A stretch of DNA of 64,000 nt from Pyrinomonadaceae bacterium. GTDB taxonomy: Bacteria; Acidobacteriota; Blastocatellia; Pyrinomonadales; Pyrinomonadaceae. Location of the stretch: the NCBI GenBank assembly GCA_035652995.1, contig DASRCS010000026.1, forward strand, positions 580-64,579, given 5' to 3'. The notes beneath the pieces were generated by a model that ran no database searches, had not been told where the DNA came from, and was given only the letters and a program-made list of their open reading frames with translations. How positions within the stretch are numbered: position 1 is the first letter of the stretch; every line of letters starts with the position of its first letter. Positions 1 to 64,000 of this stretch are shown one piece after another. Position numbers and translations under genes: made by a program.

Positions 1-86
1 TTCTCGCGATCCTCGTCGTCCACGATGATGATCATGCGGCCTTCGCGCAAGTCAGCGGCGGCCTCTTCGACGGAAGCAAAAGGCAT
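1..86 (-). CDS. ribB: 3,4-dihydroxy-2-butanone-4-phosphate synthase (RibB or RibBA), 5' end only, runs off the window
   Basis: Reverse-strand translation from ATG at 86 gives MPFASVEEAAADLREGRMIIIVDDEDRE, matching the conserved RibB N-terminal motif (LREG...VVDDEDRENEGD). Too short to appear in the ORF track. Confidence 0.6.
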   Translation of the reverse strand, partial: MPFASVEEAAADLREGRMIIIVDDEDRE

Positions 87-315
87 AGGGGTCTCGCCCG
101 TAAAACTCAACTGTGGAGAGCTTTTGTAGTCGCCGGGTATGTTACCTGAAAGCGCGCCTTTTTGCGAACGGATTGTCGGCGCGGGCGAGGAGGTCCGACT
201 GTCCGTTAAGAAACAGACGCGCCTTCTTCGCGCCCTCCGCGGTTGAAGAGGCTTGCTTGCTTGACCGCGGAGGGCGCGAAGAAGGCGCGGAAGCGTGTCG
301 CAGAGTTTCGGCCTC

Positions 316-1530
316 TTACTGGCCGCAGAAGCGCGCGCGGTACTCGCTCGATGTGATGAAGGCTTTGACCATCTCGGCGCGGACGTAGTCGCCGCCGAAC
401 TCGTCGAGCTTACTCAACCAGAAGTTATAACCGCTCATGTCGTGGTCGGGCGCGTCGTCGGGGTTGCGCCGGAGGTAGCCGAAGTATTGCATCAGGACGA
501 AGGCGCGGTTGAACTCCCTCTGCCGGAAGCCCGCGTCATCGGCGACGGCGCGCAGGACTTCGGCGCGGGTCTTGTTGCCCGCCGAGAGGTCTGCGACGAG
601 CGCGTCGCGCGCGCCGGTCGCGGGCGTGATGCCTGCGTTCGCGAGCAGGCGGTCAACGTACTGCGCGTCGGAGAGTTGATCGAACGCGGACTTGAAGTCG
701 GGGCGGCTCACCCATTCGTCGAGCAGCGCGCGCGTGTTCGCTTCGAGCGTCGCCTGCCACCCCGCGGCGTTGACGATCACGCCGCGCGAGGCGGCGCGCG
801 CGTCGGGCAGAAACTCCTCGCGCCGCGGCGCGCGACCGTAGGAGGCCACGTAGAGGCGGTGGACGAGGTAGCCGGTCTGCTGGAACTCAATCGAGAGGAA
901 GAAGGCGGCGGAGGTGTCAACGCGCTTGCGCTCGACGCAGGCCGCGTCGCCCGCGGGGCAAGCGGCGGTCAGGTTGCCAGTCCAGAAGCGGAAGCCCTGC
1001 GCGTCCGGGTCGCGACCGAGGAAGTCTTCGTAGTGCCGCCAGACGAAGACCGACGCGTCGTCCGCGGGGTTCGACACGGCGTCCGACGCCGGGCCGACGA
1101 CGAACTGCCTGCTCGCGACGAACGTGCCGCGCGAGTTGAGCGTGAAGGTATATGTGCCCGGCGCGAGCGCGCCGAGGTCGTAAACCTGCTCGGCGAACGT
1201 CTGCATCTGGATCGAAAAGCCCGTCCAGCGCTCCGCCTTCACGTCAACGGAGAAGTTGCCGCCCGCGCCCGCAGCCTGTCCCCAGTCGGTCACGCGGTAG
1301 CCGCCGTCGTTGAAGGTGAACTTCACTTTGGCGAACGTCCTGCCGCCGCACGTGAGAACGTCGAGTTCGGTCTGCTGCGCGACCGGTGTGTAAGAGACCC
1401 ACGTCTCGGACGGGGTTTGCGCCGAAGCGCGCCGGAGCACGACGCCCGACGCGGCGAGCAGCAGCGACGCGACGAATAGCGAGAAGAAAACGGATTTATT
1501 TCTGACGAGAAGTCTGGGCACGATTTTCAT
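316..1530 (-). CDS. secreted DUF4214 domain-containing protein
   Basis: ORF 316..1935 trimmed to the ATG at 1530, preceded by GGAGG. Signal-like N-terminus MKIVPRLLVRNKSVFFSLFVASLLLAASG. Motifs FVWRHYEDFLGRDPDAQGFRFW and YVDRLLANAG are typical of DUF4214. Confidence 0.8.
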   Translation of the reverse strand: MKIVPRLLVRNKSVFFSLFVASLLLAASGVVLRRASAQTPSETWVSYTPVAQQTELDVLTCGGRTFAKVKFTFNDGGYRVTDWGQAAGAGGNFSVDVKAERWTGFSIQMQTFAEQVYDLGALAPGTYTFTLNSRGTFVASRQFVVGPASDAVSNPADDASVFVWRHYEDFLGRDPDAQGFRFWTGNLTAACPAGDAACVERKRVDTSAAFFLSIEFQQTGYLVHRLYVASYGRAPRREEFLPDARAASRGVIVNAAGWQATLEANTRALLDEWVSRPDFKSAFDQLSDAQYVDRLLANAGITPATGARDALVADLSAGNKTRAEVLRAVADDAGFRQREFNRAFVLMQYFGYLRRNPDDAPDHDMSGYNFWLSKLDEFGGDYVRAEMVKAFITSSEYRARFCGQ

Positions 1531-1631
1531 GAGGAGCCTCCTGCGCGGCGAATTATTCAACGCGCGCGGCGAGTTGTAAAGAAAATTTCCCGCGGCGCTT
1601 CCGCGGCTCGATTCGCGCGGGCCGCGCCGCG

Positions 1632-2285
<654 letters not shown>

Positions 2286-2307
2286 CTCGCGGCCTGGCCT
2301 CCTGCTC

Positions 2308-2997
2308 CTACTGAGTTCCTGTGCGCGCCTGACGCTCGCGGACGACTTCGAGCATACGTAGGAAGACCTCTTCGATGGTGAACTCGGTGGTGTCAATGAC
2401 GACGGCGTCGGACGCTGCGCGGAGCGGCGAGTCGTCGCGCGTGGAGTCGCGTTGGTCGCGCTCGTTGATGTCGGCGAGAGTCTCCTCGAAGGTCTGCGTC
2501 TGGTCGCGCGCGCGCTCCTCGTCGAGACGGCGGCGCGCGCGCTCTTCGGGTTTGGCGGTGAGGAAGAACTTTACGCCCGCCGAAGGGAAGACGACCGTGC
2601 CGATGTCGCGACCGTCGAGCACGACGCCGCCCTGCGCGCCCATCTCGCGCTGACGCCGGACGAGTTCGCGCCGCACTTCCGGTATCGCCGAGACGACCGA
2701 CGCGGCTTGACCGACGCCCTCGCCGCGAATCTCCCGCGACACGTCGCGACCGTCGAGCACGACGCGCAGAGAGTCGGGGTCGCCTTCGAGTCTGATCGAG
2801 GCGCGGCGTGCGACCTCGGCCACGCGCGCTGAGTCCGAGAGTTCGACGCCCGCCGTGACGGCGGCGAGCGCGACGGCGCGATACATCGCGCCCGTGTCAA
2901 TGTAGAGCAGCCCCAGCTCGCGCGCGAGGCTTCGGCCCAGAGTTGACTTGCCCGCGCCCGAAGGGCCGTCAATGGCGATGATGAGAGGCTTCGACAT
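2308..2997 (-). CDS. cmk: cytidylate kinase
   Basis: [37 protein letters not shown]-loop and CMP-kinase signature. An alternative start at 3009 adds MFEI. Confidence 0.9.
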
Positions 2998-3001
2998 AAT
3001 C

Positions 3002-4186
3002 TCAAACAAACGTGGCGAAGACTTCGTTCGAGAGCAGAGCGCCCGCCGGGGTCAGGCGCAGCACGTCGCCTTCGAGTTCGACGAGGCCGGCCTCGTCGAA
3101 GCGCGCGATCTCTTCGGCGTAGTCGGCGCGAACGTCCCTCCGAAAACGCGCGCGGTGTTCCGACAGGTTGACGCCGCGCGAGAGAAGGCGCAGGCCGAGG
3201 AAGAGTGCTTCGGCGCTGCGGTCGCGCGCGTCCAACCCTTCGCGCCAGACGACGGCGCTTCCCTTCTCTTCGACCAGCGAAACGTATGCGCGCGTGTCGC
3301 GCTCGTTCGACCAGCGCGCGGCGCGTCCGTCGAACGAGTGCGCCGAGCATCCGAAGCCGAAGTACGGCTCGCCCGTCCAGTATTTCATGTTGTGGCGCGA
3401 CTCGCGCCCCGCGAGGCAGAAGTTTGAAATCTCGTACTGCTCGTAGCCGGCGTCGCGCGTGCGCTCGACGAGCGCGCGGTACATCTCGGCGGCGAGGTCT
3501 TGGTCGGGCGCGGCGTAGCGGCCTTGCCTGATCTGTTCGGCGAGCGGCGTGCCCTCGTGGACTTCGAGCAGGTAGAGCGAGAGGTGTTCGGGGCGGAGCG
3601 CGAGCGCTTCGTCGAGGTTGCACGCCCAGGCATCGAGCGTCTGTTCGGGCAGACCGGCGATGAGGTCGAAGCTGATGTTGGTGAAGCCCGCCTCGCGCAG
3701 CAACGCGAGCGTGCGGCGCGTGTCGTCCGCGGTGTGCGTGCGCCCCAGACGCTTGAGTTCGCGTTCGTCGAAGGTCTGCGCGCCGAAGCTCGCGCGGTTG
3801 ACGCCTTCGCCGCGGAACGCGCGCAAAGCTCCGGGCGTGACGGTGCCCGGATTCATCTCCATCGTCACCTCGGCGTCCGCCGAAACGTCGAAGCGGCGAC
3901 GAACCGAGTCGAGTATGCGCGAAGCTTGCGCGGGCGTGAGCAGGCTCGGCGTGCCGCCGCCGAAATAGATGGTGTCAACCTTGGTGACAACATCGCTGTC
4001 GGCTTCGGTGCGCGAGTCGTCAACGTCCGCGCGCGGCACGCGGAGGCCGAACGATTCGATCTCGCGCGCGACGGCGCGGACGTACCTGTCGGCGAGCGCG
4101 CCTTCGTAAGCGCCCGTCGCGAAGTCGCAGTAGGAGCAGCGCGCGCGACAGAAGGGTACGTGTATGTAGATTCCGGCCCGGCTCAT
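3002..4186 (-). CDS. hemW: HemW/HemN-like radical SAM protein (heme chaperone family)
   Basis: YIHVPFCRARCSYCDF CxxxCxxC radical-SAM motif and HemN-like C-terminal domain, 394 aa. Confidence 0.85.
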   Translation of the reverse strand: MSRAGIYIHVPFCRARCSYCDFATGAYEGALADRYVRAVAREIESFGLRVPRADVDDSRTEADSDVVTKVDTIYFGGGTPSLLTPAQASRILDSVRRRFDVSADAEVTMEMNPGTVTPGALRAFRGEGVNRASFGAQTFDERELKRLGRTHTADDTRRTLALLREAGFTNISFDLIAGLPEQTLDAWACNLDEALALRPEHLSLYLLEVHEGTPLAEQIRQGRYAAPDQDLAAEMYRALVERTRDAGYEQYEISNFCLAGRESRHNMKYWTGEPYFGFGCSAHSFDGRAARWSNERDTRAYVSLVEEKGSAVVWREGLDARDRSAEALFLGLRLLSRGVNLSEHRARFRRDVRADYAEEIARFDEAGLVELEGDVLRLTPAGALLSNEVFATFV

Positions 4187-4583
4187 CTCTGAAGAGTTCG
4201 TGTCCGACGAGTTTTGAAATTATAGCACGCGCCCCTCAGGCGGCCCCGTCGCGTGTGCGCCGGAAGACAAAGGCGGCGCGCGGCGTGTACGTTTTTTTGC
4301 CGACGCCTGTACGACTTTAATTTGGGCGGAATAGTACCAAGCCCGCGCGGGCGTCGCGCCGCCCGCATCGGTGCGCCGCGATTAGCGAGCAAAAGAAGCA
4401 CGGCCCGAACTCCGAGACTGTCGCCGCGACGCGCAGTCCGAGTGGCATGAGTTTTGTTTCTGCCAGAGCGGGAAAAGGTATAAGTGGGTGAACGCGCGAG
4501 ACCGCACGGCTTTCTTTCCGTTGCTGCGTCTGCGCCGTTCATCTGTCGGCTCACGACCAACACATACAATGGAGGAGAGAGTC

Positions 4584-4922
4584 ATGGCAGATAACATGGA
4601 AGGACAGGGCGGCAGCGGCTCTGGCGGCGGCGGCACTTCGGGCGGCTCGTCGGGTGGTTCTTCTGGCGGCGGCGGAGGCACGGGCGGAGGCGGCAGCACC
4701 GGCGGCGGTGGCGGCAGCTCGTCCGGCGGTTCGAGCGGTGGTTCGAGCGGCGGAAGCTCCGGCGGTGGCGGCGGCACTTCGGGCGGCGGATCGAGCAGCG
4801 GCGGCGGCGGCGGTTCCAGCAGCGGCGGCTCTTCGGGCGGCGGCGGCGGAAGCTCTTCGGGCGGTTCGTCTGGAGGCTCGTCGGGTGGTTCGAGCGGCGG
4901 CAGCTCAGGCGGCGGAAGATAG
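4584..4922 (+). CDS. Gly/Ser-only low-complexity small protein (112 aa), function unknown
   Basis: ATG at 4584 preceded by GGAGGAGAG. The ORF is followed by a stem-loop plus T-run at 4977..5019. The protein after MADNMEGQ is almost entirely G, S and T. Confidence 0.5.
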   Translation: MADNMEGQGGSGSGGGGTSGGSSGGSSGGGGGTGGGGSTGGGGGSSSGGSSGGSSGGSSGGGGGTSGGGSSSGGGGGSSSGGSSGGGGGSSSGGSSGGSSGGSSGGSSGGGR

Positions 4923-4976
4923 TAGTCACGCCGCGCAAAAGGATTCAGCCCACTGCGGCTGAATGCGTCAAGGGGG

Positions 4977-5019
4977 AAAGGGCGGGCGCTGGTTTCGACT
5001 CAGCGTCCGCCCTTATTTT
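4977..5019. terminator. bidirectional intrinsic terminator between convergent genes
   Basis: AAAGGGCGGGCGCTG / CAGCGTCCGCCCTT stem followed by ATTTTG on the + strand and a T-containing tract on the - strand. Lies between the Gly/Ser ORF (+) and the dipeptidase gene (-). Confidence 0.65.
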
Positions 5020-5086
5020 GTGAAGCGTAAACTGTGCGCCGGGAGCGCGGGCAAAGGTGTACGCGTTCCCGGCTAAGGCGCGTCAA

Positions 5087-6487
5087 CTACTTCGTCTGAG
5101 CGTCGAGCCGGCGCAGGTTCCCCTCGCCGCTGATCTTGCGCCGCTCGACGCGGGCGACGCGCTCGACCTCGGCGAAGGCGCGCATGAAGTTGCCGCCCAA
5201 GATTTTCAGAATGTCCTGCTCGCTGTAGCCGCGCCGCAGAAGCTCGTATGTGATGCTCGGCAAATCCTCTACGCCGTGCATCCCGGCGGGCAGCGTGACG
5301 CCTCCGTCGAAGTCCGAGCCGAGTCCGACGTGGTCAATGCCGGCGACCTTCGCGATGTGGTCAATGTGGTCAACGAGCACCGAGACTGTCGTCTCCGGCA
5401 GAGGGTTCGCGTCTTCGAGCTTCTGCAACTCTTCCGCCAGACGCTTCGGGTCGTTCTTGTACTGCGCGCTCAAAGCGTCGCTCTGCGCCTTCAGCTTCGC
5501 GTCGCGCTCGACTGAAGCCTGACGAACCTTCTCGTCGAGGAAGACCGAGTAGAAGTTGACCATCACGACGCCGCCGTTTGCCCCGATGCGCTTGAGCAGG
5601 TCGTCGGGGATGTTCCGCTTGTGGTTCGAGATCGCGCGCGCCGAAGAGTGCGACGCGATGACCGGAGCCTTCGACACGTCGAGCGCGTCCGACATCGTCT
5701 TATCGGAGACGTGCGAGATGTCAACGAACATCCCCAGGCGGTTCATCTCGCGCACGACATCCTTGCCGAAGTCGGTCAGCCCGTTATGACGCGCCTCGTC
5801 GCAGCAGGCGTCGGCCCACTCGTTCGTGTTGTTGTGCGTCAAGGTCATGTAGCGCACGCCGAGCCGGTAGAACTCGCGCAGCGCCGAAAGCGAATTCTCA
5901 ATCGCGTGCCCGCCCTCGATGCCCATCAGCACGCCGACCTTCCCCTCGCGCTTCGCGCGCCGTATGTCTGCGGTCGAGGTCGCGAGCATCAGGTCGTTCG
6001 GGTACTTCTCGACCATCCTGTACGTCACGTCAATCAGGTCGAGCGCGCGCGCAGCCGAGCCGCCCTCGACGACGTAGTGCGTGCTCACCCAGTCGGGCGT
6101 CGCGTACTGCCGGTCAACGTAGATCGAGAAGAACTCGCCCGTCAGCCCCGACTGCTTCAGGCGCTGCAAGTCCGTGTGATACTTCCCCGCCGAAGGCGTG
6201 CCGAGGTCGTAATTCTCGTCAACCATGACCGACGGGATGTCGTTGTGCCCGTCAACGATGATCGCCTTCCGGTGAATCGCCAGAGCCTTCTGCCACAGCC
6301 GCTCGTCCCGCTGCGGCGTGGCCGAGGTCTGCGGCGTCGGAGTCGCCGAGCTTCGCGCGCCGGACGAAGCTTGCGCGCCCGACTTCGACGCGGACGCGGC
6401 CTTGCCCGAAGTGAATGAGAGCGACGAAGCGGCGAGCGCGCAAGCGACGACGCCGACAAACAAAGCGACGCGAAGAGTCCTGTTCAT
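5087..6487 (-). CDS. membrane dipeptidase (peptidase family M19), secreted or lipid-anchored
   Basis: IIVDGHNDIP, HVSD and GLGSDFDG motifs of renal-dipeptidase-like enzymes. N-terminal signal peptide and Ser/Ala/Thr-rich linker. Confidence 0.9.
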   Translation of the reverse strand: MNRTLRVALFVGVVACALAASSLSFTSGKAASASKSGAQASSGARSSATPTPQTSATPQRDERLWQKALAIHRKAIIVDGHNDIPSVMVDENYDLGTPSAGKYHTDLQRLKQSGLTGEFFSIYVDRQYATPDWVSTHYVVEGGSAARALDLIDVTYRMVEKYPNDLMLATSTADIRRAKREGKVGVLMGIEGGHAIENSLSALREFYRLGVRYMTLTHNNTNEWADACCDEARHNGLTDFGKDVVREMNRLGMFVDISHVSDKTMSDALDVSKAPVIASHSSARAISNHKRNIPDDLLKRIGANGGVVMVNFYSVFLDEKVRQASVERDAKLKAQSDALSAQYKNDPKRLAEELQKLEDANPLPETTVSVLVDHIDHIAKVAGIDHVGLGSDFDGGVTLPAGMHGVEDLPSITYELLRRGYSEQDILKILGGNFMRAFAEVERVARVERRKISGEGNLRRLDAQTK

Positions 6488-6676
6488 CTGCTGTCCCTAC
6501 TTTTTCCGAAGAGGTCTTCACCAGCGGAAAGCGCGCAGGATTATAAGCCCGACCGGAACGGTTCTCAATTAAACGTGTGAGGTAATGCTGACGACGTACT
6601 CTAAATAATCGCGGGGACGCGCGGACACTCAACGCCCGCGTGCCCCCGCACGTTCGAGGGATTCGCCTAAATTATT

Positions 6677-7054
6677 TTACTTCGACTCCCCTCCGTTCCC
6701 CTTCTTACGTTTCGAGGGGCTTTTATACTCCAACTTCTTCTTCCTCCCCACTGACGCCACCTGATCCGAGTTCGAGCCGAACTGCGCGTCCACCTGCACC
6801 TTCGCGTCGAGCATCGCGTTGTGGAACGCCCACGCCGCCGCGATCTCCGCGTCACGCTTGGCGTCGGCCTCGGCCTGTGCCTGTGTCGCCTCGCGCTGCG
6901 CTTCGTCCAGACGGTCGCGCAGGGCCTTTATGTTCGTCACCGTATATGCCTGATTCGCGGGCGCGTAGTTCTCAATCCCCTGCAAAGCGTCGAACGCGTC
7001 GCGGTCAGACGCAAGTTGCGCGGATGGTAATCTCCTCGTCTGATTCTTCGCCAT
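6677..7054 (-). CDS. hypothetical protein (125 aa, Ala/Gln/Glu-rich helical centre, Lys-rich tail)
   Basis: ORF 6677..7099 trimmed to the ATG at 7054, preceded by AGGAAA. I recognise no family. Confidence 0.5.
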   Translation of the reverse strand: MAKNQTRRLPSAQLASDRDAFDALQGIENYAPANQAYTVTNIKALRDRLDEAQREATQAQAEADAKRDAEIAAAWAFHNAMLDAKVQVDAQFGSNSDQVASVGRKKKLEYKSPSKRKKGNGGESK

Positions 7055-7221
7055 AAGTTTTTCCTTTCGGCATGAGGTTAACGGTTTGACGAGTCTCAAT
7101 GAGGCTCGCCGTAGGCAGTGCGCGCGAGTATGGCGCGGATTCTACGCCCCCCGCGCCGCCGCCGCAAGACTTTTCTACGCCGCCGCCCCCTGCCGCGACG
7201 CGACACGCCCCGCAATCAAGC

Positions 7222-7430
7222 AAACACGCCCTGCTACGACGTAATCACGCCCTGCTACGAAGAAATCGCACGCTGCTACGAAGTAATCACGCGATACTAC
7301 GCCCCAACAATCCGTGATTACGTCGCAACACGCGCTGCAATAAGCCAATCACGCCCTGCTACAAAGCAATTCCGCCCTGCAATAACATATTTCCGCGCTG
7401 CTACGACGCAATTTCGCCCCGCAACGACCC
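7222..7430. repeat. about 10-11 tandem degenerate copies of a 21-bp unit (consensus near AATCACGCCCTGCTACGAMGY)
   Basis: Read directly: aaacacgccctgctacgacgt / aatcacgccctgctacgaaga / aatcgcacgctgctacgaagt / aatcacgcgatactacgcccc / aacaatccgtgattacgtcgc / aacacgcgctgcaataagcc / aatcacgccctgctacaaagc / aattccgccctgcaataacat / atttccgcgctgctacgacgc / aatttcgccccgcaacgaccc. Confidence 0.8.
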
Positions 7431-7512
7431 GGAAACGCCTCTCTCCACCCCATTTTCCCCTCAACCACTCACAACCGCGCCCGCGCCCCCGCAATCATCT
7501 CCCCATACCCCG

Positions 7513-10299
7513 CTACGCTCCCCCGCGCCACTGAGCAAGCGTCGCACGTACTACATTGGCATTTGGCGACTCAATCTGCTCGAAAATCTCAAGCGCCGCT
7601 TCGGCGTGCGCGATAGCGTGTGCGCGGTTGCCAAGTTCGTCGAGCGCCAAACTAGTGTTGAAGAGGTCAATCCCCTCGCCGCGTCGGTCGCCGATTTCGC
7701 GATCAATGATTAATGCCTGCTTATAGAACTCGACGGCGCGGCGCGTCTCGCCCAACGCCGCGTAGGCGCTGCCAAGATTGCCCAGCGCATTCCCCTCGCC
7801 GCGCCGGTCGCCTATCTCTCGCGCGATTGCAAGGTCTTGCTCATAGAACTCGACGGCTCGCCGCGGCTCGCCCAAGCTTCTGTAAGCGACGCCGAGATTG
7901 CCCAGTATTGCCCCCTCGCTGCGGCGGTCGCCGATCTCACGCATGATAGCTAGTGACTGCTCGTGGAATTCGACGGCTCGCCGCGGCTCGCCTAAATTTT
8001 TGTAAGCAACGCCAAGATTGCCCAGCGCATTCCCTTCGCCGCGCCGGTCGCCTATCTCTCGAACGATGACTAATTGTTGCTCGTAGAACTCGACGGCGCG
8101 GCGCGTCTCGCCCAAATCCGCGTAGGCTACGCCAAGATTGCCCAGCGCATTCCCTTCGCCGTGGCGGTCGCCTATCTCTCGTGCGATTGCGAGAAGTTGC
8201 TCGTGGAACTCGACGGCGCGGCGCGTCTCGCCCAACGCCGCGTAGGCTACGCCAAGATTGCCTAAATGTCTTCCCTCAGAGGCACGGTCTTTAAGTTGAC
8301 GCGCAGCCGCCAACGCAGCTTCGAGCCAGACGATGCGCTCGTCGCGTTGATGTTGGCGCAAGTCAAGCACGAACACACCGGCGTCAGGATAAGCATTACA
8401 CAACCGCGCGGCTGTCTCGTCCCCGCCGGATTGCCCGCACGCCCACTTCTGCCCGACCTCTATGTTCTGTCGCTCGGCGTCAAAGAGCGAAAGCCCGCTC
8501 CTGATTGCATCGCCGCCCCGCAAATAGAACTCGTCACACTCTCCGAGCACTCTCAGGTAATGCCAAGCGTGACGCATCAGGCTCTCGCTTCGCTCCGCCT
8601 CGCTCTGGCGAGAGTCCGCGAACAGGCGCGCGAGGTCGTGCAGGCGATAGCGATGCGTCTCTGTGTTGTAGAGTACGAGGCTGCGGCGGACGAGTTCGCT
8701 GAGATGTTTGTGCCCCTCGTCTTCACATATCGCTGCTTCCGCTCCGGCGTCGAACGTCGCGGGGAAGACCGAGAGACGGCGGAAGACGCGCGCGGCGTCC
8801 GTCGAAAGACGCTCGTAGCTCAGGTTGAAGGAGGCTTCGACGCCGATGTCAACGCCCTCAGTCCCGATATTCTCAAGGCGCGTGCGCTCGTCGCCGAGTT
8901 GCGCGGCGTACTCTTCGGGGTCGAGGTCAACCGTCACGTCGAGCAGGCTTCCCGCCGCGCGTATGGCGAGCGGAAGATAGCCGCACAGGTAACAAACACG
9001 ATCCGCAACATTGTTGGGGACACGCGCGCAGATTCCCGTTAAAAGTTCGCGCGCTTCCGTCGCGTTCAGTTGGTCGAGCGTGACGCGCGTCTTCATGCCC
9101 GGCAGCACAATCGCGTTGCGCGAAGTGATGAGCAAGGCCGAACCCGCCGGCGGCAGAAGCGGGCGCACCTGCGCGCTGTCCGAGGCGTTGTCGAGCAGTA
9201 CAAGAGCGCGCTTGCCTTCGAGGACGCTCGTGTAGAGTTGTTTTAACGATTCGATGTCGTCGGGCAGGCGCTGCTCGACGCCGACGAAGGCGCGTATGCA
9301 CGAGGCGAGCGCGTCCGCGGGGTCGCGCGGCGCGTCGCTCGTCCCGCGCATGTCCAGAACGAGTTGCGCGTCGGGGTATGCGTCGCGCAGGCGTTCGGCG
9401 ACGTAGAAGGAAAGCTCTGTCTTGCCGATGCCGCCCATGCCGCTGATGCCCGTGATGGCGGCGCTCCCGCCGCGGCGCAGCGTGGTGAGCAGTTCGGCAA
9501 TCTCCTTCTCGCGCCCGACGAAGTCACCGACGGGTGCGCGGAGTTGATGCAGGGTCGGAATGACGGGGCGGGGCGCTTCCTGGACAATCTTGTTGCCGCG
9601 CACCACGTCTCCCGCCGCATTTTCCACGACGACGTTATCGTCGCCCGTCACGGCGAGGTTGTCGTCTCCGCTGACGGCGACCGAGCGCGCGCCCGTAGCG
9701 ATGTTGAATCCCGCGCGGCGCAAACTCGACAGCAGGTTTTGATCGAGGCCGCTGAAATCTCTGATGCCGTCGAGCAACTGTTGAGCCTCGGCGCGCTGCA
9801 CCTCGCCGCGCGCCGCGCGTTCCAGCAAGGGCGTCAGAAAGTCTTTGAAGATTAGATTGTGAAGGTCGGCGGCAACGTCGGCGGCGAGTTTGCCGGGGCT
9901 TGTGAAGTCGGGGCCGATGATGTGGTTCGTGCGAAGTTCGTGTTTGAGCGTGTCGAGCTTTGCCGTCTGCGCCGCGTCGGTTTCGCGCAGGTCGTCGGGG
10001 ATTGTAGCGTCCGACTTGAAGTAGATGAGGCACGGCAGGCCGCGCTCGCGCGCGCGGCGGTATTCGTCTTCGGTTATGCCTGAGCCGTAGCGGGCGGCGA
10101 AGATGCCGACGTAGATGCTGCTCCGGTCAACGTCGTCGAGCGATGCGCGGCGCGTCGTCTCGTCGCGGCTGCCGAAGTATTCCATGCCGACGAACTGCGT
10201 CTCCTTCATCCGCATGACGGCTGCGCGGACGGCGTCGCGCTCAGGCTCAAGGTCAAGCCAGGTCGAACTGACGAAGACGGGGAGGATGGGCATTGCCAT
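7513..10299 (-). CDS. STAND/NLR-like NTPase: DUF4062-like N-terminal domain, NB-ARC P-loop, TPR repeats
   Basis: Start ATG at 10299 is preceded by GAGGAG. N-terminus PVFVSSTWLDLEPERDAV...IYVGIFAARYGS...LPCLIYF. Walker A GISGMGGIGKTELS and Walker B ALVLLDNA. At least 5 C-terminal 40-aa TPR units (GNLGVAY..LGE.RRAVEF.EQ.L.I.REIGDRR). Confidence 0.85.
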   Translation of the reverse strand: MAMPILPVFVSSTWLDLEPERDAVRAAVMRMKETQFVGMEYFGSRDETTRRASLDDVDRSSIYVGIFAARYGSGITEDEYRRARERGLPCLIYFKSDATIPDDLRETDAAQTAKLDTLKHELRTNHIIGPDFTSPGKLAADVAADLHNLIFKDFLTPLLERAARGEVQRAEAQQLLDGIRDFSGLDQNLLSSLRRAGFNIATGARSVAVSGDDNLAVTGDDNVVVENAAGDVVRGNKIVQEAPRPVIPTLHQLRAPVGDFVGREKEIAELLTTLRRGGSAAITGISGMGGIGKTELSFYVAERLRDAYPDAQLVLDMRGTSDAPRDPADALASCIRAFVGVEQRLPDDIESLKQLYTSVLEGKRALVLLDNASDSAQVRPLLPPAGSALLITSRNAIVLPGMKTRVTLDQLNATEARELLTGICARVPNNVADRVCYLCGYLPLAIRAAGSLLDVTVDLDPEEYAAQLGDERTRLENIGTEGVDIGVEASFNLSYERLSTDAARVFRRLSVFPATFDAGAEAAICEDEGHKHLSELVRRSLVLYNTETHRYRLHDLARLFADSRQSEAERSESLMRHAWHYLRVLGECDEFYLRGGDAIRSGLSLFDAERQNIEVGQKWACGQSGGDETAARLCNAYPDAGVFVLDLRQHQRDERIVWLEAALAAARQLKDRASEGRHLGNLGVAYAALGETRRAVEFHEQLLAIAREIGDRHGEGNALGNLGVAYADLGETRRAVEFYEQQLVIVREIGDRRGEGNALGNLGVAYKNLGEPRRAVEFHEQSLAIMREIGDRRSEGAILGNLGVAYRSLGEPRRAVEFYEQDLAIAREIGDRRGEGNALGNLGSAYAALGETRRAVEFYKQALIIDREIGDRRGEGIDLFNTSLALDELGNRAHAIAHAEAALEIFEQIESPNANVVRATLAQWRGGA
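7678..8280. repeat. five tandem, highly similar 120-bp repeats inside the STAND gene (TPR-encoding units)
   Basis: Blocks such as gccaagattgcccagcgcattcccttcgccg and ctcgtagaactcgacggcgcggcgcgtctcgcccaa recur with a 120-nt period. Confidence 0.8.
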
Positions 10300-10611
10300 T
10301 AGCTCGCTCCTCACGCGAAGGTTTTTGTGAGTCCGTGCGCGCCGGGTCGCGTGTCAAGGTTCGGCGGCGGCTGCGGCGGCGTTGAATGTCGCGGGGCAAC
10401 GATACAGTCGCAAGCGCCTGTTGTAAATGGATTCGACGCGCGCCTGGTGCGTGCGCGAGAAAGATTGCGGGCGGCGCGATGCGCTTGCCGCGCGGGGCGG
10501 TTTCTGATACACAAGCAGCCACGCGGTTAATTTCTCAGACGCAGAAGGGCGCACGTGGTCTCCTGCCGCGCGCGTCCGTCCAGTTCTTCGAGTTGAGGTT
10601 TTAAGGCGAAC

Positions 10612-12570
<1,959 letters not shown>

Positions 12571-12573
<3 letters not shown>

Positions 12574-12662
12574 TGAGTGCGGAATGATGAGTGATGAATG
12601 ATGAATGTGGAGCGGCGGGACTTGTTTTCAATTCATCATTCATCACTCATCACTCATCATTT
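12571..12662. repeat. heptamer-arm hairpin element (unit TGATGAG/TGATGAA)
   Basis: tgatgagtgcggaatgatgagtgatgaatgatgaatg ... attcatcattcatcactcatcactcatcat. Inverted arms built of 7-nt tandem units, directly after the acs stop. Confidence 0.8.
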
Positions 12663-12733
12663 CCCCAAATTCCGGCGGCTTTAGCCGTTTATTTCTAACG
12701 TCCGAAAGTTCTGATTCCAACGGAGGCTCGATC

Positions 12734-13114
12734 ATGTCCGTCCACTTTACCGAACAGCGCTTGGGGCCGCGCTACCTCGTCCACATCAGCGTGCGCGCCG
12801 AGTGGGACGACGAGCGTTCTGGCGAGCACGTCGTCGCCGAGGGCGAGACCGAGAACATCGGGCCGACGGGCGCGCTCGTCCACCTGGAGCGCCTGCCGGA
12901 TGTCGGAAGCCGCGTCCACCTGACCGTGCCCGACCCCGAAGGCAAGCCGCTCGAAACGGTCGCCGAGGTCATCAGGTTGGAGCGCAACCCCGTCCAGCCG
13001 CTCGCCGCGCTGCAACTGACGGGCGAGACCGACGAGTGGCGCGGGCTGGTCTGGGAACCCGCAGGGATACGCGAGCAGCAGCCGGACGAGAACTACGAGG
13101 ACTACATCGAGTAG
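12734..13114 (+). CDS. PilZ domain protein (putative c-di-GMP receptor)
   Basis: ATG at 12734 after GGAGG. RLGPR (RxxxR) then NIGPTGA (D/NxSxxG-like) motifs, 126 aa. Confidence 0.7.
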   Translation: MSVHFTEQRLGPRYLVHISVRAEWDDERSGEHVVAEGETENIGPTGALVHLERLPDVGSRVHLTVPDPEGKPLETVAEVIRLERNPVQPLAALQLTGETDEWRGLVWEPAGIREQQPDENYEDYIE

Positions 13115-13174
13115 CCGCGCCGCGCGCCGGTCGTGCGTCGCAGGCCCGACCGCGCGCCGCCGCCGAAGACGACG

Positions 13175-13220
13175 AACGCCCAGCCGCGCTGTCGAATCAG
13201 CCCGGCTGGGCGTTGTTTTC
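13175..13220 (+). terminator. intrinsic terminator after the PilZ gene
   Basis: AACGCCCAGCCG ... CGGCTGGGCGTT stem followed by GTTTTC. Confidence 0.6.
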
Positions 13221-13328
13221 GCGAGGCGAGTTGGTGCATCATGGCGGCCAAGTCGAAGCGCCCGGCGGCGGGTCTCGAAAGCTCAGGTCAGTAGCGTTGA
13301 GAGTTCGGGCGTTAGAAGGAGACCGAAG

Positions 13329-14684
13329 TTGGCGAAGCAGAAGGAGGTCACGCGGCACGGCAACGTCGTCCGCGAGGACGAGCGCCGCGACGCGGAGTCG
13401 AGGGCGGCGGTCGCGCTCACGGAGGCGAAGGCGCGCGTCGTGCTGCGGCTCGCGACGCGCTCGGTGCTGTGGCTCGCCTTCCTCGTCCTGATTCTCTACT
13501 ACCTGTTCGAGGCCGCGCTCTGGGTCGTGGACACGATGATGGGCATCCTGCTCGTCATCGTCCTCGCGATCTTCTTCGCGTACCTCATCGCGCCGCTCGT
13601 CGAACTCGTGCGCCGGCCCTTCAACGCGCGCGGGCGCGAGCGCGTGATGCCGCGCTGGCTCGCCATCGCCGTCGTCTATCTGGCGATGTTCGGCTCGTTC
13701 GCCGTCGCCGCGTGGGTTCTCGTCCCGCGCGTCGGAGTACAGATGGCCGAGATCACGACGAACGCGCCGCAGTACATGACGAACGCGAAGACGCGCGCCG
13801 ACCGCCTGAATAAGATTTACGAAGACCTCAACCTTCCGCCCTCCGTCCGCAAGGCCGCGAACGACGCCGCCACGCGCACCATCAACGAGGCCGGGGCCTA
13901 CATCACGGGTCAGGGCTTCGAGAGCGCGGTCTCCCTGCTCGGCTACCTGCCGTGGCTCGTGCTCGTGCCGATACTCGCCTTCTTCTTCCTCAAAGATGCG
14001 GACAGCTTCCGCCGCTCCGCGCTGATGATGCTCCCGCAGGGGCGCATCCGCTGGCGCGGCGACGAGTTCTTTCAGGACGTGAACTCGACGCTCGCCGCCT
14101 ACATCCGCGCGCAGCTCATCGCGTGCCTGCTCATCGGGAGCATCTGCACCGCCGCGTTTGCCGTCGCGCAGGTGCGCTATGCTTTGGTGCTCGGCGTCGT
14201 CGCGGGACTGTTGGAGTTCATCCCTTTGCTCGGCCCGCTCGTCGTCGCCGTCATCGCGGGCACGGTCGCGGGCTTCGACTCGGCGTCGAAGGCCCTGCTC
14301 ATACTCCTCTTCCTCGGCGCGCTGCGGATCGTGCAGGACTACGTCCTCTACCCGCGCATCATCGGCTCGGGCATCCACCTCCACCCGCTCGCCGTCATCC
14401 TCGCCATCCTCGCCGGCCACGAGATCGCTGGCGTCGCCGGAATCTTCCTCGCCATCCCGGTCATCGCCGTGCTCACGGTCACTTATCGTCACTGGCTCGA
14501 ACACCGCGGCAGCGCCGGACTCGTCGCCGAACTTCTGAGGCCTGCCGAGACGCCCGCCGTCGAGACGCCGCCCGCGGCGGAAGAGATCGCCGGAGCGGAG
14601 AAGGCTTCGTCGCCCGCGCTGCAATCTTCGTCGCCCGCGAAGAATGTTGGTACTGCGGACGCGCCGCCGCAGCCCGCCCAATAA
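13329..14684 (+). CDS. AI-2E family transporter (PerM/UPF0118)
   Basis: TTG start after GGAG. Multi-TM protein with the FFAYLIAPLV, FIPLLGP and GIFLAIPV motifs typical of this family. Confidence 0.8.
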   Translation: MAKQKEVTRHGNVVREDERRDAESRAAVALTEAKARVVLRLATRSVLWLAFLVLILYYLFEAALWVVDTMMGILLVIVLAIFFAYLIAPLVELVRRPFNARGRERVMPRWLAIAVVYLAMFGSFAVAAWVLVPRVGVQMAEITTNAPQYMTNAKTRADRLNKIYEDLNLPPSVRKAANDAATRTINEAGAYITGQGFESAVSLLGYLPWLVLVPILAFFFLKDADSFRRSALMMLPQGRIRWRGDEFFQDVNSTLAAYIRAQLIACLLIGSICTAAFAVAQVRYALVLGVVAGLLEFIPLLGPLVVAVIAGTVAGFDSASKALLILLFLGALRIVQDYVLYPRIIGSGIHLHPLAVILAILAGHEIAGVAGIFLAIPVIAVLTVTYRHWLEHRGSAGLVAELLRPAETPAVETPPAAEEIAGAEKASSPALQSSSPAKNVGTADAPPQPAQ

Positions 14685-14865
14685 ACTTGTTGATTATTTT
14701 TCCGAATTGAGGCTTAATGTCCGCTGTTCCAGGTCGCCCGCAGCAGACGGAAGCACGTTCACTTCCGTACAGACAAGGGGGCGATTATTCTTTAGCTTTG
14801 CCCTTTGCGTTTCGCGCCCTGACTTCCACACTCTGCCGGACAACAGATTTAAGGAGTTCCCCCGG

Positions 14866-15279
14866 ATGTCGCATCCCCGCAGGCGCATCCTTTGCGCCGA
14901 ACCACACGAAGACACGTGTAGCCTCATCACCCTGCTGCTCGAAGAGCAGGGCCACGAAGTAGTCGCGGCCAACTCCGTCGCCGAGTGCGTCGCGCTGGTC
15001 GGCCACGAGCGCTTCGACCTCTACATGCTCGACGACGAGTACATTGACGGGTCGGGCATCGAACTCTGCAAGCGCCTGCGCGAGATGACGCCGGAGACGC
15101 CCATCCTCTTCTTCTCGGCACAAGCCTTCAGCCGCGAGCGCGAGTTGGCGTTCGGCGCCGGCGCGAGCGCCTACCTGACGAAACCCAACGACCTTTTCGA
15201 GATCGTCCAGACCGTTAACTCGATCCTCCTGGGCAAGGCGACTCGCCGCGGCCCGGCGAACGAGGCCGAAAAGCCTTGA
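14866..15279 (+). CDS. single-domain response-regulator receiver protein (atypical acidic pocket)
   Basis: ATG at 14866 after AAGGAG. FDLYMLDD (acceptor Asp present), FFSAQ (Ser at the T87 position), YLTKP (Lys). The N-terminal DD pair is replaced by EP. Confidence 0.8.
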   Translation: MSHPRRRILCAEPHEDTCSLITLLLEEQGHEVVAANSVAECVALVGHERFDLYMLDDEYIDGSGIELCKRLREMTPETPILFFSAQAFSRERELAFGAGASAYLTKPNDLFEIVQTVNSILLGKATRRGPANEAEKP

Positions 15280-15361
15280 CGCTCGCCGCTTCTGCGTTTA
15301 AATTTACACATCCCCTGAGCTTCCCCTTTTTTCTGACTCTCTCTTCGTCGGGGTGTGTCTG

Positions 15362-15733
15362 ATGCAAGGAGGAAAGCGGCGCATCCTCTGCGCCGAGTCG
15401 AACAAGGACGTGGGCGACCTGATCGCCCTGATGCTCACGCAGAAAGGCTACGAGGTCGAGTCGGTGCAGACCGCCGCCGACTGTCTGAAGCTCGCGATGA
15501 CCGAGCGCTTCGACCTCTACATCCTCAACGACACCTACATTGACGGCGACAGCCTCGAACTCTGCCGCGAGCTGCGCGCGCTCGACCCCGCGACGCCCGT
15601 CCTCCTCTTCTCGCTCGAAAGCTCCGGCCCGAACCGCGACAAGCCCGTCCAGACCGGCGTCAAAATCTACCAGAGCAAGACCTCCGACTTCGTCTCGCTC
15701 GTGCAGACGATTGACCGGCTCCTGCGGTCGTAG
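15362..15733 (+). CDS. receiver-like protein, paralog of the preceding gene, phospho-acceptor Asp replaced by Asn
   Basis: Colinear with the 14866 gene (RRILCAE..., ERFDLYILND, ELC.ELR). LYILND replaces LYMLDD. Confidence 0.7.
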   Translation: MQGGKRRILCAESNKDVGDLIALMLTQKGYEVESVQTAADCLKLAMTERFDLYILNDTYIDGDSLELCRELRALDPATPVLLFSLESSGPNRDKPVQTGVKIYQSKTSDFVSLVQTIDRLLRS

Positions 15734-15742
15734 AAGAGGGCG

Positions 15743-15827
15743 AAGGCAAAAGAAGGCGAACGGGAAACGGCGCGGCCCTCAACTTTCAACGAGGGCCGCG
15801 CCGTTCCTTGTCTGCACTTTTGCCTTT
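15743..15827. repeat. hairpin element with GGCAAAA-type outer arms and a GC-rich inner stem; probable bidirectional terminator
   Basis: aaggcaaaag...aacggcgcggccctc aactttcaac gagggccgcgccgtt...cttttgcctt, between convergent genes. Confidence 0.7.
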
Positions 15828-15838
15828 TGACTTTGGCC

Positions 15839-16951
15839 TCAGCCCGCGACGCGGGACTGCTCCATCAACTCGATGAAGCGGCGGAAGTGGTGCTCGGCGT
15901 CGTGCGGGCCGGGCGCGGCCTCCGGGTGGTACTGCACCGAGATGATGGGCAGGCTCTTGTGTCGCATCCCCTCGACGCAACTGTCGTTGAGGTTGACGTG
16001 CGTGACTTCGACATCCGCGGGGAGGCTTCCGGCCTCGACCGCGAAGCCGTGGTTGTGCGAAGTGATCTCGACGCGGCCCGTGTGCAAGTCCTTGACGGGC
16101 TGGTTGCCGCCGCGGTGCCCGAAGCGGAGTTTGTAAGTCGCCGCGCCGAACGCGCGACCGAGCAGTTGATGACCGAAGCAGATGCCGAACGTCGGCACGC
16201 CTTCGCCCACGAGCTTGCGAATCTCCTCGACGACCGCCGTCATCGAGGCCGGGTCGCCCGGCCCGTTCGAGAGGTAAATCCCGTCCGGCCCCATCGCGAG
16301 GACTTCCGACGCGGGCGTCGAGGCCGGAACTACGCGGACGCGGCAGCCCGCGCGCGCAAGCTCGTTCAGGGAGTTGCGCTTCACGCCGAAGTCGTAGCAG
16401 ACGACGCGGAACTTCTCTTCGCCGACCGCCGCGACTTCGTAAGGCCGGCTCGTCGTCACCACGCTCGCGAGTTCCCTGTTCTCCATCGGCGCGGACGCGA
16501 GCGTCTTCTCAAGCAGACTCTTCTCGTCGAGGTCAACCGTCGAGAGGCACGCGCGCATCGCGCCCTTGTCCCTGATGTGGCGGACGAGAGCGCGCGTGTC
16601 CACGCGGTCAATCGCGGGGATGCCCCAGCGCTTCAGGTACGCGTCCAGACTCTCCTCCGAGCGCCAGCTCGACGCCACGGCGCTCGCCTCGCGCACGACG
16701 AAGCCCTCGACCCAAGGGCGCGATGATTCTTCGTCGGCGCGGTTCACGCCGTAGTTGCCGATGAGCGGGTAGGTCATGCAGACGATCTGCCCCGCGTATG
16801 AAGGGTCGGTCAGGACTTCCTGATAGCCCGACATCGAAGTGTTGAAAACCATCTCGCCGCAGCGTTCGCCTTCCGCGCCCCACGCGCGACCGCGGAACGC
16901 TCGACCGTCTTCGAGCACGAGCAGCGCCGGCCTGTTCTCTCTGTTTGTCAT
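15839..16951 (-). CDS. carA: carbamoyl-phosphate synthase small (glutaminase) subunit
   Basis: [21 protein letters not shown]..., [32 protein letters not shown] catalytic Cys, HNHGF. Confidence 0.95.
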
Positions 16952-16980
16952 CCCGTTTGATTCAAAGCTGCGTGATTCCT

Positions 16981-18312
16981 TCAAGCCTGTGTCCGCAAAA
17001 ATTGCTGGGCCTCGTTGAGCCAGCGCTTGTCGGCGCGGTACTTGTAGGCGGGCGCGGTGCGGACTGACTCGACGCAGCGCTGCATCCACTCCTTCGCCTC
17101 GCGCGGGTTGCCGAGTCCGAAGACCGCGCGCCCCATGAGGTAAAGTCCCTCGGGGTCGGAATGGCGGCGTTCGAGGAAGCGCCGCAATGCGTCGCGCGCG
17201 TCGGCGTACTGCCCCGCCGCGAGGTAGGTCGCGCCGACCTCGCGCCAGATTTCGTGTTGGGCGTGCGCGTCGTCGCGCGTGACCACCTCGCCGAAGTGTG
17301 CGATGGCGTCGGGCAGGCGGCCTTGCGCGCGCGCGATGCGGCCGAGCTGGTAGTGCGCGTCGGTCTCTTCCGGGTCAATCTCGATTGCGCGCTGGAAGCG
17401 CTCGCGCGCCGCCTCCAACTCGCGGCGCTGCTCGTGAAGTAGTCCGAGGTTGTAGTGCGCCGACGCGTCCGCGGGGTTGAGCGTCGCGGCTTCGAGGTTC
17501 TGCCGGAACGAAGCGCGGGCGCGCTGGCCGCGCATCAACTCGCCGACGTAGCCGCGCAGGAAGAAGAAGAGCAGCAGGATGATGAACGGCGCGCCGAGCA
17601 AAGAGGTGAGGATTCGCAGCACGAGGGGCGAGAGGACGAACATCAGGATCGTGCTCAACACGACCACGAGCAGCGCCTTGAGCCACGACACGCGAAAGAC
17701 CTCGCGCACAGCCGGCACGGCCCACAGGCTGAAGAGCGTCAGCGGTTGAATCAACATGAGCAGCAGGGCGTTCCTCAGCACGCCCATCATCTGACTCAAC
17801 TGATTCATCTGCTCGGGCGTCAGGTCGCCGGAAGCCGGGTGGCTGAAGGCCTGCTGCGCGGTCTGTTGCGTGGCGGCGAGCGTCTCCACCACCGCCGCCT
17901 CGTTCAGGCCGGCGGCACTCGCGACGTAGGCCAGCGGGATCGCGATGATGCTCGCGGCGGCCAGCGCGTAGAAGGTCGCCGAGGCCATCGGCGCGTACTC
18001 CTGTCGCAGCACGACGCCGAAGCTCGCCCGCCGCTCGAACAAGTTTGTCAGAAGAATCGCCAGCGGGACGAAGACGAGCGCGACGATGAACAAGTACCCG
18101 GCGGAGGCGAAGAGCGCGCTCACGAACGCCAGCGCGCCGGAGAGCGCGGCGACGCCGGCCAACAGTTGCCACTGTGCGAAGACCGTGTGCGCCGCCAGAA
18201 GCAGGAGCGCGAGCAGCGCCGCCGGGCCGAGCGGAGCGCGGTCGCGCACCTCGGCCATCCCGCGCGCGGGCGCGTAGAACATCAGCAGCAATGGTCGCAG
18301 CCAGTCGGACAT
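16981..18312 (-). CDS. multi-pass membrane protein with C-terminal TPR repeats
   Basis: Several hydrophobic helices followed by TPR-like AHYNLGLL...AIEIDP...AHYQLGRI... Confidence 0.7.
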
Positions 18313-18380
18313 AAAAGCAGGCGGCAGTAGGCAGCGGGCAGACGGCTGTCGTTAGTTTGCAATTTCAAGTTTGAAATTTC

Positions 18381-18411
18381 AAATTCAAAAGCCGGGTCGA
18401 ATGCCCGGCTT
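18381..18411 (-). terminator. intrinsic terminator downstream of lepB
   Basis: AAGCCGGGCATTCGACCCGGCTT stem followed on the - strand by TTTGAATTT. Confidence 0.65.
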
Positions 18412-18534
18412 CGTAAAAATCAGAGCCTGAAATGTTCGGCCCGGAATCGCCGGGCGTCGAAAGCCGGTCGGCAGTTCGCCGCCTCTCCCGCGAGCCGCGC
18501 CGACGCGCTTCCGACGGCTTGTGATTCTTCCGCG

Positions 18535-19227
18535 TCACTCGTCCGACTCTTCCGCGTGCTGCGCGCGGCGGTCGGGGACGCCGGGGTAGTCGGTCTCGTG
18601 GCGGATGATGCTGGCCTTCGAGAGCGGCCAGTAGCGGACGAGCGCCTTGCCGTAGATGTACTTCTCCGGCACCAGCCCCCACGAGCGCGAATCGCTTGAG
18701 TTGTCGCGGTTGTCGCCCATGACGAAGTAGTAGTGCGGCTTGACGTAGGTCGGCGGGCGGTCTTCGTCGGCGACGTTCAGGGTCGGGTCAATGTAAGGCT
18801 CCGGCAGTTCCCTGCCGTTGATGTAGATTCTCCCCGCGCGCATCTGCACGGTCTCGCCCGGCAGGCCGATGACGCGCTTGATGTAACTCTTCGAGGGGTC
18901 GTCGGGGAACCAGAAGACGACGATGTCGCCGCGCTGGATTTCGGGCAGGCCGTAGTAGATGAGCTTGTTGACGAAGATGCGCTCGCCGTCGTGCAGCCGC
19001 GGCAGCATCGAAGTCCCCTCGACCTTCACCGGCTGCGCGACGAAGACCAGCACCAGCGACATGATCATCAGCGCGAAGACCAGGTCGCGGAACAGCAGCC
19101 GCGCCTCGCCCCAGAAGTGCGCGCGCGATTCGTCCGAGAGGCGGCGCACCTCTATGTCGCGGTCGTCGCTCGCGTCAACGTCGCCGAACGCGTGCGTGCG
19201 CCGGCCATTTCGTCCGAAGAAGAGCAT
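18535..19227 (-). CDS. lepB: signal peptidase I
   Basis: GTSMLPRL (catalytic Ser box), [17 protein letters not shown] (Lys box), [13 protein letters not shown]. Confidence 0.95.
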
Positions 19228-19315
19228 ACGTGTTTTCAGATGCGCCGGCGGACTGCCGCATCACGGCTGCGCCGCACGTCCGAGGTTAGTCGCGGCGCGC
19301 ACGCCTTGTCAAAAG

Positions 19316-19405
19316 CAAGTGAGCGGTGAGCCGCAAGCGGTGAGCAGTAGTCAGCGACTGCGGGCGTCGGGCGTTCAACTCCTTGACTGCTTACCGCTCA
19401 CTGCC
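19316..19405. repeat. heptamer-arm hairpin element (unit GTGAGCG/GTGAGCA)
   Basis: caagtgagcggtgagccgcaagcggtgagcagtagtcag ... cttgactgcttaccgctcactgcc. Confidence 0.7.
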
Positions 19406-19515
19406 CAAGCCTTGACAGCCGTCGCGGGGCGTCTCTATTATCGCGACGCGGAAAGCGTTGGCATCATTCGACAAATCTCTCTCCCCGAAAAGTCGAAGGC
19501 GGAGGCCGAAACCAG

Positions 19516-19869
19516 GTGATTAAACTCGACATCGTGAACCGCGTCGCCGAGCGCACGGGCGTGCCGAAGATGAAGGCCGAGCAGGCCGTTGACGCACTCT
19601 TCCATTCGATGAAGGAGGCGCTGGCGCGCGGCGAGCGCATCGAGCTTCGCGGCTTCGGCGTCTTCGTCGTCAAGCCCCGCAAGCGCGGCGTCGGGCGCAA
19701 CCCGCGCACCGGCGAGGAGGTCGCCATCCCCTCCGGCAAGACCATCCGCTTCAAGCCCGGCAAGGAGCTTCAGGCGCACGGCTTCCACGTCGAAGGCGAC
19801 CACGAGGACGACCACGACGGGCACGAACGGGACGCGCCGGGCGCGCCTGCTCACGAAACGAATTTCTAA
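19516..19869 (+). CDS. HU/IHF family DNA-binding protein with His/Asp-rich C-terminal tail
   Basis: GTG start. RIELRGFGVF...RNPRTGEEV...I.FKPGKEL canonical IHF/HU core, then HGFHVEGDHEDDHDGHERD tail. Confidence 0.9.
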   Translation: MIKLDIVNRVAERTGVPKMKAEQAVDALFHSMKEALARGERIELRGFGVFVVKPRKRGVGRNPRTGEEVAIPSGKTIRFKPGKELQAHGFHVEGDHEDDHDGHERDAPGAPAHETNF

Positions 19870-19874
19870 CAATG

Positions 19875-19964
19875 CAGAGGTCAGAGGCCGGGGGTCGGAG
19901 GTCAGTGAAAAGCCGCCTGCTTTCTACTGACCTCCGACCCCCGGCCTCTGACCTCTTTTTTTTA
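19875..19964 (+). repeat. heptamer-arm hairpin element (unit GAGGTCA/GAGGTCG) followed by a T8 run; acts as a terminator-like structure
   Basis: cagaggtcagaggccgggggtcggaggtcagt ... actgacctccgacccccggcctctgacctct tttttttt. Confidence 0.85.
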
Positions 19965-20998
19965 TGGCCGAATCAATCCAGGGCGTCCCGACTTTCGCGC
20001 CGCGCGCGGCCACGCTTGCGCGCCGGGCGGCGCGACCGACCGCGCGCGAGTGGACGCTCCACGCGGCACTCTTCGCGCTCACCTTCCTGACGGTCGCGTG
20101 GGCGGGCATGAGCATCATGATGCCGTTCGGCGACGTGGAGCCGAGCGTCGCCGCGCCCGCCGCGCCGCTCGACTACCTGCTCTACGTGCCGCGGTATTAC
20201 GTGCTCGCGCTCGCGGCCATCGGCGCATACGCGCACGCGCACCCGCAGTACATCTTCGACGGGCTGAAGTTCGCCGCGGCGCTGCTCTCGATTCTGCTCG
20301 CGCACGAGTCTGGGCACTACGTCGCGTGCAGGCTCTACGGCGTTGACGCGACGCTGCCGTTTTTCATCCCCGTGCCGCCGCCGTTCCTCGCGGGCACGCT
20401 CGGCGCGTTCATCAAGATCAAGTCGCCGATCCCTTCGCGCCGCGCGCTCTTCGACATCGGCGTCGCCGGGCCGCTCGCGGGATTTCTGGTGTTGATACCA
20501 ATCGCCGCCGTCGGACTCCTGACCGCCGTGCCGTCGCCGCCCGTCCCGTCCGACGCGGGCGCGATCATCTTCAACGACCCGCTGCTGCCGCGCCTGCTCG
20601 CGAAACTTCTCGGCGCGCGCGACCCCGCCGGAATCACGATCAACCCCTTCTACTTCGCCGCGTGGATCGGGCTGCTGGTGACGAGTCTGAACCTGATGCC
20701 GGTCGGGCAGCTCGACGGCGGGCACGCGACGTACGCGGTCTTCGGCAGGCGGTTTCACCGCCACGCGGGCCGCGTCGCGTTCGCCGCGGTGGTCGTGCTC
20801 GCGCCGCTCGGCCTCCTCTGGCACGGCGCTCCGAGCGGGTTCCTCTACGCCGTCCTCCTCTTCATCATGCTCCGCGTCCGACACCCCGAAGCCCTCGACG
20901 AGAACGACACGCTGGGCACGGCGCGCACGCTCGCCGCCGTCGTGACGCTCGCGGTCTTCGTGCTCTCGTTCACTCCCTTCCCGATTGCCGTGAGGTGA
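19964..20998 (+). CDS. site-2 protease family (M50) membrane metalloprotease
   Basis: HESGHYVACRLYG HExxH motif and multiple TM helices, 344 aa. Confidence 0.85.
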   Translation: MAESIQGVPTFAPRAATLARRAARPTAREWTLHAALFALTFLTVAWAGMSIMMPFGDVEPSVAAPAAPLDYLLYVPRYYVLALAAIGAYAHAHPQYIFDGLKFAAALLSILLAHESGHYVACRLYGVDATLPFFIPVPPPFLAGTLGAFIKIKSPIPSRRALFDIGVAGPLAGFLVLIPIAAVGLLTAVPSPPVPSDAGAIIFNDPLLPRLLAKLLGARDPAGITINPFYFAAWIGLLVTSLNLMPVGQLDGGHATYAVFGRRFHRHAGRVAFAAVVVLAPLGLLWHGAPSGFLYAVLLFIMLRVRHPEALDENDTLGTARTLAAVVTLAVFVLSFTPFPIAVR

Positions 20999-21051
20999 AG
21001 ACGGCCCGCGCGCCGCCGACGCGAGGCGAAAAGGTTTGACGACTAAACGGC

Positions 21052-21099
21052 GAGAGGGCGCGCCTCGCATCTTTCGAGGCGCGCCCTCTCCGATTATTG
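21052..21099. terminator. bidirectional stem-loop between convergent genes
   Basis: GAGAGGGCGCGCCTCG catcttt CGAGGCGCGCCCTCTC, a perfect 16-bp stem. Confidence 0.6.
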
Positions 21100-21116
21100 A
21101 CTGACGGCTGTGTCGG

Positions 21117-21497
21117 CTACGGCCTGTTGGAGTTGCCGGGCCTGCCCGTGCCGGTGTTGGTGCCCATGCCGCGGTTCGAGTTGGTGCCGGTGCCGCGGTT
21201 CATGTTCCCGCCGGTCGTGCCCATGTTGCCGTTCATATTGGTGCCGGTCGTCGTGCCGGTATTCATGTTCGTGCCGGTGCCGGTCGTGCCCATGTTGCTG
21301 TTCATGTTCGTGCCGGTCGTCGTCGTGCCGGCGTTCATGTTCGTCCCCGTCGTGGTCGTCGAACTGTTCAGGTTCGAGCCGGTCGTCGAGGTGTTCACGT
21401 TGGCGTTGCCGGCGTTCGCGTTATCTCCGCCCCCGTTGCACGCGCCGACGAGGCCGGCGGCGGCGAGGAGAGACAAGAGAGCCAAAGTTCTTCGCAT
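21117..21497 (-). CDS. lipoprotein with Gly/Thr/Asn-rich (GTNMN) low-complexity repeats
   Basis: ATG at 21497 after AGGAGG. Signal plus lipobox MRRTLALLSLLAAAGLVGAC. The mature part is almost only G, T, N, M and S. Confidence 0.75.
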   Translation of the reverse strand: MRRTLALLSLLAAAGLVGACNGGGDNANAGNANVNTSTTGSNLNSSTTTTGTNMNAGTTTTGTNMNSNMGTTGTGTNMNTGTTTGTNMNGNMGTTGGNMNRGTGTNSNRGMGTNTGTGRPGNSNRP

Positions 21498-21743
21498 TGA
21501 AATTCCTCCTGTGATTTCGGTAATGCGCGGCGATGTTACTTCACACGCAGGCCGATGTCTGTCCCTTCGCGGACAGACAAAGAGGCCGCGCGCGAATATG
21601 CTGTCGGCGTGTTGGCGCATCAACTGGTTCACACCGCCGGATAGCTTGTTTCTCCTGTGACCGGCGTTCGGCAGGAAGCCAGAAGTGCGGAGGGCGCGGA
21701 GTTCGCGACGGGACTCCGCTCCCGACTTTAGAGGTACAAAAGC

Positions 21744-21788
21744 AAACGACAGCCGCCGTCAATTCAAAGACGGCGGCTGTCGTTTTTT
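21744..21788. terminator. strong stem-loop with T6 run in a long non-coding gap
   Basis: AAACGACAGCCGCCGTC aattcaaa GACGGCGGCTGTCGTTTTTT. The U-run is on the + strand, and a weaker TTTGCTTTTG tract is on the - strand. Confidence 0.6.
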
Positions 21789-22109
21789 GCGCGCGGGTTG
21801 TTATCGCCAGTCCGCGTCTTGCGTCTCCCGCGGAAGTAAGCCGTCACTCTTCCTCACACAGTCGCAACCGAAGGCGAGTCTGCTTTAGTGCTTAACCGTT
21901 TATGTACTTAATAGTGCAGAAGTGAGTCCGCCGAGTTATGTAACATAACTCGGCGGGCGGCAGGTCAGGGCAACTAACCCGCCCCTTGTGGGCCAGGGTT
22001 GAAACCGGCCTAGCCGCCCGTCCTGTAACGTAGGACGCTCATCGCCATCCGCCGGTTACGGGTGTTGGTGCTGCGCCCCGTGGCGTTCGGTAATAACGTT
22101 TACGAGGCG

Positions 22110-23123
22110 TCAAGCCGTCGCAGCCGAAGGCAGAAGACCCTTTATCTCCCTGACGATTCTCTGCGCGTCCTCCTGGTCGCGGAGGGCTATCATAAAAAAC
22201 TTGTAACCCTGCTGGATGCAGATGACGCCGTTGGCGAACAGCCACACGCCGTCGAGGACGGGGTTGCCGCCGAGGAGCCAACTGACGGGCGCGCCCACAA
22301 TCGAGCCGGGTCGAAATATCTGCGCCCACATCGCGACCCCCGCCGCGCAACTGAACGCGCCGAGCAGCGGAGCGCCGACGTAGCGAACCATCCGACGCTC
22401 GAACTCGACGCGCTTGCGCTCGGCCTCTTCGAGTTCGCCCTCGGCGACGAGGCGCTCGCGCTCGCGCAGGTACGAGTCGAACTTCTTCGCGATGCGGCGC
22501 ACGGCCCACACGGGAAGCGCCGAGTGCGTGAACCAGTGCGGGTGCGCGCCGAGGAAGACGGCGTCGAGTCCGGGGAACGAAGCGCCCGCGCGCACGCCCG
22601 CCGCGAGCGAGAGCGTGACGACGATGGCCTGCTTCGGGTTCTGACGCGCCCAGTCGTATGCGCGAAAGAGTCCGACCGACGAGGCCGTCGTCAGGCGCGT
22701 CGCGCGCACGCCGATGTTCGCGGCGCGCGCGGCGTTCCGGTAATGCTTCTTCGCGCCGCCGAGAACGTCGCCCGCCGCACGCTCGGCCTTCTGCCCCGCG
22801 TCGCGCACGCGCCCCCCCACCTCGCGCGCCACTCGCGCGGCCTCTTCCGCCGCGCGCGACGCCTGATCGCGCGCGCCCTGCGTGCGTTCGCGAACGTCCT
22901 GCGCGCGGTCGCCGATCTCCAAGTCTTCGCCGAGCCGCTCGGCCTCGGCGCGCGCCCTCTCCGCGCCCGTCTTGACCGCGTCCGCGCCGCGCTTCGCCGC
23001 CTCGCCCGCGGCTCGCGCGCCCTCTTCGACGCGCTCGCGTATCTGGTACTTGTCGTCCAGCTCGCGCGCCTTGCGCCGCGCCGCCTCGCGCCACTCTTCA
23101 AGCTTGTCCCGGTAGTCAGCCAT
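22110..23123 (-). CDS. hypothetical membrane protein (charged coiled N-terminal half, hydrophobic C-terminal half)
   Basis: ATG after AAGGAA. 337 aa. TM-like segments such as AIVVTLSLAAGV and YVGAPLLGAFSCAAGVAMWAQIF. Confidence 0.6.
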   Translation of the reverse strand: MADYRDKLEEWREAARRKARELDDKYQIRERVEEGARAAGEAAKRGADAVKTGAERARAEAERLGEDLEIGDRAQDVRERTQGARDQASRAAEEAARVAREVGGRVRDAGQKAERAAGDVLGGAKKHYRNAARAANIGVRATRLTTASSVGLFRAYDWARQNPKQAIVVTLSLAAGVRAGASFPGLDAVFLGAHPHWFTHSALPVWAVRRIAKKFDSYLRERERLVAEGELEEAERKRVEFERRMVRYVGAPLLGAFSCAAGVAMWAQIFRPGSIVGAPVSWLLGGNPVLDGVWLFANGVICIQQGYKFFMIALRDQEDAQRIVREIKGLLPSAATA

Positions 23124-23143
23124 AAGTAAGTTCCTTCAGAATT

Positions 23144-23250
23144 TAGAGGTCGGAGGTCAGTTGAAGCCGACTCAGCAGTTATCCGAGATGAATGTGGGCC
23201 GAACGGCTCACGCGACTACTGACCTCTGACCTCCGACCTCTAACCTCTGC
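23144..23250. repeat. heptamer-arm hairpin element (GAGGTCG/GAGGTCA), same sub-family as 19875..19964
   Basis: tagaggtcggaggtcagt ... actgacctctgacctccgacctctaacctctgc. The right arm overlaps the last codons and stop of the GGDEF gene. Confidence 0.75.
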
Positions 23251-24175
23251 TTTGGGATACGCTGCCCGTCGCCGTCAGGTTCGACGCGGCGGGAGCGAAG
23301 GCCACGCGGTCGCGACCGCCGCGCTTGGCCTCGTAGAGCGCGGCATCCGCCGCGGCGCGCAGCCCTTCGCCTTCGCGCGCGCACGAGGGCAGTTCGGCGA
23401 CGCCGATGCTCGCCGTGATGCGACCGACGCCTTGCGCGCCGAGCGCGGCGATCTCCCCGCGCAGGCGCTCGGCCACTTCGAGTCCGCGCGCGAGTCCCGT
23501 CTCCGGCAGGATGACGGCGAACTCGTCGCCGCCGATGCGCGCGCCCGTGTCTATGCCGCGCGTGCCGGACTGGATGACGTTCGCGACGCGCCGTAGCGCC
23601 TCGTCGCCCGCGTCGTGGCCGTTGGCGTCGTTCACCTCCTTGAAGTTGTCCACGTCAATCAAGAGCAGGCAGAACGGGCGACCGTAGCGGGCCGTGCGCG
23701 CGACCTCGCGCTCCAACTGCCGCTCGAAGCGGCGCAGGTTGGCGAGTCCGGTCAGGTGGTCTGTGAACGCGGCCTCCTGGCACGAGTCGAGGTACTGCTT
23801 GAATTCGAGCAGCGTGCGCGCCCGCGCCCTCAGCAGGTCGAGGTCGGTCGGGTCTGTGATGTAGCCGAGCGCGCCCAACTCCGAGCCGAAGCGCACGTCG
23901 CGCGACTCGTTGCGCGCGGCGGACTGGATGATGACGGGGATGAACTTCGTCTGCGGGTTCGAGCGCACGCGGCGCACCATCTCGTAGCCGTCCATGCGCG
24001 GCATCATCACGTCGGTGACGATCAGGTCGGGCTGGCACGCCTCGACCGCGGCGAGGCCCTCGACGCCGTCGTCCGCCGTGTGGACTTCGTAGCCCTCGCT
24101 CCGCAAGGCGAAGGCGAGCAGGAGCCGCTTGTCAGGCTCGTCGTCAACGACGAGGATGCTCAAGTTGCTTGTCAT
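23240..24175 (-). CDS. response regulator with GGDEF diguanylate cyclase output (PleD/WspR-like)
   Basis: ILVVDDEPD, DLIVTDVMMPRMDG receiver motifs. GGDEFAVILP active site. RxxD-like ALRRVAN upstream. Confidence 0.9.
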   Translation of the reverse strand: MTSNLSILVVDDEPDKRLLLAFALRSEGYEVHTADDGVEGLAAVEACQPDLIVTDVMMPRMDGYEMVRRVRSNPQTKFIPVIIQSAARNESRDVRFGSELGALGYITDPTDLDLLRARARTLLEFKQYLDSCQEAAFTDHLTGLANLRRFERQLEREVARTARYGRPFCLLLIDVDNFKEVNDANGHDAGDEALRRVANVIQSGTRGIDTGARIGGDEFAVILPETGLARGLEVAERLRGEIAALGAQGVGRITASIGVAELPSCAREGEGLRAAADAALYEAKRGGRDRVAFAPAASNLTATGSVSQSRG

Positions 24176-24453
24176 AAATTTTGCAGCAAACAGGTCTTGC
24201 GCGCGCGCGCCCTTCGTGCTATCGTGCCGCCTACTTCAAAGGGACGGTTTCTCGCTCGTTGCGTTTAACTTTTCCTCATCGAACAACGGTTAGGTTAAAA
24301 ACAGCCTCGTGACTTTGAAGGATTCCGCGCAGCTTTAACTCCCTTCTCCGGTCAAGATAGCTTTAAGCCCCGTTCTTCCGGTCTCGCGCGCCGCGGATTC
24401 CCGAACGCATGCTCTTGAAAAGTTCCCCGACTCCGAAACGAGGTTCCCCCGTC

Positions 24454-25161
24454 ATGCAACAACCGCCGACGCGCGGCGACTACGCCGCCGACCGCGAAGA
24501 GATTATACGCCAGTCCGAGATAGGCGACGGACTCGACGACGCGACGCTCGCGCTCCTCGCCGAAGCCTCGGACGCGGTCGAGTTCCGCCGCCGCCGCTTC
24601 ATCTACCGCAAGGGCGACACAGCCGACGCGCTCTACGTCATCGCCGTCGGTCGAGTCAAAATCTGCTCGACCGACGACACGGGCCGCGAGGCCGTCATAG
24701 ACATCGTCGGCGCGGGCGCGCTCTTCGGCGAGTCGTCGCTCTACTCGGCGGGGGTGCGCGAGAAGAACGCCGTGGCCTACGAGAACGCACGCCTGCTGCG
24801 AATTCCCGCGGGGGTTTACAGGGAGGGGATGGCGGCGAGCCGCGAGCTTTATGATTACACCTTCCGCATGGTCGGTCAACGCCTTTCTCGCGCCGAGCGC
24901 CGCGTCGTTGACCTCGCGCTCGACGCCATCCCCGCGCGGCTCGACAAACTGCTCGCCGACCTCTCGGAGCGCTACGGGCGGCCCGACCCCGAAGGCGTGC
25001 TGATTGACTTGGCGCTCCCGCACCGCGAGATCGCCTCCATCGTCGGCTCGACGCGCGAGAGCGTGACCGTCCGCTTGAATGAGATGCGCCGCGCCGGTAT
25101 CATTGACTTCGTTGACCGAAAAATTTTAATCAAGACTCCCGCCGCCTCGGCTGCGGCATGA
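24454..25161 (+). CDS. Crp/Fnr family transcriptional regulator
   Basis: cNMP-binding beta-roll (FIYRKGDTADALYVIAVGRVKI...GAGALFGESS) and C-terminal HTH (REIASIVGSTRESVTVRLNEMRRAGII). Confidence 0.85.
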   Translation: MQQPPTRGDYAADREEIIRQSEIGDGLDDATLALLAEASDAVEFRRRRFIYRKGDTADALYVIAVGRVKICSTDDTGREAVIDIVGAGALFGESSLYSAGVREKNAVAYENARLLRIPAGVYREGMAASRELYDYTFRMVGQRLSRAERRVVDLALDAIPARLDKLLADLSERYGRPDPEGVLIDLALPHREIASIVGSTRESVTVRLNEMRRAGIIDFVDRKILIKTPAASAAA

Positions 25162-25162
25162 G

Positions 25163-25246
25163 AAGCTATCAGCACTCAGTCGTCAGCTTTTCAGCCGAAG
25201 CGGAGGGGGTTGATTTGTTTTAGCTGAAAGCTGATTGCCGATGGCT
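25163..25246. repeat. imperfect hairpin element with CAGC-rich arms
   Basis: aagctatcagcactcagtcgtcagcttttcagc ... gctgaaagctgattgccgatggctt. The right arm overlaps the yacG start. Confidence 0.5.
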
Positions 25247-25468
25247 TTAAGGAAGTGCCCGTCCTGCCACAGACCCGTCAATTGGGAGAACAACCCTCAC
25301 CGCCCGTTCTGCTCCGAGCGCTGCAAGCTGATTGACTTCGGCGCGTGGGCCAACGAGGAGTACGGCGTGCCCGCCGAGGACTCCGCGCCGTCGCTCGAAG
25401 AGTTGGAGCGGGGCACGGCGACTCCCGAAGGCGACTCCGACCAAACAAACCCGGCGCCGAGACGCTGA
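25241..25468 (+). CDS. yacG: DNA gyrase inhibitor YacG (zinc-ribbon)
   Basis: CPSCHRPV...[15 protein letters not shown] four-Cys zinc-finger signature. An alternative TTG start is at 25235. Confidence 0.8.
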
Positions 25469-25536
25469 GTCGTCGCGCGTGCCACGCCCGCGCGCCTTCG
25501 TGTAGAATGTCACGCGCACGGAGGAGTTGGCAGACC

Positions 25537-26184
25537 ATGCGAACGAGAGTTACAGGTAGTTTCCGCACGCGGCTCTTCGCGGCACTCGCGGTCTTCGCGC
25601 TCGCCGCGCTCGCCGCGTCGTGCGACCTCGACGGCGCGTCGAAGAAGCGGGCGATGGAGGCGAACGCGGCGAAGGACTCGACCGCCGCGACCAGACCGCC
25701 GCGCACGAACCTGCCGATGCCTCCGGTCGAGCCCGCACACGGCACTTCCGCGGTCGTGCCGCGCGGCGCCTGGACGCAGCTCGACGGTCGCCACTCTTCG
25801 CTCGAAGACTTGCGCGGACAGGTCGTCGTGCTCGACTTCTGGGCGACCTACTGCCCGCCGTGCCGCGAGGAGATTCCGCACCTCGTCAAACTCCAAAGGC
25901 GCTTCGGCCCGCAGGGCTTCAAGGTCGTCGGCCTCAACGTCGGCGGCGAAGACGACCAGCCGAAGATTCCCGACTTCGTCAAGCAGTACGGCATTCAATA
26001 CCAACTCGCCAACCCCGACGAAGACACCGTCAGCCTCTTCCTCGCCGACGACGACCGCATCCCGCACACCTTCGTCATCGACCGCCAGGGCCGCATCGTC
26101 CGCGACTTCGTCGGCTACGACGAGGACGCCGCCGCCGAACTCGAACAGACCATCGCGACCGTGGTCGCCTCGAAAGCGAACTGA
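25537..26184 (+). CDS. TlpA/ResA-like thiol:disulfide oxidoreductase lipoprotein
   Basis: Signal plus lipobox LAALAASC. Thioredoxin motif FWATYCPPCREE. Confidence 0.85.
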   Translation: MRTRVTGSFRTRLFAALAVFALAALAASCDLDGASKKRAMEANAAKDSTAATRPPRTNLPMPPVEPAHGTSAVVPRGAWTQLDGRHSSLEDLRGQVVVLDFWATYCPPCREEIPHLVKLQRRFGPQGFKVVGLNVGGEDDQPKIPDFVKQYGIQYQLANPDEDTVSLFLADDDRIPHTFVIDRQGRIVRDFVGYDEDAAAELEQTIATVVASKAN

Positions 26185-26186
26185 AA

Positions 26187-26297
26187 GGCAAGTAAGCAGT
26201 GAGCGGTGAGCAGTCAAATCGCTCGCTGCGACTGACTGCTCACCGCTCGCTGCTCACTGCTCACTGCTTACCGCTCACCGCTCACTGCTCACTTGCT
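26187..26297. repeat. heptamer-arm hairpin element (GTGAGCG/GTGAGCA), same sub-family as 19316..19405
   Basis: ggcaagtaagcagtgagcggtgagcagtcaaa ... gactgactgctcaccgctcgctgctcactgctcactgcttaccgctcaccgctcactgctcacttgc. Confidence 0.8.
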
Positions 26298-26377
26298 TCC
26301 GTCGTTGACTATTCGCTGGCGGAGTATTACAACGGCTTCAGTCGTCCAACGAAAAATCATCAGAGGGGTCGCCGAAG

Positions 26378-27817
26378 GTGAGGAGAGCCAAGATACTTGC
26401 CACGCTCGGGCCAGCCTCGCGCGAGTCGAGCGTCATCGAGTCGCTGCTCGCCGCGGGCGCGAACGCCGTCCGCATCAACATGTCGCACGGCACGCAGGAG
26501 GAGCACGCCGAGACGATCAAACGCGCGCGCGCCGCCGCCGAACGCCTGAAGCGACCGCTCTCCGTCCTCGTTGACCTCGCGGGGCCGAAGATCAGGACGG
26601 GGATGCTCAAAGGCGGCCAGCCCGTGCAGCTCGAAGCGGGCGCGGTCTTCACGCTCACGACGCGTTCGGTCGTCGGCGACGCGCGCGAGGTCTCGACGAA
26701 CTACGCCGGGCTGGCGCACGACGTGAAGCCCGGCGCGCGCATACTCCTCGACGACGGCGCAATCGAACTCGCCGCCGAGAGCACGACCGAGACGGACGTT
26801 GTGACGCGCGTCGTCAACGGCGGCACGCTCTCCGAGCGCAAGGGCATCAACCTTCCGGGCGTCTCGCTGCCCATCCCCTCGCTCACCGACAAGGACAGGC
26901 GCGACTTGAACTGGGCCGTGCGCGAGCGCGCCGACTACATCGCGCTCTCGTTCGTCCGCCGCGCCGAGGACTGCGCCGAGGCCAAGTCGCTCATCCGCGC
27001 GACGGGCGGGCGGCAGCCGCTCGTCGCCAAGATCGAGATGGCCGAGGCGATTGACAACCTCGAACAGATCGTCGCGACCGCCGACGGCGTGATGGTCGCG
27101 CGCGGCGACCTCGGCGTCGAGACGAGCGTCGAACTCGTCCCCGTCTATCAGAAGCGGATCATCGGCGAGGCGAACCGGAAGGAGCGCGTCGTCATCACGG
27201 CGACGCAGATGCTCCAGTCAATGATCTCGGAGCCGCGACCGACGAGGGCCGAGGCGTCCGACGTGGCGAACGCCGTGTGGGACGGCACCGACGCCGTGAT
27301 GCTCTCGGCGGAGACAGCCGCCGGCAAGTACCCTGTCTCCGCGGTCGCGACGATGGCACGCATCATCGAGGCCGCCGAGACTGGGAAGCCCACAGCCCTG
27401 CGGGACAGGAGGCGTTTCGAGGGAAGGCAGTCGGGGCGCGTGAGCCGCGCGCTCTGCGAGGCCGCTTCGTTCGCCGCCGAGGAGATTGACGCGCGCACCG
27501 TCGCCGTCATCACCGAGTCGGGGCTGATGGCGCGGCGTCTCTCGAACCTCCGGCCCGCGCAGCGCATCGTCGCGCTGACGACCGAGCGCGCCGTGTGCGA
27601 CAACCTCTCGCTCGTCTGGGGAGTCGAGACGCTCGTCCTCCCGCCGTGCGACAGCACCGAAGAGATGCTGAAGACTTGCGAGCGGATGCTGCTCGAATCC
27701 GGCATCGCGCAGCACGGCGAGACCATCGTGCTGATGGCGGGCCGACTTTCCGGCCTCGGCCTCTCAAGCTCCGTCACGCTCTACACCATCGGCGGCCCTC
27801 TGCCCCGCCAACTCTGA
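26378..27817 (+). CDS. pyk: pyruvate kinase
   Basis: GTG start. KILATLGPAS, RINMSHG, MVARGDLGVE, 479 aa. Confidence 0.95.
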   Translation: MRRAKILATLGPASRESSVIESLLAAGANAVRINMSHGTQEEHAETIKRARAAAERLKRPLSVLVDLAGPKIRTGMLKGGQPVQLEAGAVFTLTTRSVVGDAREVSTNYAGLAHDVKPGARILLDDGAIELAAESTTETDVVTRVVNGGTLSERKGINLPGVSLPIPSLTDKDRRDLNWAVRERADYIALSFVRRAEDCAEAKSLIRATGGRQPLVAKIEMAEAIDNLEQIVATADGVMVARGDLGVETSVELVPVYQKRIIGEANRKERVVITATQMLQSMISEPRPTRAEASDVANAVWDGTDAVMLSAETAAGKYPVSAVATMARIIEAAETGKPTALRDRRRFEGRQSGRVSRALCEAASFAAEEIDARTVAVITESGLMARRLSNLRPAQRIVALTTERAVCDNLSLVWGVETLVLPPCDSTEEMLKTCERMLLESGIAQHGETIVLMAGRLSGLGLSSSVTLYTIGGPLPRQL

Positions 27818-28090
27818 GACGGATTCTGGAACAGAGTCGCGCTTAGAGGCTGCGACTGCTTGTCCGAAGCCGTACTGTCAGCGTGAGAGCCGAAGCCGTC
27901 ACGTTGATTGACCCACGCCGTTCAGGTTGACAGGTCGGGCCGCCGTTCACTCCGCTTTCCTCAAATTTCCCTTCAAAAGCGCGCATTCGACTCGCGGCAC
28001 GTCGCTCGCCTCTACGGACGCCGCCGGGCGTGCGCCGGGCAAGACTTTTAGTCTTTGACGACAACAGATTCGACAAGCAGGTATCTTGAG

Positions 28091-30682
28091 ATGAAACCGA
28101 AGACTCCCTCGTCCCTCGTTAAGTTATTCGTTTCAGCCTCGTTGGCAGCATCCATTTTGGTGGGCGGAGCCGCCACAGTCCACGTCGGGGCGCAAGCCGA
28201 GCGCAAGACCACGCAGCACACGCAGCAGTACCCTGTGCTCTCGCGCTACGCGAGCGACCTGACGCGGCTCGCGCGGCTCGGCCAACTCGACGCCGCGGGC
28301 CACGAGTCCGACGCCCGCAAGGCCGTCGAGATTCTCTCGCGCGTCTCGAAGAACAACCCCGTCCTGCTCGCCGAGTCCGGCGCGGAAGCTTCGGCTGTCG
28401 CGCGCGGCGTCGCCGTCGAGCTGGCGTCGGCCCAAGCGCCCGCCTCTTTGCGCGGCGCGCGCGTCTTCGCGCTCGACCGCGACGCGCTGACGGCGGGCAC
28501 GAAGACCGCGGACGAGTTCGTCGCGCGCCTCAAGTCCGTGCTCGAAGACGCGGCCTCTTCGCGCGGTCGCGTCGTCCTCTTCGTCGCGGACTTCCACCAG
28601 TTCGCCGGCACCTACACGTCGCGCGAGGCGTCCGACCTCGTGCGCTCGGCCCTTGAGCGCGGCGACCTGCGAGTGATCGGCGCGACCAACCCGGAAATCT
28701 ACGGCGAGCACGTCGCGAAGGACGAGTCGCTCGCGAAACTCTTGCAGCCCGTCCAACTCTCCGGCGGCGGCGACGCGCGTACCGACAGGGACGAGTCTGC
28801 CGGCGTCACCCTGTCCGACATGAGGCTCTCGCCCGACCTGCGCGAGATGGTCGGCGGCGCGAAGCCTGGCGAGCGCGTCGGCGTCATCCTTCAGGCCGAC
28901 GACCTGAGCAACTCCGAGCTTTCGTCGCTGCTGCGCCGCTACAACGCCGACGTGAAGTCGCGCATGGATCAGCTCGGCGCGATGCGCGTCGAACTGCCCG
29001 CCGAGGCTTTGAAGGAGATCGCGAAGAGCGGCGCGGCCAGCTACCTCTCGCCCGACCGCCAGATGCTTCCGCTCGGCCACGTCACTTCGACTACGGGGAC
29101 GGACGCCGTCCGCAACGGCGGACTCATCGCCGGACTCACGGGCACGACCGTTGACGGCACCGGCGTCGGCATCGCCATCCTCGACTCCGGCATTGACGCG
29201 GCGCACGCGGCCTTCTCCGGCGGTCGCATCAAGTTCAAGAAGGATTTCACGTCCGAGGCGACGGACGGCAGCAAAGACCCCTACGGCCACGGCGCGCACG
29301 TCGCGTCTTCGGCGGCGGGCGTCAGCACCGTCTCCGGCGGCACCTACGAGGGCATCGCGCGCAACGCCAACATCATCAGCCTGCGCGTGCTGAACTCGCA
29401 GGGCGTAGGCAAGACCTCCGACCTGCTGGCCGCGCTCAACTGGATTCTCAGCCCCGTTGACCCGACCAAGCCGCTCAGTTCGTCGAATCCGACGAACGCG
29501 GTGAAGTTCAACATTCGCGTCGTCAACATGAGCCTCGGCGCTCCCGCCGTTGACTCTTACAAGAACGACGCCGTCTGCCTCGCCGCGCGCAAGCTCGTTG
29601 ACGCCGGAATCGTCGTCGTCGCGGCGGCGGGCAACAACGGCAAGGACGCCAACGGCAATAAGCTCTACGGCCAGATTCACTCGCCCGGCGACGAGCCTTC
29701 GGTCGTCACGGTCGGCGCGGCCAACACCTTCGGCACCGACGCCCGCTCGGACGACGGCATCGCGACCTTCAGCTCGCGCGGCCCGACTCGCGGCAGTTGG
29801 ACTGACGGTGCAGGCGTCAAGCACTACGACAACCTGATGAAGCCCGACCTCGTCGCCCCCGGCAACAAGCTCATCTTCGCCGAGGCCGACAACGGTGCCA
29901 GCGGCTGGAACTACCTCGTGACGCAACACCCGGAACTCGACACCGGCATCACGACCAGCGACAACAAGAAGCTGATGTACCTGTCGGGAACTTCGATGGC
30001 GACGCCGATTGTCGCGGGCGCGGCGGCGCTGATGCTCCAAGTCAACCCGAAGCTGACGCCGAACATGGTCAAGATGATCCTGATGTACACGGCGCAGCCG
30101 CTCGCGGGCTTCAACGAACTCGAACAGGGTTCGGGCGAGTTGAACGTCGTCGCCGCCGTGCAAATGGCGAAGCTCGTCCGCACCGACCTCGGCTCGAACC
30201 CGGCGCAGGGCACGCCGCTGCTGACGACCTCGACGCTCCCGACGCCGCAGACGACCATCGCGGGCTACACGTTCCCCTGGGCGCAGGGCGTCATCCTGAA
30301 GCAGAACTACGCGACGGGCACGAACCTCATCGCGCAGTATCAGACCGTGTACGGACTCGGCATGGTTCTCGGCGACGGCTACGTCTCGACGGACGGCACC
30401 GTTTCGGGGAGCGGCATCATGATGGGCGACGGCATCATGATGGGCGACCAGATAACGACGAGCGCCGGCATGGTCATCGGCGACGGCGCGCCGTTCATGC
30501 CCTGCGGCATCCTGTTGGGCGACGGGATACTCATGGGCGACGGCATGGTCGTCGGCGACGGGATACTCATGGGAGACGGGATGGTCGTCGGCGACGGCAT
30601 CCTGATGGGCGACGCCGCGCTTCAGGCGATGTCGGCGGCGGTCGGGGGCGACCCCGGCCCGGCGATGCAGCCCGCGCCCTAG
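28091..30682 (+). CDS. secreted subtilisin-like serine protease (S8) with N-terminal degenerate Clp-ATPase-like module and C-terminal Met-rich hexapeptide repeats
   Basis: Signal peptide MKPKTPSSLVKLFVSASLAASILVGGAATVHVGAQA. S8 triad AILDSGID / HGAHVAS / GTSMATP. N-terminal region colinear with ClpB NBD1 (see findings). Confidence 0.9.
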   Translation: MKPKTPSSLVKLFVSASLAASILVGGAATVHVGAQAERKTTQHTQQYPVLSRYASDLTRLARLGQLDAAGHESDARKAVEILSRVSKNNPVLLAESGAEASAVARGVAVELASAQAPASLRGARVFALDRDALTAGTKTADEFVARLKSVLEDAASSRGRVVLFVADFHQFAGTYTSREASDLVRSALERGDLRVIGATNPEIYGEHVAKDESLAKLLQPVQLSGGGDARTDRDESAGVTLSDMRLSPDLREMVGGAKPGERVGVILQADDLSNSELSSLLRRYNADVKSRMDQLGAMRVELPAEALKEIAKSGAASYLSPDRQMLPLGHVTSTTGTDAVRNGGLIAGLTGTTVDGTGVGIAILDSGIDAAHAAFSGGRIKFKKDFTSEATDGSKDPYGHGAHVASSAAGVSTVSGGTYEGIARNANIISLRVLNSQGVGKTSDLLAALNWILSPVDPTKPLSSSNPTNAVKFNIRVVNMSLGAPAVDSYKNDAVCLAARKLVDAGIVVVAAAGNNGKDANGNKLYGQIHSPGDEPSVVTVGAANTFGTDARSDDGIATFSSRGPTRGSWTDGAGVKHYDNLMKPDLVAPGNKLIFAEADNGASGWNYLVTQHPELDTGITTSDNKKLMYLSGTSMATPIVAGAAALMLQVNPKLTPNMVKMILMYTAQPLAGFNELEQGSGELNVVAAVQMAKLVRTDLGSNPAQGTPLLTTSTLPTPQTTIAGYTFPWAQGVILKQNYATGTNLIAQYQTVYGLGMVLGDGYVSTDGTVSGSGIMMGDGIMMGDQITTSAGMVIGDGAPFMPCGILLGDGILMGDGMVVGDGILMGDGMVVGDGILMGDAALQAMSAAVGGDPGPAMQPAP

Positions 30683-30740
30683 CTGCCGCAAATTCATCCG
30701 TCCCGCGCGCGCGGGGCCAACATCAACCCCCTTGCCTCCT

Positions 30741-30779
30741 CGCGGGGAAGGCGCTTCGAGCCGAGGCGTCTTCCCCGCG
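30741..30779 (+). terminator. stem-loop after the protease gene (weak T-tract)
   Basis: CGCGGGGAAGGCGC ttcgagccgag GCGTCTTCCCCGCG. Confidence 0.35.
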
Positions 30780-30865
30780 TCCCAAATCTCACCCGAACAA
30801 CTTTCGGCAATTCTTCCGACTCGTCGAACCGACGCGTGAAGGGTGCGGCCCTCGCCGCGACGAAG

Positions 30866-33100
30866 ATGAAGAACGAACGGGCAAAGCTCATCAAGTTCTA
30901 CCAGTGGTCGGTCGTCGCCGCGGGCGCGGTCGTCGCCGCCGCGTGCGCGTGCCTCGTCACGCCCGCGCGGCTCGACCTGCGCTTCGCGCTGCTGGCCTTC
31001 GTCACCGTCGCCGTCAGTTCGCGCATCTCGGTCAAGATTCCGCGCCACGACTCGAACATCACGCTCGCCGACACGTTTGTCTTCCTCGCCGTTTTAATCT
31101 ACGGCGGCCCCGCCGGCGTCCTGCTGGCCGCGGCGGAGGGCGTCTCGTCGGGCCTGCGCGTGAGCCGGCAGAAGAAGCCGCTCACGATCCTCTTCAACGC
31201 GGGGATGATGGCCTGCTCGACCGCGGCGGCGGTCGGCGCGCTCGCGCTCGTCTCCGGCGGCGTCGGGGACTTCTGGCGGCACAGCCTCGACCGCCTGCTC
31301 ATCGCCGCTTGCGCGCTCGGACTCGCGCAGTTCGCGGCCAACAGCGCGCTCATCGCCGTCGTCCTCGCGCTCAAGACGGGACAGCCCGTCGGCCAGACCT
31401 GGAGCAAGCACTGCGCGTGGCTCTCGGTCTCGACCTTCGTCGGCGCGGGCGCGGCCTCGGCGATTGCGAACTTCATCAGCTCGACGGGCTTCTACGCCCT
31501 GCTCGTCGCGCTGCCGATCATCTGGCTCGTCCGCTACACCTACGACAAGTACCTCGAAGACATCAAGACGACCGCCGCGCAGGCCGAGCGCGCCGAGCAC
31601 GCGCGCGCCGAGGCCGAGCGCGAGCGCGCCGAACTCGCCGAGCGCCACGTCGAGGAGCAGCAGCGCTACATCGCCGAGCTTGAGCGCGTGAGCCGCGAGC
31701 TTCAGGAGAGCCGCGAGCACTTCCGCCACGCGGCCTTTCACGACTCCCTGACGAACCTGCCGAACCGCGCGCTCTTGGCCGACCACCTGCGACTCGCCAT
31801 CGAGCGCGCGCGGCGGCACGACGGCCACCTCTTCGGCCTGCTCTTCCTCGACCTCGACCGCTTCAAGACGCTCAACGACTCGCTCGGCCACGCGGCGGGC
31901 GACCGCCTGCTCGTCGAAGTCGCGCGCAGACTTGAGCGCTGCTCGCGCCCGACCGACACGGTCGCGCGCCTCGGCGGCGACGAGTTCGCCGTGCTGCTCG
32001 ACGGACTTGAGTCGCAGTACGACGCCGTGCGCGTCGCCGAGCGCGTGCAGGACGAACTCGTGCGCCCGTTCTACCTCGGCGGCCACGAGGTCTATACCGC
32101 GGCGAGCATCGGCATCACCCTGAGCGCGCACGGCTACGACGACCCGGAAAACGTCCTGCGCGACGCCGACACGGCGATGTACCGCGCGAAGGAGAAGGGC
32201 AAGGCGCGTTACGAACTCTTCGACGCCGAGATGCACGCCGACGCGCTCGCCCGCCTACGGCTTGAGAACGACCTGCGCCGCGCGGTCGAGCACCGCGAGT
32301 TTGAAGTTTACTACCAGCCCATCGTCGCGCTCTCGACGGGCAGGCTCTCCGGCTTCGAGGCGCTCGTCCGCTGGCGTCACCCCGAGCGCGGGATCATCAT
32401 GCCTTCGGAGTTCGTCCCGCTCGCCGAAGAGACGCGGATCATCTCCGACATCGGCGAGTTCGTCCTGCGCGAGGCGTGCCGGCAGTTGGGCGAGTGGCGC
32501 GAGCTTCTGCCGCTGCCACAGCCGCTCACCGTCAGCGTCAACCTTTCGAGCAAGCAACTGACGAAGCCCGGCCTCGTCGAGAGCGTCCGCCAGATTCTGC
32601 GCGAGACGGGGCTGCCCGCCCACTGCCTCAAGCTCGAAATCACCGAGAGCGCCGTGATGGACAACGCCGAGTCGGCGGCGACGCTCCTCACGCAACTGCG
32701 CTCGCTCGGACTCCAACTCTCGATTGACGACTTCGGGACGGGCTACTCGTCGCTCTCGTACCTGCACCGCTTCCCCGTTGACACTCTGAAGATTGACCGC
32801 TCGTTCGTCAGCCGCATGGGCGCGGGCGACGAGAACGCCGAGATCGTCCGCACCATCGTCACGCTGGCGTCGAACCTCGGCATGGTCGTCATCGCCGAGG
32901 GCGTCGAGACCGAGGAGCAGCACGCGCGGCTCGAAGCGCTCGCGTGCCAGTACGGGCAGGGCTTCCTCTACTCGAAGCCCGTTGACGCGGAGTCGGCCCT
33001 CTCGCTCATCCGGCGCAACCAGAGCGCGCCGCTTTCGCCCAACCCCGCGCGGCCCGCCGACAACTCGCTCGCGCGCCTCTCGCAGATACTCGCCGCGTGA
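30866..33100 (+). CDS. membrane-sensor GGDEF-EAL protein (c-di-GMP turnover)
   Basis: N-terminal multi-TM domain and a coiled coil. GGDEFAVLL. EAL domain with EALVRW, EITES and DDFGTGYSSLSYL. An alternative GTG start is at 30836. Confidence 0.9.
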   Translation: MKNERAKLIKFYQWSVVAAGAVVAAACACLVTPARLDLRFALLAFVTVAVSSRISVKIPRHDSNITLADTFVFLAVLIYGGPAGVLLAAAEGVSSGLRVSRQKKPLTILFNAGMMACSTAAAVGALALVSGGVGDFWRHSLDRLLIAACALGLAQFAANSALIAVVLALKTGQPVGQTWSKHCAWLSVSTFVGAGAASAIANFISSTGFYALLVALPIIWLVRYTYDKYLEDIKTTAAQAERAEHARAEAERERAELAERHVEEQQRYIAELERVSRELQESREHFRHAAFHDSLTNLPNRALLADHLRLAIERARRHDGHLFGLLFLDLDRFKTLNDSLGHAAGDRLLVEVARRLERCSRPTDTVARLGGDEFAVLLDGLESQYDAVRVAERVQDELVRPFYLGGHEVYTAASIGITLSAHGYDDPENVLRDADTAMYRAKEKGKARYELFDAEMHADALARLRLENDLRRAVEHREFEVYYQPIVALSTGRLSGFEALVRWRHPERGIIMPSEFVPLAEETRIISDIGEFVLREACRQLGEWRELLPLPQPLTVSVNLSSKQLTKPGLVESVRQILRETGLPAHCLKLEITESAVMDNAESAATLLTQLRSLGLQLSIDDFGTGYSSLSYLHRFPVDTLKIDRSFVSRMGAGDENAEIVRTIVTLASNLGMVVIAEGVETEEQHARLEALACQYGQGFLYSKPVDAESALSLIRRNQSAPLSPNPARPADNSLARLSQILAA

Positions 33101-33251
33101 CGGCGCGGTACCACACACATCCGCTCGCGCCGCGCGCTCGCCAAAGCAGCCGCGAACATTAAAGACAGATTTTTTTTCCGCGCGTCGCTGGAAGGCGACG
33201 GCCTTTCACCCTTTCTTCAACTTACAACTACAAAAACCAAGGGAGACTGTC

Positions 33252-33977
33252 ATGAGCCGAATTCTCGTCAAGTCAGTATTTTCGCTGGCGGCTTTGATTC
33301 TCATCGGCCTGAGCGCCGGCAACGCCTACGCCGACGGCATCGTGTTCGTCGGCCCGGACCCATGCTTCCCCGCGGGAGTCGGTCGCGGCTGCGGCCCCGA
33401 CCGCGCGCCGCACGTCCTTTCGGTTCAGTCGCCGGGCAGTAGCGTCAACGAGGCGGGGGCGGTCGGGCGCTCGATCTCATCGTCGGGCGACGTGCGCACG
33501 GGCGACTGGCTGCGCGGGAGCAACACGCAGACCGTCTCGCTCTCGCAGATCGGCACGACCAACGCCGGCCAGATTCAAATCTACTTCGACGTGAACGAGC
33601 CGAACGGCGGCGGCGTCAGCGACCTGACGCTGAACTCGCTCGTGCTTAACGCGTTCGACGCGAGCGGCAACAACGTCTTCAGCGCGTCGCTCATCGGCGG
33701 GCCGTTCACGCTCCAGCAGCTCGGCAACGGGCAGGGCCATTCCGACTACGTGTTCGCGCTGGACGCCGCCGCCGCCGCGCGGCTTCAGGCGGCGATCAAC
33801 GCGCACCCCGACCTGCTCCTGGGTCTCAGCGCGGGCCTCACGAACGCGCAGGGCGGCCCCGAAAGTTTCTTCATCGGCAGCGCACCCGCGGCGGTGCCCG
33901 AACCGGCCACGATGCTGTTGCTCGGCACTGGACTCGTCGGCGTCGCCGCCAAGGTTCGACGGAGGCGCAAAGCCTGA
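33252..33977 (+). CDS. PEP-CTERM sorting-domain secreted protein
   Basis: ATG after GGGAGA. Signal peptide. C-terminal VPEPATMLLLGTGLVGVAAKVRRRRKA (PEP motif, TM helix, Arg cluster). Confidence 0.85.
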   Translation: MSRILVKSVFSLAALILIGLSAGNAYADGIVFVGPDPCFPAGVGRGCGPDRAPHVLSVQSPGSSVNEAGAVGRSISSSGDVRTGDWLRGSNTQTVSLSQIGTTNAGQIQIYFDVNEPNGGGVSDLTLNSLVLNAFDASGNNVFSASLIGGPFTLQQLGNGQGHSDYVFALDAAAAARLQAAINAHPDLLLGLSAGLTNAQGGPESFFIGSAPAAVPEPATMLLLGTGLVGVAAKVRRRRKA

Positions 33978-34036
33978 GCTTGAATGCGCGTCCGCCGCGG
34001 CTGATTCAACTTCGCGCAGTCCGCGGGCGAACTACA

Positions 34037-34077
34037 AAAGGGCAAGCCGCCTTCACGACGGCTTGCCCTTCATCTTT
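34037..34077. terminator. bidirectional intrinsic terminator between convergent genes
   Basis: AAAGGGCAAGCCG ccttcacga CGGCTTGCCCTT CATCTTT. Confidence 0.65.
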
Positions 34078-34096
34078 ATCCGCGGCCTCCGCGAGT

Positions 34097-34837
34097 TTAC
34101 GCGAACGCGCCGCGGAAGAATTTAATCATCTCGCCGAACGCCTCGTCGGTCGCTACGGGGTCGTAGCGCGGCCCTTCGTCGCGCATGAAGGCGTGCTCCG
34201 CCGCGTAGAGCTTCACGTCGAAATTAACGCCCGCCGCGCGCAGAGCTTCGACGATCTTCTCGCGCCCTTCTGCCGGCACGTGCGGGTCAGCCGAGCCGAA
34301 GACGAGCAGCAGCGCGCCGCGAATCTCGCCCGCGCGCGCCAGCGTGCCCGCGTCCTCGTCGCTGCCGAGTTTCCCGTTGTGAACTCCGGTCGGGTAGAAG
34401 CAGACGGTCGCGCACACGTCCGGCTGCAAGGCCGCGCGAAACGCCAGATGCCCGCCGATGCAAAAGCCCGCCGCGCCGAGTTGCCCTCCTGCGACGCGCG
34501 GGTGCGCGGCGAGATAGTCGAGCGTCGCGCGGCAGTCTTCGTCGAACTCCGCGACCGAAGTCCGCGCAGCGTCTTCGAGTCCGCGCGTGCGCCCCGCGTC
34601 GTCGAAAGGGATGGCCGTGCCCGGCGCTTCGATGCGGTGGTAAATCTCCGGCGCGGCGACGACGAAGCCGTAGCCCGCCAGCCGCGCGCACGCGCGCACC
34701 GTCGGCCCCGTCAACTGGAAGATGTCCGAATAGACGAGCACGCCCGGATGCACTCCGTCGCCTTTCGGCGCGAACACCTGCACGCGCATCGCGCTCCCGC
34801 CGACATCAATGTCAACGTGTTCAGTCGTGATAACCAT
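34097..34837 (-). CDS. dienelactone hydrolase family protein
   Basis: Alpha/beta hydrolase with GFCIGG nucleophile elbow. Start MVITTEH; the upstream part of the ORF lies in a repeat element. Confidence 0.8.
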   Translation of the reverse strand: MVITTEHVDIDVGGSAMRVQVFAPKGDGVHPGVLVYSDIFQLTGPTVRACARLAGYGFVVAAPEIYHRIEAPGTAIPFDDAGRTRGLEDAARTSVAEFDEDCRATLDYLAAHPRVAGGQLGAAGFCIGGHLAFRAALQPDVCATVCFYPTGVHNGKLGSDEDAGTLARAGEIRGALLLVFGSADPHVPAEGREKIVEALRAAGVNFDVKLYAAEHAFMRDEGPRYDPVATDEAFGEMIKFFRGAFA

Positions 34838-34852
34838 CAGCTCGCCCCGCGA

Positions 34853-34934
34853 GAAAGGATGAAGGCGGAAGGATGAGGGATGAAGTGAAGACAACGCTTC
34901 TTTCATCCTTCACCTTGCAGCCTTCATCCTTCTC
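34853..34934. repeat. heptamer-arm hairpin element (unit GGATGAA/GGATGAG)
   Basis: gaaaggatgaaggcggaaggatgagggatgaagtgaag ... tttcatccttcaccttgcagccttcatccttctc. Confidence 0.8.
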
Positions 34935-35816
34935 TCATGCTGCTCCGTATTTCTTGAACCATGCCTGAAGGCGGTTCCAGCCGTCGGTCGCGGCCTCCTT
35001 GTTGTAGGAAGGCCGGTAGTCGGCGTTGAAGCCGTGGCCCGCGTCCGGGTAAACGACGAGTTCCGACTCGTGCGCGGCCTTCGACTTCGAGTTCTTCAGC
35101 GCCGTTCGCATCTGCTCGACCGTCTCGACCGGGATGCCCTGATCCTTGCCGCCGTAGAGTCCGAGCACGGGAGCTTTTAACTCGTCAACGAGTTCGATGG
35201 GCTGCTTCGGCGTGAGCGGGGTCGGCTTCGCGTTGGGCGCGGCGACGAGGCGACCGTACCACGCGACGCCCGCGCGAAGATTCGGATTGTGCTCGGCGTA
35301 GAGCCAGACGATGCGACCGCCCCAGCAGAAACCTGTGACGGCGAGCTTCTTCGCGTCGCACTTCCCCGTTGACTTCGCGTAGGCGACCGTGGAGTCTAGG
35401 TCTGACATCACCTGCTCGTCGGGCACCTGCGCGACGATCTTCATGATGTCTTCCATCTTCGCCTGCGACACGTCGCCCTGCCGCGCGTAGAGCGACGGCG
35501 CGACGGCGAAGTAGCCGAGCTTGGCGAAGCGGCGGCAGATGTCTTTGATGTGCTCGTGGACGCCGAAAATCTCCTGCACGACGAGTACCAACGGAAAATT
35601 CTTCCCCTTCGCGGGCATCGCGCGGTAGCCGGGAATCTCTCCGTCGCGCACGGGAATCTTCACCTCGCCCGCTTCGAGTCCGTTCGCGTCGGTCGTGACG
35701 ACGGTCTGCGCCGTGACGGGCTGGACGGCCAATGCGAAACCGGCGGCGAGGCTCGTGACGATGAAGCCGCGGCGCGAGACCTCTTCGGGCAAAAGTCCGA
35801 TTAAATCTTCGTGCAT
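34935..35816 (-). CDS. dienelactone hydrolase family protein with twin-arginine signal
   Basis: [18 protein letters not shown] Tat-like signal. GFCWGG nucleophile elbow. Paralog of the neighbouring gene. Confidence 0.8.
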
Positions 35817-36012
35817 CTGTTTTAAGTTTCCTTTCCGAAAGAAGGTTTCGCACAACTCTATCGCAACCGCGCCGATGTTGGAAGACTCCGTCTCAAATTT
35901 TCTCGCCGCGGCTTCAACGAAAGTTAACCGCCCGCGCCTTGAAAGCGCGCGCCGCGCGGCGTAGATTTGCTTCCGCCTTCAAGACTCTTCAGAAACGGGA
36001 AAGGAAATTTTT

Positions 36013-36519
36013 ATGAGCATGTGCGAACCGCTGGCGGCGGAGTTGCAACACGAGGCCGCGACGACGAGAAGGTTGTTGGAGCGCGTGCCGGAAGATAAGT
36101 TCGGCTGGAAGCCGCACGAGAAGTCAATGGCGCTGGGCCGACTCGCCGGCCACATCGCGGAGTTGCCGTCGCTCGTCGCGCCCGCGCTCACGCAGGACGA
36201 GCTTGATTTCGCCTCCGGGAACTATCAGCCGTTCGTCCCGACGAGCGTCGCCGAACTGATCGAGAAGTTCGACCGCAACGTGGCCGCCGCCGTCGGACTT
36301 CTGAAGGAGCAGTCCGACGAGCGCATGAACGACAAGTGGCGTCTGCGGAGCGGCGACACGGTCATCTTCGAGTTGCCGCGCGCCGCCGTCGTCCGCACGA
36401 TGGCGCTCAACCACGTCGTCCACCACCGCGGCCAGCTCTCGGTCTATCTGCGCCTGCTCGACGTGCCGCTCCCCTCGATCTACGGGCCGTCGGCTGACGA
36501 AGGGCAGCGCGCCTCCTGA
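36013..36519 (+). CDS. DinB superfamily protein
   Basis: Four-helix DinB-like pattern with HIAE and HHRGQLSVYLR metal-binding His motifs. Confidence 0.7.
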   Translation: MSMCEPLAAELQHEAATTRRLLERVPEDKFGWKPHEKSMALGRLAGHIAELPSLVAPALTQDELDFASGNYQPFVPTSVAELIEKFDRNVAAAVGLLKEQSDERMNDKWRLRSGDTVIFELPRAAVVRTMALNHVVHHRGQLSVYLRLLDVPLPSIYGPSADEGQRAS

Positions 36520-36544
36520 AGGCCGAGGCCGGGGCGAACCGAAC

Positions 36545-37273
36545 TTGAGTGAAGCGCTGACTAAGATCGGCTGCTGCGGCTTCCGCGCGTCGCGCGAGTC
36601 TTACTACCCCCTGCTCGACGCGGTTGAAGTCCAGCACACCTTCTACCAGCCGCCGCAGGTTCCGACGCTCAGGCGTTGGCGCGAGGAAGCGCCGCGCGGC
36701 TTCGAGTTCACGCTCAAGGTCTGGCAACTCGTCACGCACCTGTCTTCGAGTCCGACCTACCGGCGACTCAAGCGGCAACTCGCCGAAGAGGAGAAGGAGG
36801 AGGCCGGCGCGTTCCGCCCGACGAAGACGGTCGCCGCGGCGTGGGAGTTGACGCGCGAGTGCGCGGCGGCGCTCGAAGCCCGCGCGGTTCTGTTCCAGTG
36901 CCCGGCGAGTTTCAAGCCGACCGCCGAGAACGTCGCTAACCTCCGAAAGTTTTTCAGAAAGGCGAAGCGCGACCGCCTCAGCTTCTGCTGGGAGCCGCGC
37001 GGCGGGTGGCCGCGCGAGACGGTCAGAGAGTTGTGCGACGAGCTTGACCTCTGGCACGTCGTTGACCCTTTCGCCGAGCGCACCGCGACGCCGCGACGCT
37101 GCTACTTCCGCCTGCACGGTCGCCGCGGCTGGCGCTACAAGTACGAGGACGGCGAGCTTGAGGAGTTGCGCTCGATGCTTCCGCGCGGCGAAGTCTCTTA
37201 CGTCTTCTTCAACAACGTCGAGATGCTCGACGACGCCGTCCGCTTCAAGGAGATCGTCGCAGCCGAAGCGTGA
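36545..37273 (+). CDS. DUF72 family protein
   Basis: TTG start. IGCCGF...Y.LLDAVEVQHTFY...W....P.GFEFTLKV is typical of DUF72. Confidence 0.75.
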   Translation: MSEALTKIGCCGFRASRESYYPLLDAVEVQHTFYQPPQVPTLRRWREEAPRGFEFTLKVWQLVTHLSSSPTYRRLKRQLAEEEKEEAGAFRPTKTVAAAWELTRECAAALEARAVLFQCPASFKPTAENVANLRKFFRKAKRDRLSFCWEPRGGWPRETVRELCDELDLWHVVDPFAERTATPRRCYFRLHGRRGWRYKYEDGELEELRSMLPRGEVSYVFFNNVEMLDDAVRFKEIVAAEA

Positions 37274-37370
37274 CGCGCGACGCAGCAACCCGACGCGCGA
37301 TGCATCCGTTCGCCCGCCCGCCCTCGTAAGTAAGATTGCACTGAACCGAAACCGAAAGGAGCAAGAGAGC

Positions 37371-37769
37371 ATGAGCGATCAGGACAACTCGAACGTGGTC
37401 AGGCAGGCTTACGAGAACTTCAAGACCGGGGACATCGGGACGCTTCTCGGACAGATGTCGGAGGACGTTGACTGGCGCTTGCCCGACATCGAGGGCGTGC
37501 CGTTCGCGGGCGCGCGGCGCGGGGCGGGGCAGGTCGCGGAGTTCTTCTCGACGCTCGGCGACGCGCAGGACGTTCTCTCATTCGAGCCGCGCGAGTTCGT
37601 CGCGCAGGGCGAGCATGTAGTCGCGCTCGGCGAATACAAGTGGCGTGTGAAGAAGAACGGGCGCGAGTACGGCGGCGGCTTCGCACACGTCTTCACCGTC
37701 CGCGGCGGCAAGATCGTCGCCTTCCACGAGTACATGGACACCGCATCCGCCGCCGACGCGTACAAGTAA
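37371..37769 (+). CDS. SnoaL-like / NTF2-fold (ketosteroid-isomerase-like) protein
   Basis: 132 aa. VVRQAYENFKTGDI...DVDW...F.VRGGKIV.FHEY pattern. Confidence 0.7.
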   Translation: MSDQDNSNVVRQAYENFKTGDIGTLLGQMSEDVDWRLPDIEGVPFAGARRGAGQVAEFFSTLGDAQDVLSFEPREFVAQGEHVVALGEYKWRVKKNGREYGGGFAHVFTVRGGKIVAFHEYMDTASAADAYK

Positions 37770-37773
37770 GACG

Positions 37774-37872
37774 CCTTTGTGTCCCTCTGTGAAATCCTTT
37801 GTGGCCTCTGTGGTTGAGTTCGGATTCTTTAATCACAGAGGCCACAGAGGTATTCACAAAGGGCACAGAGGG
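37774..37872. repeat. heptamer-arm hairpin element (unit CCTCTGTG/CTTTGTG)
   Basis: cctttgtgtccctctgtgaaatcctttgtggcctctgtgg ... cacagaggccacagaggtattcacaaagggcacagaggg. Confidence 0.8.
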
Positions 37873-37886
37873 ATTAAAGCTGAAAG

Positions 37887-38786
37887 CTATTGCAGCACGC
37901 GCAGGTCGCGCTCGCCGACGATCTTCCAGCCGGCGGGCGTGCGTCGCCAGCGAAGCTCTTGCAGGACTGCGCCGCTGCGCCCCGAAGTGCCGCTGCCGAT
38001 CTGGTACTGCTTGCGGAAGCGCATGACGGCGGTCTGCCCGTCGCGGCTCAGGCGTATGTCGGGCGCGGAGGCGCGCACGTCAACCGAGTCAACCTTGCCG
38101 AAGACGCGCGCCTTCTCCGCGCGCACCGCCTCGCGCGAAGCGTTGCGCGTGAGGTAGTAGTCTTCGACCGTCGGCGCGTAGTATTTCATCTGCCTGTTGA
38201 TGTCGCGCGCGTTCGTCGCCGCGACCCAGTCGCCGAGCGCGGCCTGCAACTCCCCGCGCGTGCCGGCGTCCGCCTCCGCCGTCGCCCCGCCCGAATCGTC
38301 GCCTTCATTCTTCGGTGGAGACGAAGCCGCCGCGCCCGCTGCGTTCGCATTCGCCGCGGCGTTGTTTGCAGTCGCGTCCGAAGGCTGCTGGCTTCCGCTC
38401 GCGTCGGCGCTCTGACTGTTCGTCGAGTTCTGCGCGTCCGTCTTCGACGGCTGTCCGGGCGTCGTCGTCGGGGCCGTCGCCGACTCGTTGGCGTTAGCCG
38501 CCGTGTCGCCCGCCGCCTGCTGCTGGGCGTCGCGCGGGTTGTCCCTGAAATAGTAGGTCAGTCCGAAGCCGACGAGCGCGCCGCCGATGAGTCCGACGGC
38601 GACGCAGGTGACGACGACCGCGAGCGGCCACGAGCGCACGCGCGTCCGCAGGTTGAGCGGGACGGCGGCCCTCGCCGCCTGTACGGATTTTTCGTCGAAG
38701 CGCGGCGTCGCGAGCGTCCTCTCCGGGTCGTTGGGAATCGTCCTCTCCGTTGGACTTACAAACAAGCCGCCGTCTCTGCCCGCCAT
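37887..38786 (-). CDS. single-pass membrane protein with low-complexity linker and C-terminal NTF2/DUF4440-like domain
   Basis: ORF trimmed to MAGRDGG. TM helix WPLAVVVTCVAVGLIGGALVGFGL. Ala/Asn/Ser/Gln-rich linker. C-terminal ALGDWVAATNARDI...WKIVGE. Confidence 0.6.
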   Translation of the reverse strand: MAGRDGGLFVSPTERTIPNDPERTLATPRFDEKSVQAARAAVPLNLRTRVRSWPLAVVVTCVAVGLIGGALVGFGLTYYFRDNPRDAQQQAAGDTAANANESATAPTTTPGQPSKTDAQNSTNSQSADASGSQQPSDATANNAAANANAAGAAASSPPKNEGDDSGGATAEADAGTRGELQAALGDWVAATNARDINRQMKYYAPTVEDYYLTRNASREAVRAEKARVFGKVDSVDVRASAPDIRLSRDGQTAVMRFRKQYQIGSGTSGRSGAVLQELRWRRTPAGWKIVGERDLRVLQ

Positions 38787-38996
38787 CTCGCACACTCCCC
38801 CTTGAACGCAAGCGATACACCGATTCCTGAACCTGAGAGCTAAAGCAATAACCAGTCCAAAGCCGCGCGCCGCCGGACGAAGCCGCGTGAAGTCGGCGAG
38901 CCTGCTCCGCGCGGCTCCGCCCTCCTCGTTTGACTCTCCGGCGGATTTGGCGTAGATACTTTTCGCTCCGTCAGCCTTCCGAGAGAAAACAAAATC

Positions 38997-39779
38997 ATGA
39001 GAGCCGCGCTGCTGACATTCGTCATCCTCCTCGCCTTCGTGCTGCCGCAGGCGGGCTGCTCGCGGAAGCAGTCGAACCAGAACGCGAAGCAGTCTTCGTC
39101 CGACGCGGCGGGCGGCGATCAGCAGGGCGCGGCGGGCGGCGACGCGCGCGCGTTCTTCGACCGCGGCATAGACGCCTACAAGAACGACCGCGACGACGAG
39201 GCGGTCGAGGACTTCAAACACGCCGTCGAACTCGACCCCGACTTCGCCGAAGCCTACTACCGACTCGGCATCGCGCAGCACGTCGTCGGGCAGGAGGACG
39301 AGTCGAAAAAATCTTTCGAGCAGGCGGTCGCGGCCTACGAAAAACTCACGGATCGCGAGCCGAAGAACTCCGACGCCTTCTACTTCCTCGGCCTCTGCTA
39401 CGAACGGCTCGACGAGTACGAGGACGCCGTGGACGCGCTCAAGGACGCGGTCAAGACTTCGGAGAAGGACGACGACGACAAGTATTACGAGCTGGCGCTC
39501 GCGCAGTACAAGCTCGCGCACTACGACGAGTCGGTCGCGGCCCTGAACAAGGCGCTTGAGATCAACCCCGACAACTTCCCCGCGCAAGACCTGCTGGAGA
39601 AGGCGAAGGCTGGCGCGTCGCGCGTCGCCGAAATGCGAAAGCACGAGGAGCAGCTACTCAAGCAGAAGAACGCCAACGCGAACTCCAACAACTCCAACGG
39701 CAACTCGAACGCGGGCGCGAACACGAACGCGAACTCCGCCGCCGCGAACAAAAACGCCGCGACCTCTCCGCACGACTGA
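38997..39779 (+). CDS. TPR-repeat lipoprotein
   Basis: Lipobox LPQAGC. TPR units (AEAYYRLGIA, SDAFYFLGLCY, YYELALAQY). Asn-rich tail. Confidence 0.75.
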   Translation: MRAALLTFVILLAFVLPQAGCSRKQSNQNAKQSSSDAAGGDQQGAAGGDARAFFDRGIDAYKNDRDDEAVEDFKHAVELDPDFAEAYYRLGIAQHVVGQEDESKKSFEQAVAAYEKLTDREPKNSDAFYFLGLCYERLDEYEDAVDALKDAVKTSEKDDDDKYYELALAQYKLAHYDESVAALNKALEINPDNFPAQDLLEKAKAGASRVAEMRKHEEQLLKQKNANANSNNSNGNSNAGANTNANSAAANKNAATSPHD

Positions 39780-39980
39780 GCGCGCCGCGCTCCTTAAAAC
39801 CCTCTGCCCTTCTTTGTGCCTTCGCGCGAAGTGAACTCCCGCCGCGGCGCAAAGAAGCGAGGCTCACGAATTACAATTTTTTTACATGGCCGGGTTTGAC
39901 CCGCGCGCCGGAAGTTGGGAAGAATGGTCGCGCTCTGTTCCGAACGACACACAGGAAAATCAGGCCGCAAGACTCCGCGC

Positions 39981-42497
39981 ATGAAGAAACTTCTCGCACG
40001 CACCCCGTCGGTCTTCCTACTGCTTCTCCTCTTCCTTCTCGCGCCCGCGACGCGCGCGCAGCAGCCCGCGACGACGGACGCCGCCGAGACCGAACTCGCG
40101 CTGCGCCAGCTCGGCGTTGTCGGCAGCGTCCTCTACGTCGGCGCGCACCCGGACGACGAGAACACCGCGCTCCTGGCTTATCTCGCGAAGGGGCGCGGCG
40201 TGCGGACGGCTTACCTTTCGCTCACACGCGGCGACGGCGGGCAGAACCTGCTCGGCTCGGAGAAGGGCGCGGAGCTTGGGCTTGTACGCACGCAGGAGCT
40301 TCTCGCCGCGCGACGCATTGACGGCGCGGAGCAGTTCTTCACGCGCGCGATTGACTTCGGCTTCTCGAAGTCGCCCGAAGAGGCCCTGCGAATCTGGGGG
40401 CACGACGAAGTGCTCTCGGATGTCGTCTGGGTCATCCGCCGCTTCCGCCCCGACGTGATCATCGCGCGCTTCCCGACGACGGGCGAAGGCGGCCACGGCC
40501 ACCACACAGCCTCAGCCATTCTCGCGGGCGAAGCCTTCGACGCGGCGGGCGACCCGACACGCTTCCCCGAACAGCTCAAGTACGTCGAAGTCTGGAAGCC
40601 GAAGCGGCTGCTCTGGAACGCCTTCACCTTCCGACCGGGCGAGCGACCGAAGGACGCCGACAAGATGTTGAGCGTTGATGTTGGCGACTACAACGCGCTG
40701 CTCGGAAAGTCCTACACCGAGATCGCCGCCGAGAGCCGCACGATGCATAAGAGCCAGGGGCAGGGCACGCCCTCGCGCCGCGGCTCCGCGCTCAACTACT
40801 TCGCGCTCATCAAGGGCGAGCCGGCGACGAAAGACATCTTCGACGGCGTTGACCTGACTTGGCACCGCATCAGAGGCGGCGACGCCGTCGGACAAATTCT
40901 CGCCGACGCCGCGCAGAAGTACGACGCCGCGAACCCGCAGGGCGTTCTGCCGCTGCTCGTCCGCGCCTACACGCTCCTGACCGGCATGGAGACTTCCAAG
41001 ATTCCCGCCGACCCGTGGGTCTATGAGAAGCGCGACAAGGTCGGCGAAGTGATTCGCGCGTGCGCGGGACTCTGGATCGAGGCCGTAGCTTCCGACCCTT
41101 ACGTGACGCCGGGCGGTCAGGTCAAAATCACGACTACGGTCGTCAACCGCTCCGACTTCCCTCTCAAGCTTGAAGAGGTCGGCGCGTCTTCGGCGGGAGT
41201 TGACGTGACGCGCGTGGAACTCAAAAACAATCAGCCGCTGACGCGAGAAGTCACACGGCCTGCTCCGACAGACCTGAGTCAGCCCTACTGGCTGCGCGAC
41301 GAGCCGGGCAAGGGACTCTACACGGTTAAAGATCAAACGCTCATCGGCTGGCCGGAAAACTCGCCGCCGCTCGACGTGTTCGTGAACATCTCGGCGAACA
41401 ACGGCGGCGATAACTTTTCCTTCGACGTGCCCGTGCTCTACCGCTGGACTGACCGCGTGCGCGGCGACCTGTACCGACCCGTCGCGGTCGTGCCGGAAGT
41501 CGCCGTCGGCGTCGAAGAGAAGACGCTCGTCTTCCCCGACCGCGCGGCCAGGCGCGTGCGCGTGACCCTGAAGAGCAACGTCGCCGCCGCGACCGAAGGC
41601 ACGCTGCGCTTGAAGCTTCCCGCCGGTTGGACTGCCACGCCCGCGCAGGTGCCCGTCGCGTTGAAGAACAAGGACGAAGAATTCAAGGCCGAGTTCAACG
41701 TCACGCCGCCGCAGGGCGCTAGTGTTGCCGAGCTTGCCGCCGAGTTCGAGTCTAACGGAAAAATCTTCACGCGCGGGATGGAGGAGATTGATTACCCGCA
41801 CATCCCGCGGCAGACGCTCTTCCCACTGGCCGACGCCAAACTCGTGCGCGTTGACTTGCAGCGCCGCGGCAGCCGCGTCGGATACGTCATGGGTTCGGGC
41901 GACGAGATTCCCGAAGCGCTCCGGCAGGTCGGCTACGACGTGACGCTGCTTTCGGACGAAGACCTCGCGGGCGCAGACCTCTCGCGATTCGACGCGGTCA
42001 TCACGGGCGTGCGCGCCTACAACACGCGCGCGGCGCTCCGGCAGAATCAGCGGCGTCTGCTCGAATACGTCGAGCGCGGCGGCACCCTCGTCGTCCAGTA
42101 CAACACGCCCGACCGCACGCTCGAAGGCGTGCAGCTCGGGCCTTATCCATTCAAGCCGGTGAGCGACGAGCGCGTCACGGACGAGGACGCAGGCGTAACG
42201 GTGCTCGCGCCCGAAGACCCGATTCTGAACGCGCCGAACAAGATCGTGCCGTCGGACTTCGACGGCTGGGTGCAGGAGCGCGGACTCTACTTCGCGCACG
42301 AGTGGGACGCTCGCTACACGCCACTCTTCTCCGCACACGACCCCGGCGAGCACGACCTGAAAGGCTCGACTTTGGTCGCGCGCGTAGGCCGTGGCACATA
42401 CGTCTTCACCGCGCTCGCCTTCTTCCGCCAACTGCCCGCGGGCGTGCCCGGCGCATACCGGCTGTTCGTCAACATGATTTCGGCGGGCGCGAAGTGA
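39981..42497 (+). CDS. PIG-L (LmbE-like) family deacetylase with large C-terminal extension
   Basis: Signal peptide. VGAHPDDEN...SLTRGDGGQN and HHTAS metal-site motifs of PIG-L. C-terminal region is ThuA/GATase1-like (GYVMGSGDEIP...AVITGVRAY). Confidence 0.8.
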   Translation: MKKLLARTPSVFLLLLLFLLAPATRAQQPATTDAAETELALRQLGVVGSVLYVGAHPDDENTALLAYLAKGRGVRTAYLSLTRGDGGQNLLGSEKGAELGLVRTQELLAARRIDGAEQFFTRAIDFGFSKSPEEALRIWGHDEVLSDVVWVIRRFRPDVIIARFPTTGEGGHGHHTASAILAGEAFDAAGDPTRFPEQLKYVEVWKPKRLLWNAFTFRPGERPKDADKMLSVDVGDYNALLGKSYTEIAAESRTMHKSQGQGTPSRRGSALNYFALIKGEPATKDIFDGVDLTWHRIRGGDAVGQILADAAQKYDAANPQGVLPLLVRAYTLLTGMETSKIPADPWVYEKRDKVGEVIRACAGLWIEAVASDPYVTPGGQVKITTTVVNRSDFPLKLEEVGASSAGVDVTRVELKNNQPLTREVTRPAPTDLSQPYWLRDEPGKGLYTVKDQTLIGWPENSPPLDVFVNISANNGGDNFSFDVPVLYRWTDRVRGDLYRPVAVVPEVAVGVEEKTLVFPDRAARRVRVTLKSNVAAATEGTLRLKLPAGWTATPAQVPVALKNKDEEFKAEFNVTPPQGASVAELAAEFESNGKIFTRGMEEIDYPHIPRQTLFPLADAKLVRVDLQRRGSRVGYVMGSGDEIPEALRQVGYDVTLLSDEDLAGADLSRFDAVITGVRAYNTRAALRQNQRRLLEYVERGGTLVVQYNTPDRTLEGVQLGPYPFKPVSDERVTDEDAGVTVLAPEDPILNAPNKIVPSDFDGWVQERGLYFAHEWDARYTPLFSAHDPGEHDLKGSTLVARVGRGTYVFTALAFFRQLPAGVPGAYRLFVNMISAGAK

Positions 42498-42518
42498 CTT
42501 TGTCTGACGAAGAATGCC

Positions 42519-42609
42519 GTAGGGGCAGGGCTTGTCCGCGGCCCGTGTCGTACCGAAGGGACAACGTGAATTGTAACGAATGACCGGCAGGGACAAGCCC
42601 TGCCCCTAC
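42519..42609. repeat. 19-bp perfect inverted repeat pair (GTAGGGGCAGGGCTTGTCC) separated by about 53 nt; REP-like element
   Basis: gtaggggcagggcttgtcc ... ggacaagccctgcccctac read directly. Confidence 0.85.
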
Positions 42610-42624
42610 AGACATGAGACACGG

Positions 42625-42771
42625 ATGCAAACCGCCCACGATCAGATGAGACACGAGACGGACGAAGCGCCGCCGTTCGGTCGCAGTTGGGCGACGCTCT
42701 ACGCCGTCGTGCTCGCGACGCTCGCCGCGCTCGTCGTGCTCTTCTACCTGTTCACGCGGGTTTTCGGATGA
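42625..42771 (+). CDS. small single-TM protein, translationally coupled to the symporter (start uncertain)
   Basis: WATLYAVVLATLAALVVLFYLF TM helix. Its stop overlaps the next ATG (ATGA). Alternative starts are at 42580 and 42646. Confidence 0.5.
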   Translation: MQTAHDQMRHETDEAPPFGRSWATLYAVVLATLAALVVLFYLFTRVFG

Positions 42772-44480
42772 GGCCGCTCGACTGGATAGTTCTGTTCGCC
42801 GCGCTCGCCGGCATCGTCGCCTACGGACTCTGGAAGGGGCGGCGCACACGCGACCTCGAAGACTTCCTCGTCGCGAGCCGACGCCAGCGCTGGCACCACG
42901 TCGCGCTCTCGATCATGGCGACGCAGGCGAGCGCGATCACCTTCCTCTCGACTCCGGGCCAGGCGTTCACGGACGGGATGCGCTTCGTGCAGGTCTATCT
43001 CGGCCTGCCCGTGGCGATGGTCATCATCTCCGTGACCGCCGTTCCGATTTACCACCGGCTGAAGGTTTACACCGCATACGAATACCTCGAAGGCCGATTC
43101 GACCTGAAGACGCGGACGCTCGCCGCGCTCCTCTTTCTCGCGCTGCGCGGGCTTTCGACGGGCGTCTCGATCTACGCGCCTTCGGTCATCCTCTCGGTCA
43201 TCATGGGCTGGGACATAAGATTGGTCATCTTCATCATCGGCGCGTCCGTGATGCTCTACGCCTCGACGGGCGGCGCGCGTTCTGTTGACAACGCGAACTT
43301 CCTGCAATTCCTCATCATCATGGGCGGGATGATCGTCGCGTTCGTCACGCTCGTCCGGCTTCTGCCCGCGGACGTTTCGTTCCTCGAAGCGACGCACGTC
43401 GCCGGAAAGCTCGGACGCCTCAACGCAATTGACTTCTCGTTCGACATCAAAAATCAATACAACTTCTGGTCGGGACTCGTCGGCGGCTGTTTCCTCTCGC
43501 TCTCGTACTTCGGCACCGACCAGTCGCAGGTGCAGCGCTACCTGACGGGACAGTCGGTCGCGCAGAGCCGGCTCGGCCTCCTCTTCAACGGCATGGTCAA
43601 AGTGCCGATGCAGTTCTTCATCCTCTTCATCGGAGCGATGGTCTTCGCCTTCTACCAGTTCACGCAGCCGCCCGTCTTCTTCAACCCGGTCGAGGCCGAC
43701 CGCGCGCGCGCGGGCCAGCACGGCGCGCAGTTCCGCGGGGTCGAGTCGGAGTACGCGGCGGCGTTTGCGGCGAAGCGCGACGCGGCGATGAGCTACGTCG
43801 GCGCTCTGCGCTCGGGCAACGAGGCGGCGACCGAGTCGGCGGCGCAAAACCTGAGGGCGGCGCAGCAGCACGCGGACACTGTGCGCGAACGCGCCGTCGG
43901 AATCATCAAGGAGTTCGACGCGAAGCCCTCGGACGCGAACTACGTCTTTCTGAATTTCGTCACGACCTACCTTCCGGCGGGCGTCGTCGGGCTGGTGCTC
44001 GCGGCGGTCTTCCTCGCCTCGATGTCCTCGACCGCTTCGGAGTGGAGCGCGCTGGCCTCGGCCACAATCGTTGACATCCAGCGGCGTCTCATCAAGCCGA
44101 ACGCGGGCGAGCGCTACTACTTCATCTCGTCGAAGGTCGCAACCGCATTGTGGGGCGTGTTCGCCGTTTCGTTCGCGCAGTACGCCGGACACCTCGGCTC
44201 GCTCATCGAGGCGGTCAACCGTCTCGGCTCGCTCTTCTACGGGACTATCTTAGGCATCTTCCTGCTCGCCTTCTATTTCAAGCGCGTCGGCGGCACGGCG
44301 GCGTTCGCCGGCGCGGTGGCGGGCGAGTTGGTCGTGCTCTACTGCTTCTTCGTCACGAACATCGCCTACCTCTGGTTCAACGTCATCGGCGCGCTCGTCG
44401 TCATCGCCGCCGCGCTCGTCGTGAGCGCGGCCACACCAAAGCAGAATCGTTTAGCCGACGGAGTCGGCGGCGGAATGTAG
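42768..44480 (+). CDS. sodium:solute symporter (SSS) family transporter
   Basis: 570 aa with about 13 TM helices. Start MRPLDWIVLF. SSS-like motifs. Confidence 0.85.
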   Translation: MRPLDWIVLFAALAGIVAYGLWKGRRTRDLEDFLVASRRQRWHHVALSIMATQASAITFLSTPGQAFTDGMRFVQVYLGLPVAMVIISVTAVPIYHRLKVYTAYEYLEGRFDLKTRTLAALLFLALRGLSTGVSIYAPSVILSVIMGWDIRLVIFIIGASVMLYASTGGARSVDNANFLQFLIIMGGMIVAFVTLVRLLPADVSFLEATHVAGKLGRLNAIDFSFDIKNQYNFWSGLVGGCFLSLSYFGTDQSQVQRYLTGQSVAQSRLGLLFNGMVKVPMQFFILFIGAMVFAFYQFTQPPVFFNPVEADRARAGQHGAQFRGVESEYAAAFAAKRDAAMSYVGALRSGNEAATESAAQNLRAAQQHADTVRERAVGIIKEFDAKPSDANYVFLNFVTTYLPAGVVGLVLAAVFLASMSSTASEWSALASATIVDIQRRLIKPNAGERYYFISSKVATALWGVFAVSFAQYAGHLGSLIEAVNRLGSLFYGTILGIFLLAFYFKRVGGTAAFAGAVAGELVVLYCFFVTNIAYLWFNVIGALVVIAAALVVSAATPKQNRLADGVGGGM

Positions 44481-44517
44481 CCCGCGGCGCGAGGGAATGC
44501 GACGCGCAAAAATAATC

Positions 44518-44609
44518 GAAGCCCCGGAGGGGCGAAAGAGCTTCGAGGCGTTGAACATCAACGTACCTTGAAATTCTGTCGCCCCTCCGGGGCTTCAATC
44601 TTTTTATTG
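44518..44609. repeat. 18-bp inverted repeat pair (GAAGCCCCGGAGGGGCGA), each arm itself a mini-palindrome, followed by a T-run; REP-like or terminator
   Basis: gaagccccggaggggcga ... tcgcccctccggggcttc aatcttttta. A further GCCCCTAAAGGGGC mini-hairpin lies near 44654. Confidence 0.8.
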
Positions 44610-44709
44610 TCGCTCGTTCCCACGGCTCGCGCCGCGGGCTACATTCCGCCGCCCCTAAAGGGGCTTTCACTCTGCCTCCGTCACATCGTTACGGAGAAAG
44701 CGTCGCTTC

Positions 44710-45693
44710 TCACATCTTCGCCTTCCAGTCGGCCACGCGCTTTTCGAGGTCGGCGATGTTGTTCGGGCTGACGCCGGAGTCGGGGGCCTTCGCGAGTTGC
44801 AGCGCGCGCTCGGCTGTGGCGACCGCCTCGGCGTTCTTGCCCTGTCCGGCGAGGACGCGCGCCTTCGTGTAGAGGTTGGCGAAGTTCTCCTTGATCTTGA
44901 TCGAACGGTCGAGCCACTGCCACGCCTCGTCGGTGTTCGAGAGGTTGTTCTGATAAACGTAGTTCGCGGCCTGAAGCGGCGTGCGCCAGTCGTCGGGCTT
45001 GGCGGCGGCGACCGCGGCGCGCATCTTCTCGACCGCCAGTGCCTTCACGTCCTTGACCACGACGGTGAAGGGCACGAGCACGTGCTCCCAGCGGATGTTG
45101 ACCTGCGCCGAGTTGTCGGTGACGGGGTCGAAGGTGTAGATGAGATTCTCCTGATTCTCAGCGACTCTCTGCGGCTTCGTCTTGACGCGCAGCACGTCCT
45201 TCTTCGAGTCGTAGGTGAAGCTGCCCCACTGGCCCGCGTCGGAGTTAAAGATAATCGTCCACTCGTCGCTGCCGGGAATCGTGTGCAGGCTGTAGGTTCC
45301 GGCCTTGAGCGGCTGGCCGTTGACTAGCACGTCGTCGGTGACGATGAACTGCGTCGCCTCGTTCGCGCCCGCGCGCCAGACGTGGCCGTTCGGCTCAAGC
45401 GGGAAGTCTTTGCCCGCGCCCGGCGCTCCGTCGAGCGTCGCCTCGCCCGCGGTGGCCGTCGCGCCGAGAGCGGTCTTGATCGTGGGGAGCTTGTCGGCGG
45501 GCACGTCGCCCCAGATTGTGCGCCCTTTGACGGCGGGGCGGCTGTAGATGATCGTGATGTCGGTGACGCCGACGCTCTGCATCACGCTCGCCTTCTGGCT
45601 CGGTCGCGGCGTGCGGAGCTGCGCCTGCGCGCAGACGCCCAGGAGCGCGACGAGCGCGGCGGCGAAGGGGAGGAATTTTCGTTGTGACTTCAT
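44710..45693 (-). CDS. DUF2911 domain protein with C-terminal TPR-like region, secreted
   Basis: Signal peptide. ITIIYSRPAVKGRTIWG, WRAGANEAT, GTYSLHTIP, EWTIIFN motifs. Confidence 0.8.
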   Translation of the reverse strand: MKSQRKFLPFAAALVALLGVCAQAQLRTPRPSQKASVMQSVGVTDITIIYSRPAVKGRTIWGDVPADKLPTIKTALGATATAGEATLDGAPGAGKDFPLEPNGHVWRAGANEATQFIVTDDVLVNGQPLKAGTYSLHTIPGSDEWTIIFNSDAGQWGSFTYDSKKDVLRVKTKPQRVAENQENLIYTFDPVTDNSAQVNIRWEHVLVPFTVVVKDVKALAVEKMRAAVAAAKPDDWRTPLQAANYVYQNNLSNTDEAWQWLDRSIKIKENFANLYTKARVLAGQGKNAEAVATAERALQLAKAPDSGVSPNNIADLEKRVADWKAKM

Positions 45694-45728
45694 CTCTTGA
45701 CTTCTCCTCGTCTCGTTAAAATTTCGGG

Positions 45729-46715
45729 TTACATCTTTCCGGCCTTGATGTCGGCGAGCTGCTTCTCGAAGCGCGTGGTGTCAACGCCGTCGGCCTTGCC
45801 GCGGGCGATGGCCTGCTCGGCGACGGCGATGGCCTCCTGCTTCCGGTTCATGTTGAAGAGGAGGTTCGCCTTCGTCCGAAGGTTCTGGAAAGTCTCCTTC
45901 ACCTTGATGGATTGGTCAACCCACTTCATCGCCTCGTCGAACTTGTCGTCGTTGAAGTAGGCGTTGCCGACGGCGAGCGGTATCTGCCAGTCGTTGGGGT
46001 TGGCGGCGATCTGCGCGTTGATCTTCGCCATCGCCACCGCGTTCACGTCCGGCACCTCGACCGTGAACGGCACGGCGACCTTCTCCCAGCGGATACGGAC
46101 CTGCGCCGTGTTCGCCGTCACCTGCGGGATTTCGTAGGAGAGGACTTCCTGCGACTCCTGAAGCCAGACGGGCTTGACACGCACGCGCAGCGCGTCCTGC
46201 TTCGCGTCGTAGCGGAAGCTGCCCCACTGGTCGGCGGTCTTGTTGAAGATGATCGTCCACTCGTCCTTGCCCGGAATGACGTGCAGGCTGTACGCGCCCG
46301 CCGCGAGCTTCTGTCCGTTTATCAGAACGTCGTCGGTGACGGTGAACTTGGTCGCCTCGTTCGCGCCCGCGCGCCAGACGTGGCCGTTGGGTTCGAGCGG
46401 AAAATCTTTGCCGCCGCCCGGCGCACCGTCGAGCGTGCCTTCGCCCGTCGCGTCGGGGCCGACCGCGTTCGCCTTGATGAGCGCGGCCACCTTGTCGGCG
46501 GGCACGTCGCCCCAGACCGTCCGGCCCCTGACGGCTGGACGATGGTAAACGATTGTGATGTCGGTGACGCCGATGGTCTGCGAAAGTGTGGACGCCTGAC
46601 TCGCCTGCGGCATGCGCACCTTCGGGGCCTGCTGCGCGGCGGCGGCGACGGCGAGCGACGCGAGCGCGAGCAGAGTGGCCGCGGCGCGGAGCGAGAATCT
46701 TTGCAGGGGTTTCAT
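45729..46715 (-). CDS. DUF2911 domain protein, tandem paralog
   Basis: Start MKPLQRFSL. Same motif set (ITIVYHRPAVRGRTVWG, WRAGANEAT, GAYSLHVIP, EWTIIFN). Confidence 0.8.
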   Translation of the reverse strand: MKPLQRFSLRAAATLLALASLAVAAAAQQAPKVRMPQASQASTLSQTIGVTDITIVYHRPAVRGRTVWGDVPADKVAALIKANAVGPDATGEGTLDGAPGGGKDFPLEPNGHVWRAGANEATKFTVTDDVLINGQKLAAGAYSLHVIPGKDEWTIIFNKTADQWGSFRYDAKQDALRVRVKPVWLQESQEVLSYEIPQVTANTAQVRIRWEKVAVPFTVEVPDVNAVAMAKINAQIAANPNDWQIPLAVGNAYFNDDKFDEAMKWVDQSIKVKETFQNLRTKANLLFNMNRKQEAIAVAEQAIARGKADGVDTTRFEKQLADIKAGKM

Positions 46716-46971
46716 CTTGAACTTCTCCTCTTCGGAATTTGTCTGACGGAAGTCTCTGACGACGGAAGCTTCGGGCGTCGGCGGACGCACCGCCCCGCAG
46801 CGTTGTTCGTGTGACCGCGCATGGTATCAAAAAGCGCGCGGAACTTTCTTGCGCTGATGTAAAAAATTGTAACCGAACCACCCGAATGCCGTGCGGCGGA
46901 TTTCCGGCTACAGATTTTGGATCAGTGGCCGGCGCTTGGTTAAGGGGCACGCGCGCGAATATGATTGGCGC

Positions 46972-47910
46972 ATGACTTCTCTTCCCAATCAACAGCCGTC
47001 GCCGAACCCTCTGCGCGGCGCGCGGCTCTCGTTCGTCGGCGTCGGCGTGATGGCCGAGTCGATGATCGCCGGACTCCTGCGCCGCCGTCTCGTCGAGCGC
47101 TCGCAGATCGTCGGCAGCCACCCGCGCGCCGCGCGCCGCGAAGAGTTGCAGACGCACTACGGCATCCGCGCGGTCGAGTCGAACCGCGACGCCGTCTCGC
47201 CCGCGCCGGAACGCGAAGCGGCGTCGCCGGCGCGTGAACCTGCGAACGATGTGGCGACTCGCGAGGGCGAACGGCAGGACGAAAGCGCGCCTTCCATCGT
47301 CGTCCTCGCCGTCAAGCCGCAGCGCCTGAGCCGCGTGCTCGGCGAGATCAAGGGCGCGCTCGGCCCCGGCCAACTCGTCCTCTCCATCGTCGCGGGCGCG
47401 CGCGCCGAGGCCGTCGCCGAAGAACTCGGCCAGGCGGCGGTCGTGCGCGCGATGCCGAACACCCCGGCGCAGATCGGGCAGGGCATGACCGCGTGGTTCG
47501 CCACCCCGCAGGTCAGCGACCGGCAACTCGAAGAGGTGCGCGCGATGCTCGGCGCGCTGGGGCGCGAGATGAGGGTCGAGAATGAGAACATGATTGACAT
47601 GGCGACGGCGCTGTCGGCGACGGGGCCGACCTACATCTTCATGATGATGGAGGCGCTCGTTGACGCCGGAGTCCACATGGGATTCTCGCGCCACGTCGCC
47701 GAGGAACTCGTCATCCAGACGATACTCGGCTCGGTGCTCTTCGCCCGCGAGTCGCACAAGCACCCCGCGGAACTCCGCAACATGGTCACGTCGCCCGGCG
47801 GCACTTCCGCCGAGGCCATCTACCAGATGGAGAAAGGCGGCCTGCGCACGGTTCTCTCCAAGGCCGTCTATGCCGCCTACCAGCGCGCCGTCGCGCTCGG
47901 TCGGAAGTAA
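46972..47910 (+). CDS. proC: pyrroline-5-carboxylate reductase
   Basis: FVGVGVMAESM Rossmann motif, LAVKPQ, TSPGGTSAEAI. Confidence 0.9.
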   Translation: MTSLPNQQPSPNPLRGARLSFVGVGVMAESMIAGLLRRRLVERSQIVGSHPRAARREELQTHYGIRAVESNRDAVSPAPEREAASPAREPANDVATREGERQDESAPSIVVLAVKPQRLSRVLGEIKGALGPGQLVLSIVAGARAEAVAEELGQAAVVRAMPNTPAQIGQGMTAWFATPQVSDRQLEEVRAMLGALGREMRVENENMIDMATALSATGPTYIFMMMEALVDAGVHMGFSRHVAEELVIQTILGSVLFARESHKHPAELRNMVTSPGGTSAEAIYQMEKGGLRTVLSKAVYAAYQRAVALGRK

Positions 47911-47927
47911 ATGTAAGGAGTCCTTCG

Positions 47928-48896
47928 ATGCCTGAAGATAATGAAGCCCCGCAGTTTTGGAATTACAACGTCACTTCGGAATACACTCCCGACGCCGATG
48001 CTGTTATCGCTCCCGGCGATTGCCTTGTGACTCTGGGTAGGCTGCCGAGCGGATTAGCCAAACTCGTCATCACGTCGCCGCCTTACAACCTCGGCAAGGC
48101 TTACGAGAAGGTGACCGAACTCGACAAGTATCTCGACGCGCTCCGCCCCGTAGTCGAAGAGATTGTGCGCGTTCTTTCGCCGGAAGGCTCTCTGTGCTGG
48201 CAGGTCGGGAATTACGTTGAAAGCGGCGAGGTCTTTCCGCTTGATATTTTCTATTACAGGCTGTTTAAGGAGCGAGGTTTCAAGCTCCGCAATCGCATCA
48301 TCTGGCATTTCGAGCACGGGCTACACGCCTCCAAGCGATTCTCCGGGCGCTACGAAACGCTCCTCTGGTTCACGAAGAGCGATGACTATACTTTCAACCT
48401 CGACCCCGTGCGCGTGCCCTCGAAGTACCCCGGTAAAACTCACTTCAAAGGCGAGAAGAAGGGGCTGCCCTCCGGCAACCCGCTCGGCAAGAACCCTTCA
48501 GACATCTGGCGCATCGTCGCCCACGATTTCGAGACCGCGCTCTGGAACATTCCGAACGTCAAGGCCAACCACCCTGAGAAGACCGTCCACCCGTGTCAGT
48601 TTCCCATCGAACTGGTAGAGCGTTGCGTCCTCGCGTTGACCGACGAGGGCGATTGGGTTCTCGATCCTTTTTCGGGCGTCGGCTCCGCGCTCCTCGCCGC
48701 GCTCAAGAACAGGCGCAGGGCCTTCGGCTGTGAGAAGGACGACGAGTACGTTCGCATCGCGCACCAACGGATCGCCGATCTTGCTTCCGGCAAGTTGCGC
48801 TACCGGCGACTCGGCAAGCCCGTACACCAACCTACCGGGCGCGAGAAGGTCGCCCAAGTCCCCCTCGAATGGCTGACGAAGGAGGCGAACCAATGA
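47928..48896 (+). CDS. type II DNA methyltransferase, beta-class N4/N6 family, probably N4-cytosine
   Basis: Motif IV VITSPPYNLG before motif I DPFSGVGSALLAA (beta-class order). Visibly lower GC than the flanks. Confidence 0.85.
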   Translation: MPEDNEAPQFWNYNVTSEYTPDADAVIAPGDCLVTLGRLPSGLAKLVITSPPYNLGKAYEKVTELDKYLDALRPVVEEIVRVLSPEGSLCWQVGNYVESGEVFPLDIFYYRLFKERGFKLRNRIIWHFEHGLHASKRFSGRYETLLWFTKSDDYTFNLDPVRVPSKYPGKTHFKGEKKGLPSGNPLGKNPSDIWRIVAHDFETALWNIPNVKANHPEKTVHPCQFPIELVERCVLALTDEGDWVLDPFSGVGSALLAALKNRRRAFGCEKDDEYVRIAHQRIADLASGKLRYRRLGKPVHQPTGREKVAQVPLEWLTKEANQ

Positions 48897-49462
48897 GGCT
48901 CGCCGCGCAGTTTTCGTTCAAAGGCGGTCTTGAATCAATCAAGGCGCGCAACCCACAACTGCTCGACGAAGTGCTGGACGCGATCCGCTCGATAGACGCT
49001 TCGCAAGCGCGGACGAAGGTCAGTAAGGAAAAGACAATGACGGGGCAGACGCTCTACAGTCCCGTCGCGCTCAACGCGGCTTTCAAGCGGCAACTGTTCA
49101 CGAAAGGCTGGAAGAATCTGAAGGTTAATTGTGACTACCCGACCGAGTATTACCTCGAAGACTACAAACACCGGGCAGAGATAAAAGGCGCGTTCCGCGA
49201 CATGGACTTTGTCAAGGAGAGGCTCGGCGTCGAAGTCCAGTTCGGCAAGTATTCGTTCATGGTCTATAACGTCTGCGCGAAGATGACCATCTTCCACAAC
49301 CTCGGACACATTGACTGCGGGATAGAGATCGTGCCCGTCAAAGCCCTCGCCTTGCAAATGTCGTCGGGCGTCTCTTACTTCGAGCAGTTCGTCTGGGACT
49401 TGCGGCAGCGGGGCGTCGCCGACATTGACATTCCTGTTCTGATCCTCGGAATTGACGCTTGA
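48893..49462 (+). CDS. BglII-family type II restriction endonuclease
   Basis: ATG overlaps the methylase stop (ATGA). DMDFVKERLGVEVQFGKYSF matches the BglII D-x8-E-x-Q catalytic core (BglII: DIDFGKRDTLVEVQFSNYPF, recalled from memory). Confidence 0.7.
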   Translation: MRLAAQFSFKGGLESIKARNPQLLDEVLDAIRSIDASQARTKVSKEKTMTGQTLYSPVALNAAFKRQLFTKGWKNLKVNCDYPTEYYLEDYKHRAEIKGAFRDMDFVKERLGVEVQFGKYSFMVYNVCAKMTIFHNLGHIDCGIEIVPVKALALQMSSGVSYFEQFVWDLRQRGVADIDIPVLILGIDA

Positions 49463-49501
49463 GTTGGCGCGGCCCTCGTCGAAGCCGCAAGGTGCGCCGG
49501 G

Positions 49502-51025
49502 CTAGGCGCGGTCGAGCGCGCCGGCGCGTTCGGCCTCGTCGCCGAGTTCGAGGATTTCGCGGCGGATGAGGCGGCGCTCTTCGAGGAGGCGGCGGAAGAA
49601 GCTGCGCTCGCGGAGGAAGAAGAGCGCGGCGCGCGTGCCCGCGAGGAAGCGGTCTAGCCCCTCGCGCGTCCGCAGCGCGACGTAGCCCGCTAGCGGCGCG
49701 AGGGCGAGCGCCGCAAGAACTCCCCACCAGCCCGCGAAGAAGTAGAGCGCGACGGCGAGCGCGAGCCACGTCAGCGGAAAGAGCAGGAGCGCCGCGGCGA
49801 TCTTGAAGGTCGAGAGGATGTCGTCGTACTCGCTCGCGAATTTAGTCGCGAGCAGGCCCGCGAGTTTGTAGGCCGGATAGTGAACGACGGCGCCCGCGAG
49901 CGCGAGCGGCGAGAGAAGGAGGAAGAGTGCCGCGCGCGCGAGCGTCGTCCAGGCGCGCGCGTACTCCGAGACGGTCGCGGGCGACAACTGCCGCGGGTCT
50001 TCGAGTCCGGCTTGCCGAAGTTCCTCCTCGTACTGCCGTATCCGCCTCTCCAGAATCTCCAGACGCGCGGGCGAGTGCTGACGGTGGAAGGCGTAGCCCT
50101 CGACGAAGCGACGACGCCGCCTCAACTCTCGCTCAAGACTCTGCCCCTCCTCGTCTTCCTCCGAAGAGAAGATGCGCTCGGCGCGCGCGACAAGTGCGAG
50201 CGCCTCGTGACGGTCGGCGTTGAGCGTCAAAGAGCGCAACGCGTCGGCGATGCGCGCGGAGAGTTCGGCCACACGTTCGCGCGGAGGCTCGCCGCCCTCG
50301 TCCAGGGCGACTGGCCCGACCTCTATCGGCTCGCCGAAGTAGAGCAGCGCGCCGCTGCGGAAAGTCGTCTTCGCCGTGTAGTACAGACCGGCGGGAACGA
50401 TTTTCAGGGAAGGATGAAGGCGGAAGGATGAAGGGTGAAGTGAAGGCAGACCAGCTTTCACTTCACCCTTCATCCTTCCGCCTTCATCCCTCATCCCACC
50501 GCTTTCATCCTTGACCGACGCCGCGCCGAGCGCGATGCGCGCCGCGCCGGTCTTCAAGGGGAGGAGGTACGGCTCGCTGTGGGAAGCGCCTTCGGGACAG
50601 ATGGCAATGGTGCCGCCGCGGCGGAGGAGTTCGGCAGAGCGCTCGAAGGTCTCGCGGTTGCGCGTGGTGTCCGCGCCCTCGTCCTGTCGGCGATAGACGG
50701 GGATCGAGTCGAGCGCGCGGACGAAGAAGGAGATGACGGGCATTCGGAAGAGCGGCGACTTGGCGAGGAAGGAGACGCGGCGCGGCGCGAAGCAGAGGAG
50801 GAAGACGGGGTCAACGAGTCCGTTCGGGTGGTTGAGGACGAAGAGGCACGCGCCTTCGCGCGGCACGCGCTCGCGGCCCACGACCTCGACGCGGCGGAAG
50901 AAGACCCGCAGCGCGAACCTCAACACGACCGTGATGGCACGCCTCAGCAAGCCGGACTCGGAATCCTCCCCGCGCGAAATGAAAAGCCCGGCGCGAACCG
51001 TTCGACGGTTCGCGCCGGGCGACAT
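49502..51025 (-). CDS. lysophospholipid/glycerol-phosphate acyltransferase family protein with C-terminal membrane domain
   Basis: NHPNGLVD (HX4D), FVRALDSIPVYR, CPEGASHS, IVPAGL acyltransferase blocks. Contains an in-frame repeat-element insertion. Confidence 0.8.
   Translation of the reverse strand: MSPGANRRTVRAGLFISRGEDSESGLLRRAITVVLRFALRVFFRRVEVVGRERVPREGACLFVLNHPNGLVDPVFLLCFAPRRVSFLAKSPLFRMPVISFFVRALDSIPVYRRQDEGADTTRNRETFERSAELLRRGGTIAICPEGASHSEPYLLPLKTGAARIALGAASVKDESGGMRDEGGRMKGEVKAGLPSLHPSSFRLHPSLKIVPAGLYYTAKTTFRSGALLYFGEPIEVGPVALDEGGEPPRERVAELSARIADALRSLTLNADRHEALALVARAERIFSSEEDEEGQSLERELRRRRRFVEGYAFHRQHSPARLEILERRIRQYEEELRQAGLEDPRQLSPATVSEYARAWTTLARAALFLLLSPLALAGAVVHYPAYKLAGLLATKFASEYDDILSTFKIAAALLLFPLTWLALAVALYFFAGWWGVLAALALAPLAGYVALRTREGLDRFLAGTRAALFFLRERSFFRRLLEERRLIRREILELGDEAERAGALDRA
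50408..50497. repeat. heptamer-arm hairpin element (GGATGAA) inside the acyltransferase CDS, same sub-family as 34853..34934
   Basis: gggaaggatgaaggcggaaggatgaagggtgaagtgaaggc ... ctttcacttcacccttcatccttccgccttcatccctcatcc. Confidence 0.85.
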
Positions 51026-51077
51026 TCTACTACGCGCGCGGCTCGGTTCGGGCCGTGTGGCCGCGCGGCGCGCGTCT

Positions 51078-51380
51078 TCAGGTGATGACGTTCGGGCCGA
51101 ACCAGCCGCGGCTGCTGTAGTCGGTGAGCGTGAGCAGGAGCAGGATGAGCAGCCAGAAGAACATCGAGGCGACGATGACCCAGATGAGCCGCGAGCTGTA
51201 GCGCACGTGCATGAAGAACAGCAGCACGAGCATCATCTTCGTCACCGCGATGGTGATCGCCACCACGTCGTTGAACTTCCCCAACGGCACGTTGGCGACG
51301 AAGACCGTCAGCGCCGTGAAAAAGATCAGCGCGCCGAAGACCATGTAATAAGTTTTGCGCGGGACGATGTGTACGGACAT
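51078..51380 (-). CDS. cytochrome c oxidase subunit IV (small caa3-type subunit)
   Basis: 100 aa with 3 TM helices. Start MSVHIVPRKTYY. Positioned after subunit III. Confidence 0.75.
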   Translation of the reverse strand: MSVHIVPRKTYYMVFGALIFFTALTVFVANVPLGKFNDVVAITIAVTKMMLVLLFFMHVRYSSRLIWVIVASMFFWLLILLLLTLTDYSSRGWFGPNVIT

Positions 51381-51392
51381 AAACCCAAGCCT

Positions 51393-51448
51393 CGTGAACC
51401 GTGAACGGTAAGCCGTGACGAGATGAAAGCCGTTCTCCCTCGTCACGG
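51393..51448. repeat. short heptamer-type hairpin (GTGAACC/GTGACGA) between oxidase subunit genes
   Basis: gtgaaccgtgaacggtaagccgtgacgag ... ctcgtcacgg. Confidence 0.55.
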
Positions 51449-52174
51449 TTTGAAGTGCGCGCCCAGAAGGTAGAGCAGCGGGAAGAGGAAAATCCAGATG
51501 ATGTCAACGAAGTGCCAGTAGAGTCCGAAGTTCTCGACGGGCGCGTGGTACTCCGGCGAGTAGCGCCCGCGCCACGCCCAGTAGATGATCGGCGTGATGA
51601 TCAGGACGCCGACGATCATGTGGAGCGCGTGCAGCCCGGTCATCGCGAAGTAGAGCCAGAAGAACATCTGGTACTGCCCGAGGCTGACGTTCGCCGGGAT
51701 GTGCGAGAGGATTTCGTGGTTGGGGTTGAACCATCCGGCGATGGGAACCAGGCCGTCCACGTACTTCTCGTGATACTCGTATGCCTTCACCCCGAGGAAG
51801 GTGAAGCCGAGCAGCACGGTCGCCAGCATCAGGGCGACCTGCACCTTCGGCGCGCGGCCCGCCTGCGTCGCCCACACCGCCAGCGCCATCGTGAGCGAGG
51901 AGGTGATGAGCACCGTCGTGTTGAAAGCGCCGATCTTCCAGTTGAGGTGGTTGCTCGCGGCCATGAAGGCTTCCGGGTAGCGCATCCGGTAGATGAGGTA
52001 GGCGAGGAACAGCCCGCCGAAGAACATCACCTCCTGCGCGATGAAGACCCACATGCCGAGCGTGCCGGCCTCGCGCTGCTGTTCGAGGTTGTCGAAGTGG
52101 TGGGCGAGGGCCGCGTGCGCCGACTCCGGCGCGTGCCCGTGCTCGATTGCCTCTGCGTTCGTTGCCAAACTCAA
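51443..52174 (-). CDS. ctaE: cytochrome c oxidase subunit III
   Basis: 243 aa. FWLYFAMTGLHALHMIVG and WHFVDIIWIFLF motifs. Confidence 0.9.
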   Translation of the reverse strand: MSLATNAEAIEHGHAPESAHAALAHHFDNLEQQREAGTLGMWVFIAQEVMFFGGLFLAYLIYRMRYPEAFMAASNHLNWKIGAFNTTVLITSSLTMALAVWATQAGRAPKVQVALMLATVLLGFTFLGVKAYEYHEKYVDGLVPIAGWFNPNHEILSHIPANVSLGQYQMFFWLYFAMTGLHALHMIVGVLIITPIIYWAWRGRYSPEYHAPVENFGLYWHFVDIIWIFLFPLLYLLGAHFKP

Positions 52175-52188
52175 ACCTCCTCAAGAGC

Positions 52189-52262
52189 AGTGACGAGTGA
52201 CAAGTGACGAGTGAAAACCTGTGTGCCGTAAGCCCGCGGGACACGACAAGGAAGACCACTTG

Positions 52263-52282
<20 letters not shown>
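52189..52282. repeat. heptamer-arm hairpin element (GTGACGA / GTGAACC)
   Basis: agtgacgagtgacaagtgacgagtgaaaacc ... ccacttgtcacggttcacggttcacgg. The right arm supplies the last codons and stop of subunit I. Confidence 0.7.
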
Positions 52283-54011
<1,729 letters not shown>

Positions 54012-54050
54012 AAAATTACTTCTTCCCTAAAGATTACTGCCCCGGAAAAA

Positions 54051-55208
54051 TCATCGGACGCGGTTCGCGTTCGCCTGCCCGCCGCCTCGCGGAGACGCGG
54101 GAAGTTGCGGCTGCGGGCTGCCCTGCCGCGGCGAGGTCGGAGCGAGCGGGTTCGAGCGCTGCGATGCGGGCGTGACGCCGCCCGTGGTCGGCCCCGCCGT
54201 CGTTCCGCCCGGCGTGCCGCCGCCCGCCCCCGCGCCGCCCTGCGCCGCGCCGAGCGAGCGTATGTAGGCGATGAGTTGGAGTATCTGCTCCTCGCTCACC
54301 TGCCCCTGGAAGGTCGGCATGATCGGCTGGAAGCCGAGCGCGATTTTCGCCTGCGGGTTCAGGATTGACTCGCGGATGTACGCTTCGTCAACCGTCACCT
54401 GCCCGTCGCCGTCTATCGCCTGCTGCTTGCCGAACAGCCCGTAGAGAGTCGGGCCGCGCCCCTGCTGGCCGCCGGGGTCAACCTGATGGCAGGACGAGCA
54501 GCCCCGCTCCTGAAAAAGTTTCTGCCCTTGGGACGCGGCGGACTCGGAGCCGGCCCCGCCCGCGAGCCACTCCTGGTAGGCCGCAGGCTCCATGACGATG
54601 ACGTGCCCGCCCATCCCGCTGTGGTTCGTGCCGCAATACTCCGCGCAGAAGATCGGGTAAGTGCCGGCCTTCGTCGCCTCGAACCACAACTGCGTGTAGC
54701 GGCCCGGCACCACGTCCTGCTTGATGCGGAAGGCCGGGAAGTAGAGGCTGTGGATCACGTCCTCGGTCGTCATCGTCAGCTTCACGCGCGCCCCCAGCGG
54801 CACGTGCAGCTCGTTGATCTCGCGCTGGCCCGTCTGGTGCTGGAACTTCCACATCCACTGTTTGCCGACGACGTAAACCTCCATCGCGTTGTGCGGCGCG
54901 CGGTAGGCCTTGAAGTAGGTCGAGGCCCCCCAGACGAAGATCGTCATCGCGATCATGAGCGGGATGACCGTCCAGGTGACTTCGAGCACCATCGAGCCGT
55001 GGCGCGGGCGCGGCACCTCGTCGGGGCTGCGCCGGCGGTACTTGATGGCGAAGAAGATGAGAAGCACCATGATGATCGTCGTGAAGGAGATGGTAATCAG
55101 CAGCAGGTAGAGGTAGAGCGCGTCAACGTGCGGCGCGAACGTCGAGGCCTGCTCCGGCGAGAACGGCACGCTCACTTTCGGAATCGGTATGCCCTGAATC
55201 AAGCTCAC
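54051..55208 (-). CDS. ctaC: cytochrome c oxidase subunit II with fused C-terminal cytochrome c (caa3-type) and low-complexity tail
   Basis: CuA site CAEYCGTNHSGM. Heme c site CSSCH. Gly/Thr/Pro-rich tail. Confidence 0.9.
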   Translation of the reverse strand: MSLIQGIPIPKVSVPFSPEQASTFAPHVDALYLYLLLITISFTTIIMVLLIFFAIKYRRRSPDEVPRPRHGSMVLEVTWTVIPLMIAMTIFVWGASTYFKAYRAPHNAMEVYVVGKQWMWKFQHQTGQREINELHVPLGARVKLTMTTEDVIHSLYFPAFRIKQDVVPGRYTQLWFEATKAGTYPIFCAEYCGTNHSGMGGHVIVMEPAAYQEWLAGGAGSESAASQGQKLFQERGCSSCHQVDPGGQQGRGPTLYGLFGKQQAIDGDGQVTVDEAYIRESILNPQAKIALGFQPIMPTFQGQVSEEQILQLIAYIRSLGAAQGGAGAGGGTPGGTTAGPTTGGVTPASQRSNPLAPTSPRQGSPQPQLPASPRGGGQANANRVR

Positions 55209-55308
55209 TAAAACTCCCCTCCCTGAAGGGAATCAGTCACGGCCTGCGCGGTCGGCCACGTATCAGAGTTCACGCGTTAGATTCTGTCGGTACTTGCCTC
55301 ATCAATTG

Positions 55309-55421
55309 CCACGAGCTTTAGCTCGTGGGGAACAAAATCCTACATTCATCGGCTTGAGCCGAAGCCCTCGGCTCAGGCCGAGCGACTTGAGGGGGCTGCT
55401 CTCCACGAGCTTTAGCTCGTG
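55309..55421. repeat. two direct copies of a 20-nt palindrome (CCACGAGCTTTAGCTCGTGG) flanking a third hairpin
   Basis: ccacgagctttagctcgtgg at about 55309 and ccacgagctttagctcgtg at about 55403. ggcttgagccgaagccctcggctcaggcc lies between them. Confidence 0.8.
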
Positions 55422-55425
55422 ACAA

Positions 55426-56340
55426 TTAAGCGTGCCCGCCGACGTTGATCTCATCTTCCCAGTGCTCCTGATTGCGCCGCGTGCGGCGGCTCAAATAGAA
55501 GATGAGTCCGACGAGGCCGAAGACCGTCAGCACGCCCGCGCCGCGCAAGACCGCCATCACGGGCGCGAATTTTCCGGTCGCCGGGTCGTAGTGGTAGCAG
55601 TAGAGTATGAGCGCGTCCACCGGCGAGCCGATCTTCCCCTCGGACGACTCGACGAGCGCGAGCCGCAAGTCCTTCGGCGAATACTCGATGCCGTAGAAGT
55701 AGTGCGAGAGCTTCCCTTCGGGCGTGGCGACCATGATGGCCGAGGCGTGCGCGAACTGCTTCGACTCGTCGTCCCACTGATACTGGAACCCGGTCGCCTG
55801 CGCGAGCCGGTCAATCGAATCCTTGTCGCCCGTCAGGAAGTGCCAGCCGTTGGCCGCGCCCTCGCGCCCGAAGCGCTTGAGGTACGTCTCCTTCTTCTTC
55901 GCGGCCAGCTCCGGCCCCTCGCGCGGGTCGAAGCTGACGGTGACGACCTGAAAGTCTTTGCCCGGCGAGAAGGTCACGGCTTCGAGCGCGCCGACCAGCC
56001 CGTTCAAGGTCTGGTTGCAGAGCATCGGGCACTCGTAATAGACGAGCGTCAGGACGACGGGCTTGCCGCCCTGAAAGTAATCTCCGAGCTTTACGTCCTG
56101 CCCGTACTCGTCCTTGAACTTCAGGTCGAGCGGAATCTGGCTGCCGAGCTTCTGCTCGATGCCGACCTTCTTCAGAATCTCCGTGGACTTGCCCGTCGGC
56201 ACGGGGCCGACCGGCGGCTGCGCGTACTGCGCGACGGCAGCGGGCGGCGAGCAGCACGCCGCGAGCAGCACAAAGCCGAACGCCCACGCCGCGCGACGCG
56301 CGACTCCGACACACGCGAACTTCTTAAAACTACTTCTCAC
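55426..56340 (-). CDS. SCO1/SenC family copper chaperone
   Basis: Thioredoxin-like LTLVYYECPMLCNQ CxxxC motif and a C-terminal TM helix. Confidence 0.85.
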   Translation of the reverse strand: MRSSFKKFACVGVARRAAWAFGFVLLAACCSPPAAVAQYAQPPVGPVPTGKSTEILKKVGIEQKLGSQIPLDLKFKDEYGQDVKLGDYFQGGKPVVLTLVYYECPMLCNQTLNGLVGALEAVTFSPGKDFQVVTVSFDPREGPELAAKKKETYLKRFGREGAANGWHFLTGDKDSIDRLAQATGFQYQWDDESKQFAHASAIMVATPEGKLSHYFYGIEYSPKDLRLALVESSEGKIGSPVDALILYCYHYDPATGKFAPVMAVLRGAGVLTVFGLVGLIFYLSRRTRRNQEHWEDEINVGGHA

Positions 56341-56362
56341 GAAAAACTCACTTTCAAACTTC

Positions 56363-56992
56363 TCAACGCCTGCCGCCCGCGGCGTTCTGATTCGCCTGCG
56401 CGCCGCCCGGCGTGTCCTGCGGCGTCCCCGCCGCGTTGTTCTTCTGCGCGCCCTGCTGCGCGGCTTGCGCGCCCTGCGGCGTCTGCTGCCCCTGCTGCTT
56501 CGACTGCTGGCGCTGGAGGTAAAGACTCATGGCCTCGTTTATCGGGAGACGAACGGTGCCCGCCTGCTGGTCGGCCCAGCCGTAGTCGTTAAGCTCCCTC
56601 GTCCACTCGTCGCGGACGACCGCGAATTCCGACTGCGGCTGCGGCACGTGTTCCGTCCCCGGCTTGTAGTAGAGGTCGTGCTTCTGCCCGTCGTCGGTCG
56701 TCACCTGCCAGCCGGGCGCGAGTTGCAGGCGCGGCTCCGGCGGCAGGCGCTCCTGCGCCGAGCGCGCCAGCGGCGACGCCTCTATCTCCTGCGACTCTTC
56801 GCGCTTCTGGAAGTAGTTGAACATCAGGAGCACGATCAGGCACACGACAATCGTGAAGAACGTCAGCCCGCCGACGAACCACAGCAGCGGGCGCACCGCC
56901 ACGTCCGACTCCTCGTGCGCCACGTCCGGGTTCGTGATGAAAGACACGTCCGGCGTCTCGTGTATGCTGTCTCTTTTTCTCCCGCGTGCCAT
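56363..56992 (-). CDS. hypothetical single-TM protein within the ACIII-oxidase cluster, Gln-rich tail
   Basis: TM helix PLLWFVGGLTFFTIVVCLIVLLMF. Positioned between actF and sco on the same strand. Confidence 0.6.
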   Translation of the reverse strand: MARGRKRDSIHETPDVSFITNPDVAHEESDVAVRPLLWFVGGLTFFTIVVCLIVLLMFNYFQKREESQEIEASPLARSAQERLPPEPRLQLAPGWQVTTDDGQKHDLYYKPGTEHVPQPQSEFAVVRDEWTRELNDYGWADQQAGTVRLPINEAMSLYLQRQQSKQQGQQTPQGAQAAQQGAQKNNAAGTPQDTPGGAQANQNAAGGRR

Positions 56993-56998
56993 AACGCC

Positions 56999-57085
56999 GG
57001 TGATAAGCGATGGGTGATAAGTGATAAGAAAAGACGCTCGCCTTCTCTTAGCCGCTCATCACTCATCGCTCATCACTCATCACTC
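56999..57085. repeat. heptamer-arm hairpin element (GTGATAA/GTGATGA)
   Basis: ggtgataagcgatgggtgataagtgataag ... cttagccgctcatcactcatcgctcatcactcatcactcc. Confidence 0.75.
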
Positions 57086-57088
57086 CTC

Positions 57089-58357
57089 TCAATGGTGTTC
57101 CGTCGCCGCAATCGCCTTCTCAAGTTCGGGCGCGCCGAGCGGGAGCAGCGGTCGCGCGGCCAACTGGCCGAAGTAGTGCCAGAGCCAGACGCCGCCCAGT
57201 CCCGCCGTCATCAAGAGCATCGGCACGAAGCTCGTCAGGATGTCGCGCGCGCCGAACGCGGTCTCGCCGCCCTGGTGCGCCGAAGGCGCGAAGAAGAAGA
57301 CGAGGTCGAAGGCGCGCATGAAAAGCATCAACACCGCGACGTGCCGCAAACTTCGCGGCTGCCGCTTGAGCTGCCGCGAGAGCAGAAGCACGAACGGCAG
57401 CGCGAAATGAAACAGGATGACCATCAGTCCGACGACCTGCCACCCGCCGCGCAGGCGGCTCAGGTAGAACGAAATCTCTTCGGGGATATTCCCCGACCAG
57501 ATAATCAGGAACTGCGAGAAGGCGAAGTACGCGTAAAGCATCACCATCGTGAGCAGGAGCTTGCCCCAGTCGTGAAAGTGCAAAGGCTGGTAGGCGTGAT
57601 CCATCGGCTCGTGGCGACTGAGGAAGGCCGCCACCGTGATGATGAACGCGATTGCGGAGAGTCCCCAGCCCGCGAGCACGATGAGGCCGTAGATGGTCGA
57701 GTACCAGTGCGGCTCAAGGGACATCCCCCAGTCGAACGCGGCGAACGTCGCCGTCAGCCCGACGACGAGGATGACGAGGCCGGAGATGTCCTGCATCCTG
57801 CGGCGCAGGCGCGGGTCGCCCGTCTTGTCCTGCTCGGCGGACCAGCGATTCAGGCGGCTCGCGAAGAAGTACCAAGCGGCAAAGTAGATGACGCCGCGCG
57901 CGACGAAGAAAGGGATGTTCAGATACAAGCCCTTCTGTTGCAGTGCAGAGTCGCCCGCGACGCGAGCCTTGTCCGTCCACTCGTAGAGCGAGAACGTGTG
58001 CCCGTTCACCTGCTCGTGGACGAAGAGCGCGATGACGACCGGGACGAAGAAGAGCGCGCAGAGCGGGAGCGTCCGCGTCGCGGCCTCGAAGAGTCGGCGG
58101 CTCGTGATCGCCCACGCGCCGCCCGTCATGTGGCCGAGCGCGAGCCACGTGAGGCTGCCGACGGCGATGCCCGTGCAGAAGACGAACGCGGCGAGGTACG
58201 AGCGGAAGACGTGGACGATCCCGCCGTAGCCCGCCCAGGAGCCGAGCGCGAAGGCGAGCACCGCGCCGACGACGAGCAGGACGACGCCGGCGACGAGCGC
58301 GCGACCGCGGTAGCGCGCGACCGCCGGAGGTGCGTTGAAGTTTGCGTGCGCGTCCAT
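57089..58357 (-). CDS. actF: alternative complex III subunit ActF (membrane subunit)
   Basis: 422 aa polytopic protein. Its position after actE is typical of the ACIII gene order. Confidence 0.75.
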   Translation of the reverse strand: MDAHANFNAPPAVARYRGRALVAGVVLLVVGAVLAFALGSWAGYGGIVHVFRSYLAAFVFCTGIAVGSLTWLALGHMTGGAWAITSRRLFEAATRTLPLCALFFVPVVIALFVHEQVNGHTFSLYEWTDKARVAGDSALQQKGLYLNIPFFVARGVIYFAAWYFFASRLNRWSAEQDKTGDPRLRRRMQDISGLVILVVGLTATFAAFDWGMSLEPHWYSTIYGLIVLAGWGLSAIAFIITVAAFLSRHEPMDHAYQPLHFHDWGKLLLTMVMLYAYFAFSQFLIIWSGNIPEEISFYLSRLRGGWQVVGLMVILFHFALPFVLLLSRQLKRQPRSLRHVAVLMLFMRAFDLVFFFAPSAHQGGETAFGARDILTSFVPMLLMTAGLGGVWLWHYFGQLAARPLLPLGAPELEKAIAATEHH

Positions 58358-58358
58358 C

Positions 58359-59204
58359 CTAGTGCTTCTCGCCCCCTTCGGTTGACTGCAAGTACATCTG
58401 CCCCGACTCCTCGGAGACGGGCTTCTGCGCGCCGCTCAGAACCTTCTGCTGCATGTCGGGCGAAAGGTCGTTCATCTTCATCTTGCGCGTGAGCTGGAGC
58501 GCGCGGATGTAGGCGATGATCTTCCAGCGGTCTTCGGGCGCGATCTGCGCCGAGTAGTCGGGCATCGCGCCCCAGCCGTTCGTGATCACGTCGAAGAAGT
58601 GCGCGGCGGAGGCGTTGCCCTCCTGAAGCCGGTCGTCGTAGTACGAGGGCGGCTTGCGGTAGCCGCGCCGGACGATCATCCCGTCGCCCTCGCCCGCCGC
58701 GCCGTGGCAGACGATGCAGTAGATGTTGAAGCGCTGCCGACCGCGTTCGAGCGCGGCCTGGTCAATCGTGATCGGAAACACGTCCGGCCCGCCCGTCGCG
58801 GCGGTCGAAGTGCCGGGGACGCTCGCGCCCGTGTTGCCGAGCGCGTTCGCGCCCGTCGCGGCCATCGAACTCGCGGGCGTCGTCGCCTGCGCTCCGGCTT
58901 GGCCCGCGGCCTTGCCCGTGTAGAAATAGTCGTCGCGGTCGCGGTAGTCGCCGAACTGCCGCGCGACAGTCCCCTCGACCGGCGCGCGCGACGAAGAGCC
59001 GTCGGGTGAGAACTTCTTGTCGCCCGCGCGGAACGGGATGTACTTCGGCTGATCCTGCATGTCCATGCGGCAGCCGGAAAGTAAAAAGGCAAAAGGCAAA
59101 AGGCAAAAGATGAGGAGCAGCCGCACAGAAGCGCATCGCGCGACGCGCGCCCACACTTTTGCCTTTTGCCTTTTTACTTTTGCCTTCACGTCAGTGTTCG
59201 ACAT
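58359..59204 (-). CDS. actE: alternative complex III subunit ActE (monoheme cytochrome c lipoprotein)
   Basis: Lipobox LLSGC. Heme site CIVCHG. The start overlaps the actD stop. Confidence 0.8.
   Translation of the reverse strand: MSNTDVKAKVKRQKAKVWARVARCASVRLLLIFCLLPFAFLLSGCRMDMQDQPKYIPFRAGDKKFSPDGSSSRAPVEGTVARQFGDYRDRDDYFYTGKAAGQAGAQATTPASSMAATGANALGNTGASVPGTSTAATGGPDVFPITIDQAALERGRQRFNIYCIVCHGAAGEGDGMIVRRGYRKPPSYYDDRLQEGNASAAHFFDVITNGWGAMPDYSAQIAPEDRWKIIAYIRALQLTRKMKMNDLSPDMQQKVLSGAQKPVSEESGQMYLQSTEGGEKH
59076..59185. repeat. heptamer-arm hairpin element (GGCAAAA) inside the 5' end of actE
   Basis: ggaaagtaaaaaggcaaaaggcaaaaggcaaaag ... cttttgccttttgcctttttacttttgcc. Confidence 0.85.
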
Positions 59205-59736
59205 CAGTCACCTCAATCGGCCCGAGGCTCCGCAGGAACTCCGTCGTGCGCTCGCGGTCGAACTTCGGGTCGGAAGACTCGACCAGCACGAAGAAGCGGT
59301 CGCGCGAGGCGAGCGCGAAGCTCGGCGCGTTGAAGACCGGGTGGTACGGCTCCGGCAGGCCGTTCAGCGCGAGCATCCCGAAGACCGCGAAGAGCGCCGC
59401 GCCCAGCACGGTGCACTCGAACGTGATCGGGATGAACGCGGGCCAACTGTAGTAGGGCTTTCCGCCGACGTTGATCGGGAAGTCAATGACCTCGATATAG
59501 ACCTGCATCAGGAAGCCGAGCGAGCCGCCGAGCAGCCCGCCGAGCAGGACGATGAGCGGCATGTGCGTCCTGTGCACGCCGATGGCCTCGGACAACTCCT
59601 CGACGGGGTACGGCGAGAAGGCGTCAACCCTGCGGTAGCCCTCCTCGTGGACGCGCCGCGCGGCGGCGACCGCGGCGGTCGGGTTGTCGAACTCGGCCAG
59701 CAGGCCGTAAGTCGGCGGGCGCGTGCTCTTCCTCAT
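59191..59736 (-). CDS. actD: alternative complex III subunit ActD (DUF3341)
   Basis: YGLLAEFD...A....R..GYRRVDAFSPYPV is typical of DUF3341. Two TM helices. Confidence 0.8.
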   Translation of the reverse strand: MRKSTRPPTYGLLAEFDNPTAAVAAARRVHEEGYRRVDAFSPYPVEELSEAIGVHRTHMPLIVLLGGLLGGSLGFLMQVYIEVIDFPINVGGKPYYSWPAFIPITFECTVLGAALFAVFGMLALNGLPEPYHPVFNAPSFALASRDRFFVLVESSDPKFDRERTTEFLRSLGPIEVTDVEH

Positions 59737-59737
59737 C

Positions 59738-61123
<1,386 letters not shown>

Positions 61124-61158
61124 AAACGTCCTTGCCTGCGGCCTTCCCCCCTTGCGAC

Positions 61159-64000
61159 CTAGCTCGCGGAACTCTCGCCCGGCCCCACGACCTTCCCCCC
61201 CGGCAGCGCGTCGTTCGGGTTGCGAACCGAAGCGAGATAGGTCGTGCGCGGGTGCGTGTTGAGGTCTGCGAGCAGGCCGTAGTTGCGTTTCTGCGCCTTG
61301 AGCTTCGCGACGCGGCTCGCCGGGTCGTTGATGTCGCCGAAGACTATCGCCTCGGTCGGGCAGGTCTGCTGGCAGGCGGTCTTGATCTCGCCGTCCTTGA
61401 CCTTGTCGCCGCGCTTCTCGGCCTCGATCTTCGCGTACTCGATGCGCTGGACGCAGTAGGTGCACTTCTCCATCACGCCGCGCGAGCGCACCGAGACTTC
61501 CGGGTTGCGCATCATCTTGTAGCTCGGCGTGTCCCAGTCCTGGAAGAGAAGGAAGTTGAAGCGGCGCACCTTGTACGGGCAGTTGTTCGAGCAGTACCGC
61601 GTGCCGACGCAGCGGTTGTAAACCATCTCGTTGATGCCCTCGGCGCTGTGCACGGTGGCGTGGACGGGGCAGACGCCCTCGCACGGCGCATTCTCGCAGT
61701 GCATGCAGGGCACGGGCATGAAATAGACGCCCGCCGGGTTCTCGACCGCGCCGCGGAAGTAGGCGTCAACGCGGAGCCAGTGCATCTCGCGCGAGCGCGC
61801 GACCTGCTCCTTGCCGACGACGGGGATGTTGTTCTCGGCCACGCAGGCGACGACGCAGGCGTTGCACCCGACGCACGTCGAGAGGTCAATCGCCATGCCC
61901 CACTTGTAGCCGCGCAGCCCCTCGTCCTCGTGCTCCGAGTAGTCGTACTGCGGGTAGAGCGACTCGCCCTGCTCCGGCGTGCGGTTCTCGCCCGCGGGTT
62001 CGGGCGGCTCGCTGTGCTCGCGCGGCGGCGCAAGCTCCGGGTCGCGCGTCCAGTCGGCGAACGTGCCGTGGCGGACGATGTCGCGCCCCTCCATTCGGAA
62101 GTGAATCTGCGAAGAGGCGAGCGGGTAGTCGTCGCCGTTCTTCTCGACGGCCAGTCCCGCGCCCGACCACAAGGCGTCCGACGTGCGTATGTCGTAAGCG
62201 TTGTAGCCCATCACGGTCTTGTTGTGCTCGTTGCCGCCGACCACGCCCGAACGCCAGCGACCGTAGCCGAGGTGGACGGTCACAACGTCGTCGGGCTGGC
62301 CCGGCAGGATGAAGACCGGGATGAACTGCTCCTCGTTCGAGACGGGGCCTTTCCTGCTTTTGCGACCTTTGAATGTGAGCCGCAGGAGTTCGTTCCGCAT
62401 CTCGCCGCCCTTCGCCGTGATGCGGTTGACGCGCTTGGGCGAGTCCCAGGAGGTCGCGCCGTCGGGCGTGTCGCCGACATCGAGCTTCGCGGCGGTCGCG
62501 GGGCTGATGATGGCGACGTTGTCCCACGTCAACTTCGTGAGCGGCTTCGGCAACTCCTGCAACCAGCCGTTGTTCGCGAAGCGCCCGTCATAGACGCAAG
62601 GGTCTGTGCGGAAGACGATCTCGAACGGGCCGCCGTTCGCGCCCGCGTTCGGCGCAGGCGTCGGGGCGACCGGCTGCTGCGCCGCGCCTTCGGGCGGGGC
62701 GAGCGGGTTGAAGCGCGGAGTCGAGCCGCCGCCCGCGCCGTTCTGCGCCCCGCCGCCGCCAGCGCCGCCCGCTCTCGGTCTCCGCGCCGTGTTCGCGATG
62801 AAGCCGTCGTTGAGAGCCTTGCGCCAAGCCTTCTCGAATTCGGGAGTCGGCGTCGGCGCTGCGCCCGAAGTAGCAGCCCCGCCGTTCGTGCGTGTCTGCC
62901 CGCCTTGATTCGTCGTCGCCGTGCTGCCCGTCGTGGTCGTCGCGCCGCCTTGAGCCGTGCGCGCGGGCGGGGCCGTCTGTCCGGAACTTGCCGAAGGATT
63001 GCCCGCAGCGCCGCCTGCGGCGGGACTCGTCGCGTTGTTGCCCGTCACGGACGCGGAGGTCGCGCCCGCCGCGGGCGAGCCTTGGCCGGAAGAGTTCGCG
63101 CCGCCCGTCGCGGTCGTCGTCCCGCTCGCCGCGTCAGCCGCGCCGCCCGCGCTCGTTCCCCCCGTCGCGTTCGCGGCGTTCGACGCGCCCGCCGACATGA
63201 GCGCGGCGCGGCCTTGCGTGAGCCAGTAGTTGCGGACGATGTCGTAGCCCTTGCGGTCGGGCCGGTCGGTGAAGGCGGCGACGACTTCGTAGGCGCTCTT
63301 ACCGTTGTAGAGCGGCTCGATGAGCGGCTGCATGATCGTGACCGTGCCGTCGTAGGCGCGCGTGTCGCCCCACGCTTCGAGGTAGTGCGCTTCGGGGACG
63401 TGCCACACGCACAACTCCGAGGTCTCGTCTTCGTAGAGGCTGAGGTGGACGGTGAGCGGAACCTTCTTCATCCGCGTCTCGTCGAGCTTGAGGTCGGCGG
63501 GCGTCGTGAAGACGGGGTTGCCGCCGAGGATGACGAGCGCCTCGACCGCGCCCGCGTCGATCTCCGAGATGAGCGTACGCAGGTCTTGAAGCTGGTCGGT
63601 CGGGTTCTCCTCGACCGGCTCGACGAAGTTGACGGTCTTGCCCGTGTTGCCGAGCGCCGCGTTCATCGCGTGCGCGAGCGCGTGAATCTCCGGCCCTTGC
63701 TCGTCGCCCGCGATGACCAGGCACGCGCCCGCGTGCGCCTTCAGGTCGGCGGCGACCGAGCTGGCGAACTGCGCCGCCGGGCCGCTGAGCGTCGCCGCCC
63801 CGCCGCCCGCGCCGACGCCCGCCGCGATTGCGCCCACCACGCCCGCGAACTCGCTCGGCTTGACGGCGAGGCGTTCGTCGGCGAAGAAGCCCGTGTTGGT
63901 CGGCGTCGTCTCCAGCGAGTAGAGCCGCGAAATCTCCCTCTGGTCGCCGTCGCTCGTGCGCCGGCGGCTCGCGAAGTCGCGCGCGTAGCGCAAGGCGTTC
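61159..64000 (-). CDS. actB: alternative complex III subunit ActB (molybdopterin-oxidoreductase-like B1 plus Fe-S B2), 5' end beyond the window
   Basis: Ferredoxin clusters CVGCNACVVAC, CMHCENAPCEGVCP, CVGTRYCSNNCPY, CTYCVQR, CQQTCP. The frame stays open to the window edge. Contains a roughly 190-aa low-complexity insert. Confidence 0.85.
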   Translation of the reverse strand, partial: NALRYARDFASRRRTSDGDQREISRLYSLETTPTNTGFFADERLAVKPSEFAGVVGAIAAGVGAGGGAATLSGPAAQFASSVAADLKAHAGACLVIAGDEQGPEIHALAHAMNAALGNTGKTVNFVEPVEENPTDQLQDLRTLISEIDAGAVEALVILGGNPVFTTPADLKLDETRMKKVPLTVHLSLYEDETSELCVWHVPEAHYLEAWGDTRAYDGTVTIMQPLIEPLYNGKSAYEVVAAFTDRPDRKGYDIVRNYWLTQGRAALMSAGASNAANATGGTSAGGAADAASGTTTATGGANSSGQGSPAAGATSASVTGNNATSPAAGGAAGNPSASSGQTAPPARTAQGGATTTTGSTATTNQGGQTRTNGGAATSGAAPTPTPEFEKAWRKALNDGFIANTARRPRAGGAGGGGAQNGAGGGSTPRFNPLAPPEGAAQQPVAPTPAPNAGANGGPFEIVFRTDPCVYDGRFANNGWLQELPKPLTKLTWDNVAIISPATAAKLDVGDTPDGATSWDSPKRVNRITAKGGEMRNELLRLTFKGRKSRKGPVSNEEQFIPVFILPGQPDDVVTVHLGYGRWRSGVVGGNEHNKTVMGYNAYDIRTSDALWSGAGLAVEKNGDDYPLASSQIHFRMEGRDIVRHGTFADWTRDPELAPPREHSEPPEPAGENRTPEQGESLYPQYDYSEHEDEGLRGYKWGMAIDLSTCVGCNACVVACVAENNIPVVGKEQVARSREMHWLRVDAYFRGAVENPAGVYFMPVPCMHCENAPCEGVCPVHATVHSAEGINEMVYNRCVGTRYCSNNCPYKVRRFNFLLFQDWDTPSYKMMRNPEVSVRSRGVMEKCTYCVQRIEYAKIEAEKRGDKVKDGEIKTACQQTCPTEAIVFGDINDPASRVAKLKAQKRNYGLLADLNTHPRTTYLASVRNPNDALPGGKVVGPGESSAS

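Follow-up and report, generated by a model that had tools for sequence, protein, structure and literature searches.

Gene and domain architecture

The window analysed here, 64,000 nt of contig DASRCS010000026.1 from the MAG of a Pyrinomonadaceae bacterium, carries a long minus-strand gene between two housekeeping genes, for which an earlier note had proposed a role as a single-gene immune sensor. This raises the question what kind of protein the gene encodes and whether defence is its likely function. Its reading frame spans 7513..10314 with a GTG start or 7513..10299 with an ATG start, the stop codon being at 7513-7515. The ATG at 10299 is favoured as start because the N-termini of homologues read MxxPILPVFVSST. 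The resulting protein of 928 aa is 100% identical to an NCBI entry named [quoted passage not shown].

Pfam searches with this protein gave matches above the respective cut-offs for DUF4062, NB-ARC and TPR_12. The three-part design suggested before, an effector, a STAND switch and a repeat sensor, is thereby supported: a DUF4062/NIR domain (aa 6-157) is followed by a linker, an NB-ARC NOD and an array of TPR units. The gene encodes a bacterial single-chain NLR-like (STAND) protein with an N-terminal DUF4062/NIR domain. A weak sigma-70-like promoter match (10399..10427, minus strand, 9 of 12 positions) is located 5' of it, within the 312-bp divergent intergenic region which it has in common with acs. 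As sigma-70-like sites in this region are not more numerous than expected from shuffling, this promoter can be offered as a suggestion only.

The N-terminal domain

The DUF4062/NIR domain (9829..10284, minus strand) is TIR-like and a predicted NADase effector. The Pfam match (PF13271) covers aa 8-83 with E=1.2e-16 and 61.0 bits, compared to a cut-off of 24.7. The family profile matches the DUF4062 chain of KpSwz over aa 6-157 at E=1.6e-16 and the TIR domain of TEP1 at 4.3e-6. In the AF2 model of the domain (pLDDT 87.7, pTM 0.80) beta and alpha elements alternate, with four long parallel-type strands (residues 6-12, 34-37, 62-67 and 90-95) interleaved with helices and a short strand or bridge at residues ~127-132. 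A Foldseek search with this model returned TIR, NDT and DNPH1 structures as the best domain-sized matches, at modest E-values between 5e-4 and 1e-2. The TMt values were 0.59-0.64 for the plant RPS4/RRS1 TIR domains and reached 0.71 for NDT and DNPH1. As modelled, the domain shows the TIR/NDT-like fold that had been supposed for it.

Alignment to KpSwz and Eva01, together with conservation, places the active-site motif at T76-E77-D78-E79-Y80 (10060..10074, minus strand). E79 aligns with the Ala of the KpSwz E97A PDB chain (TEKAF), which makes it the equivalent of KpSwz E97, and E79-Y80 fits the E87-Y88 motif of Eva01. The choice of E79 over E77 as the catalytic Glu depends on a numbering offset for the KpSwz chain that was inferred to be 13. 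All 110 homologues have T76, E79 and Y80, and 104 of them have E77. Equally invariant in all 110 is R70 of the element ARYG, aligned with the Arg of TEP1 SRYG, that is TEP1 R976 (numbering offset of 893, checked against R908). In the relatives, the catalytic Glu has been named as KpSwz E97, PsAvs2 E108, Eva01 E87 and TEP1 E1008.

The statement that DUF4062 lacks a demonstrated activity in such a role is outdated. Three preprints of 2026 show NADase activity and antiphage defence, also for an Avs2 protein: in Swarozyc, Evangelion, PsAvs2, Vulcan and Vesta these homologous domains deplete NAD+ and give abortive-infection defence which depends on the Glu. All five bacterial DUF4062 systems that were tested deplete NAD+, and for KpSwz and PsAvs2 the products were found to be ADPR and nicotinamide. 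One of these preprints also notes that DUF4062 occurs in Avs2 as well as in "other NLR-like proteins". Therefore, most of the novelty claimed for the gene is gone, and it joins a recently described kind instead of representing an unknown one. No new category is opened, as reports of 2026 already describe the chemistry of the domain, its employment by Avs2 and its occurrence in further NLR-like proteins.

Swarozyc (KpSwz), Evangelion (Eva01), Vulcan and Vesta share a homologous effector domain with the protein described here, and with it R70, the F9 motif and E79-Y80 of the active site. In contrast to it, they have no NTPase switch, and their DUF4062 is joined directly with HEAT repeats, a small auxiliary domain or a phosphatase partner. 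Closer in layout is PsAvs2 from Pseudomonas chlororaphis, a NIR(DUF4062)-STAND-TPR protein of the Avs2 type, which depletes NAD+ to ADPR and causes abortive infection upon sensing phage terminase (bioRxiv 10.64898/2026.09.04.749371). Both are single-gene systems with the same order of a DUF4062/NIR domain with catalytic Glu, a STAND NTPase and C-terminal TPR-like repeats. However, the NTPase here is of the NB-ARC/AfsR type, a regular array of consensus-like 40-aa TPRs takes the place of the Avs2 terminase-binding domain, no Avs model of PADLOC matches and the host is an acidobacterium.

A similar arrangement exists in eukaryotes, where TEP1, NWD1, NWD2, NPHP3 and TTC41 possess an N-terminal DUF4062/NIR domain beside a STAND NTPase and C-terminal repeats. 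TEP1, the TIR domain of which is matched by the family profile, is an active NADase. These proteins differ from the present one by their NACHT modules and by repeats which mostly are WD40, TTC41 and NPHP3 carrying TPRs; NADase activity has been shown for TEP1 only.

Linker and NB-ARC switch

Between the helical extension of the effector and the NOD lies a variable, beta-prone segment rich in Gly, Asp and Asn (aa ~205-240, SVAVSGDDNLAVTGDDNVVVENAAGDVVRGNKIV; 9580..9687, minus strand). It is the least conserved stretch of the protein (column identity 0.18-0.27), with a pLDDT below 50 at aa 204-216; about 20 of the 110 homologues lack it or have it in very short form. There are also effector-less relatives, in which peptides resembling this linker make up the whole N-terminus.

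The NB-ARC-type STAND NTPase, consisting of NOD and winged helix, occupies aa 251-571 (8587..9549, minus strand) according to Pfam, AfsR structures and motifs. NB-ARC matches aa 264-456 with E=2.1e-7 and 30.9 bits (cut-off 23.5), and the AfsR cryo-EM chains 8k60/8jke match aa 251-571 at E=3.5e-59. The full NB-ARC motif set is present (P-loop, Walker B, RNBS-B, GLPL, MHD). The two motifs quoted before, Walker A G287MGGIGKT and Walker B LVLLD370NA, were found in the translation, as GMGGIGKT at aa 287-294 (9418-9441, minus strand) and LVLLDN at aa 366-371 (9187-9204, minus strand). They are accompanied by TSR (392-394, within ITSR), GYLPLA (440-445) and LHD (553-555; 8635-8643, minus strand). All five elements, with K293 in Walker A and D370 in Walker B, are 96-100% conserved in 110 homologues.

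AfsR from Streptomyces (SARP-NB-ARC-TPR) provides the closest solved NOD-TPR chassis (PDB 8k60, 8jke), which agrees with the present protein in its NB-ARC motifs and in having repeats of the TPR_12 type. Yet AfsR begins with a SARP part (OmpR-type wHTH plus BTAD) and activates transcription, whereas the present protein has a NADase-type domain at that place. An assignment as AfsR/SARP regulator was rejected, since Pfam detects no DNA-binding domain and the AfsR equivalog model NF053617 gives 286.8, far short of its cut-off of 1430, on the NOD-TPR part only.

TPR sensor array

The C-terminal array (7516..8586, minus strand) was delimited by TPR_12, by structure matches and by its 120-bp periodicity. 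A helical lead-in (aa 572-670) precedes five consensus-like 40-aa units (aa 671-870; 7690-8289), after which come a degenerate cap (aa 871-910) and the tail, together aa 871-928. TPR_12 matches six stretches with E=2e-50, the array resembles the LGN/GPSM2 and consensus-TPR structures, and on the DNA level a tandem periodicity of 120 bp is seen at 7724..8262. Of the claim of at least five nearly identical units, the number holds, with five units plus the cap, but identity among the units is 75-88% for the protein and only 68-84% for the DNA. Synonymous divergence between units is ~0.44. The units are old and kept by selection; they are not recent duplicates.

Among homologues the number of units ranges from 2 to 14. 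Entropy is concentrated at about 12 positions of the unit (3, 4, 7, 8, 14, 17, 18, 22, 29, 32, 34 and 36). The scaffold is strongly constrained (pN/pS 0.03). At the variable sites pN/pS is 0.94, but as these sites were picked by their variability, this value cannot count as independent evidence for positive selection.

Variation of the locus in related genomes

The gene is flanked as described earlier, by an M19 dipeptidase gene (5087..6487, minus strand) and by acs (10612..12573, plus strand). Its wider neighbourhood is housekeeping in character and comprises, besides these two, hemN, cmk and riboflavin genes. Neither mobile-element hallmarks nor a tRNA were found nearby.

The acs-dipeptidase interval was confirmed to be variable, ranging from an empty gap of 230 bp to two NLR copies. 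Universal conservation in a regulatory operon, which would speak against a sensor of this kind, is not seen: among the 26 reference species which show both acs and the dipeptidase gene, five have a full NLR copy between them, one has a remnant and 20 have none. One relative (L006) is without the gene although its dipeptidase is 84% identical. On other contigs there are two copies within the interval, in one case together with fragments. A further relative (L005) indicates mosaic evolution, with 85% identity in the NIR domain and only 51% in the NOD. The locus shows birth-and-death evolution, and it is not a classical defence island here. In relatives the variable interval is mostly occupied by genes for signalling or of miscellaneous kind rather than by known defence systems, and PAS-GAF-STAS signalling genes often adjoin members of the family.

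Relation to defence systems

The NLR-like family is large in Pyrinomonadaceae, and most of its sampled members are found not on mobile elements but at a single chromosomal locus that has been inherited. On an integrase/ParE island, one paralogue (P0070, 62% identical) stands directly behind the genes for SIR2-APAZ (E=1e-171) and for a short pAgo (E=1e-135). Defence genes within ~10 genes were present for this paralogue and absent from the window and the orthologous loci, the approximately 12 contexts being too few for statistics. In the viral contigs of IMG/VR no relatives were found.

PADLOC v2.0.0 yielded no match to an Avs or bNACHT model, but generic TPR models and a weak, unrelated match to C3a156 (oxidoreductase); the L088 paralogue hit a generic TPR model alone. 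The PADLOC database dates from 2023, therefore newer Avs types are outside its coverage. Membership in Avs1-5 was rejected on the missing match to an Avs model of this database. Likewise rejected was membership in bNACHT, for which PADLOC also gave no match and Pfam reports NB-ARC, AAA_16 and ATPase_2 but not NACHT. Thus, from the proposed design of Avs and bNACHT the layout of effector, switch and sensor is retained, but in view of the PADLOC result and the housekeeping surroundings the protein is Avs-like in design and not an Avs member.

The combination of NB-ARC and TPR also forms the chassis of the NLRs in BASS, for which "all-in-one" forms with a fused effector have been described alongside forms with a short N-terminal peptide (bioRxiv 10.1101/2020.01.06.895854). 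Acidobacteria are not mentioned in the text of that paper. Fused and peptide-only forms both occur in the present family. In contrast to BASS, the genes next to the effector-less relatives P0116 and P0039, the two loci checked, include no effector gene whose product carries a matching motif at its C-terminus.

Possible function

On balance, we regard it as probable that the protein is an NLR-like (STAND) receptor with a ligand-triggered, TIR-like NADase output from its DUF4062/NIR domain. The most likely function, as we infer it, is oligomerisation upon ligand binding, which would activate NAD+ depletion. At rest, the NB-ARC module would hold ADP, to which the conserved LHD and P-loop fit, and the TPR array would keep the protein monomeric and the NIR domains apart. 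A ligand, most likely a protein of a phage or another mobile element, may bind the variable face of the TPR superhelix. This would lead to nucleotide exchange and oligomerisation of the NOD, and the NIR domains could then be joined and their active sites (R70, E79) opened. An antiviral role would be the presumed outcome.

The same parts could also serve physiology. A housekeeping STAND regulator in the manner of AfsR, MalT or GutR would sense an endogenous signal by its TPRs, and the NIR domain would adjust NAD+ or nucleotide pools, for example for starvation dormancy. This fits the NOD-TPR chassis, which is nearest to AfsR not only by structure but also by the NCBIfam AfsR model (3.3e-85), the metabolic genes around a gene that many relatives inherited at the same locus, the PAS-GAF-STAS signalling genes and the lack of mobile-element hallmarks or a tRNA nearby. 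However, the presence of the gene is patchy even among close relatives, and its copy-number variation, fragments and mosaic domain swaps would be unusual for a core regulator. Moreover, the DNA-binding SARP domain is absent, and all bacterial DUF4062 proteins characterised so far are defence effectors. We therefore judge such a regulator to be unlikely, though it is the best of the alternatives.

Still less probable appears an NLR of immunity or conflict which acts other than by bulk NAD+ depletion, be it by an NAD+-derived signal, by hydrolysis of another nucleotide (as CMP/dNMP N-glycosidase of the NDT/DNPH1 type) or as an oligomerisation adaptor. Foldseek matches NDT and DNPH1 no less well than TIR, the Avs2 effector was first annotated as CMP hydrolase by Gao et al., NWD1, NWD2 and NPHP3 are inactive as NADases, and the authors of the NIR work themselves raise a possible functional diversification. 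Against it stand the uniform NAD+ depletion by the tested bacterial systems with the products found for KpSwz and PsAvs2, and the invariance within the family of the active-site residues common with those NADases. Nor is any candidate gene for a downstream receptor consistently adjacent; the sole frequent neighbour encodes a helical protein of 125 aa and is missing at many loci. A receptor for self/non-self or kin recognition, sensing allelic proteins of conspecific cells and triggering cell death like the fungal HET-type NLRs, is very improbable: lineage-specific expansion with tandem paralogues and consensus-like repeats of variable number with few hypervariable positions, a pattern described for fungal NLRs, and the short beta-prone N-terminal peptides of effector-less relatives, which recall amyloid signalling motifs, are set against the lack of evidence for cell fusion or cytoplasmic mixing in Pyrinomonadaceae, of a partner gene with matching C-terminal motif beside the two effector-less relatives, and against one paralogue in a typical antiviral island.

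If the preferred reading as a ligand-triggered NADase receptor applies and the protein is active, the NIR/DUF4062 NADase effector would be extended to an NB-ARC/AfsR-type chassis and to the Acidobacteria, a major soil phylum in which immunity is almost uncharacterised. More tentatively, the NIR-NB-ARC-TPR genes of Pyrinomonadaceae might form a germline-encoded, evolving receptor repertoire, with birth-and-death, domain swapping and a defined binding face of the TPRs that diversifies, all at one fixed place in the chromosome. Such a repertoire would be a bacterial counterpart of the plant and fungal NLR clusters and, among prokaryotes, would come closest in architecture to the eukaryotic NIR-STAND-repeat proteins (TEP1, NWD1/2, NPHP3, TTC41). 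The Gly/Asp/Asn-rich segment might then be an unrecognised assembly or signalling element common with the effector-less paralogues. At one locus with conserved synteny the family varies naturally in copy number (0, 1 or 2), in fragments and swapped NODs, in the number of TPR units (2-14) and at about 12 positions within each unit, which could serve the study of NLR diversification and recognition in bacteria.

Neighbouring ORF and repeat array

The orphan ORF and the 21-bp repeat array that the earlier note had placed in the same insert are both real. The ORF (6677..7054, minus strand) is a conserved hypothetical gene for 125 aa; its 91 homologues all belong to Pyrinomonadaceae or other Acidobacteria. 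The product has no Pfam match. AF2 predicts a helical hairpin and a basic tail for it, and the fold search with this model gave no match. Orthologues of the ORF are often, but not always, found downstream of NLR orthologues, and at least 13 of the 91 homologues appear to share a contig with an NLR homologue. The ORF is absent at four NLR loci (L002, L010, L024, L032), and in another genome (L013) it stands beside an NLR remnant.

The array, detected by TRF and a repeat finder between the NLR stop and the start of the orphan ORF (~7175..7451, minus strand), consists of about 10-12 degenerate 21-nt units with the minus-strand core GTAGCAGGGCGTGATT, and five matches compare with 0.37 expected. 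It has no match in Rfam. Arrays with a 21-bp period but diverged sequence lie upstream of orphan-ORF orthologues in three relatives (L003, L005, L007), and the array probably belongs to the orphan ORF and not to the NLR gene.

Gene call, domain architecture and relatives

The minus-strand reading frame appears in the ORF list as 7513..10314 with a GTG start and as 7513..10299 with an ATG start. Over 100 homologues have an N-terminus that agrees with the ATG, so this start was used for residue numbering. The resulting protein of 928 aa begins with MAMPILPVFVSST and is a 100% match to a database protein of a Pyrinomonadaceae MAG. All three domains named in the earlier note exceed their curated Pfam cut-offs: DUF4062 at aa 8–83 (E=1.2e-16, 61 bits against a cut-off of 24.7), NB-ARC at aa 264–456 (30.9 bits against 23.5) and TPR_12 in six stretches (E=2e-50). 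Every motif quoted in that note was found in the translation, the gene is present in one copy in the window, and according to Pfam an M19 dipeptidase and an acetyl-CoA synthetase (acs) gene border the insert. As domains, motifs and flanks are all as described, the observation is confirmed, and the combination of a DUF4062 (NIR) domain, an NB-ARC module and TPRs is almost certainly real and well formed.

More than 100 full-length homologues share this architecture at 53–78% identity to the window protein, and nearly all of those with a taxonomic name belong to the Pyrinomonadaceae. A search of the IMG/VR viral contigs found no relatives, and carriage by phages or prophages was therefore rejected. 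Two variant architectures were seen. The homologues P0027 and P0092 (the latter at L024:5127-8474) have a module of ~250 aa with a match to PF13749 between the NIR domain and the NB-ARC STAND NTPase part (NOD), and P0074 and P0085 carry an extension of ~520 aa N-terminal to the NIR domain, which in P0085 has a trypsin-like PF13365 match.

The NIR domain and its predicted active site

A family profile (A1), built from 24 family N-termini, matches the solved DUF4062 chain of Swarozyc (KpSwz) with E=1.6e-16 over aa 6–157, that is, over the entire TIR-like domain and beyond the Pfam core, and the TIR domain of human TEP1 with E=4.3e-6. The AlphaFold2 model of aa 1–220 is confident (pLDDT 87.7, pTM 0.80); its strands (6–12, 34–37, 62–67 and 90–95) alternate with helices and are followed by a long helix (135–163). 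Among the best domain-sized Foldseek matches of this model are the plant TIR domains RPS4/RRS1 (TMt 0.59–0.64) as well as nucleoside 2'-deoxyribosyltransferases and DNPH1 (TMt up to 0.71), all with modest E-values of 5e-4 to 1e-2. Within these limits both folds anticipated for the N-terminus from sequence were recovered, and the NIR preprint gives the same mix of fold matches for PsAvs2.

In the HMMER alignment, GITEDEYRRA of the window protein pairs with SFTEKAFDYA of KpSwz, which was initially read as pointing to E77 as the catalytic glutamate. The two cryo-EM structures of KpSwz, however, were determined with the 15-C E97A construct, so that its mutated E97 is the alanine found at position 84 of the chain (offset 13), and this residue aligns with E79, not E77. 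The pocket F11 ... E87-Y88 of Evangelion (Eva01) is likewise matched by F9 and E79-Y80, and E77 was abandoned in favour of E79. In TEP1, with a chain numbering offset of 893 verified on R908, R976, whose mutation lowers activity, corresponds to R70 in the ARYG motif of the window protein. R70, Y71, G72, T76, E79 and Y80 are invariant in 110 of 110 homologues; E77 is kept in 104 of them.

[quoted passage not shown] The view that DUF4062 has no demonstrated activity is thereby overtaken. We predict that the window protein, too, is an active NADase, and consider this likely.

Linker, NB-ARC switch and TPR sensor

The linker at aa ~205–240 (SVAVSGDDNLAVTGDDNVVVENAAGDVVRGNKIV) is the least conserved stretch of the protein, has low AlphaFold2 confidence and is very short or missing in ~20 of 110 homologues. 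Eight relatives (P0039, P0099, P0106, P0107, P0110, P0111, P0113 and P0116) have the NOD-TPR chassis but neither the NIR domain nor any other effector domain. They open with a peptide of 19–85 aa that leads straight into the conserved entry motif of the NOD, and in most of them this peptide is rich in Gly, Asp and Asn, like the window linker. The coexistence of chassis forms with and without NIR resembles the split into 'all-in-one' and 'motif-only' forms of amyloid-signalling NLRs (BASS; bioRxiv 10.1101/2020.01.06.895854). When the neighbours of two NIR-less relatives were checked for a matching C-terminal motif, none was found, and a BASS-type pairing through the Gly/Asp/Asn-rich segment was rejected for lack of a partner motif at these two loci. 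The gene that follows P0116 was also compared, by profile, with the family of the orphan ORF neighbouring the window gene, with a negative result.

Residues 251–571 match the NOD of AfsR (PDB 8k60) with E=3.5e-59. The full set of NB-ARC motifs is present (GMGGIGK293T, LVLLD370N, ITSR394, GYLPLA and LH554D) and is conserved at 96–100% across the homologues.

The TPR array consists of five 40-aa units (aa 671–870) and a degenerate cap, and its units are similar to those of LGN/GPSM2 and to designed consensus TPRs. Among homologues, the number of units per protein varies from 2 to 14. In a set of 478 units from 120 homologues, entropy is below 1 bit at most unit positions, 2.4–2.7 bits at positions 3, 4, 8, 22, 34 and 36, and above 3 bits at positions 7, 14, 17, 18 and 32. 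We tentatively equate positions 7/8, 14 and 17/18 with 2/3, 9 and 12/13 of the canonical helix A numbering, which lie on the concave, ligand-binding face. The units had been called nearly identical, which might indicate recent duplication or concerted evolution. This was rejected: with an inter-unit synonymous divergence (pS) of 0.44, the scaffold codons of the window units show a pN/pS of only 0.03, and the units are therefore ancient and under strong constraint. For the 12 variable codons pN/pS is 0.94; since these sites were picked by their own variability, it does not count as independent support for positive selection.

Proposed mechanism and known systems

In the mechanism that we propose as the best supported, a ligand would bind to the variable TPR face, upon which the NB-ARC module would exchange its nucleotide and oligomerise; the NIR domains would thereby be clustered and could then hydrolyse NAD+, leading to growth arrest. 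We lean towards an antiviral or anti-mobile-element role of the protein. Swarozyc is activated by the phage portal (2026 preprints), and PsAvs2 apparently by phage terminase, co-expression being toxic (bioRxiv 10.64898/2026.09.04.749371).

That the protein is instead a physiological regulator appears unlikely. Its NOD and TPRs are like those of AfsR-type transcription regulators, but membership in that class was rejected, as the SARP domain is missing and the score lies far below the cut-off. Less probable still is a NIR domain that works by another chemistry or as an adaptor, and a function in kin recognition is very improbable.

Avs and bNACHT had been proposed as models for the design. The likeness to PsAvs2 holds at the level of design, whereas the window protein is built on another STAND chassis, and membership in the Avs or bNACHT families as modelled in PADLOC v2 was rejected, because only generic TPR matches were obtained there. 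The main texts of the three DUF4062 preprints make no specific mention of NB-ARC fusions or of Acidobacteria. The gene is a new member of a recently described kind; it had been described accurately, while the claim of novelty is overtaken. What is still of interest is how the family has evolved at the acs-dipeptidase locus.

Evolution at the acs-dipeptidase locus

A survey anchored on the dipeptidase was carried out in 80 reference genomes, and the genes were mapped per locus. In 26 species acs and dipeptidase occur together, and the interval between them differs among these species. Five of them (L005, L007, L010, L024 and L032) have a full NIR-NLR gene there and one (L013) a remnant of 260 aa, while the remaining 20 have none. 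The gap is as short as ~230 bp in L051 and L053 and exceeds 7 kb at the other extreme. In L006 the gene is missing despite a dipeptidase with 84% identity. Close homologues on the metagenomic contigs L002, L003 and L087 occupy the same position. Three further contigs, from other Pyrinomonadaceae, contain two NLR-type genes in the interval (L085:5531-19310, L086:3474-12634 and L089:2355-12511), and L085 also has, next to acs, a DUF4062 fragment of 80 aa and a TPR fragment of 90 aa. In the orthologue at the same locus in L005 (L005:6591-8786) identity is 85% over the NIR domain but drops to 51% over the NOD, which implies, as far as can be judged from sequence comparison, that its NOD-TPR part was replaced by recombination with a paralogue. 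The identities in L003 are 90% for NIR, 53% for the linker, 88% for NOD and 90–94% for the flanking genes. The family evolves by birth and death, with mosaicism, at one fixed chromosomal site.

Other contents of the interval in relatives are PAS-GAF-STAS, histidine kinase, ankyrin, patatin, methyltransferase and DUF72 genes and one PIN toxin. These genes and the housekeeping surroundings of the window locus give no local support for a classical defence island; the locus is a variable region without a recognisable defence island locally. A 26-nt inverted repeat (7139–7164 / 10362–10387, 81% complementary) brackets the NLR gene and a 21-nt repeat array. It is GC-rich, (CGG)n-like and not conserved in L002, L003 and L007, and no tRNA was found in the first 20 kb of the window. 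A mobile cassette bounded by these repeats was therefore rejected, and the pair is probably due to chance.

A different setting was found for P0070, a paralogue with 62% identity at L088:5754-12865 (contig Ga0672937_0000001). It lies directly downstream of SIR2-APAZ (PADLOC E=1e-171) and short pAgo (E=1e-135) genes, in an island that also holds a large integrase, XRE/ImmA-like (M78) genes and ParE. Here two NAD+-targeting systems adjoin each other.

The orphan ORF and the 21-nt array

Both features that had been noted in the insert besides the NLR gene, an orphan ORF and an array of repeats, are real. The ORF (6677..7054, minus strand) is a conserved gene of 125 aa with 91 homologues, all from Pyrinomonadaceae or other Acidobacteria. 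It has no match in Pfam, PADLOC or NCBIfam; its model, a helical hairpin with a long helix and a basic tail, gave no match in a fold search. In the mapped loci of relatives it is often a neighbour of the NLR gene, yet the two are separable. That the ORF is a recognisable partner of the NLR gene was rejected, given the lack of a family or fold match and the absence of the ORF from several NLR loci.

Upstream of the orphan ORF, the array (7175..7451) comprises ~10–12 degenerate units with a period of two helical turns. In L003, L005 and L007 an array with a period of 21/22 bp and diverged sequence likewise lies upstream of the orphan orthologue. As arrays of the same period recur there, the array probably goes with the orphan gene rather than with the NLR gene. 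An Rfam search gave no match, and a known RNA was likewise rejected. The recurrence of such arrays suggests a conserved, putative protein-binding or regulatory array.

At the closest orthologous locus (L002:5183-5907, 78% identity), the place of the orphan ORF and the array is taken by a gene of 103 aa and a VapC-like gene with a PIN domain, which probably form a toxin-antitoxin pair. On the other side of the dipeptidase, between it and hemN, the window has a Gly/Ser-rich low-complexity ORF of ~112 aa with GGSSGG repeats (4584..4922, plus strand); unannotated genes of 113–172 aa are found at this position in L003, L085, L086, L087 and L089.

Follow-up and report, generated by a model that had tools for sequence, protein, structure and literature searches.

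Dispersed hairpins with tandem heptanucleotide arms in a Pyrinomonadaceae genome and its relatives

Between an HU-like gene and the gene for an M50 site-2 protease, a Pyrinomonadaceae genome carries a long hairpin whose arms consist of tandem seven-nucleotide units. A preliminary description of the 64,000 nt of DNA around it (the window, hereafter) had listed 14 hairpins with such heptanucleotide arms, raising the question of whether they form a genuine family, by what process they are maintained, and what effect they might have on the genes between which they lie. Measured quantitatively, the period of seven is real: a scan of the window for 28-nt stretches whose identity at lag 7 reaches 75% or more yielded 15, compared to 0.75 per shuffle in 20 dinucleotide shuffles of the same DNA. 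Lags 4, 5, 6, 8, 10, 11 and 13 remained at chance level, and the only other lags above it were multiples of three, which reflect coding. The hairpins are no coincidence either, with 16 ungapped inverted repeats having a stem of at least 16 bp against 0.8 in shuffled sequence, an approximately 20-fold excess, and seven against none at a stem length of at least 25 bp. TRF reported period-7 arrays at 12 to 13 elements, usually one per arm, and all 14 elements are predicted to fold into long stem-loops (-21 to -80 kcal/mol, z -2.9 to -15.9).

The elements are listed in Table 1. Twelve of the 14 clearly conform to the original description and one, at 25164, is degenerate; the hairpin at 37774 lacks the 7-nt period (lag-7 identity 0.22, TRF period 21), has a pyrimidine-rich 5' arm and probably represents a different repeat type. 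At least seven unit families are in use among the window elements, and GC-rich inner stems are seen in several of the long loops. No Rfam family matches any element, the sole match in the window being Acido-Lenti-1 at 44619-44665.

Table 1. Hairpin elements of the window, with predicted folding and genomic context
Feature	Position	Evidence	Context
Heptamer-arm hairpin, ATGATGA/GTGATGA; unit family as in 56999	12568-12662	TRF period 7 in both arms; -48.6 kcal/mol, z -6.9	Starts at the stop of the acetyl-CoA synthetase gene (10612-12573, +); PilZ gene downstream
Hairpin, GGCAAAA-type outer arms, perfect 15-bp GC-rich core	15743-15839	-55 kcal/mol, z -6.4	Between convergent response-regulator (+) and carA (-) genes (gene context from relatives); strong hairpin at the equivalent site in relatives as well
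Heptamer-arm hairpin, GTGAGCG	19318-19402	TRF and fold	Spacer between signal peptidase I (-) and HU-like (+) genes
Focal element, 37-bp near-perfect hairpin and T8; units AGAGGTC/AGAGGCC/GGGGGTC/GGAGGTC	19876-19963	Fold of 19876-19956, -79.5 kcal/mol, z -15.9	HU-like gene (19516-19869, +) upstream; M50 site-2 protease gene downstream, its ATG at 19964 directly abutted by T8 (19956-19963)
Heptamer-arm hairpin, GAGGTCG/GAGGTCA, 65-nt structured loop	23143-23243	TRF and fold	Between co-directional (-) response-regulator-GGDEF gene and 337-aa hypothetical gene
Degenerate member, GCTGAAA/GCTGATT, reversed polarity	25164-25246	Fold z -3.5	crp-yacG spacer; yacG start codon (25241) inside the 3' arm
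Heptamer-arm hairpin, GTGAGCG/GTGAGCA, arms unequal (3.4 vs 8.4 units); unit as in 19318	26187-26297	TRF; -60.6 kcal/mol, z -8.8	Between thioredoxin-like gene and pyruvate kinase gene (+)
Heptamer-arm hairpin, GGATGAA/GGCGGAA	34851-34934	TRF; fold z -9.6	Between two co-directional (-) dienelactone-hydrolase-like genes
Strong non-heptameric hairpin, CCTYTGTG at irregular ~10 nt	37774-37871	z -10.9	Between convergent SnoaL-like genes
Heptamer-arm hairpin, GGATGAA/GGCGGAA/GGGTGAA	50407-50497	-78.5 kcal/mol, z -14.3	Inside acyltransferase CDS
GTGAACC direct units and small GTGACGA hairpin	51393-51448	TRF; z -2.9	62-nt cox3-cox4 spacer
Heptamer-arm hairpin, GTGACGA/GTGACAA vs GTGAACC	52187-52283	TRF and fold	cox1-cox3 spacer; array covers the last five codons and stop of cox1 (VNREP*)
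Heptamer-arm hairpin, GTGATGA/GTGATAA/GCGATGA	56999-57085	TRF; z -6.8	Fills the 96-nt spacer between ActF-like gene and 209-aa gene (-)
Heptamer-arm hairpin, GGCAAAA	59075-59190		5' end of ActE frame 58359-59204 (-)

Because the sequences of window and relatives alike were assembled from metagenomes, and mis-assembly can create palindromes, it was conceivable that the hairpins are assembly artefacts or had arisen by chance. This explanation is already refuted by the data and we assign it virtually no weight: beyond the excess of 7-nt period and long inverted repeats over shuffled sequence, the elements are reproduced base for base in three independent assemblies. Window 50042-64000 is matched at 100% identity by a soil-metagenome contig from JGI, and two further assemblies, 99.7-99.9% identical to the window, carry the same elements without a single difference. 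Elements of this kind also lie in the interior of contigs in dozens of independent MAGs, chromosome-level assemblies included, and open reading frames are kept through two of them.

How widely the hairpins occur can be judged from the relatives, which were found by scanning species-representative genomes with an ActF-like protein. The 80 loci obtained are nearly all labelled Pyrinomonadaceae, Blastocatellia or Acidobacteriota, the closest to the window being L004 (89% protein identity) and L005 (72%), and they include the chromosome-level Pyrinomonadaceae assemblies OY969475.1, OY969111.1, OY969701.1 and OZ252004.1; in total, the related loci analysed amount to 1.9 Mb, as pieces of genomes of about 20 kb. 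Among some 490 tandem arrays of at least 2.8 copies in 1.44 Mb of related loci plus the window, 334 have a period of seven, with periods 6, 8 and 9 contributing about 30 each. Related loci and window together contain 89 pairs of period-7 arrays with a strict inverted partner within 150 nt, 71 further period-7 arrays with a shorter inverted partner, and 249 plain direct arrays. The counts of inverted pairs are lower bounds, since the strict criterion recovers only three of the window hairpins, and the 249 arrays that have no inverted partner indicate that the 7-nt process is independent of the hairpin. The 89 inverted pairs comprise 53 distinct units. Period-7 arrays are densest in the Pyrinomonadaceae-labelled loci (2.75 per 10 kb; window, 2.5), and the few loci that bear the label Thermoanaerobaculia, Terriglobia or Gemmataceae yielded no inverted pairs. 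Heptamer hairpins are a trait of Blastocatellia, and especially of Pyrinomonadaceae.

Two syntenic sets, the ACIII-oxidase cluster (L004, L005 and L084-L094) and the region from acs to the pyruvate kinase gene around the focal element (L164-L167), were used to follow individual sites from genome to genome, comparing their TRF consensus units. At the HU-M50, cox1-cox3 and actD-actE sites, every close relative examined carries a hairpin, and in each the unit is different. The HU-M50 spacer contains a heptamer hairpin in five of five genomes (the window and four relatives), the unit being AGAGGTC in the window and AGATGTC, AGATGYT, GTGACGA, GCGGCGA, GGCGAGC or GYGRCGA elsewhere. The cox1-cox3 spacer is occupied in the window and all 11 relatives examined (12/12), mostly by one-step variants of GTGAYRA, namely GTGACGA, GTGATAA, GTGACAG, GTGATGA, GTGATAG and GTGACAA. 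A hairpin is likewise present between actD and actE in all relatives examined in detail (GGCAAAA, GGCAGAA, GGCAGCA), L005 having a different hairpin together with the old 3' array, and the GGDEF junction (the site at 23143) is occupied in 5/5 genomes by GAGGTCG, GAGGCTA, ATGATGA or GAACGAC. Most unit differences at one orthologous site are those between one-step neighbours. Within each genome the left-arm unit is the reverse complement of the right-arm unit, and this unit differs between genomes; arms that match within and differ between genomes imply that a change spreads over all units of both arms.

Not every site is so persistent. The cox3-cox4 spacer is occupied in nine genomes, empty in four and reduced to a remnant in one, among genomes whose cox3 DNA is 81-91% identical. 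On the scale of some 90-130 genomes, occupancy of the ACIII-oxidase spacers is strongly site-dependent: hairpins are present between actD and actE in 46 of 94 genomes, between cox1 and cox3 in 42 of 124, between hyp and sco1 in 42 of 86 and between actC and actD in 31 of 85, but only in two of 95 between cox2 and cox1 and in none of 95 between actE and actF. Judged by these sequence comparisons, the hairpins are old, with positions conserved across species, and they evolve in place as well as by copying. Their persistence at some junctions despite sequence turnover, and their absence from others, suggests that position matters; either a stem-loop is useful in the occupied spacers, or only those spacers tolerate one.

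That elements are also copied between loci, as the preliminary description had argued, is borne out by a 36-nt arm that is 94% identical in 34851 and 50407 and by the sharing of units within genomes. The two arms, 15.5 kb apart, contain five different unit variants in the same order, which makes convergence impossible. The strings originally reported as common to different elements require some correction: AGGATGAAGGCGGAAGGATGA is present at both of its sites, starting at 34856 rather than 34858 and at 50411, and GAGGTCGGAGGTCAGT is exact at 23146, but differs in its first bases at 19893, leaving 14-15 nt in common. Exact unit sharing is five times as frequent within loci (9.4%) as between loci (1.9%), and in L092 two different spacers carry the same unit pair at positions where other genomes have other units.

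Such copying invites the explanation that the hairpins are non-autonomous mobile elements of the REPIN or MITE kind, moved by a transposase encoded elsewhere, for example a RAYT/IS200-type tyrosine transposase, in which case occupied orthologous sites would stem from ancient insertions or from certain spots being targeted again and again. In addition to the fivefold excess of unit sharing within genomes, this explanation can draw on the six same-unit pairs into which 12 of the 14 window elements sort, the pair with the nearly identical arm among them, on the polymorphic presence of the cox3-cox4 element among relatives with about 90% identical cox3 DNA, and on the in-frame insertion into a coding sequence whose homologues are free of it; REP and RPE elements are known to insert in frame within genes (PMC3733652). 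However, the hairpins have no conserved terminal sequence, with GTAG/CTAC at none of the 14 element ends and CGTC/GACG at three of 14, which is chance level and at no consistent position, and a comparison of occupied and empty cox3-cox4 spacers revealed no target-site duplication. The more than 50 distinct units among 89 pairs share no sequence that a transposase could recognise, the units found in different species at a given site are single steps apart, as would be expected of change in place, and many heptamer arrays are not palindromic at all. Features of MITEs are absent as well, the whole element being inverted repeat and the window containing no related IS. Nor was a RAYT/IS200-like transposase, of which the preliminary description had likewise seen none in the window, encountered among the checked window proteins with Pfam calls, within these 64 kb of the genome. 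We therefore regard transposase-driven mobility as unlikely.

The anatomy of the arms bears on the process by which they are maintained. In well-preserved elements, the sequence of unit variants along one arm is repeated, as its mirror image, along the other. Two examples are 19876-19906, complementary to 19926-19956, and 50412-50444, complementary to 50457-50489, both at 100% over 31-33 nt and with four or five different variants. In 28 of 109 pairs, one arm is longer than the other by a unit or more. The array starts at a median of 4 nt past the stop of the gene running into it, 88 of 109 arrays begin between -21 and +15 nt from a stop, and two genes of the window, acs and cox1, have their stop codons within the first units of the arrays.

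Taken together, four features point to a process at the level of DNA: period 7 dominates even where there is no hairpin, arms can be of unequal length, their variants mirror each other, and units differ by single steps. We incline, if only slightly, to regard the elements as STRR-like simple-sequence repeats in palindromic arrangement, which would be maintained by processes acting on DNA and have site-dependent effects on RNA. An element would consist of two inverted runs of a tandem heptanucleotide around a loop, with replication slippage on the 7-nt units creating and resizing the arrays. Mutual templating, by intrastrand or quasi-palindrome correction or by gene conversion, would keep the arms complementary, so that a point change in one unit could then spread through all units of both arms, and entire arms would now and then be copied between loci of one genome. 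Array growth would stop at coding constraints, which may be the reason why arrays typically begin at a stop codon. Where transcribed, the elements are predicted to form very stable stem-loops, whose effect would depend on the site.

A signature of selection on the RNA strand was sought and rejected, as neither folding energy nor mismatch type is asymmetric: sense and antisense strands have the more favourable minimum free energy about equally often (31 vs 32), and mismatches between arms are of the G.U type in 73 and of the A.C type in 79 cases. Retention of the hairpins could, in the absence of such a sense-strand signature, be mutational or selfish rather than functional.

One property is not accounted for by slippage or templating, namely the strong polarity of the arms. 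Of 109 pairs, 95 have a 5' arm rich in purines, the 3' arms being pyrimidine-rich, and of 102 pairs, 93 have more G than C in that arm (93:9), with an overall 5'-arm composition of A 0.31, C 0.12, G 0.36 and T 0.20. Since the element is a palindrome, this polarity is the same on both strands. Addition of G-rich repeats at breaks by a telomerase-like activity would fit the polarity, and was rejected because the arms mirror each other's variants and the units are site-specific. Selection for stops in all three frames of the 5' arm was rejected too, such stops being found in 35 of 109 arms, compared to about 48 for composition-matched shuffled units. One conceivable reason for the polarity is that a first arm rich in stops and hydrophilic codons does less damage when an array invades the end of a gene, an idea that found no support beyond composition.

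If the elements are read as RNA, one explanation would be that they simply serve this lineage as Rho-independent, intrinsic terminators, which would often act in both directions. Most copies begin right past a stop codon, several lie between convergent genes (15743, 37774), and the focal hairpin is indeed followed by the T8 noted in the preliminary description. Its orthologues are followed by T4 to T6, so that a T-tract is found after the HU-M50 hairpin in 5/5 genomes. Across the class, however, neither enrichment at convergent gene ends nor a T-tail on the sense strand was found, and both were rejected as general properties: T counts show no sense-strand preference (3.5 vs 4.0 T per 10 nt; at least five T in 18 vs 25 cases), and the co-directional, convergent and divergent spacers that are occupied (75/16/9%) resemble the background (71/15/14.5%). 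Five copies lie in 60-100-nt spacers of the ACIII-oxidase cluster, and two, in ActE and the acyltransferase, are translated. A further copy, 19318-19402, is located where no transcript is expected, flanked by the -35 boxes of two divergent genes, those for signal peptidase I (-) and the HU-like protein (+); a promoter-like TTGACA-N18-TATTAT follows directly downstream at 19412-19441, the flanking TTGTCAA/TTGACAG boxes are conserved in 5/5 of the genomes compared, and the hairpin is present in 4/5. The earlier suspicion that termination is not the only role of the hairpins was thus justified, and the view that they are simply terminators is improbable.

For the focal element itself the situation is different. 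The combination of a GC-rich stem-loop and a following U-tract that characterizes intrinsic terminators was found in this element alone, and because its T-tract is conserved, termination or attenuation of transcription downstream of the HU gene is our best guess for the role of the HU-M50 copy. The copies in the ACIII-oxidase operon, by analogy with what has been proposed for STRR hairpins and REP elements (PMC2670836, PMC3733652), most likely act in 3'-end protection, in segmental mRNA stability or in translational coupling or uncoupling.

It is also conceivable that the period of seven is read unit by unit by a single-strand-binding protein, such as the cold-shock-domain proteins, and that the hairpins are conditional structures which, depending on temperature or a chaperone, tune termination or translation. 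One CspB protein reportedly binds per heptamer, with a preference for pyrimidine-rich sequence, as discussed in PMC4679880, and the 3' arms are pyrimidine-rich; tandem units would, moreover, permit pairing in several registers. The great diversity of the units speaks against such recognition, as does the prevalence of period 7 among arrays that form no hairpin, which show no strand bias relative to genes (82 vs 83), and we consider this explanation very improbable.

The kind of repeat is not new. Heptanucleotides are the commonest long simple-sequence repeats of prokaryotes, for which polymerase slippage has been proposed (summarised in PMC4679880), and hairpins formed by 7-bp STRR (short tandemly repeated repetitive) arrays are reported between cistrons of filamentous cyanobacteria, as in hupS-hupL and in nif and hox intergenic regions, with suggested roles in transcript stability, translational coupling or termination (PMC2670836). 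The comparison with STRRs drawn in the preliminary description was therefore apt, but the inverted arms that it took as a contrast are no departure, because hairpins of cyanobacterial STRRs had already been reported (PMC2670836). In both systems, tandem 7-bp units are scattered over many intergenic sites and form hairpins between genes of the same operon, whereas the present host belongs to the Acidobacteriota (Pyrinomonadaceae) rather than the Cyanobacteria, and more than 50 units are in use. The characteristic STRR units are CCCCAGT, TTGGTCA and CAACAGT, none of which occurs in tandem here on either strand. We have not found reported for STRRs the 93:9 polarity towards a G-rich 5' arm, the stop-abutting arrays, the unit turnover at orthologous sites or the translated copies.

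Like REP/BIME elements and REPINs, the hairpins are palindromes scattered outside genes, for the most part immediately downstream of a gene and within operons, which form genome-specific families, are inherited vertically and occasionally occur in genes (PMC3733652). Unlike them, they have no GTAG/CGTC tag, by which REPs are defined (PMC3733652), their arms are tandem repeats instead of a unique 20-40-bp palindrome, and many unrelated unit families take the place of one or a few high-copy palindromes. By these features, the hairpins as a class are not of the REP/RAYT type. The 50407-50497 copy is reminiscent of a Rickettsia palindromic element (RPE), as it is an in-frame palindromic insert between conserved acyltransferase motifs. 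RPEs, however, are about 100-150 bp in length with a conserved sequence and are not made of tandem heptamers, and the insert described here varies in sequence and length between species while the frame is kept. The long prokaryotic heptanucleotide repeats described by Mrazek and co-workers likewise have seven as the commonest period, are mostly intergenic and are presumed to arise by slippage (as summarised in PMC4679880). Both these and the TAACTGA repeats of Beggiatoaceae occur as direct arrays, with only one inverted case given in the survey of Beggiatoaceae, whereas a large fraction of the arrays described here are inverted pairs with predicted hairpins of -40 to -80 kcal/mol. No report of such elements in Acidobacteria was found in the literature searched. 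New in the present case are the host lineage, the unit turnover at orthologous sites with both arms changing together, the polarity, the association with stop codons and the two translated copies.

The STRR phenomenon thereby gains a second, independent lineage at the level of a phylum. Abundant in soil, the Blastocatellia have hardly any molecular genetics, and the hairpins are of practical importance there, since about a quarter of the intergenic spacers in the window carry one. They are likely to shape operon expression, are likely break points in short-read assemblies, and cause open reading frames to be extended or misplaced by gene callers, as for ActE, the acyltransferase, a dienelactone-hydrolase-like gene and yacG. 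With dozens of orthologous sites available, it should be possible to separate the contributions of slippage, arm-to-arm correction, copying between loci and selection, and the strict arm polarity and the translated copies provide testable handles on the persistence of 7-nt palindromic repeats.

Of the two translated copies, one lies in the acyltransferase gene. The open reading frame 49502-51025 (-) reads in frame through the hairpin in the window, L004 and L005, the insert being located between the PlsC motifs CPEG and IVPAGL. These motifs are 66 residues apart in the window, 88 in L004, 78 in L005 and 50 in L092, compared to 37-40 residues in L085, L089 and L093, where there is no insert; the window hairpin thus adds 29 in-frame residues, and across species 13 to 51 extra residues are accommodated with the frame kept.

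The second copy lies at the start of ActE, a cytochrome c lipoprotein whose ATG overlaps the actD stop. Its frame is open through the entire hairpin to the lipobox cysteine. Across the hairpin region, 93 of 93 related loci keep the ActE frame open, among them all 53 with a heptamer signature; of the other two frames, one is open in 22 loci and one in 60. The purine-rich 5' arm encodes the charged stretch KAKVKRQKAK, and the pyrimidine-rich 3' arm encodes FCLLPFAFLLSGC, that is, the hydrophobic region and the lipobox. Rather than being tolerated repeats only, the hairpins might be a lineage-wide, palindromic and self-correcting DNA module that has been reused for several jobs and whose polarity is selected, a reading to which we attach a low probability. 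The purine/pyrimidine order of the arms, being the same on both strands, would then, from whichever side translation enters, place hydrophilic, stop-rich codons first and hydrophobic ones after them. In ActE, the hairpin would encode the signal peptide across a whole bacterial class, the 5' arm serving as the charged n-region and the 3' arm as hydrophobic core and lipobox, and we propose that the accompanying mRNA structure of -50 kcal/mol could gate ActE translation and couple it to actD. If true, this would document a route by which a selfish palindrome turns into a functional protein segment and a regulatory element.

Heptamer-hairpin arms, which are built of tandem 7-nt units, were found to interfere with gene prediction at several places in the window. 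The start codon of the yacG-like zinc-finger ORF sits within the 3' arm of the degenerate hairpin 25164-25246, and this ORF is overlooked by simple ORF ranking. Because stop codons are missing from the pyrimidine-rich arms, longest-ORF calls extend into or through them, as seen for 34097-34906 at the dienelactone-hydrolase-like gene, 12605-13114 at the acs hairpin, and 58359-59204 in the ActE frame. The N-termini called in this way are artificially extended, for example by MKEALSSLHPSSFRLHPFS… and MWSGGTCFQFIIHHSSLII…, and extensions of this kind are probably numerous in the public annotation of these genomes.

Around cox3, inverted copies of one array lie on both sides of the gene, about 850 nt apart (51393-51418 and 52263-52282), reading GTGAACC at one side and GGTTCAC at the other; the second of these codes for the cox1 C-terminus, VNREP*. 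Some hairpins, in the window and in related loci syntenic with the ACIII-oxidase cluster, have long loops (45-70 nt) in which inner stems rich in GC, of the CTCCGC…GCGGGCG type, are present.

Features other than standard heptamer hairpins, in window coordinates unless a related locus is named
Feature	Position	Remarks
yacG-like zinc-finger ORF	25241-25466	contains CPSCHRPV
Long-loop hairpins with GC-rich inner stems	23143-23243; 59075-59190	
Long-loop hairpins with GC-rich inner stems	cox3-cox4 spacer of L084, L086, L088, L089, L092	
21-nt repeat array	7204-7424	between 140-aa ORF (6677-7099, -) and DUF4062/NB-ARC/TPR gene (7513-10314, -)
120-nt repeats	7724-8262	TPR-coding
33/69-nt repeats	21156-21388	
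18/36-nt repeats	30412-30650	code for GDGILM-type motifs, C-terminus of subtilase-like protein
12-24-nt repeats	4629-4901	GGC-rich
N6/N4 DNA methylase and BglII-type restriction endonuclease	47928-49462	

The tandem repeats in the four arrays that include the TPR-coding units have periods that are multiples of three, and they are unrelated to the heptamer hairpins. A separate array comprises about ten copies of a ACGCCCTGCTACGAAGTAATC-like 21-nt direct repeat, a period equal to 3 x 7; the 140-aa ORF beside it has no Pfam match.

At the position syntenic with the restriction-modification pair, between proC and the acyltransferase gene, L004 and L005 have neither methylase nor endonuclease. Because both genes are missing there, this comparison identifies the pair as a recent insertion.

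A nested palindrome at 44470-44665 lies between convergent genes; its outer arms, of about 24 nt, surround a GC-rich hairpin of 18 bp with a T-run. Acido-Lenti-1 (44619-44665, plus strand, 39.8 bits), the only Rfam match in the window, coincides in part with the right-hand outer arm of this palindrome.

Follow-up and report, generated by a model that had tools for sequence, protein, structure and literature searches.

A catalytically dead Clp/Hsp100 subdomain in the pro-region of a predicted secreted subtilase from soil Acidobacteria

AAA+ motors are viewed as machines of the cytoplasm that run on ATP, and the pro-regions of subtilases, which govern folding and latency, are put to use in enzyme engineering. 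Among described systems, HSP101 of the Plasmodium PTEX (6e10/6e11, matched in the PDB search) is a ClpB-type protein with a signal peptide, acting outside the cytosol of the producing cell as a complete, active, hexameric two-ring ATPase. The ATP-independent LonC of Meiothermus taiwanensis carries an ATPase-dead AAA-like module and a serine protease in one polypeptide; its module is complete, with a lid, and forms rings around an S16 chamber, and the protein is not a Sec-exported zymogen (PMC3391209, PMC13069640). The luminal domains of the eukaryotic Torsin activators LAP1 and LULL1 are non-enzymatic AAA+-like folds outside the cytosol, devoid of nucleotide-binding motifs; their Arg finger is still functional and completes a live AAA+ partner's active site (PMC4358337, PMC4999309). 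Pro-subtilases such as Pro-Tk-SP (3afg), pro-subtilisin E (3whi), Pro-Tk-subtilisin and fervidolysin (1r6v) combine a signal peptide, a β-α-β-β-α-β propeptide and a D-H-S S8 domain. The open-access literature yielded no report of a subtilase with a Clp-like domain, nor of a bacterial pseudo-AAA+ domain outside the cytoplasm.

A gene from soil Acidobacteria, located in the window (the whole analysed stretch of 64,000 nucleotides), encodes a subtilase with a dead Clp module in its pro-region. Its features are as follows.

28091..30682, + strand: whole gene, predicted secreted pre-pro-subtilase with dead Clp module (863 aa and stop)
28091..28192, + strand: predicted Sec-type signal peptide, 34 aa (basic n-region MKPK, hydrophobic core, VGA↓QA cleavage motif of AxA type)
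28229..28759, + strand: catalytically dead large (α/β) subdomain of a Clp/Hsp100 NBD1, 177 aa (from sequence homology, AF2, Foldseek and dN/dS)
28370..28393, + strand: former Walker A (P-loop), AESGAEAS replacing GEPGVGKT, Lys lost
28502..28513, + strand: former pore loop 1, KTAD replacing KYRG, substrate-gripping Tyr lost
28580..28597, + strand: former Walker B, FVADFH replacing FIDELH (D to A, E to D)
28733..28747, + strand: former Arg-finger motif, AKLLQ replacing ERRFQ
28760..28822, + strand: acidic linker, predicted disordered (SGGGDARTDRDESAGVTLSDM), sitting where an AAA+ lid would begin
28823..29074, + strand: subtilase propeptide, predicted β-α-β-β-α-β, opening with the family motif (K/R)(L/V)SPDLRE
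29075..29155, + strand: propeptide/mature-domain junction, presumed autoprocessing region, with an invariant GHVT.TTG motif
29156..30106, + strand: Peptidase S8 catalytic domain (PF00082, E 7e-48)
29183-29185, + strand: S8 catalytic Asp, D365, in AILDSGID
29288-29290, + strand: S8 catalytic His, H400, in HGAHVAS
within 29621-29641, + strand: oxyanion Asn, N515, in AAAGNNG
29993-29995, + strand: S8 catalytic Ser, S635, in GTSMATP
30107..30358, + strand: β-rich region after S8 (predicted strands, model residues 720-742)
30359..30679, + strand: acidic C-terminal [GS]DG(I/L/V/M)3 hexapeptide repeats, followed by a QA.SA...GD.(T/G)P.M tail

The mechanically called ORF covered 28055..30682 (+ strand, 875 aa) and opened with TTG at 28055; the ATG at 28091 (MKPKTPSS...), common to the homologs, is the true start. 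From 28091 to 30682 the domain order is Sec signal peptide, dead-Clp module, acidic disordered linker, subtilase propeptide, S8 domain and acidic hexapeptide repeats, with a pro-region of about 300 aa. The initial annotation had proposed a Clp/Hsp100 module at 28229-28759, fused to a complete S8 protease behind a signal peptide. These coordinates gave an exact translation of 177 residues (YPVLSRY...LLQPVQL, residues 59-235 of the 875-aa ORF), and the fusion was confirmed by NBD1 homology in both profile and fold, an intact S8 domain and a conserved signal-peptide-like segment. The signal peptide was assessed manually (n/h/c and AxA criteria, hydropathy) on more than 100 family N-termini, and by these manual criteria the proposed assignment stood, the n/h/c layout and the A-x-A↓Q motif being kept in all complete family members, long and short. 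The N-terminal segment may instead act as an uncleaved signal anchor.

The resemblance of 28229..28759 to the α/β large subdomain of ClpB/Hsp100 NBD1 was far beyond chance, showing homology. The NCBIfam ClpB model TIGR03346 matched the protein with E 5.1e-43 (residues 23-235 aligned to profile positions 119-333 of 853), with the ClpV and ClpA models as runners-up; the ClpB type scored better than ClpV, ClpA and ClpG/K. In the PDB, phmmer matched the module to the NBD1 of ClpB, Hsp104, ClpC and ClpA (E 1e-35 to 1e-22), including ClpB entries 6dju and 2p65 (both E 3e-35) and 1jbk (E 2e-34). The AF2 model of the module alone reached a pLDDT of 88.4 and a pTM of 0.84 (full-length protein, pTM 0.55), and all 50 top Foldseek matches of this model were Clp/Hsp100 NBD1s, the best being 1jbk (E 7.5e-17, TM 0.80/0.86, rmsd 1.6 Å). 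Similarity to Clp/AAA+ domains was thus significant in profile and structure searches alike, and the block-for-block colinearity with ClpB/ClpA NBD1 first read from the letters was upheld by ClpB profile, PDB phmmer and predicted fold. The label of AAA+ module held for the NBD1 α/β large subdomain and not for a whole module: the helical lid, M-domain, N-domain and NBD2 were absent, the ClpB profile match stopping at position 333 of 853, and the lid consensus EPsveDTI of live sequences was not found after the module when the family was compared with live ClpB-type sequences. As only the large subdomain is present, the module is a fragment of an AAA+ module. Pfam AAA models failed to detect it.

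Residue-level alignment with Clp proteins of the PDB displayed AGTKTADEF in place of AGAKYRGEF, LFVADFH in place of (I/L)FIDELH and SLAKLLQ in place of ALERRFQ. The three replacements claimed at the outset, GEPGVGKT to AESGAEAS in Walker A, DE to AD in Walker B (VLFVADFH) and the loss of the ERRFQ arginines to AKLLQ, were all recovered in this alignment. Canonical Walker A, pore-loop Tyr and Arg fingers were found in none of 54 homolog modules and in none of 26 module-bearing ORFs from genome and metagenome loci. Among the 54, P0019 came nearest to the Walker A pattern GxxGxGK[ST], with GETGAGKAA, and Walker B DE was kept in only about five. The pore-loop-1 Tyr (KYR) was present in 100% of 57 live ClpB-type sequences and in no dead-family member; Arg was likewise found in 100% of live sequences at the Arg-finger site, where the dead family has the consensus A-K-L-F/L. 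After β4, at a position which we take to be sensor-1, the window has GATN against the Clp motif GATT, and T, S, N and A all occur there within the family. When 55 dead modules were compared with 57 live ClpB-type NBD1s, the adenine pocket (DPVIGRD), P-loop, KYRGEFEER, Walker B Glu, GAG..LKP and ERRF were unconstrained in the dead ones, the β-strands and core were kept, and the positions conserved by the dead family alone were Ala, Val, Leu, Ser and Pro. The P-loop position held acidic, variable residues across the family. Judging from these alignments, all residues for ATP binding and hydrolysis, substrate grip and inter-subunit signalling appear to be gone, and the module as predicted cannot act as an ATPase or unfoldase.

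The 21-residue linker had a pLDDT below 50 in the AF2 model; across the family, linkers were 21-34 aa long with a mean charge of -4.9. The propeptide that follows was modelled with the elements E262-268, H275-283, E287-292, E297-303, H305-313 and E318-321, and matched PF22148 (Fervidolysin_NPro-like) weakly (E 0.007, 17.1 bits vs a cut-off of 21). Among Foldseek matches of the full-length model, the best were the unprocessed pro-subtilases 3afg, 3whi, 3wiv and 1r6v, over 446-502 aligned columns. The possibility that the module itself was the propeptide was rejected, as a separate, canonical propeptide lies at 28823..29074 and is retained in short paralogs without the module. The N-terminal region is accordingly not a standard S8 propeptide, and the module, separated from the protease by a canonical one, is an addition to the pro-region and not a propeptide substitute. 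Subtilases autoprocess at the propeptide/mature-domain junction; here, H330, T334, T335 and G336 of the junction were invariant in the 37-member family alignment, with flanks of low pLDDT, and we infer that the zymogen is cleaved within 29075..29155.

The claim of a complete S8 protease was borne out by the presence of AILDSGID, HGAHVAS and GTSMATP and by the invariance of D365, H400, N515 and S635 in 37 sequences of the family alignment, in addition to the Pfam match; the PDB match of the domain was Tk-SP (E 5e-35). The C-terminal repeats and conserved tail (mean charge -12.7) were common to long and short forms, with a tandem repeat of 18/36 nt at 30516..30614 in the window and Hexapep/LbH Pfam matches in homologs. 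Membership in an anti-phage defence system with an S8 protease of the IetS/IteS type was considered and rejected, given the signal peptide and the lack of a full-length match: PADLOC returned only generic subtilase and weak IetS matches for the protein, all within the S8 domain, and NCBIfam IteS scored 22.9 bits vs a cut-off of 900.

The fusion, whose phylogenetic distribution had been left to be established, was found with the same layout in more than 50 homologs, and all the named ones came from Blastocatellia (Acidobacteriota) MAGs. Homologs with the module core spanned several families of this one class, with the reading frame intact and a nearly constant module length of 177-183 aa. Identity across the family was 29-85% for the module and 44-88% for the whole protein, the module diverging faster than S8, and module pI ranged from 4.7 to 10.0, so that net charge was not conserved. 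In the sampled Blastocatellia lineages the module is under purifying selection: dN/dS was 0.15-0.39 in the module, 0.19-0.31 in S8, 0.24-0.43 in the propeptide and 0.8-2.0 in the linker. A profile search with the dead module against 1.84 billion representatives gave 24,625 matches, and the best 150 were inspected. These contained 34 dead modules, of which 33 belonged to this protease family as colinear fragments and one to a plant Clp-like protein (P0136); apart from the latter, no other architecture carrying the dead module was found among these best 150 of 24,625 matches. Databases label the proteins just 'S8 peptidase/AprX', and no annotation naming the dead Clp module in them was found.

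In short relatives the signal peptide is followed by a propeptide of about 100 aa, and S8 starts near residue 150 (near 365 in long forms). In a simple NJ tree of S8, a seven-member short clade was nested among long forms and four long forms were placed near the short side, which leaves the number of gains and losses uncertain. One nested clade appears to have lost the module, and the sister paralogs would never have had it. The gene immediately downstream in the window, on the same strand, codes for a membrane GGDEF-EAL protein, and clustering of flanking ORFs located such a gene downstream in 17 of 26 long-form loci, so that an earlier impression from two loci, that gene context was not conserved, was rejected. 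The GGDEF-EAL neighbour was equally frequent beside short forms without the module; the pairing is therefore independent of the module and does not explain it.

With a probability of about 0.5, the module serves the pro-region of a Sec-exported zymogen as an accessory domain free of nucleotide, shed with the propeptide and passively tuning folding, latency or export. In an ancestor within Blastocatellia, a fragment of a ClpB-type gene, covering only the NBD1 α/β large subdomain, would have been inserted behind the cleavage site of the signal peptide and ahead of the propeptide. Having kept its hydrophobic core, the module would fold as a compact, nucleotide-free α/β domain, tethered to the propeptide by the flexible acidic linker of 21-34 residues. 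Because subtilases autoprocess at the propeptide/mature junction, the module should depart with the propeptide, or it may be clipped at the linker; this fate after secretion would make it an accessory to the pro-region and not to the mature protease. Its likeliest role would be passive, a stable, bulky and soluble domain modulating folding, solubility or latency of the zymogen, or its transit across a diderm periplasm. The module would be helpful yet dispensable, given its loss from one nested clade and the sister paralogs that do without it. Of the three roles initially suggested (substrate binding, oligomerisation, pro-domain-like), the pro-domain-like one fits this anatomy best and ring oligomerisation is the least likely.

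Purifying selection that matches the catalytic domain is more than would be expected of a mere solubility or steric tag, and would also fit a specific partner. The module could thus be an adaptor that holds the zymogen, or the freed pro-fragment, on a cell-envelope component, the secretion apparatus, a substrate or the downstream membrane GGDEF-EAL protein, localising or timing protease activation. A flexible tether is typical of adaptor domains, the GGDEF-EAL gene adjoins most long-form loci, and the LAP1 and LULL1 luminal domains offer a precedent of dead AAA+-like folds binding outside the cytosol (PMC4358337, PMC4999309). Docking is nonetheless on the unlikely side, as the comparison of 55 dead with 57 live modules revealed no polar or aromatic surface motif conserved specifically in the family, conserved positions being of core type, while net charge is not conserved, the GGDEF-EAL pairing is as frequent without the module and one clade has lost it. 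A bolder version, in which the module founds a new class of extracytoplasmic pseudo-AAA+ regulator that binds a partner (the adjacent GGDEF-EAL protein or an envelope component being candidates) and couples protease activation to cell-surface signalling, or forms nucleotide-free rings, is improbable; if true, bacteria would have their own equivalent of LAP1/LULL1-type pseudo-ATPases, and an Hsp100-derived domain would for the first time be seen at work beyond the bacterial cytoplasm.

Nucleotide-free AAA+-like hexamers clustering six proteases into a self-compartmentalised extracellular protease, as in Lon/LonC, are very unlikely, even if ring-forming ATPases share this fold and the ATPase-dead module of LonC, fused to a protease, still forms rings (PMC3391209, PMC13069640). 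The subunit-bridging Arg fingers and the nucleotide are gone, the segments that once formed the interface are conserved least within the module, and a domain upstream of the propeptide would detach on maturation. There is no helical lid, which in AAA+ proteins contributes half of each interface between subunits, and ClpB NBD1 in isolation, the fragment behind the 1jbk structure, reportedly behaves as a monomer. The loss of all catalytic motifs, the faster divergence than S8 and the loss in one clade would suit a decaying, functionless remnant of an accidental gene fusion; such a neutral relic is disfavoured by the selection analysis, with module dN/dS far from the value of about 1 or more in the adjoining linker, and by the intact frame, constant length and conserved core in more than 50 homologs and the confidently predicted fold, and is highly improbable. 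It is scarcely credible that the hydrophobic N-terminus is no signal peptide and that the module binds nucleotide non-canonically in the cytoplasm. The conservative sensor-1 substitution (GATN), the Walker B DE kept in a few homologs, the GETGAGKAA of P0019 and the manual criteria behind the signal peptide speak for it; against it stand the basic n-region, h-region and AxA↓Q of all complete members, canonical short pro-subtilases included, the acidic and variable P-loop position, the unconstrained adenine-pocket residues and a PADLOC result that gave no defence-type S8/ATPase membership beyond generic subtilase matches.

The accessory pro-region domain favoured here would be a previously unreported re-use of a piece of a chaperone motor as a passive domain outside the cytoplasm, with a function that is predicted. 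It would show, in a clean natural case, a pseudoenzyme domain put to new use in a compartment that does not permit its parent activity, would widen the known repertoire of subtilase pro-regions, and has been missed by current annotation. Most of these abundant soil bacteria are uncultured, and nitrogen turnover depends in part on their exoproteases; control of protease activation by an accessory domain could therefore matter ecologically.

Compared with ClpB/Hsp104 NBD1 (E. coli ClpB, 1jbk), the α/β core is about 38% identical, colinear block for block and superimposable at 1.6 Å rmsd, with boundaries that are exactly those of the large subdomain, from the LxKY..DLT helix to ..RFQ.V. Unlike ClpB/Hsp104, the module has no Walker A Lys, Walker B pair, pore-loop Tyr, Arg fingers, lid, M-domain, N-domain or NBD2, and it stands behind a signal peptide and is fused to a protease pro-region. 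The combination of signal peptide and ClpB-type domain is shared with HSP101, a complete motor, whereas a single dead subdomain is found here. An AAA+-like fold stripped of nucleotide-binding motifs recalls LAP1 and LULL1; we know of no live extracytoplasmic AAA+ partner for the dead Clp module. As in LonC, a dead AAA-like module and a serine protease share one polypeptide, but here only the large subdomain is present, the protease is of the S8 family and the module lies in a removable pro-region. The remainder of the protein follows the plan of the pro-subtilases, from which it differs by an extra folded domain of about 180 residues between signal peptide and propeptide, giving a pro-region of about 300 aa compared with about 70-110 aa.

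The protease gene was called as an ORF at 28055..30682 on the forward strand. More than 50 homologs start with MK.K.PSS... and all use the ATG lying at 28091 in the window, which makes this codon the true start; the 12 leading codons of the mechanical ORF (MTTTDSTSRYLE, window 28055..28090), whose TTG start lies 36 nt 5' of the ATG, are probably outside the translated part. The product from ATG 28091 has 863 aa, with the following layout from N- to C-terminus, the next gene being given last:

Predicted Sec-type signal peptide, 34 residues, with basic n-region, hydrophobic core and cleavage between VGA and QA
Spacer, 12 residues, between signal peptide and dead Clp domain
28229..28759, + strand, dead Clp domain
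Acidic linker
Propeptide, 84 residues, predicted as β-α-β-β-α-β
Junction GHVT.TTG, invariant
Peptidase_S8 domain (E 7e-48)
Short β region after the S8 domain
30359..30679, C-terminal repeats, about 100 residues, strongly acidic [GS]DG(I/L/V/M)3 hexapeptides and a conserved tail
30836..33100, + strand, gene for a polytopic-membrane GGDEF-EAL protein (GGDEF E 1e-48, EAL E 6e-82)

The initial annotation had described a secreted subtilase with a dead Clp/Hsp100 module; the observation was confirmed and its interpretation supported with refinements. Both the signal peptide and the complete S8 protease that it placed after the module were recovered, and the S8 Asp, His, Asn and Ser were unchanged across 37 homologs (family alignment). 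The C-terminal hexapeptide repeats (mean charge -12.7; DNA tandem repeat at 30516..30614) match Hexapep/LbH models in homologs and are followed by the tail QA.SA...GD.(T/G)P.M, both being common to family members with the module (long forms) and without it (short forms), and some homologs extend beyond the tail with ...G(V/I)DCLDY. This region could form a left-handed β-helix, or serve as a sorting or anchoring signal. An antisense ORF of 971 aa (28133..31048, - strand) spans the entire protease gene; its Arg/Asp/Gly-rich composition is what a spurious ORF in DNA of 67% GC typically shows, and short antisense ORFs within the gene cluster across loci because the sense strand is conserved.

Translation of 28229..28759 (YPVLSRY...LLQPVQL) exactly fitted the interval for which colinearity with Clp/Hsp100 NBD1 had been claimed, and sequence comparison marks the module unmistakably as a homolog of the first nucleotide-binding domain of class-1 Clp/Hsp100 proteins. 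Residues 23-235 matched positions 119-333 of 853 of the NCBIfam ClpB equivalog model (E 5e-43), followed in rank by ClpV, ClpA, ClpG and ClpK, and phmmer against PDB sequences retrieved ClpB (6dju, 1jbk, 2p65, 1qvr) at E ~1e-35 and ClpC, Hsp104 and ClpA at E 1e-32 to 1e-22. No Pfam AAA model matched the window protein above threshold, so that public annotations of relatives name S8 peptidase/AprX alone. The catalytic replacements noted at the outset were each seen in residue alignments to PDB Clp proteins: Walker A (AESGAEAS in place of GEPGVGKT), Walker B (FVADFH in place of FIDELH) and Arg finger (SLAKLLQ in place of ALERRFQ). The pore loop was replaced as well (AGTKTADEF in place of AGAKYRGEF).

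The AlphaFold2 model of the module, built from 24 family sequences, was confident (pLDDT 88.4, pTM 0.84), and the 50 best Foldseek matches in PDB were without exception Clp/Hsp100 NBD1 domains, led by the isolated E. coli ClpB NBD1 fragment 1jbk (E 7.5e-17, TM 0.80/0.86, rmsd 1.6 Å across 176 columns). Clp homology stops exactly at the expected start of the AAA+ helical lid, where live ClpB carries the conserved EPsveDTI and the dead family an acidic segment of variable length (21-34 residues) predicted to be disordered (AF2 pLDDT <50), which indicates that the α/β large subdomain alone was retained. The NBD1 assignment thus holds for this subdomain; the lid, M-domain, N-domain and NBD2 of class-1 Clp are all absent from the window protein. 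The full-length model came structurally closest to unprocessed ProN-Tk-SP (3afg), pro-subtilisin E (3whi), Pro-Tk-subtilisin and fervidolysin (1r6v), with alignments of 446-502 columns that exceed the length of a mature domain; the propeptide itself matched a Fervidolysin_NPro-like model below the Pfam threshold. The alternative that the N-terminal region is a standard S8 propeptide only was excluded, as a separate standard propeptide is also there, downstream of the module.

The whole-protein search returned a family of the same architecture (850-900 aa, query coverage 95-98%, identity from 88% down to 44%), whose taxon-named members were all Pyrinomonadaceae or Acidobacteriota; the module was found in 56 among the 120 matches listed. 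Among GTDB species representatives, 22 loci encoded it, all in MAGs titled Pyrinomonadaceae, Pyrinomonadales, Chloracidobacterium, Blastocatellaceae, Blastocatellia or plain Acidobacteriota; the 80 best genome matches, too, were MAGs throughout. An exhaustive search of the module profile against 1.84 billion representative proteins yielded 24,625 matches, mainly genuine ClpBs. The best 150 of these included 34 dead matches, of which 33 were colinear fragments of the same protease family and one a plant Clp-like protein (P0136), so that, within reach of these searches, the module is confined to a Blastocatellia lineage of S8 proteases. P0136, from Oldenlandia corymbosa (1019 aa), contains two Clp NBD1-like stretches, as does the plant protein P0124 (Triticum urartu 'ClpB 2', 552 aa); the second stretch of P0136 is without Walker A, pore-loop Tyr and Arg fingers, an NBD1 that degenerated independently and has no relation to the bacterial family.

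The bacterial modules were inactivated completely and long ago, yet the domain is maintained. Canonical Walker A, pore-loop Tyr and Arg fingers occurred in none of 54 homolog modules and none of 26 module-bearing locus ORFs, and the Walker B DE pair was kept in only about 5 of the 54. The sole family member still resembling Walker A is P0019 (881 aa; GETGAGKAA at the former P-loop; weak Pfam AAA match, 21.5 bits), which is sister to the module-loss clade in the S8 tree and might represent an early branch that has degenerated less. When 55 dead modules were compared column by column with 57 live ClpB-type NBD1s, all functional ClpB surfaces appeared unconstrained in the dead family (adenine-pocket DPVIGRD, P-loop, KYRGEFEER, Walker B Glu, GAG...LKP and E.D..LERRF). 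The β-strands were kept, as was the hydrophobic core; family-specific conserved positions were Ala, Val, Leu, Ser and Pro, and conservation in this comparison suggested no new site for catalysis or ligand binding. Nor was the net charge of the module conserved (pI 4.7-10.0 across the family). In four close pairs (Nei-Gojobori), dN/dS was 0.15-0.39 for the module, 0.19-0.31 for the S8 domain, 0.24-0.43 for the propeptide and 0.8-2.0 for the linker. A folded domain under selection, the module is not a decaying relic.

In short relatives (about 650 aa) the signal peptide is followed by a propeptide of about 100 aa, and the S8 domain starts near residue 150, a layout that places the module and linker of long forms exactly between signal-peptide cleavage and the conserved motif (K/R)(V/L)S.DLR at the start of the propeptide. 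Neighbour joining on the propeptide-plus-S8 region gave a tree whose best split put 41 of 45 long forms on one side; four long forms fell near the short side, and seven genuinely short forms made up a clade nested among long forms, adjoining P0019. The simplest reading, provisional as the tree is crude, would be that the module was acquired once, long ago, and later cleanly lost at least once; loss in one clade implies that a working protease can dispense with the module. One MAG (Acidobacteriota VAR_34_metabat_1, locus L034) harbored two long-form genes in tandem (ORFs at ~3945 and ~7839), both with dead Clp module and S8 domain, in what looks like a local duplication.

Two loci had suggested the absence of a conserved neighbourhood, which clustering of flanking ORFs overturned: in 17 of 26 long-form loci the GGDEF-EAL gene immediately follows the protease gene on the same strand, as it does in about half of all 84 loci (L003, L005, L010, L013, L015, L025, L040, L078 and others), and it lies downstream in roughly half of the short-form loci. 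The pairing is a trait of the entire protease subfamily, independent of the module. No terminator-like site was found between the two genes in the window, and the multi-pass N-terminal domain of the GGDEF-EAL protein had no Pfam match. A secreted subtilase paired with a membrane c-di-GMP enzyme is loosely reminiscent of periplasmic-protease control of the LapD/LapG kind. At locus L005 a gap of ~1 kb separates the two genes. A conserved ORF of ~319 aa (MNNQLIMTTELNMTQLENTQGF...) was found downstream of the protease gene in ten long-form loci (L004, L005, L006, L024, L029, L033, L034, L036, L039, L048), and a malate-dehydrogenase-like gene recurred in nine loci, counted regardless of where it lay with respect to the protease gene. 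The ORF at 32793..33977 (+) carries a PEP-CTERM sorting motif at its end (PF07589, E 3e-7), implying an exosortase system in the organism; its translation probably begins far past the listed TTG, since the initial ~150 residues are Arg/Ser/Pro-rich, unlike the remaining translation. At locus L084, too, a PEP-CTERM gene is found, upstream of the ortholog. An Rfam Acido-Lenti-1 sRNA match at 44619..44665 (+; 39.8 bits, gathering score 37) is consistent with an Acidobacteriota origin of the window.

Sequence and prediction establish an exported, intact S8 zymogen with a Clp NBD1 core that is nucleotide-dead, devoid of the lid and under selection, and that stands upstream of the propeptide, joined to it by a flexible acidic linker. 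Subtilases process themselves at the propeptide-mature junction, and the propeptide is then degraded; the module would consequently be released together with the pro-fragment, or be cut off at the exposed linker, and would act before or during activation rather than within the mature enzyme. We give even odds (about 50%) to a passive accessory of the pro-region, a stable, soluble and bulky domain that might modulate folding, solubility or latency of the zymogen, or its periplasmic transit in a diderm cell, and that would be useful yet dispensable.

The main rival, a specific docking function, would fit the strong purifying selection on the module, but neither a polar surface motif nor charge is conserved, and we regard it as unlikely. 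Rings of the LonC kind are improbable, since everything from which AAA+ interfaces are built (lid, Arg fingers and nucleotide) has gone, and no part of the module is less conserved than the segments that once formed the interface. Still less probable is a neutral relic, which the dN/dS analysis contradicts, and a protein that is not exported, or a module still active as an ATPase, is hardly credible given the conserved signal peptide and the lost motifs.

By descent, the module is in the Clp/Hsp100 NBD1 homology group; as it has lost the Walker A and Walker B motifs, pore-loop Tyr, Arg fingers and lid of an AAA+ ATPase, it is better named a ClpB-derived pseudo-ATPase domain than a Clp ATPase. 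LonC (PMC3391209, PMC13069640) also joins a dead AAA-like module to a protease, but differs from the window protein in its complete, ring-forming module, its S16 protease and its lack of secretion. A nucleotide-free AAA+-like fold outside the cytosol is known from the luminal domains of LAP1/LULL1 (PMC4358337, PMC4999309), which, unlike the window module, keep an Arg finger serving a live partner. Plasmodium HSP101 (PDB 6e10/6e11) is a ClpB homolog with a signal peptide, as here, but is fully active. Full-text searches of open-access literature turned up neither a Clp-derived domain in a subtilase nor an extracytoplasmic bacterial pseudo-AAA+ domain, and none of the curated Pfam, NCBIfam and PADLOC models describes the module. 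The module represents a real, conserved and unannotated domain exaptation of putative function, restricted to one bacterial class, and its novelty lies in being a pro-region domain in a subtilase zymogen.
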